In this document: positions 1 to 16,224 of the stretch, in pieces
How positions within the stretch are numbered: the stretch's first letter is position 1
How the letters are laid out: each line of letters opens with the position of its first letter
Notes under the pieces: model-generated
Told to the model about the DNA's origin: nothing
The model's database searches: none
The model's input: only the letters and a program-made list of their open reading frames with translations
Origin: Promethearchaeia archaeon
Lineage (GTDB): Archaea; Asgardarchaeota; Lokiarchaeia; Sigyniarchaeales; SOKP01
Assembly (NCBI GenBank): GCA_029856155.1
Contig: JAHQWL010000089.1
Location: 1 to 16,224 of the forward strand
Direction of reading: 5' to 3'
DNA length: 16,224 bases
Position numbers and translations under genes: made by a program

Positions 1-675
1 ACTGTAAATAGTAACACTTTTGGAGGGATTGCTTTAGGCTTTAGTGATTATAATAATATTTTTGGAAATAACGCATTTAACAATAGTCAACATGGAATAG
101 CTATAACTTCAGGTGAATATAACTCCATTTCAGAAAACACAGTAAATAATAACACTTTTAGTGGGATTTGTTTAGAAGGAAGTTCTTATAATACAATTTC
201 TATAAATAATGTATTTAACAATAAGTTTGGGATACTTATTTCCGATTTGTTAATGATGCCATGCTACTATAATACTATTTTGGCGAATAACGTAAGGAAC
301 AATAGGAAGTATGGGATAGGGTTTGATTCTTGGGCTACTAGTAATGATGTGTATCGTAATAGTTTTAATAATTCTCTCAATGCATATGATAATGGTTCGA
401 ATAATTGGGATAATGGATTTGTAGGAAATTATTGGAGTGATTATACTGGGGTAGACGAAGATGGAGATGGAATTGGTGATACTCCATATAGTATCAATGG
501 TATGGCGCGGAGTAAAGATAATTATCCATTGGTTCCGAATTCGAATTCGGATCATCCCAATTCAGTTCCTGAAAACCCTTTTGAAAGACTTATCCTAATT
601 ACGATTATTAGTGGAGGAGCTGTGATAGGTGTAGCAACTGTCCTATTAATTATAAGAAAAAGGAAAAGAATGTGA
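1..675 (+). CDS. 5'-partial right-handed parallel beta-helix (NosD/CASH-like) cell-surface protein with C-terminal membrane anchor
   Basis: Frame 1 is open from base 1 (TVNSNTFGGIALGFSDYNNIFGNNAFNNSQHGI...), upstream of the track's 247 start. It has Asn-rich beta-helix repeats, the typical GNYWSDYxGxDxDGDGIGDTPY motif, a Pro/Asn linker, a hydrophobic helix and an RKRKRM tail. Confidence 0.9.
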   Translation, partial: TVNSNTFGGIALGFSDYNNIFGNNAFNNSQHGIAITSGEYNSISENTVNNNTFSGICLEGSSYNTISINNVFNNKFGILISDLLMMPCYYNTILANNVRNNRKYGIGFDSWATSNDVYRNSFNNSLNAYDNGSNNWDNGFVGNYWSDYTGVDEDGDGIGDTPYSINGMARSKDNYPLVPNSNSDHPNSVPENPFERLILITIISGGAVIGVATVLLIIRKRKRM

Positions 676-920
676 TAATTCAGTTTTTGTTGCCTACTTT
701 TGGTTGGAAGTTCTTCTCCTTAATTTATATCCAACTTATTTATAACTACCTTGGATAATCCCTACTATAAAATATAATATAATTTTAAAAAAGTTGAGCC
801 TCATTCTTCTTAAATATTTAATTTACCTTCAAAGCTAATATCAAAAATTAAGATTCTTCTTAGCGAAAGATTTTTAATATTTTAAATTAAATTGAATAAT
901 ACTAAATTAGAGGTGATTTT

Positions 921-1289
921 ATGCCAAAAATTGAACATTTTGAAATCAATGCAGATGATCCACTCAGAGCAAAAAGCTTTTATGAAAAAGTTTTTGAGTG
1001 GAAAATCGAAAAATGGAAAGGCCCTTTGGAATATTGGACAATAGAAGCGGGGAAAGAAGATGAAGAAGGAATTAATGGGGGTTTGCAGAAAAGAGAAAAA
1101 CCTAATGATCAAATATTTAATTATATTCCCGTATCCAATGTAGATGATTTTAAAAACAAAATTGAACAATCTGGGGGTACTATTGAAAGTCCCAAAATTA
1201 CTGTACCGGGAGTAGGTTATTTCTATATGTTTAAGGACACTGAAGGAAATAAACTTGGTATTATGGAACATGACAAAAATGCAAAATAA
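921..1289 (+). CDS. VOC/glyoxalase/bleomycin-resistance family protein
   Basis: HFEI.ADD..RAK.FY..VF.W, GINGG, and PGVG....FKDTEGN.LG motifs; GAGGTGA RBS upstream. Confidence 0.92.
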   Translation: MPKIEHFEINADDPLRAKSFYEKVFEWKIEKWKGPLEYWTIEAGKEDEEGINGGLQKREKPNDQIFNYIPVSNVDDFKNKIEQSGGTIESPKITVPGVGYFYMFKDTEGNKLGIMEHDKNAK

Positions 1290-1396
1290 ACCTGTCTTTT
1301 TCTTTATTATTTTTTCGATATTAATTCAAAAAAAAGTTAAATTAATTAAAAACACCAAAGGGAACCTAGTTAGTTGTTATTTGCATTAAAATTAAA

Positions 1397-1416
1397 GGGA
1401 GTATAAAAAAACTCCC
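1397..1416. terminator. Short GC-rich hairpin between convergent transcription units
   Basis: GGGAGT-ataaaaaa-ACTCCC; long A tracts at 1441-1480 (T tracts on the minus strand) follow the microprotein operon. Confidence 0.4.
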
Positions 1417-1487
1417 CCCTTCATTGTGGAATGGAAAAGAAATCAATAAACATAAAAAAAAAATAAAAAATTAAAAAAAATTTTACT

Positions 1488-1586
1488 CTATCGACCGCAA
1501 TCCTTACAAATCGCTCTCGAATCCGTAAAATCGAGCTTTATCTCTTTACCACATTTCATACAATTTATTCTTATTCTTTTTTTCAT
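1488..1586 (-). CDS. 32-aa zinc-ribbon microprotein MKKRIRINCMKCGKEIKLDFTDSRAICKDCGR
   Basis: Hand-translated. GAGGGA 5 nt before the ATG; CxxC-x14-CxxC; paralog of 1604-1744. Confidence 0.85.
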   Translation of the reverse strand: MKKRIRINCMKCGKEIKLDFTDSRAICKDCGR

Positions 1587-1603
1587 AACAATCCCTCTTT
1601 TAA

Positions 1604-1744
1604 TTAAAAATCAAAATTTTTTGTAGTTCTTGTGTTATGCTCTATTTGACTTTTTCGACACTTCCTACAAAGTGCCCTCGAGTTCGTAAGGTCTAGTTTT
1701 ATTTCTTTACCGCATTTTCTACAGTTTATTATTATTTTGGCCAT
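1604..1744 (-). CDS. 46-aa zinc-ribbon microprotein MAKIIINCRKCGKEIKLDLTNSRALCRKCRKSQIEHNTRTTKNFDF
   Basis: Hand-translated. AAGTGA RBS-like motif; CxxC-x14-CxxC; 18/24 identical to 1488-1586 over the core. Confidence 0.85.
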   Translation of the reverse strand: MAKIIINCRKCGKEIKLDLTNSRALCRKCRKSQIEHNTRTTKNFDF

Positions 1745-1784
1745 ATTTTTCACTTAATTTTTTAAATAAATAGGAAAAATAATT

Positions 1785-1883
1785 TTAATAGGAAATATAT
1801 CGCGAATGACAACTTCCTACATCATTCGAAATAATTATTAGTCTCGTCTTTTTCTTCATTCGTTTAACTCGCATTTTCACCAT
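1785..1883 (-). CDS. Basic micropeptide (MVK)MRVKRMKKKTRLIIISNDVGSCHSRYISY, 29-32 aa
   Basis: GGAGG/GGTGA precede ATGs at 1883 and 1874; the ORF fills the gap between co-oriented small ORFs. Confidence 0.55.
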   Translation of the reverse strand: MVKMRVKRMKKKTRLIIISNDVGSCHSRYISY

Positions 1884-1903
1884 CCTCCAATATCAAACTT
1901 TTA

Positions 1904-2140
1904 TTATCGATTATATGTCAGTCCCCTATAAACGATAGAGTCGACTTTATTTTTCACGTTATTGATATTAATTCTCCCCTGGTGTTGTTTAGCGTGTTTT
2001 CTAAATTTGAATTTAACTCTAATTTGCTCTGGTTCTTCCTTAAGATTCTCTGCTTTTTCCTCAACTAAAGGAATAATTATATAGAGACCTTGATTTTCAT
2101 TCTCTAATTTTTCTAATACCTGAACCATTTTTTTTATCAC
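1904..2140 (-). CDS. Small hypothetical protein (likely start ATG 2128, MVQVLEK...), acidic N-half and basic C-half; first gene of the microprotein operon
   Basis: ORF track; GTGA motif upstream of ATG 2128; co-oriented with three downstream small ORFs. Confidence 0.7.
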   Translation of the reverse strand: MIKKMVQVLEKLENENQGLYIIIPLVEEKAENLKEEPEQIRVKFKFRKHAKQHQGRININNVKNKVDSIVYRGLTYNR

Positions 2141-2173
2141 TTTTTTTTATTTTTACTTATAATTTTATTTATC

Positions 2174-2240
2174 TCGCACTCCAATATATAGATTCGCACT
2201 TCGTACTTCATGCGAAGTTCATACTTTATTCCGAAGTGAA
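2174..2240. promoter_or_regulatory. Candidate operator array in the divergent promoter
   Basis: Heptads TTCGCAC-TTCGTAC-TTCATGC; pseudo-palindrome TTCGTA-CTTCA-TGCGAA (2200-2216); CACTTCG/CGAAGTG inverted pair (2197-2203 and 2232-2238); a similar element occurs at 8190-8226. Confidence 0.55.
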
Positions 2241-2306
2241 AAGCTTAAAAAGTATTAGAAGTATATTTATGTAAGAAAATAAGATCTTATCGGACTGTAT
2301 TTTATT

Positions 2307-5267
2307 ATGAGTAGATCAGAGGGAATTTTATATCCTCCAGGGGAGATATTAAACCCCATTATAGGAAAAACTGATTTTGAATATGTAATATTATGGATGC
2401 TCAGCAATAATGATATTTGCGAGTGGTCAGATTTTACTGCGGAAATTAGCGAATCGACATTATCAGGTAATTTAAAAAAATTAATGAATAAGAATTATAT
2501 TAAAAAGCCTGAAAAGGGAAAATATCAGATCACCTCGCAAGGGAGAGATAGATTTAGTGAATTAGTATACGATAAAAAATCGGGGCAGAGGAGATTAAAA
2601 TATCCACCGAAAGCAATACTTAAAATTAGAAATTATGATCATTGGATTTTATGGATGCTTTACAACAATTATTCATGTAAATGGTCAGATTTTAAACAAG
2701 CACCGCTATTAATTAATCAATCCTCCTTATCTAATAATCTTAATTCATTGATGGATGATGGATTTGTTGCAAGAGAGAATAAAGAATATATAATAACACC
2801 ATCGGGAAAAACCGAGTATCTTAGAGTATTGAAATCCTATGATTTAGACCGTCAATCTATTTTAGAACAAGAAAGCAAGAGAATTGAAGAAATTACAGAA
2901 AAAACGAGTAGATTCTTTAAGAAGTATAAAATAGAAGATGATGAGTTAAAATTTCGGTATCTTGATAATATTCTGAAATTATCTTATTCTAAAGTTGAAT
3001 CGATGCTAAAAGAAGAAGATTTCAATAAAATTTTGTTGTTCCTTTCGATTAATCATCCTAATCAATATCCTGAGTATATTTCGCCTGTAGATTTCTCAGT
3101 GAAATATAAGATTGATAGAACTACTTTAGAATATTACATAAGGGAAATGATTGATAATGAGTTTTTTGGTATAAAATTTTTTAAAATGGAGATTGAAAAA
3201 GGAGGAACTTATTATTTTCAGAAGAATGAGACTTTAGAAAAAATACTTAATGCAATTGTAGAAAAACATATTACAAAATTTACATACTTAAATAAATTTC
3301 ATGAAACTACGATAACAGATGTGGGATTGCTATTAGATATAATATTAAACGATATTTGTAATAATCTATTCAATGAACATCTAAAACCCTCATTAAAATC
3401 ATTTTTACCTGAGTATATTAAATATTTAGCATATAAAATTGAAACAGAGAAGAAATTAGTTGATAGTGAAGCCAAATTAGCAGGATTTATATGGCAAAAT
3501 GTTAATGAAGAATTCCAAACCTTTGATCCTTCAAAAATGGCAATTGCTAGAGAAGAGGATGAGTTATATTATACAATGGATAGCAGCACTTTCAATGTAT
3601 TAGATATTGTGGTTTTGTCTAAATTTTTTTATTTAAACACAAGTGTAGTTCAGGAGACCTATAATTTGAATAAAATAGATATTTATAATAAAATAATAAA
3701 AAATTTATATAGAAATAAAGTTTCTAAAGCAAGGGAACTATCTCAAAATATTACCACTAAGATAAAAACCATAAATCAATTAATAATAAAGGATATTATA
3801 GCTACAGCAGAGAATAACTTAGATGATTCAGTTAAAATTACTTATGAAATTATTGATAAATATCCAAATGAATTTATAGGATATTTATTACAATCAATCA
3901 CTTACTTATTGATTGATAATTATGAAAAGTCTTTAAAAGTCATTGAGGACGCATTAAAAATAACACCTAATGTTCTTCTAATCTGCCAAAAAGCTCAGAT
4001 TTTAATGAGAACATCTCAAGGAGCTAAAGCATTAGATTATATTAATGATGCACTATCTCAGTATCCAGATAATTCAACATTATTAAGAACAAAATACTTA
4101 ATTTATATTACATATTGGATGGCACTAGTAAAGGATTATAATGAGCCTCTTGATGTAATAAATCAATTAACCAATCTGAATCAAAAGGATCAAGAGATTT
4201 TACTCTTAAAAAGTCTTTATTATTGTCTAATCAATAAATATAAAGAAGCAAAGCGTTTAATAATAAATGAAATTGATTTTAATAATTTTAAAAAAAATCC
4301 CAGAATTGAAACCATTGCTTACTTTATCTTGGTTTATTCTTATTTAGCACGCGGTAAATTTGATAAAGCTTTAGAAACTGCAAATCTAGTTTTAACAATA
4401 TATCCCAAACATCCTACTTCATTTTTTACAAAAGCCTTAGTGATTGGATATAATTTGATTTATAGATTTACATTTAAGGAGCCAAATATTGATGCTTTTA
4501 CTGAATTGATAACATCTACTCTCTCTTTTGAAAAAATTAATTATAATAAAACAATTTATCTTCTATTCCAATCACAAGTTTTAAATGGGCTTAGAAAATA
4601 CGATGAAAGCATTAATTCTATTGATACTGCTATTGAAATAGCCCCAACATTGAATTTTCTACATGCTAGGAAGGCATACTTATTAATAATATCTAAGAAA
4701 GAATCTCAAGCATTAAGTTTAATTAATGAACTGTTAGAAAGTCGTCAACCATTGAAGTATAGCCTATTGAAACAAAAATCTTATGTCCAAATCATTCTAA
4801 AACAATATGACGAAGCTTTGAAGACTGTTAATGAAGCAATTGAATTATATCCCCACGATAACGATTTTATCAATAATAAAGCCATGATCTTAGGTTATTT
4901 GGGAAGAAGAGAGAAAGCTATTGAAACTGCTGAACATCTAATAAGCCTTAATCCAAAATATGGAAATTCTTATGATACATATGGTGAAGTATTGATGGTT
5001 CTTGAAGAATATGAAAAAGCTATTGAAAAATTTAAAGAAGCTTTAACCCTTGAACCCACTGGATGGTTTGCCTATGAAACTTGTTTAAAAATGGGACAAT
5101 GTTTTAAGGAACTTGGAAATATTGAAAAAGCTCTTGAATATTATGAGAAAGGAGAAAAATTGACAGAAAAGATGCATCCTAGTTACAGGGATAATTATCT
5201 AGCCAAAACAGAGAAATTAATTTCTGAAGCTAAAATTTTACTTAGAAAATCGAAAAATAGTGAATAA
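2307..5267 (+). CDS. Large protein with two tandem N-terminal winged-HTH repeats and a C-terminal TPR array
   Basis: Internal repeat YPP..IL...(DFEYV/NYDHW)ILWML.NN..C.WSDF....I..S.LS.NL..LM......Y.IT..G occurs twice; TPR consensus helices in the C-half (e.g. YDTYGEVLMVLEEYEKAIEKFKEALTLEP). Confidence 0.88.
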   Translation: MSRSEGILYPPGEILNPIIGKTDFEYVILWMLSNNDICEWSDFTAEISESTLSGNLKKLMNKNYIKKPEKGKYQITSQGRDRFSELVYDKKSGQRRLKYPPKAILKIRNYDHWILWMLYNNYSCKWSDFKQAPLLINQSSLSNNLNSLMDDGFVARENKEYIITPSGKTEYLRVLKSYDLDRQSILEQESKRIEEITEKTSRFFKKYKIEDDELKFRYLDNILKLSYSKVESMLKEEDFNKILLFLSINHPNQYPEYISPVDFSVKYKIDRTTLEYYIREMIDNEFFGIKFFKMEIEKGGTYYFQKNETLEKILNAIVEKHITKFTYLNKFHETTITDVGLLLDIILNDICNNLFNEHLKPSLKSFLPEYIKYLAYKIETEKKLVDSEAKLAGFIWQNVNEEFQTFDPSKMAIAREEDELYYTMDSSTFNVLDIVVLSKFFYLNTSVVQETYNLNKIDIYNKIIKNLYRNKVSKARELSQNITTKIKTINQLIIKDIIATAENNLDDSVKITYEIIDKYPNEFIGYLLQSITYLLIDNYEKSLKVIEDALKITPNVLLICQKAQILMRTSQGAKALDYINDALSQYPDNSTLLRTKYLIYITYWMALVKDYNEPLDVINQLTNLNQKDQEILLLKSLYYCLINKYKEAKRLIINEIDFNNFKKNPRIETIAYFILVYSYLARGKFDKALETANLVLTIYPKHPTSFFTKALVIGYNLIYRFTFKEPNIDAFTELITSTLSFEKINYNKTIYLLFQSQVLNGLRKYDESINSIDTAIEIAPTLNFLHARKAYLLIISKKESQALSLINELLESRQPLKYSLLKQKSYVQIILKQYDEALKTVNEAIELYPHDNDFINNKAMILGYLGRREKAIETAEHLISLNPKYGNSYDTYGEVLMVLEEYEKAIEKFKEALTLEPTGWFAYETCLKMGQCFKELGNIEKALEYYEKGEKLTEKMHPSYRDNYLAKTEKLISEAKILLRKSKNSE

Positions 5268-5281
5268 TCCAAATTAAAAAT

Positions 5282-5953
5282 GTGATCTTAATGGATTACC
5301 GATTTGTAAAAGCATTCGAGTTTAATTTTAATTTTGGAACACTTTTATCAGTTGATTTCAGCTCCTGTTCTGAAGATTCAGACTTAATTAACCTTACTGA
5401 AGAAATATTTAATGAAATTAGAGATTGTATTAATATTCGAGGTATTCCCAGTCTAATTTGGTTTAAGGGAATAACCGACTCTGTAAATCCTTCAAATTTT
5501 ATGTTGATTACAAAAATGATTAGAGCGGTATATCCAAGACAAAAAATTGGAATTTATTTGAATTGTGGAATTTTTCAATATGAGGATATTCGAAATGTTT
5601 TTTATGGGTGTGATTTGGTTGCTATTAATCTCAATACCGTTGAGCACTTTCAATTTTCAAAAATTAATACATGTCCTGAATTTATAAATTCTAAAGCCGT
5701 ATTAAATGGAATAATAGAATTTAGTAAAACTTTTAAGGGAAAATTAGGCATTTATACCATGTTTTTAAAAGGTGTTAATGATAACGTTAAGAATGTTAAA
5801 AGGCTAAAAGAATTCTTATTGAATGTCATGCCAGATCATTACTCTGTCAGTAATTACACATTAAATGGCTTTGAACCTGTTTCGACAGACTTTAAAAAAG
5901 GAGTTAAAGAAATCTTGGAGGATCTTCCTTTCAAGGTTATTTATATGTTCTAA
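5282..5953 (+). CDS. Degenerate radical-SAM-fold protein (COG0731-like) lacking CxxxCxxC; alternative start ATG 5291
   Basis: Recognisable GTLLSVDF, EEIFNEI, KIGIYLNC, DLVAINLN, FSKIN, ILNGIIEFSK-like, FKGKL.I.TMFLKGVNDN segments; no three-Cys cluster motif. Confidence 0.72.
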   Translation: MILMDYRFVKAFEFNFNFGTLLSVDFSSCSEDSDLINLTEEIFNEIRDCINIRGIPSLIWFKGITDSVNPSNFMLITKMIRAVYPRQKIGIYLNCGIFQYEDIRNVFYGCDLVAINLNTVEHFQFSKINTCPEFINSKAVLNGIIEFSKTFKGKLGIYTMFLKGVNDNVKNVKRLKEFLLNVMPDHYSVSNYTLNGFEPVSTDFKKGVKEILEDLPFKVIYMF

Positions 5954-5989
5954 TTTATATCTGGTTTTAGCCCAAAGTTATTAAATTGT

Positions 5990-6454
5990 TCAACATGGTT
6001 CAAATTTAAAACCGCAACATTCACATAGATTTTCAATATTTTCAATGTATTTTAACATTGAATTATACCATTTGTCCAATAATTTTTTTAACTGGATTTT
6101 AATTGTATCCATATTTTTAGCATTATACACATAAAGATATCCTTGTTTTTTAGCATCTTTTATTCCCTTTACTTTAATATAATCTTTCATAGACATTGAA
6201 CTACGTTCAACAAGTTTTAATTCAGATAAATCTTGAACAGCTCTTTGAATTGAGCTTCTATCCATCTTTAATGCTTGTGCTACTTCAGATGTTCTCACAT
6301 CTTTATTTTTTAATAAATATTCAAGGACTTTAGATTCTGTCTTGTTCAAGCCTAAAATACAACTAAATAATCGATCACTAGAAAAAATTTCTTTTTTATC
6401 TAATAACCTGTCTATTATCTCAAATTCTTTTAATTGTTTTCCAATTACTTCCAT
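5990..6454 (-). CDS. HTH transcriptional regulator (TrmB/COG3355-like) with Cys-rich C-terminus
   Basis: CILGLNKTESKVL..LL, TSEVAQALKMDRSSIQRAVQDL..L.LVER, GYLYVY, L...LDKWY pattern; ends LCECCGFKFEPC. Confidence 0.85.
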   Translation of the reverse strand: MEVIGKQLKEFEIIDRLLDKKEIFSSDRLFSCILGLNKTESKVLEYLLKNKDVRTSEVAQALKMDRSSIQRAVQDLSELKLVERSSMSMKDYIKVKGIKDAKKQGYLYVYNAKNMDTIKIQLKKLLDKWYNSMLKYIENIENLCECCGFKFEPC

Positions 6455-6515
6455 TAATAATCAGCTCAAAAATAATATAAAAAATTTAAAGAAAAAAGGA
6501 ATTAATTTAATAAAT

Positions 6516-6923
6516 TCATTTTTTTAATTTTTCTAATACTTTCTTCATGCCTTCATAGTTCATTGCTCCAACAACTTGATGTACAACCTCATCATTTTTG
6601 ATAAATGAAGTTGTTGGAATTCCTGTTATTCCATACTTCATCGCTATAGCGTTATTTTCATCAACATTAACCTTCACAAAAACAAAATCGTTTCGAAATT
6701 CTCCATGAAGTTTCTTAAAAATTGGAGCAAAAAAGATGCAAGGTCCACACCAAACAGCCCAGAAATCTATAATAATTATTTTATCAGGATAATCCTTCAA
6801 TAATTTGTTAAATTCTTCAGAAGATTTTATTTGTATTACGTGTTCTGGCATCATTTGATGTTTTAATAAAGTTTCAGCTTTTTTCATTCTTAACCTTTCT
6901 AGGTCCTTATCTGCTTCTTGCAT
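6516..6923 (-). CDS. trxA: Thioredoxin with N-terminal extension
   Basis: IIDFWAVWCGPC active site, KVNVDEN, GITGIPT (cis-Pro), VVGA. Confidence 0.95.
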   Translation of the reverse strand: MQEADKDLERLRMKKAETLLKHQMMPEHVIQIKSSEEFNKLLKDYPDKIIIIDFWAVWCGPCIFFAPIFKKLHGEFRNDFVFVKVNVDENNAIAMKYGITGIPTTSFIKNDEVVHQVVGAMNYEGMKKVLEKLKK

Positions 6924-6954
6924 TTATGTTTCACATTAAATTATACTGTTTTAA

Positions 6955-6977
6955 GTTGTGAGATTTTTTTTCACAAC
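6955..6977. promoter_or_regulatory. Inverted repeat upstream of trxA, candidate operator
   Basis: GTTGTGA-N9-TCACAAC, about 30 nt upstream of the trxA ATG. Confidence 0.55.
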
Positions 6978-7066
6978 CTTCTAATACTAAGGTATTTAAT
7001 AGAATATTTAAAGTTGATTATAGTGCGAAAAATTTCACTACTTTATAAACAAATAAAGGAAAAATA

Positions 7067-8005
7067 TTATTCTTCTGTTAGAGATTCTATTTCTTTTTGC
7101 TGATTTAATCTTGAAGTTTTTCTCCGAGATGATACAATAATTTGGAAGTCTAAATCTTTTTTATATAAATCAGCTGCTCTTGCTATCTCCTTAGCAATAT
7201 CTTCCATTATAGAGTCTTCTTTAATACTAGCTCCGTTAAACATTGGTATTTCTGCATATTTTTCAATCAAACCTACGGTTATTTCCTGTGGTAAAACATC
7301 AGATCTATCTTTAAGTGCCATAGTGATCCTCTCTTCCAAATTTACATAAATTTCTCCCTTACTAAATTGACAATCTACGCATTTAGCACTTCGATTTTTA
7401 AAAATATTTAATATTATTAACCCTGTAATAAATTTGAAGTTTCTTTTTAAAATATCTTTAATATCTCTATTATCAGGATCATTGATGTATTGTTGAATAT
7501 GTTTCCCCGCATTAGTATATAATTTACAAAAAAATAAACCTCGATGAAAATAAGCGGGAACTATGCAGAATATTCTCGTAAACCAAAAAGGTGTGATTCC
7601 AATCGGTGGTTTTTCACGAAAGAAATAATAAGCTACTCTCCCCTCTCGTTCTGTATGTAGAGTAGACTCTTTTTTTAGCATATTCAAATATGTTGAAGTT
7701 GTAGAGCGAGCAATCTCTTTAAAATATCTTTTATATTCTTTCTCTACTTCACCTGTAGTAAGTTTGTTCTTTCCTTCTAAGTAGTATTGCAAAACTATTC
7801 CTAAAATTCGGCTTTCGTGAAGACGGCCCGTTTTTATCTGTTGTTCTTCTGCTTCATCTTCTCTAATTTGATATAAATATGCAATTTCCGGGGCATAATC
7901 TTGAATAACTTTATCTATAAGTTTAAGTTCGGGATCAACTTCTTCTATTTCTGCTGATTTAGTGCTTTCTATTATTAATTCATCAATCTTAGATTTTTCA
8001 GACAA
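7067..8005 (-). CDS. Hypothetical winged-HTH protein with internal CxxC
   Basis: LTTGEVEKEY....IARSTTSTYLNMLKKE..L..EREGRVAYYFF resembles an ArsR/BlaI-type wHTH; CVDC in the C-terminal domain; TTG start. Confidence 0.75.
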   Translation of the reverse strand: MSEKSKIDELIIESTKSAEIEEVDPELKLIDKVIQDYAPEIAYLYQIREDEAEEQQIKTGRLHESRILGIVLQYYLEGKNKLTTGEVEKEYKRYFKEIARSTTSTYLNMLKKESTLHTEREGRVAYYFFREKPPIGITPFWFTRIFCIVPAYFHRGLFFCKLYTNAGKHIQQYINDPDNRDIKDILKRNFKFITGLIILNIFKNRSAKCVDCQFSKGEIYVNLEERITMALKDRSDVLPQEITVGLIEKYAEIPMFNGASIKEDSIMEDIAKEIARAADLYKKDLDFQIIVSSRRKTSRLNQQKEIESLTEE

Positions 8006-8189
8006 TTTAAAAAACTCTTTTAGTTAATTATAATATCTATTTGTTTTACCTTGTTTTTAGGGGGTATTATTCTATGTATTCACTTCGCCTATCATAAAAT
8101 AAATTCCGTTCTACATCAGTAACTTGTAAAAAATTGATTTTCTATTAATTAAATTTAATTAGATTTTCAATTCATAAATAGAGTATTAA

Positions 8190-8226
8190 TTCGCACTTGA
8201 TGTGAACTATGAACTTTAAATGAAGT
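8190..8226. promoter_or_regulatory. Candidate operator related to 2193-2240
   Basis: TTCGCA-CTTGA-TGTGAA matches 2200-2216 at 14/17; the reverse complement of 8203-8226 matches 2205-2228 at 19/24. Confidence 0.5.
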
Positions 8227-8306
8227 CTGAAAATTAATGGTCTATAAAGAAGAGATTAAGCCTTGTAAGATAATAAGAAAATCCTGTTTAAACTAGATAA
8301 AACTTT

Positions 8307-8327
8307 TAAGTATGTAATACATACTTA
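8307..8327. promoter_or_regulatory. Palindromic operator of TA module 1
   Basis: TAAGTATGTA-A-TACATACTTA with perfect 10-bp arms, 5 nt before the antitoxin ATG. Confidence 0.7.
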
Positions 8328-8332
8328 CATAT

Positions 8333-8563
8333 ATGAGAACTAATATTGTAATTGATGATGATTTAAAGGAGAAGTGGTGGGAGATTAAAAGAGAAGCAGA
8401 TCATCTCAATATGAAAATTGGTGATTACATTATTTTTTGTCATGATCTCAGAAAAAAAATGGTTAATAAGGATAAGATTCTTAAGATTTTAGAAAATCCG
8501 TTATCTGAGGGTTTAAAAGACATAGATGTAATAAAGGCAAGTAAGAGTATGTGGAAATCATGA
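8333..8563 (+). CDS. vapB: Antitoxin (VapB-like, RHH-type N-terminus)
   Basis: MRTNIVIDDDL N-terminus; stop overlaps the PIN gene start (ATGA at 8560-8563). Confidence 0.8.
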   Translation: MRTNIVIDDDLKEKWWEIKREADHLNMKIGDYIIFCHDLRKKMVNKDKILKILENPLSEGLKDIDVIKASKSMWKS

Positions 8564-8967
8564 GAGGAATCGATTCGAACATTCTTGTGTATGCATTAAA
8601 TAAAGATCTTCCTGGACATCTACCTTGTAAGGAACTTTTAATTAACATTGTTAATGGGAAAGAGCTCATAGGCATTCCTTCAATAGTATTTATGGAATGT
8701 TTTCATGCGTTAGTTAAGGCATTTAAATACAAAGAGGTTGAGGTTAAGAAGCGGTTAGTTGCAATTATTGATTCGATAAATATCAATGTACTAGACGTTT
8801 CTACATCTTCAATATTATTTGCATTTGAAATAGCTGAAAAATATAGAAATGGAGGGAGGGATTCCCTAATTGCAGCAAGTTTATTGGAAAATAAGATTCA
8901 AGAGATTTATTCTCATGATTCAGATTTTGATAAAATAAAGCTTATAAAACGGATTGATCCAATTTAA
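8560..8967 (+). CDS. vapC: PIN-domain toxin (VapC)
   Basis: IDSNILVYA, E in the helix (FMECF), RDSLIAA, IYSHDSDFD acidic PIN residues; the ATG at 8560 is preferred over the track's GTG at 8551. Confidence 0.92.
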   Translation: MRGIDSNILVYALNKDLPGHLPCKELLINIVNGKELIGIPSIVFMECFHALVKAFKYKEVEVKKRLVAIIDSININVLDVSTSSILFAFEIAEKYRNGGRDSLIAASLLENKIQEIYSHDSDFDKIKLIKRIDPI

Positions 8968-9003
8968 CTTAAATTACTAGGTAATTTCGACTTATATTAT
9001 CTC

Positions 9004-9040
9004 TCTCTAATATTCCCTCCTCTGTGGTGTCCTCTCCTAA
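9004..9040 (+). repeat. Direct repeat copy 1 flanking TA module 2
   Basis: tctctaatattccctcctctgtggtgtcctctcctaa; 32/37 match to 9991-10026. Confidence 0.8.
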
Positions 9041-9059
9041 AAAAGGGGTACTAATAATA

Positions 9060-9476
9060 TTAGTTTCCGCTTAAATTTGAGGGAATTAACCCTTTAAAGT
9101 GTTTATCAAAGGTAGCTAAAAAATTGCAGTTTAAACGTTTGCAATGAATTAAAATGGAGCTATCCGTAAAAGATAATCTTTTTTCCTTATATTTTTGAAA
9201 GACCTCCCAAGAATTCTTAAAATCGTCATCCGTTTGACTAATAATCTTTATCTTTCTATTCTTCAAAAGGTAATTTCCCAAATTTATCGCAAAATCAGGA
9301 CGTTTTATTCTTACCAATGCTAATGTCACCAATTCATTAAACACTAATGTAGAGGTATATATCTCCCCAAATTCATTTTTTAGAAACCTCCTCATCCAAG
9401 ATTGTGCAATTTCGAAATTTTTATCATCCTTGTTCTTAATTGCCAATAAAAATCCTGTATCTAAAAAAACAGCCAT
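9060..9476 (-). CDS. vapC: PIN-domain toxin (VapC)
   Basis: VFLDTGFLLA, VFNELVT, LSFTDSS, ATFDKHF motifs. Confidence 0.93.
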   Translation of the reverse strand: MAVFLDTGFLLAIKNKDDKNFEIAQSWMRRFLKNEFGEIYTSTLVFNELVTLALVRIKRPDFAINLGNYLLKNRKIKIISQTDDDFKNSWEVFQKYKEKRLSFTDSSILIHCKRLNCNFLATFDKHFKGLIPSNLSGN

Positions 9477-9478
9477 TT

Positions 9479-9763
9479 TTATTCTTCCCCATTTGACTGA
9501 TATAAAATTTCATCGACTCTTTCAGATAAATCTTTAATACCTAACTCAAAAATATCGTCCAATCCTTTCCATGCGTGATCATCAATTATTGATTCTAAAA
9601 CTTCATTTTCTTCAAGACCTTCAGCTATTAGTGCATCCTCAATCATCTTTGCTACAAGATCCTTCTTGCTTATTTTTTTTCCTCTTAAAGTTAAATGAGA
9701 AACCAATCTATCCAACAATTTCAAATGTTTTTTATCAATCCGTATGGTACTTATGAAAATCAC
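9479..9763 (-). CDS. Putative antitoxin of TA module 2
   Basis: STIRID RHH-like N-terminus, acidic C-half ending DLSERVDEILY; 2 nt upstream of the PIN gene. Confidence 0.78.
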   Translation of the reverse strand: MIFISTIRIDKKHLKLLDRLVSHLTLRGKKISKKDLVAKMIEDALIAEGLEENEVLESIIDDHAWKGLDDIFELGIKDLSERVDEILYQSNGEE

Positions 9764-9777
9764 TTTTTTTGTATCTT

Positions 9778-9793
9778 TGTATACTAGTATACA
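9778..9793. promoter_or_regulatory. Palindromic operator of TA module 2
   Basis: Perfect 16-bp palindrome TGTATACTAGTATACA just upstream of the antitoxin start. Confidence 0.7.
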
Positions 9794-9990
9794 TAAATTT
9801 AAAATATATTAATTTTTTGATTTATTAACATAAAAGAACCTTTCCAAATGTGTTTATCTTAAAATTGCTAATTTTGAGAGATCTTCATATTTTATTCATC
9901 TCTGACGAAATTTATCCAATAAACAAAGATAGATCATTTCATTTTTAAAATTTTCTTATTAAAAAGAGTTTTCTTTTAATTTATTCTGTT

Positions 9991-10026
9991 TCTCTATTAT
10001 TCCCTCCCCCGTGGTGCCTCCCCTAA
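9991..10026 (+). repeat. Direct repeat copy 2 flanking TA module 2
   Basis: tctctattattccctcccccgtggtgcctcccctaa; matches 9004-9040. Confidence 0.8.
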
Positions 10027-10180
10027 TTACTTTGGGAAAAAGAAAGAATTAAAATAAAAAGAAAAAAGAATTCTATAAGTAATTTAAGTATAAAGAAATT
10101 TCAATTATAAATGAATTATGTTTACTGACAAAACTAGGAGTGTAATTAACAACAAAAAAAAAGATTGATTGATTTAACCA

Positions 10181-10474
10181 TTATTTTTTAATAATATCTT
10201 TCATTTTTTTATCCAGATTACTTGAAGCTTCAGCATGGCTCTTTCCATGTACTAGTGTGTCTGTTCCATATTCTGAACTTGCTAATACACTTGCTCCAGC
10301 TGCACTAATTGTTGCTACTCCCGCTTGCACTCCTGCTCCAATAGCCTTTCTCTTCTCTACCACAATATCTAAGAATGTTATTGTTGGAATGAGTTGGGTT
10401 CGTATAAGTGCTTTGGAATAAGGAATATCTCGCTCAGATCTACTCGCATAATATCTCCATCCATGAGCATCAGT
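10181..10474 (-). pseudogene. Probable 3' remnant of an unknown gene (DAHGWRYYASRSERDIPYSKALIRTQL...DIIKK)
   Basis: The frame of track ORF 10181..10363 stays open up to 10474 with no ATG and is cut at the junction with the duplicated fragment at 10469. Confidence 0.5.
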
Positions 10475-10588
10475 TCAACGGGATTTTGGGTAAACCGAGT
10501 AGTTGTTATATAGCCGAGTTGTACGTAATCAAACTGACGAATGGAAAATAATCCCCATATCCAAATTTGAACGCTATTATAGATAATA
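10469..10588 (-). repeat. Duplicated internal fragment of the 11537..12208 gene
   Basis: 10469-10563 matches 11997-12091 at 93/95; weaker match continues (10564-10588 vs 12092-12116, 18/25); no start codon in frame upstream. Confidence 0.92.
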
Positions 10589-10776
10589 TTAGGTCTAATA
10601 AAACGAAAATGAGGGATTTTCTATTTTTATATTTTTCAAAAATATTGATTATACCCTTTATGAATAAAGATTAATTTAAAATTAAATAATATTTTTCTTA
10701 TTTTTTTCATAATAATGTTTTAAAGTTCGTCATTAATTTTTATTATATTCAATAATCTCTTAAGAGAAGAAGTAGA

Positions 10777-11082
10777 ATGCCAAATATACAAATTACAGTG
10801 ATAAAACGATTTAGTCCAGAAGATGTTTTTGGACATGAATACAAAAACTCTACTGGAAAAGTAGTAGAGAAATGCCATTTTGAAGATGGTCAAGAATGGA
10901 TAAGTGAAGATGGAGAGATGCCTGAAGGTTTTTGTGATTGGGCATGGACTGATTTAGCTCGGAGTATAGATTTTCTGCGGTCTAGCGATTTTAAGAAATG
11001 GGCAGAAGATGGAATAACGTATGTTGCATGTTCTGATGGAACAAGGCCTGTGTGTTTCAAACTTAAAAGAATTGAAGATTAA
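10777..11082 (+). CDS. TIGR04076-family-like protein
   Basis: ITVIK...C.F.DGQEW....MPEGFCDWAW.DL ... ACSDGTRPV.FKLKRI pattern. Confidence 0.85.
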   Translation: MPNIQITVIKRFSPEDVFGHEYKNSTGKVVEKCHFEDGQEWISEDGEMPEGFCDWAWTDLARSIDFLRSSDFKKWAEDGITYVACSDGTRPVCFKLKRIED

Positions 11083-11320
11083 TATTTAGCATGGATTACA
11101 AAGAGGAAATATATTTATTAATAAATATATTTTAACAAGAACAAGAATATACCTTGTTGCTTACATGCGACTTTGGAATTTTGTGCTTTTTACCTTTCTA
11201 AACCAGAAGCGAAATTAATGTTTTCTTGAGTGGTATCAAAATAATCTTCACACACTTTAGCAAATTATATACAACTTCCTAGAAGTTCTGGTAGAAAGAG
11301 ATTATAAGTAAAAAAAAAAT

Positions 11321-11428
11321 TTATTCTATAGGTTCAACGATTTGTATTATTTCTACAAAAAAGAAAGATTATAAATAAGTAGAAAAAGAAAACTATTCTA
11401 TTGGTTCAATGACTTGAATTACTTCTGC
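11321..11428 (-). repeat. Two tandem displaced copies of the MFS gene 3' end (72-bp period)
   Basis: 11321-11356 encodes VEIIQIVEPIE* and 11393-11428 encodes AEVIQVIEPIE*, versus intact TEVVQVIEPIE*; spacer 11357-11392 resembles the MFS trailer 14537-14571. Confidence 0.85.
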
Positions 11429-11469
11429 GTGATGTACTCGTTAACCTTGATTTCTTTTTCAACAGGCAA
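11428..11469 (-). pseudogene. 5' stub of a 'KEFKVNEYIT'-type gene fused to an MFS 3'-end copy
   Basis: TTG at 11469 gives MPVEKEIKVNEYIT, which resembles the start of 12324..12557, then runs directly into the repeat. Confidence 0.5.
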
Positions 11470-11536
11470 TCTTATCTAATTTTTCTTTCCATAGGAATTC
11501 AACAATTAGATTAATGACCTATATGTCTTATTTATC

Positions 11537-12208
11537 TTAACTATCTGGAAAACTTTTAAGATTAAATCCACAATTAATGCAATATTTTTGATTGGTATCT
11601 ACAACCTTTTCTCCACAAGTAGGGCAAAATTTAAAGGAATGTGGAACCTGACTGTAATCATAAGGAGTAGGAGCTTCTGGTTTCGTAAGGGTGATGACTT
11701 CCTTTGGTAGTTTTGGGCTCATCTTTGCGGCAGCATATCCAATTAATGACAATACAGCACCAAGAAAAGGTCCTATTACACCAAATCCAGGATTGATATA
11801 CTCCCAAAAACTTATTCCTGTTTCTATTTGTGTATAAATTTCAAAGCCTATAATCCAGATAAGTGCTCCAATTATCAGTAATATTGAAGGTTTAATCCAT
11901 TTCTTACCTGTAATATCTGTTTTTCTGCTTGAATTTGCACTGGAAATAAGTCCTAATGCTCCAGAGAATACTAATAACGTAGCACTGATAGAAATTATCA
12001 GTTCAACGGGATTTTGGGTAAACCGAGTAGTTGTTATATAGCCAAGTTGTACGTAATCAAACTGACGAATGGAAAATAATCCCCACATCCATACCTGCAT
12101 ACTATTAAAGATAATAGAAACCGAAGCTGCAGGTGTTAATAATCCTATTAATGCAACTATCCCTCCGATAAGAGGAAGTATCCATATGTGTTCTGTATTA
12201 TCGCCCAT
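11537..12208 (-). CDS. Membrane protein (about 4 TM) with C-terminal zinc ribbon
   Basis: Hydrophobic segments; C-terminal KFCPTCG-x8-YCINCG. Confidence 0.85.
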   Translation of the reverse strand: MGDNTEHIWILPLIGGIVALIGLLTPAASVSIIFNSMQVWMWGLFSIRQFDYVQLGYITTTRFTQNPVELIISISATLLVFSGALGLISSANSSRKTDITGKKWIKPSILLIIGALIWIIGFEIYTQIETGISFWEYINPGFGVIGPFLGAVLSLIGYAAAKMSPKLPKEVITLTKPEAPTPYDYSQVPHSFKFCPTCGEKVVDTNQKYCINCGFNLKSFPDS

Positions 12209-12323
12209 TTTTTATCATCTCTCATATATTAAATTACACATAAAAGATAATTTTCGTCTTATTTTTGTGTAAGATACATTCAGTTATAAATGAATATTAT
12301 TTCTATATAGAACGACATAATTT

Positions 12324-12557
12324 CTATATATTAGACAGAGGAATTTTCTTGGCCTTTTCTTTAGTTTCATCCTTAGCTTTCTTATATTTATCTATATATT
12401 CATCGATTGACTCAAAATCATAATAGTTTAAATCTTCTATAAGTATCTCGATTAGAACAGCCTTACATCTTAAGATTTTCTTATCATTTACATAGATATT
12501 TGTTATCCCGTTCTCGAGTTTTAGACTTAGAAATTCATTGATCACAAACTCCTTCAT
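12324..12557 (-). pseudogene. Likely truncated N-terminal domain of Lokiarchaeal LRR-associated proteins
   Basis: MKEFVINEFLSLKLENGITNIYVN...CK..L...ESIDE matches that N-terminal domain as I recall it; it stops at KIPLSNI, before the usual EEFWGHCSNLQ-type continuation. Confidence 0.6.
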
Positions 12558-12657
12558 TATTTAAAAAATATCATTTCGGCTATTTAATTAGGAACTGTAT
12601 TTTGAGTTTTAGGTTTATGAATTTACATACATAAAAATTTCAAAAAGTTAATTTAAA

Positions 12658-12831
12658 TTAATATATATATAAAATAATAGAGATTTTTCCTCTTAATCTT
12701 AAATCTGTAAGAACTGTACTAGGACACCAATTTTTAAGCCCCATCCCAGATCCTCCCAAAGGTAACTTCCCATTTTCCTTCAAGATTAAGAGTAGATGTT
12801 TTTCTCCCGTTAACATAATGTAATTCTCCAT
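12658..12831 (-). pseudogene. 57-codon 5' fragment resembling the GPP34/GOLPH3 family N-terminus
   Basis: Hand-translated MENYIMLTGEKHLLLILKENGKLPLGGSGMGLKNWCPSTVLTDLRLRGKISIILYIY*; ExLLLL...GK...VLxDLxLRGKI pattern; ends in an AT microsatellite. Confidence 0.5.
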
Positions 12832-12990
12832 TTATGTTAGATAATAACAAGAAAAAGTTGTAAAAAGCCTTTCTTTTTTACTAAGTTTTGGAATGTAATT
12901 CGGAGATATTTTTTACAAAAAAGTCTGTATATAATAGTTGATACCTAAAGATCTTAAAGTTTAACAATTAAAAAATAAAAGAAAAAAAAA

Positions 12991-13143
12991 TTATTCTACT
13001 GGTTCAATAACTTGAATTATTTCTGCAGTTTGTGTTATTTCTTCTGCTTCTTCAACTTCCTCTGCTTTTTCAACTTCTTCTGATTTCGACATTATTTCTC
13101 TTTCAATGATTTAAAGTTATTTTATTTTCGTGAAAAACTATAT
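12991..13143 (-). pseudogene. Displaced ~150-bp 3' end of the MFS gene
   Basis: Encodes I*FFTKIK*L*IIEREIMSKSEEVEKAEEVEEAEEITQTAEIIQVIEPVE* versus intact IWFFTKIRQLEVIEREIMAKSEEDEKVEEITQSTEVVQVIEPIE*; three nonsense changes. Confidence 0.92.
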
Positions 13144-13282
13144 AATAATTGGAAATAATATTATGATTTAAGGAAGGAGAACTTTACTCACATATAATAA
13201 GTATTTTTTGCTATAATGGTATTAAGCATTTATAAATGAGTAAAAATTAATAAGCAAGGTTTGAATTTTTTTCGATCAGATT

Positions 13283-14500
13283 ATGGCTGAAATAATAATC
13301 TGGGACATCCCATCAATATTCTTGAGCGGTATAGCCTTCAGCATATTATGTATAGGTGGTTTCCTATATTTAAATAAGGGTGTTAAAAGTGAAAGCTTCA
13401 ACGAAAAGATTATTATTTTTGGATATGCTGCGATATTTCTTTCATTTGCTTGCTTAGTTTTTTTTTTTGCTTTAGCTTCTTCATATATGGCTGGTATTTA
13501 TATGAATTTTGCATTTTTTACGGATTCAAGTCAAATTAATGCACTTTCAGATATTTTTTATAGAGTAACTTATAGTTCACTTTTTTTTGGCTTTCTTTTT
13601 TTTATTTTGTTGTTTGAGATTAATTTTAAACGGACAAAATATATTTTATCAATCATCGGATTTTTAATTAACATTACAACATTACTAATAGCTCCTATCA
13701 ACTCTGAAATAAATTTACTTCCATATGCATACAATTTATTGATGGCGGTTTTAGTTATAATAATATTTACAAACTGGTCAAAATTTGAATATAGAATAAT
13801 ATCCTCTTATATCATGATGGGATTAGTCTGTATTGGATGGGCAGGTGCTTTTTTGGGCATACCATTTCTTTATGGGCGGAATCTTTTGCCAATGTGGATA
13901 TCTTCTTTATTAATTTGTATTGGGGGAATAATAATGATAATTACTCTATTTATTACCCCTACAAATCTTTCTCGTTCATGGTTTTATGGACAATTTTTTT
14001 GTCAATTTTTTATTATCAGTTTACAAATCATATTTATGTTAGTTTTTATATTTGGAGGACTTCCTATTATTGCAACAATTTTAATCATAGTTTCCACCTT
14101 TCTTTATATATACATGTTATTTTCTAACATAAAATCTATAAAAACTTATCAAGCAGGAACGATTTCCTCACAAGAAAAAGAATTGCATCCAGACATTCTA
14201 AGTATGTTTGTTCGACCTCAAAAGCTTACCGAAGAAGAAGTTTCTGTTGCTAAAGAAAAGAAAATTTGTTTAGTCTACAAAAACAAAGTCACGAGGTTCA
14301 ATATCTTTATTTGTCCAGAATGTGATACATTATATTGCGAAAACTGTGCTAAAGCGCTTAGCGATTTAGAAAATACATGTTGGGTTTGTGGAGTTTCATT
14401 AGATCCTTCGAAACCTTCGAAAACTGTTCATGAAATGGCTGACAATCTTGAATTTATAGTTTCTAATGATACGCAAAAGTTTAAAAAATTACCAAAATAA
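13283..14500 (+). CDS. Multi-pass membrane protein with C-terminal Cys-rich (RING/zinc-finger-like) domain
   Basis: About 8-9 hydrophobic segments, then RPQKLTEEEVSVAKEKKICLVY..ICPECDTLYCENC..ENTCWVC. Confidence 0.85.
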   Translation: MAEIIIWDIPSIFLSGIAFSILCIGGFLYLNKGVKSESFNEKIIIFGYAAIFLSFACLVFFFALASSYMAGIYMNFAFFTDSSQINALSDIFYRVTYSSLFFGFLFFILLFEINFKRTKYILSIIGFLINITTLLIAPINSEINLLPYAYNLLMAVLVIIIFTNWSKFEYRIISSYIMMGLVCIGWAGAFLGIPFLYGRNLLPMWISSLLICIGGIIMIITLFITPTNLSRSWFYGQFFCQFFIISLQIIFMLVFIFGGLPIIATILIIVSTFLYIYMLFSNIKSIKTYQAGTISSQEKELHPDILSMFVRPQKLTEEEVSVAKEKKICLVYKNKVTRFNIFICPECDTLYCENCAKALSDLENTCWVCGVSLDPSKPSKTVHEMADNLEFIVSNDTQKFKKLPK

Positions 14501-14571
14501 GTCATACGAGATTCTTGAGAGAACTTAAAATTATGCAAAAAGAAAGAGTATAAATAAAAAAGAAAAAAAAT

Positions 14572-15885
14572 TTATTCGATTGGTTCAATAACTTGAACTA
14601 CTTCTGTAGATTGTGTTATTTCTTCTACTTTTTCATCCTCTTCTGATTTAGCCATTATTTCTCTTTCGATAACTTCAAGCTGTCTTATTTTCGTGAAAAA
14701 CCAAATAAAAAACGGTTGGATTATTCCAAGAATCGCAGCGATTAGAAATAGAAATTTTATTCCTAATAATATTGCCAATGGTCCTGCAATAAGTGCGCCT
14801 ATTGGAGCTATCGCCATAGAAATCATGTGATCAATAGACATTATTCTACCCATTTTGTCTTTTGAAACAACGGTCTGTAATATTGCTAAGTATGTGGAAA
14901 CTGTAATCGGAAAAAGTACCCATGCTGGAAAGAGAGATATTATCATAATAACAAAATTCCCCCTAGGAGCAAGAATTGCGGGTATTTGACATACAAAGAA
15001 TAATGCGGCTCCAATAATATTAATCTTAATTTTATGCTTCCAGGTTTTCTTAAGTGAAGTAATGATAGATCCAAGGATGTTTCCAACTTGACTTGAAGTC
15101 ATTATCAATGCAAGATCTAATGCTGAACCACCATGTGTATCATATATGAAATTAGGGAGCAGAACCGCCCAAGGTCGGTGAATGAAGTTCCATATCATGG
15201 CAAAAGCAATCATTGCAAATAATCCTGGAATCATTTTAATTGTCAATAATCCTGTTTTAAAATCCTTAAACATTGACTTTTTTACTGCTTCTTCAGTAGT
15301 CTGGGGTATTTTTGGAATTTTTATTATTAATAATGGAACCATAGCAATCAAGAATGTTACAATATCGAGAAGAAAGATCATTTCTGTCTTTGGAATGAAC
15401 GCCATAAGAGTGGCTGCTATCATTGGACCTACACTATATATGAGCCCAGAACTCAAAAAATTCATCCCATTAACTCTACTTAGGTTATCTCGTGGAACCA
15501 TAACAGGGATTAAGGATTGTACTGCAGGGAGTTGAAATGCAAATGATGCTGCTCTAAATGTATTTATTATGAGAATAAATACGATACTCTGCATATCCAA
15601 AAGGAAAAATATGAAAAGCAAAAACGTTAACCCTGCTTGCATCGAATCCGATATAGCAATAATTGCCTTTTTATTCCATCGATCTGAAATTACTCCAGAA
15701 AATGGTGTAACAAGAACTTGCGGGAGAAACATCAAAAACACTGAAATTGAAAGATAAATAACATTAGAGGCCATGTACCACGTGATAACAAAACCAACTA
15801 TCATTGAACCTAACATAGAGAATTGTTGGCCTAGCAAAAAATAAAGGTAGTGATGAAATGATTTTTTATTAGTTTTTTCTGCCAT
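14572..15885 (-). CDS. MFS transporter, DHA3/Mef-like efflux family
   Basis: GQQFSMLGS, PFSGVISDRWNKK (motif A), PAVQSLIPVMVPRDNLSRVNG, LQTVVSKDKMGR; about 12 TM. Confidence 0.93.
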   Translation of the reverse strand: MAEKTNKKSFHHYLYFLLGQQFSMLGSMIVGFVITWYMASNVIYLSISVFLMFLPQVLVTPFSGVISDRWNKKAIIAISDSMQAGLTFLLFIFFLLDMQSIVFILIINTFRAASFAFQLPAVQSLIPVMVPRDNLSRVNGMNFLSSGLIYSVGPMIAATLMAFIPKTEMIFLLDIVTFLIAMVPLLIIKIPKIPQTTEEAVKKSMFKDFKTGLLTIKMIPGLFAMIAFAMIWNFIHRPWAVLLPNFIYDTHGGSALDLALIMTSSQVGNILGSIITSLKKTWKHKIKINIIGAALFFVCQIPAILAPRGNFVIMIISLFPAWVLFPITVSTYLAILQTVVSKDKMGRIMSIDHMISMAIAPIGALIAGPLAILLGIKFLFLIAAILGIIQPFFIWFFTKIRQLEVIEREIMAKSEEDEKVEEITQSTEVVQVIEPIE

Positions 15886-15976
15886 TATTGTTTACCTATT
15901 TTATTATTTCTTATCTTTATTATTCCTAAATCGTTCTTTTTATTTATAGATTAATTAGATGAACTTTTATTGAACT

Positions 15977-16159
15977 TTAAGTTTGATATTGAACTATTTC
16001 TTTTCTAGCGTCCTCCTCTTCAAAAATAATTGATTTCTTGGATATTAAAGATAAATCACATCCAGGACAAGAAATAATTTCATTATCAATTATAATATAC
16101 ATACTATTACAATAGGGACAATGACAATTTCCTACAAATTTCGTTTTTTTTACATCCAT
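15977..16159 (-). CDS. Small zinc-finger protein
   Basis: CHCPYC-x12-CPGC; GAGTGA upstream of the ATG; co-oriented with MFS. Confidence 0.65.
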   Translation of the reverse strand: MDVKKTKFVGNCHCPYCNSMYIIIDNEIISCPGCDLSLISKKSIIFEEEDARKEIVQYQT

Positions 16160-16189
16160 ACGTTTTCACTCTTCTATATAAAAATTATA

Positions 16190-16208
16190 GGCGAGTTAGA
16201 GTCTCGCC
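16190..16208. terminator. GC-rich hairpin near the window edge
   Basis: GGCGAG-ttagagt-CTCGCC; context is cut off by the window end. Confidence 0.3.
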
Positions 16209-16224
16209 CGTACTCTTTTGTTAC

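Follow-up and report, generated by a model that had tools for sequence, protein, structure and literature searches.

The window, a 16,224-nucleotide stretch of a contig from a Promethearchaeia archaeon, raises the question of whether the apparently empty spacer of ~1 kb beside a large regulatory gene holds genes of its own and, if so, what relation their products bear to the regulator. Annotations of archaeal genomes mostly omit small proteins, and to our knowledge nothing is known of such proteins in Asgard archaea, which among prokaryotes are the closest relatives of eukaryotes. A preliminary description made from the nucleotide sequence proposed that the spacer conceals an operon of four microprotein genes, the last two encoding related zinc ribbons. 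The minus strand of positions 1200–2500 was read and its open reading frames were listed, which located the four frames where that description had placed them:

1904..2128, minus strand: ORF1, 74 amino acids from an ATG, or 78 from a GTG at 2140
1785..1883, minus strand: ORF2, 32 amino acids, or 29 from a second ATG at 1874
1604..1744, minus strand: ORF3, predicted long zinc ribbon of 46 amino acids, C4 type (CxxC-x14-CxxC), with a conserved tail ending NFDF
1488..1586, minus strand: ORF4, predicted short zinc ribbon of 32 amino acids, a paralogue of ORF3 that stops directly after the second cysteine pair

The frames are separated by 20, 40, and 17 nt in the order ORF1 to ORF4. Each start is preceded at a spacing of 5–9 nt by a Shine-Dalgarno-like motif (GTGAT, GGAGG, GTGA, and GAGGGA, respectively), and these motifs are retained in orthologues. 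As the 16S 3′ end that defines the anti-Shine-Dalgarno sequence was not found in this assembly, use of the motifs was judged from their enrichment, which amounted to 11.1% of long ORFs genome-wide compared to 1.7% in a control window. The ATG at 1874 of ORF2 is better spaced relative to GGAGG, is the start used in the closest relative, and is likely the genuine one. The 1-kb spacer is AT-rich and therefore rich in stop codons. When the spacer was shuffled 2000 times under a first-order Markov model, four same-strand ORFs of these sizes never arose, and 184 codons of the actual spacer lie in ORFs of ≥29 amino acids compared to 35 ± 37 in the shuffles. Chance does not account for the four-ORF set.

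The expectation that the frames and their cysteine spacing would be conserved in related genomes was borne out by six-frame whole-genome searches and tblastn. The six-frame searches placed relatives of ORF3/ORF4 and of ORF1 next to each other on the same contigs in many species of the genus. Eighteen loci were fetched from relatives and six window proteins were placed in them by tblastn. The gene order in these relatives comprises a gene for a 223-amino-acid protein, the gene for a ~990-amino-acid regulator with winged-helix (wHTH) and tetratricopeptide repeat (TPR) domains and, on the opposite strand, ORF1-ORF2-ORF3-ORF4. Nei-Gojobori estimates of dN/dS, in which dS is close to saturation in most pairs, are well under 1 for every gene (0.05–0.43 overall), as had been anticipated: 0.18–0.43 for ORF1, 0.11–0.40 for ORF2, 0.13–0.34 for ORF3, and 0.05–0.11 for ORF4, which is the most constrained of the four. 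Thus, all four ORFs are genuine protein-coding microgenes under purifying selection. The earlier characterization of the genes as hidden was overstated. Several public MAG annotations already list orthologues of ORF1 and of both ribbons as hypothetical proteins, and public protein collections contain ~50 ribbon-family clusters and ~80 ORF1 clusters, all from Promethearchaeota (Asgard) MAGs, in which a few entries carry automatically assigned names such as HypA or RpoP and several bear the label “hypothetical protein.” The cassette genes are unstudied rather than wholly unannotated, and no paper on them was found in the literature.

All four peptides are basic (net charge +4 to +8) and hydrophilic (GRAVY −0.38 to −0.80), and no signal peptide or hydrophobic body was found in any of them. 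Searches of the peptides against Pfam, NCBIfam, and PADLOC gave sub-threshold generic zinc-ribbon matches only, with nothing for ORF1 or ORF2; Rfam gave no match within positions 1–6000 of the window. The core shared by ORF3 and ORF4 is identical at 18 of 24 residues, in agreement with the preliminary description. As to the claim that many nucleotide differences between the two are synonymous, in 29 aligned codons there are 19 identical residues, 9 of which are specified by different codons. Across 49 sequences the four cysteines show little or no variation. The first knuckle (CxKCG) is nearly invariant, the second reads CxxCG in short ribbons and CxxC in long ones, and both proteins would be expected to bind zinc. 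An AlphaFold2 model of ORF3 produced with the family alignment (pLDDT 65) shows a β-hairpin bearing the first cysteine pair and a helix that starts from the second pair. A Foldseek search with this model returned nothing below E 0.88, the top rows (YacG, HVO_2753, and Rpo12) being insignificant, and the ESM Atlas returned unnamed clusters only. No ribbon fused into a longer protein was found, an observation that carries little weight.

The first-knuckle region and spacer of the ribbons resemble those of the Thermococcales Rpo12 ribbon, which is the closest sequence likeness detected (PDB profile E 2.6e-4; 29 bits with the NCBIfam model compared to its cut-off of 89). The same NCBIfam model also gives matches, below its cut-off, in bacterial control genomes. 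Assignment of ORF3 and ORF4 to Rpo12/RpoP (PF03604) was rejected: ORF4 scores 13.6 bits against a Pfam cut-off of 24, whereas the true RpoP of this genome, encoded beside TFB at G000:C34, scores 35.8 bits. The basic tail that follows the second cysteine pair in that RpoP is absent in ORF4, and the tail of ORF3 is unrelated to it.

The nearest described proteins are the haloarchaeal zinc-finger microproteins and Brz. The former comprise C(P)XCG one-domain proteins of Haloferax volcanii such as HVO_2753 and HVO_0758 (PMC6562870, PMC10716476, PMC11241148), some predicted members of which do not bind zinc (PMC11241148). Like these archaeal proteins of <70 amino acids, many of which are basic and which carry one C4 zinc module with CxxCG-type knuckles, the ribbons of 32 and 46 amino acids possess two CxxC(G) knuckles. 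In contrast, the ribbons form a tandem duplicated pair within a conserved cassette that accompanies a single regulator family and are confined to one Asgard genus, with few weak matches beyond it. No significant PDB sequence or fold match links them to the HVO proteins, of which HVO_2753 appeared only at a Foldseek E of ~1. Brz, a small zinc-finger regulator of the bop-brp region in Halobacterium salinarum (PMC2253796), likewise has its gene within a regulatory cluster and influences transcription alongside larger regulators. Compared by description only, Brz stands alone as one gene next to a GAF/PAS-type activator, whereas the cassette is multi-genic and divergent from a wHTH-TPR gene.

ORF1 has a conserved N-terminus, a short isoleucine-rich strand, a helix rich in lysine and glutamate, and a conserved C-terminal motif. 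The AlphaFold2 model with the family alignment (pLDDT 64) shows a long helix at residues 24–67 and a disordered N-terminus. An ORF1 profile searched against 1.84 billion representative proteins retrieved 33 relatives only, all of which are stand-alone proteins of 67–101 amino acids, and no longer fused forms were found among them. A 325-amino-acid wHTH gene occupies the same slot in some species; derivation of ORF1 from a fragment of this gene was rejected as the two lack profile similarity. ORF2 has a basic N-terminus and an aromatic C-terminus, the latter conserved and invariant in the alignment, together with a strand of the form Ile-Ile-Ile-x-Asn. It is conserved in at least 10 species, with identities of 52–78% in the loci of relatives.

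The cassette diverges from the regulator gene across a control region, the elements of which are as follows together with the two genes on the plus strand:

2307..5267, plus strand: gene for the (wHTH)2-TPR regulator, 986 amino acids, with Pfam matches to HTH_34 and MarR N-terminal domains and many TPR matches from residue ~470
5282..5953, plus strand: gene for the 223-amino-acid protein, 14 nt downstream of the regulator gene and co-conserved with it
2173..2251, unstranded: divergent control region, almost identical at the nucleotide level in the species compared
2183..2192, minus strand: well conserved TATA box of the cassette promoter, preceding ORF1
2193..2209, unstranded: direct repeats abutting the TATA box
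2205..2220, unstranded: palindrome
2239..2251, unstranded: AT-rich box on the regulator side

Pfam and NCBIfam searches with the regulator yielded generic TPR and wHTH matches only and no RRNPP family. The TPR is a protein- and peptide-binding fold. Examination of the electrostatic fit of the basic peptides to the TPR array gave no signal, the array being near neutral. The family defined by the N-terminal 333 residues of the regulator is present in 56 of the 68 genomes of one GTDB family, compared to none of 233 other Asgard genomes sampled. Genomes possess 2–10 copies, seven in the organism studied here, and the paralogues are 52–65% identical in the N-terminal domain. Within the 4.1-Mb genome the control-region block has a single further counterpart, a related site at 8188–8226 of the window, and at all seven regulator paralogues short repeats of the same type lie beside a TATA box. 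The related operator-like site is positioned upstream of a gene for a 312-amino-acid wHTH protein (7067..8005, minus strand), which is 59% identical to a gene of 300–325 codons that fills the ORF1/ORF2 slot in G014, G016, G001, G100, and G007. Based on the site and on this likeness, the 312-codon gene probably belongs to the same regulon. Separately, regulator paralogues of ~640–850 amino acids at L090 (G000:C65), L061 (G015), and L150 (G138) have a gene for a Rab/Ras-like small GTPase in the divergent position, instead of or after a microprotein gene.

The proposed synteny of the microgenes with the wHTH-TPR gene proved strong: the ~990-amino-acid regulator is the immediate divergent neighbor at ~27 of the ~40 ribbon loci in the genus, and a few copies (G007:C1, G020:C38, and G006) are distant from any regulator gene. 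Of the 53 species in the genus, 32 were found to possess the ribbon family. Elsewhere the order yielded no more than three matches, all weak (E 6e-6 to 6e-4), of which two fall within frames of ~320 amino acids. The full four-gene cassette accompanies the ~990-amino-acid orthogroup in seven species (G000, G005, G011, G021, G089, G100, and G088), and the four-gene form is one variant of the cassette. ORF1 is missing in G003 and G007, the long ribbon is missing in G009 and G013 and broken in G080, and some loci of the ~990-amino-acid group lack ORF2 and some the short ribbon. At L122 (G088) the four gene types are reordered as ORF1, long ribbon, ORF2, and short ribbon. At L047:5686–5766 (G003) the body of ORF2 is joined directly to the opening seven codons of ORF1, the remainder of which is deleted with the frame kept.

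A second module carries related genes. A cassette of its own, likewise divergent, accompanies the regulator paralogue group of 844 amino acids (G000:C67 and 25 loci in relatives) and encodes an ORF1-like protein of 82–84 amino acids, an ORF2-like peptide of 24–27 amino acids, and a zinc ribbon of another type with 58–70 amino acids. ORF1 and its counterpart in this module are homologous (hhalign 90%, E 2e-6), as are ORF2 and its counterpart (96%, E 6e-9), the latter comparison being made with independent rows after one shared row was removed. Homology between ORF3/ORF4 and the ribbon of the 844-amino-acid module was unsupported, only generic fold similarity being evident in profile-profile comparison. 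The possession by this paralogue of its own ORF1-like, ORF2-like, and ribbon set indicates that regulator and cassette have been duplicated together, the 844-amino-acid paralogue being an older one. The two modules often are located 8–10 kb apart on one contig (G009:C39, G021:C47, G003:C3, G011:C132, G085:C56, and others). Fourteen regulator loci were sampled in sister genera: most have an ORF1-like gene (71–95 amino acids) in the divergent slot, three have an ORF2-like peptide (23–28 amino acids), and one has a ribbon. As the sister genera retain ORF1-like and sometimes ORF2-like genes, the tandem ribbons are a genus-level addition. From these comparisons ORF1 emerges as the common partner of the regulator family at most loci examined, and ORF2 as a frequent one. 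A second case of tandem paralogous microgenes is present at L089 (G000:C102), where a regulator paralogue is accompanied by an ORF2-like gene of 25 codons followed by two copies of a different 28-amino-acid microprotein gene (1801–1887 and 2175–2261, minus strand).

The preliminary description viewed the four genes as one operon. That view may be too simple, as signals occur within the cassette as well as at its end:

1758..1783, minus strand: T-run followed by a TATA-like box in the ORF2/ORF3 spacer, kept in six species
1394..1484, minus strand: 3′ end of the cassette, with oligo-T runs at 1451–1484, a conserved 15-nt pyrimidine box at 1427–1441, and a hairpin at 1394–1419

The element at 1758–1783 is possibly an internal terminator, promoter, or attenuator. 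A single operon is therefore plausible, but the cassette may instead comprise two transcription units or include an attenuation point. The pyrimidine box and hairpin are situated 45–90 nt past ORF4 and accompany the cassette whatever gene comes next. The hairpin stems vary in sequence between species with pairing kept, and the element also occurs in the paralogue module; further sites noted with it are G000:C67:138–152, G000:C103:6200–6212, and L160:1495–1520. A genome search placed the complement of the box over the start codon of the G000:C74:212 gene (minus strand), the G005 orthologue of which (91% identical) is an SBP_bac_5 binding protein of Opp/Dpp type (Pfam E 3e-51). The box of the paralogue module matches this gene start over 15 contiguous bases, and that of the window matches it with a one-base bulge. 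The latter also is complementary over 14 bases to the start of a gene for a GH2 β-galactosidase. These matches are suggestive of an antisense role for the 3′ element.

The interpretation that we favor, to which we assign about an even chance, is that the cassette serves as partner to the divergently encoded (wHTH)2-TPR regulator, a lineage-specific protein that would control the intracellular microproteins and probably work with them as partners. The tandem winged helices of the regulator would bind the palindrome and the direct repeats that abut the TATA box, and this binding would set transcription of the cassette and probably also of the regulator's own gene. The cassette products would remain inside the cell. 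As ORF1 is kept at most loci across the family and ORF2 at many, these two are the most likely to dock on the regulator, either in feedback or in assembly of a complex. The two C4 ribbons may be duplicated genus-specific basic adaptors that bind a nucleic acid or protein target. Three observations count against partnership: cassette content varies between species, as considered below, fused forms of regulator and microprotein were not found, a result of slight weight, and the lone-chain models of ORF1 and ORF3 are of modest confidence. A more specific version is speculative and on the whole doubtful. Here the regulators and their cassettes would be an archaeal equivalent of receptor-peptide circuits, in which the TPR array would read the level of its own cognate microproteins, ORF1 and ORF2 foremost, and the 3′ tail of the cassette mRNA would pair with the start of the Opp/Dpp-type mRNA.

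The principal competitor, which is credible although somewhat unlikely, treats the microproteins purely as outputs. They would be effectors that act elsewhere, with nucleic acids and the machinery of transcription or translation among the conceivable targets, without contacting the regulator, and the TPR array would sense some other signal. The composition of the cassette is swappable between close species and the peptides are strongly basic, both of which accord with effector functions, as do the resemblance of the ribbons to those of the RNA polymerase subunit Rpo12 noted above and the pleiotropic roles of haloarchaeal zinc-finger microproteins (PMC6562870). Variation in cassette content between species with regulators that are 60–80% identical fits exchangeable outputs better than obligate ligands, and on this ground the ribbons, at least, would count as outputs of that kind. 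Nevertheless, joint duplication of regulator and cassette speaks against outputs alone, and the presence of ORF1 beside most regulator loci examined across genera suggests a tie closer than the sharing of a promoter.

Chance synteny, in which free-standing zinc-finger microproteins and unrelated small genes merely share the intergenic region of the regulator, is improbable: it would account for the few ribbon copies that are far from a regulator, but not readily for direct divergence at ~27 of ~40 loci or for recurrence of the arrangement in a second paralogue lineage. Comparable doubt attaches to a system of the RRNPP type, the receptor-peptide systems of Firmicutes and their phages that are best compared here through Rgg/SHP (PMC12700828). 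One or more peptides would leave the cell, be taken up again, and be detected by the TPR receptor. The likeness is one of layout, in that an HTH and TPR protein lies next to a short peptide gene, which is divergent in Rgg/SHP, and multiple paralogous receptor-peptide pairs exist per genome. Complementarity of the cassette 3′ box to the start of an Opp/Dpp-type binding-protein gene can be added in its favor, and no paper on archaeal RRNPP systems was found. Yet the receptor is an archaeal protein of 986 amino acids with two wHTH domains that shows no homology to Rap, Rgg, NprR, PlcR, PrgX, or AimR by Pfam and NCBIfam. Furthermore, the peptides are basic and hydrophilic and possess neither an export signal nor a hydrophobic core, two of them are predicted folded C4 zinc modules, and there is no exporter gene beside the cassette in the window. 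We regard this system as very improbable.

The radical-SAM RiPP systems offer another comparison, in which the microproteins would be precursors modified by the radical-SAM-like 223-amino-acid protein. The language-model features of this protein in the Atlas match radical SAM clusters at 0.92–0.93, and small tandem paralogous peptides are encoded nearby. The protein has no Pfam match, to radical SAM or otherwise, and the CxxxCxxC motif of the [4Fe-4S] cluster is present in none of 12 orthologues; radical peptide modification is therefore unlikely, and the protein is a candidate pseudo-enzyme. As the peptides also are conserved over their whole length and show no pattern of leader and core, a role as RiPP precursors has very little probability. 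Least tenable and strongly disfavored is the possibility that the frames are non-functional, whether chance frames or leader peptides of which translation alone matters (attenuation at isoleucine runs before the T-run), since the isoleucine runs in ORF1 and ORF2 and the conserved T-run after ORF2 are outweighed by amino acid constraint in all four genes, including the invariant ORF2 C-terminus and the four ribbon cysteines, and by failure of the shuffles to reproduce the ORF set.

The module of a regulator with its microproteins is previously undescribed. Relatives of ORF1, of ORF2, and of the ribbon family are confined to one lineage, and each of these families is linked to a regulator family that is itself lineage-specific and has expanded. 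The analogy that would excite most interest is a secreted-peptide system of the RRNPP kind, although the chemistry of the peptides is at odds with export. If the TPR array does read the microproteins and the mRNA tail is read as outlined above, an intracellular microprotein switch would be coupled to peptide uptake by a logic that is undescribed in Archaea. On the most conservative reading, the locus still adds three new microprotein families and a well-defined putative operator to the sparse picture of gene regulation in Asgard archaea. If the microproteins do partner the TPR regulators, they would constitute a new type of archaeal gene switch, the parts of which are small enough for direct biochemical tests.

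Follow-up and report, generated by a model that had tools for sequence, protein, structure and literature searches.

RRNPP regulators bind short peptides through TPR arrays, and MarR, PadR and ArsR/SmtB repressors usually bind dyad operators overlapping core promoters. To our knowledge, there is almost no experimental knowledge of specific gene regulation in Asgard archaea. We analysed a stretch of 16,224 nucleotides from a Promethearchaeia archaeon, the whole of which is referred to as the window, and compared a candidate regulatory locus within it with these and related systems.

Like the RRNPP regulators of Firmicutes and phages (Rgg/SHP, PlcR/PapR, PrgX, AimR), the locus encodes a DNA-binding domain and a putative TPR sensor in one polypeptide, and the regulator gene is paired with small ORFs over a common control region, a layout that suggests autoregulation. 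Unlike RRNPP proteins, the regulator has three MarR/PadR-type winged helices and no XRE HTH or Rap-type phosphatase domain, its TPR region is far longer, and a pseudo-enzyme accompanies it as an obligatory partner. No export signal is seen in the small ORFs, whose place can be taken by a 312-aa gene; the module is archaeal and limited to one family, and no sequence relationship to RRNPP systems was found. With the MarR, PadR and ArsR/SmtB repressors the regulator shares the fold of its first two winged helices. In contrast to these small homodimers, each chain carries two or three wHTHs in tandem, an arrangement also known from duplicated proteins of the SarS type; a helical domain and a TPR solenoid are joined to them, and the Pfam scores lie around the family cut-offs. 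In its size, its DNA-binding part and its putative TPR sensor at the C-terminus the regulator also recalls the STAND/TPR activators (MalT, AfsR/SARP-NOD-TPR), but the DNA-binding fold differs and no NTPase domain (NOD/NB-ARC) was found among the matches listed (25 of 31 for Pfam, 25 of 26 for NCBIfam).

An earlier note, made from the sequence of the window, had proposed an undescribed regulatory module with a divergent layout. The parts it named were all found at its coordinates or close to them, and a conserved module is supported by a linked core pair, a shared footprint and a conserved microprotein operon. The best explanation of the whole, towards which we lean slightly, is a lineage-specific, accessory transcription-control module in one family of Lokiarchaeia (Promethearchaeota). 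The locus looks like a real gene switch and is apparently undescribed in the literature searched. Its features are the following.

1488..1586, minus strand: zr1, 32-aa zinc-ribbon microprotein (CxxC..CxxC), last gene of its operon; conserved ORF in related loci
1604..1744, minus strand: zr2, 46-aa zinc-ribbon microprotein; orthologues beside the module
1785..1883, minus strand: 32-aa ORF ending ..RLIIISND..HSRYISY; kept in related loci
1904..2128, minus strand: mp74, 74-aa lysine-rich protein, predicted first gene transcribed off the operator; conserved motifs
2180..2251, no strand assigned: putative operator/bidirectional promoter, copy 1; nhmmer, alignment, dyad symmetry
2307..5267, plus strand: 986-aa regulator (wHTH-TPR); Pfam, AF2 model
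5282..5953, plus strand: 223-aa cluster-less radical-SAM-derived protein (pseudo-enzyme); alignment, tree, dN/dS
5990..6454, minus strand: TrmB-type wHTH protein with an invariant CECCGxKxEPC tail; Pfam, NCBIfam
6516..6923, minus strand: thioredoxin, frequent neighbour outside the core; Pfam, NCBIfam
7067..8005, minus strand: 312-aa protein, module-linked copy of a narrow orphan family; alignment A2, linkage
8170..8240, no strand assigned: putative operator, copy 2, with a reverse-facing TATA-like box towards the 312-aa gene; nhmmer

The wHTH-TPR regulator and its cluster-less partner

The 986-aa protein had been described as carrying duplicated wHTH units and a long TPR array, and Pfam and the AF2 model agree on both. 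The model adds a third winged helix that the first reading had missed. The order is wHTH1 (residues 24-87), wHTH2 (110-175), a long helix, the third wHTH (about 236-305), a helical domain to about residue 406 and a TPR array of about 500 aa as the C-terminal part; residues 182-406 are modelled as the third wHTH plus helices. HTH_34 passed its Pfam cut-off on residues 28-86 (31.7 versus 27), while MarR on residues 114-158 stayed just under (22.4 versus 24.6) and HxlR below (19.1 versus 20.8); TPR_1, TPR_2 and TPR_8 scored 77-96 bits, far over their cut-offs. The pLDDT was 77.5 overall and 80-90 within the N-terminal wHTHs. VIA-align superposed modelled residues 20-90 and 101-180 on MarR, PadR and SmtB with Z of 9-10 and an rmsd of 1.5-3 Å over some 70 residues (about 2 Å against DNA-bound MarR/PadR). 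The motif CxWSDF, reported before as conserved in each wHTH, is present twice and its W is invariant; its Cys, however, is kept among the orthologues of about 986-1002 aa of the genus and not across paralogues. The source genome holds seven paralogues of the regulator, and 1-7 were found per genome. The promoter plan recurs in subfamilies of 839 and 640 aa, with A(G/C)TTC repeat sets specific to each, and such variants could reveal the DNA-recognition code of tandem winged helices.

The gene of the 223-aa protein starts 14 nt past the stop of the regulator gene, or 23 nt past it with the ATG at 5291 of the public gene calls. The protein gave no Pfam match, but it is 33-35% identical over about 220 aa to 243-aa proteins with CSFNCVYC and GNGEP, which themselves match PF04055 at E 1e-11. 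The beta3-beta6 motifs KIG..LN, CDL..L, GI....(N/G)(I/V)N and PD align between the pseudo-enzyme and these intact relatives. Judged from this homology, it is by descent a member of the radical SAM superfamily (PF04055), with a partial barrel homologous to that of minimal radical SAM enzymes (PF04055 core; MoaA/viperin/PFL-AE-like). Intact kin lie at L038:9352-10083 and L041:5978-6694, the latter directly behind a wHTH-TPR paralogue, in the position taken here by the pseudo-enzyme.

Unlike minimal radical SAM enzymes, the pseudo-enzyme has lost the CxxxCxxC loop and has an ITDS-like sequence for GxGEP. CxxxCxxC was absent from 15/15 orthologues, which have a deletion of about 18 aa at the site of C(S/N)FNC(V/I)(Y/F)C in the intact relatives, and ITDS, IGDS or ISDx stands in place of G(N/S/F/D)GEP, the SAM methionine anchor. 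Homology, the deleted cluster motif and the missing GGE thus agree with the earlier description of a radical-SAM-fold protein with no cluster motif. With the loop deleted, GxGEP replaced and no Pfam match, radical chemistry is therefore not expected. Assignment of the 223-aa protein to pVip (viperin defence) was rejected: there was no PADLOC match, and the radical SAM core is not of the active type. Even intact relatives reach no more than 27-40 bits, and the NCBIfam model viperin_w_prok scored 29.9 versus a cut-off of 180.

All cluster-less proteins fall into one clade (support 94/90), sister to the intact relatives of 238-243 aa, and a second genus also has the regulator with a partner that has no cluster motif (L040). 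The tree places the loss of the [4Fe-4S] loop and the GGE motif at a single event before the two genera split, and selection has kept the gene since. Its dN/dS of 0.07-0.22, from pairs with dS up to 1.1, corresponds to purifying selection, and 44 columns are invariant in the 15 orthologues, at identities down to 44%.

The gene-neighbourhood comparison suggested in the earlier note was positive, with regulator and cluster-less radical SAM gene co-occurring, and adjacent wherever the assembly allows. Both genes were present and adjacent in 21 of the 41 genomes of the genus and both were missing in 17; the remaining 3 were discordant, with contig ends or a partial copy, which makes the pair adjacent in 21/21 testable genomes. 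Because all comparisons were made among related MAGs, these counts are not independent events. The gap between the genes is 3-26 nt, and their order is the same in each fetched locus with a complete pair, an arrangement that shows a predicted two-gene core operon of regulator, then pseudo-enzyme.

Selection, strict adjacency and the old, single loss of the cluster all speak against a reading of the locus as the remnant of a biosynthetic or conflict operon, in which the radical-SAM-like gene would be decaying and hitch-hiking, roleless, on the regulator transcript; PADLOC, moreover, gave no match for the core proteins of the window. Such an origin would fit a paralogous operon in G086, composed of a regulator, an intact radical SAM gene, an ATC-hydrolase-like gene and another intact radical SAM gene, and the weak matches (27-40 bits) of intact relatives to the pVip model. 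The module is also patchy in the genus, lies near toxin-antitoxin genes and the insertion-prone 3' end of an MFS gene, and one duplicated copy has decayed (L032). We consider a roleless remnant quite unlikely.

For the accessory control module, signal input would be the task of the TPR array together with the dead enzyme, and the barrel may bind a relative of the ancestral substrate, with the signal passing via the TPRs. More specifically, the barrel might be an allosteric ligand-binding subunit docked on the TPR solenoid and gating DNA binding by the triple wHTH, a tentative proposal that we place well short of probable. On this view the regulator would have gained its sensor from an enzyme that it once controlled in a small-molecule pathway, and this would be the first known radical-SAM pseudo-enzyme acting as transcriptional co-sensor, in a lineage-specific Asgard regulator family. 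The pseudo-enzyme could also act independently of the regulator, merely sharing its transcript. In either case the locus is a clean natural example of a radical SAM enzyme stripped of its cofactor sites and still selected beside a regulator, and a useful model for the recruitment of pseudo-enzymes into signalling.

The 72-bp element and the genes on its other side

Copy 1 of the element contains, in this order, a reverse-facing TATA-like box (ATATATAG), the ACTTC/GAAGT dyads P1 and P2, a BRE-like stretch rich in purines and a TATA-like box facing forward (CTTAAAAA). Outward-facing TATA/BRE-like boxes, assigned by eye, flank about 40 bp of dyads. Searched with an nhmmer profile, the 4.1-Mb genome yielded two significant sites and no more, both in promoters of module genes: 2182-2250 before the regulator (E 9e-18) and 8171-8235 before the 312-aa gene (E 4e-9). 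The motif said earlier to be common to the regulator and a second wHTH gene is really this 72-bp element, a strong phylogenetic footprint. The exact 9-mer alone would be insufficient, as its 5 matches with at most one mismatch, versus 2.5 expected, are within chance. Mean column identity in the operator alignment (A4) was 82%, and pairwise identity was 0.77 versus 0.38-0.43 in the flanks. In the dyads, 86% of cells pair versus 21-40% with the partners slid; covariation inside them was not beyond shuffles (81 of 500), and the symmetry is a conserved feature of the sequence, no proof of a dimer site. A sigma-70 scan, a model irrelevant to archaea, gave no enrichment. While the element itself is evident from the alignment, its role as promoter and operator is a predicted one.

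In the proposed mechanism, the tandem wHTHs of the regulator would bind the operator dyads between the two core promoters. The protein would thereby control its own operon in one direction and, in the other, either the microprotein operon (mp74, the 32-aa peptide and the pair of zinc-ribbon peptides) or the 312-aa gene. A displaced 312-aa gene, as in this window, has retained a copy of the element for itself and would thus stay in the regulon. DNA binding, the contact between TPRs and pseudo-enzyme, and the ligand are all steps that we infer. The regulator, the 72-bp operator and the small regulon of the module are all defined and could be studied in vitro using archaeal TBP, TFB and RNAP.

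The divergent microproteins across the operator from the regulator, which the first reading had pointed out, belong to an operon conserved in related loci, with micro-ORFs back-to-back with the regulator in 8 of them. The conserved start of mp74 is MVQVLEK, not the upstream GTG; 7 loci share this N-terminus as well as the internal motifs IIIP and INKVKN, and the protein gave no family match. The 32-aa peptide of 1785..1883 is kept in L025, L026, L027 and L029. The DNA of zr2 is a duplicate of zr1 with 77% identity, and zr2 orthologues of 47-88% identity adjoin the module in 9 loci; zr2 itself matched RpoP weakly, below threshold (29.9 bits, cut-off 89).

Since TPR arrays of RRNPP regulators are established binders of short peptides, the back-to-back layout could mean that the array binds one of these microproteins, in an archaeal peptide-signalling switch. 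The confinement of the microproteins (zr1 and the 32-aa ORF among them) to this locus within the source genome would agree with this. The DNA-binding domains, however, are not of the XRE type, the peptides are lysine-rich or zinc ribbons, and no hydrophobic export leader was seen by eye in the four microproteins. Their set also varies: mp74 is deleted in L026, and L033-L036, with the 312-aa gene in the divergent position, yielded no homologue. Lying on the output side of the operator, the microproteins behave like promoter outputs, not signals, and we regard a peptide switch as unlikely.

The 312-aa protein belongs to a family of 40 representative clusters among 1.84 billion proteins, with a mean identity of 73% in alignment A2. 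Of the CxxC-bearing wHTH gene described earlier, the CxxC stands, with C147 and C209xxC212 both invariant; the wHTH (about residues 61-128) is weakly supported, with Penicillinase_R at E 0.002, below its cut-off, and an AF2 pLDDT of 62. The protein may itself bind DNA.

Its gene is linked to the module in most loci. One copy of the element lies between the divergent 312-aa and regulator genes in L032-L036, and in L026, L027, L028, L029 and L037 the element is found upstream of 312-aa orthologues in the same relative orientation as copy 2. An element upstream of every module-linked 312-aa gene, with fixed orientation, together with the BlaI/Penicillinase_R-like signal, would suit a 312-aa repressor that binds the operator and controls itself, the wHTH-TPR operon and the microproteins, with the wHTH-TPR protein as target or scaffold. 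Yet no 312-aa homologue was found in G013 and G189, both module carriers, and the module locus of G013 (L031) keeps a well-conserved operator. A core paralogue of the 312-aa gene on C28, conversely, has no operator element; the paralogous 839-aa and 640-aa wHTH-TPR genes have analogous operators, and at those examined in the source genome a neighbouring 312-aa gene is absent. With its wHTH also modelled at low confidence, the 312-aa protein is an improbable operator-binding repressor, and the regulator is the likelier operator binder.

The thioredoxin and TrmB-type neighbours

The trxA gene and the Cys-tailed HTH gene of the earlier description are both present, with Pfam and NCBIfam matches; the TrmB-type protein scored 42.4 bits against PF01978 (cut-off 25.6). 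The pair occurs in 8/14 examined loci with a cluster-less partner gene, and additionally in L045. In 7 loci it follows the 312-aa gene co-directionally, and in L025 it is present with no linked 312-aa gene.

In Haloferax, a single-wHTH TrmB protein of the OxsR type serves as a thiol switch (PMC9426492). The TrmB-type neighbour resembles OxsR in its PF01978 wHTH, its conserved cysteines and its position beside a thiol-relay gene, the thioredoxin; it differs in that its cysteines form a C-terminal CECCGxKxEPC tail instead of lying in an N-terminal helix. Together with the frequent position behind the 312-aa gene, the invariant tail and the invariant cysteines of the 312-aa protein, this likeness could suggest that thiol or metal control extends over the whole locus, as the earlier note had supposed. 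That supposition was not supported. The pair is missing from L029-L034, no module operator was found at it by nhmmer in the 4.1-Mb genome, and the Cys of CxWSDF varies among the regulator paralogues as described above. We therefore rate thiol or metal control of the whole locus as very doubtful. Thioredoxin and TrmB form a separate unit with its own operator, outside the core: the thioredoxin gene has a separate, conserved TATA-like box, its palindrome, GTTGTGA-N7-TCACAAC, is a different one, and the TrmB gene is present in 2/5 module-less genomes.

Gene layout and linkage of the regulator-barrel pair

A 986-aa protein with winged helix-turn-helix (wHTH) domains and a TPR array (the regulator) and a 223-aa cluster-less protein derived from radical SAM enzymes (the barrel) constitute, with a putative 72-bp operator, a real, conserved and lineage-specific regulatory module. 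Linkage of the pair and conservation of the operator confirmed the module proposed in the earlier note, and no description of it was found in the literature searched. Its anatomy is well supported, while its mechanism is what we infer. The window spans an entire 16.2-kb contig (C89) from a 4.1-Mb genome with 28% G+C. The description in the earlier note was accurate on checking; the features from 1488 to 8240 are, by position:

1488-1586, minus strand: micro-ORF zr1
1604-1744, minus strand: micro-ORF zr2
1785-1883, minus strand: 32-aa micro-ORF
1904-2128, minus strand: micro-ORF mp74
2141-2306: intergenic region between mp74 and the regulator gene, 166 nt (178 nt with the mp74 start at the ATG at 2128)
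2307-5267, plus strand: 986-aa regulator gene
5282-5953, plus strand: 223-aa barrel gene, 14 nt after the regulator gene
5990-6454, minus strand: TrmB-type wHTH protein with a Cys tail
6516-6923, minus strand: thioredoxin (trx)
7067-8005, minus strand: 312-aa gene
beyond the 312-aa gene: VapB/PIN pair

The contig begins within a gene for a NosD/right-handed beta-helix repeat protein (1-675). In many related loci, synteny with the module extends to a glyoxalase-family gene (921-1289 in the window).

Co-occurrence was examined in 41 genomes of the genus with two queries, the 223-aa protein and the middle portion of the regulator that is specific to its subfamily. Conservation of the neighbourhood, a check put forward in the earlier note, proved positive: both genes were adjacent, on one contig and at the expected spacing, in 21 of the 41 genomes, and 17 contained neither. 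The three discordant genomes comprised two cases at contig ends (G010, G017) and one partial copy (G179). Every fetched locus with a complete pair had the order regulator then barrel, with a gap of 3-26 nt, and the same pair with a likewise cluster-less barrel was present in a second genus (locus L040). When a phylum-wide sample of 150 genomes was searched, 20 of the 25 members of the window's family carried the module (1-7 matches each); outside this family the same sample gave marginal matches only.

The genome containing L040 also harbours a paralogous operon (L041, G086:C93, 3413-8309), which starts with an 846-aa wHTH-TPR gene followed by an intact 238-aa radical SAM protein (CNFNCIYC), a 271-aa ATC-hydrolase-like protein (PF14196) and an intact 241-aa radical SAM protein. 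The gene order of this operon suggests an ancestral state in which the regulator stood ahead of a small enzymatic operon.

Domain structure of the regulator and loss of the cluster motif in the barrel

Pfam placed a winged helix above cut-off (HTH_34) at residues 28-86 of the regulator, a second one slightly under cut-off (MarR) at 114-158 and numerous TPR matches between about 468 and 960. Conservation is strong over the first ~440 residues, where 61 columns are invariant. For residues 1-440, an AF2 model based on 24 orthologues and paralogues (pLDDT 77.5) contained the following elements:

24-87: wHTH1
110-175: wHTH2
182-206: long helix
236-305: third winged helix
up to ~406: helical domain

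Both N-terminal wHTHs aligned with MarR, PadR and SmtB repressors (VIA-align, Z 9-10, rmsd ~2 Å), and the matches included operator-bound MarR and PadR. A Foldseek search with the 440-aa model returned no match at E <= 0.001. Its top rows, RPC62, TFIIIC tauB and SarS, had a TM of ~0.16 and reflect nothing beyond strings of winged helices, so that a TFIIIC- or RPC62-like reading of the regulator is unsupported. The module bears a functional resemblance to one-component HTH-TPR regulators. It falls outside the peptide-sensing RRNPP regulators, the comparison originally drawn, and outside the STAND (NOD/NB-ARC-TPR) regulators, with no NTPase domain in the regulator among the Pfam and NCBIfam matches listed (25 of 31 and 25 of 26). 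PHROGs and PADLOC gave weak wHTH matches for the window proteins and nothing more; public relatives of these proteins come from Promethearchaeota/Lokiarchaeia MAGs and are almost all annotated as hypothetical. The literature searched described neither a wHTH-TPR regulator family in Lokiarchaeia/Asgard archaea nor a radical SAM pseudo-enzyme as a partner.

Seven copies of the regulator, at ~54% identity and each with different neighbours, are encoded in the genome. The six further paralogues lie on contigs C67, C65, C54 and C102 (L002-L007); four are complete (631-640 aa), one has 839 aa and one is truncated by a contig end. Five show putative A(G/C)TTC repeat operators of their own between outward TATA-like boxes, and the C65 paralogue has no clear repeats. 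Some have a divergent small gene at their side, for example those encoding an 83-aa protein (C67) and a 132-aa membrane protein (C54), and small GTPase and roadblock/longin-like genes occur near several. Stand-alone proteins of 215-232 aa from other Asgard families (G075:C42:37080-37520, G110:C78:1057-1494, G150:C63:2482-2928) match regulator residues ~195-352 at 22% identity, covering the third winged helix and its flanking helices; they may represent the free-standing ancestor of this domain.

The 223-aa barrel gave no Pfam match. It aligned clearly with 243-aa relatives which have CSFNCVYC and GNGEP and match PF04055. Its assignment as a cluster-less protein of radical SAM fold was borne out: the window's orthologue group lacks the ~18 residues that hold the CxxxCxxC cluster motif in the relatives, ITDS-like residues replace GxGEP, and the later barrel motifs can still be aligned. 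Judged from its sequence, the barrel is a radical SAM protein by descent only. Fifteen orthologues share 44-92% identity with the window's protein and 44 invariant columns, and the gene has pairwise dN/dS values of 0.07-0.22, with dS reaching 1.1. Maximum-likelihood analysis grouped the cluster-less proteins, including the second-genus member, in one clade (94/90 support) beside intact compact enzymes. Loss of the motif was thus a single, old event, and the gene has been maintained. A PDB sequence search with an intact compact relative as query gave no match.

One related locus (L032, G001:C61, 2184-11519) carries two tandem module copies. One is complete, with 312-aa gene, regulator and barrel; the other has an intact regulator and divergent 312-aa gene, and its barrel is a 42-aa remnant with stops. 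A canonical 315-aa radical SAM protein (CNFQCIYC), a distant paralogue of the barrel, is encoded elsewhere in the window's genome (L010, C22, 1-2696) in an iron-sulfur context of a Mrp/NBP35-like ATPase, a NifU/IscU-like protein and a DtxR-like repressor.

The proposed bidirectional operator and its candidate binder

A 72-bp element precedes every regulator orthologue and is composed, in order, of:

a TATA-like box in reverse orientation (ATATATAG)
TTCG-N-ACTTC
a 14-bp dyad, ACTTCA-NN-TGAAGT
an 18-bp dyad, TTCAkAC-TTTA-GTmTGAA
purine-rich sequence and a TATA-like box in forward orientation, ~55-65 nt ahead of the ATG

Mean pairwise identity was 0.77 within the element and 0.38-0.43 in the flanks. 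Dyad symmetry was clear, 86% of cells pairing as compared to 21-40% with the partners slid. Compensatory change in the two dyads did not exceed that of shuffles, and no hairpin or co-evolution is claimed. With a core promoter facing outwards on either side, the dyads are probably not transcribed, which would make an operator a better fit than an RNA element.

Upstream of the module-linked 312-aa genes the element recurs as its reverse complement, and in L032-L036 a single copy lies between the divergent 312-aa and regulator genes. A whole-element profile yielded exactly two significant sites genome-wide, 2182-2250 and 8171-8235, which substantiates the claim in the earlier note of a motif common to the regulator and a second wHTH gene, here the 312-aa gene. 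The second-genus orthologue is preceded by a diverged version. The shared motif would represent one bidirectional promoter, apparently duplicated when the 312-aa gene moved away. The exact 9-mer TTCGCACTT was dropped as evidence in favour of this profile because its 5 matches, with 2.5 expected, did not exceed chance, and a sigma-70 promoter/terminator scan, a method unsuited to archaea, gave no enrichment.

Related loci conserve the ORFs of mp74, the 32-aa peptide and both zinc ribbons, none of which recurs elsewhere in this genome. The microprotein set differs between genomes; the 312-aa gene replaces it in five loci, and L035 has a zinc-ribbon ORF after its 312-aa gene. Being variable and replaceable, the microproteins resemble outputs of the reverse promoter.

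Three findings speak for the wHTH-TPR protein itself as the predicted binder of the element. Two genomes (G013, G189) carry the module with no 312-aa homologue found in either, and the operator is well conserved at the G013 locus (L031). The core 312-aa paralogue on contig C28 lacks the element. Finally, the 839-aa and 640-aa paralogue subfamilies share the promoter plan of the regulator (reverse TATA-like box, A(G/C)TTC repeats particular to each over 40-50 bp, forward TATA-like box, divergent small gene), and none of the paralogues examined in this genome has a 312-aa gene beside it. Most genomes have a core copy of the 312-aa gene and an additional copy where the module is present. In a set of 1.84 billion proteins this narrow orphan family has 40 representative clusters. 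Neither a PDB profile search, nor the ESM Atlas, nor the profile search of that set revealed an informative relative, and the AF2 model of the 312-aa protein (pLDDT 62) was too poor for a structure search.

Thioredoxin-TrmB neighbours and the distal flank

The thioredoxin and Cys-tailed HTH genes, originally counted as part of the control of the locus, are neighbours outside its core. The pair often follows the 312-aa gene co-directionally, and the Cys tail of the TrmB-type protein is invariant. Upstream of trx (6954-7042, minus strand) lie a conserved TATA-like box of its own, CTTTAAATA (7005-7013), an AGTG..CACT dyad, AGTGAAATTTTTCGCACT (7021-7042), and a perfect GTTGTGA-N7-TCACAAC palindrome (about 6954-6978). 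All three are kept in L026, L027, L028 and L037, and the region is probably the operator of the TrmB regulator. We regard the pair as a separate unit because it has its own promoter, lacks the module operator upstream of trx in the genome-wide profile and is missing from several module loci, and because TrmB occurs in module-less genomes. By analogy with the thiol switch OxsR (PMC9426492), a similar role of the pair itself is plausible.

In loci L026-L028 the 312-aa gene's operator lies immediately beside the 3' end of an MFS gene (..EVIQVIEPIE*; L026:6470-6560). In the window the two are separated by ~6.5 kb (8240-14607) containing two VapBC/PIN-type pairs and unknown genes, and this extra stretch is consistent with the 3' end of the MFS gene being a site prone to insertions.
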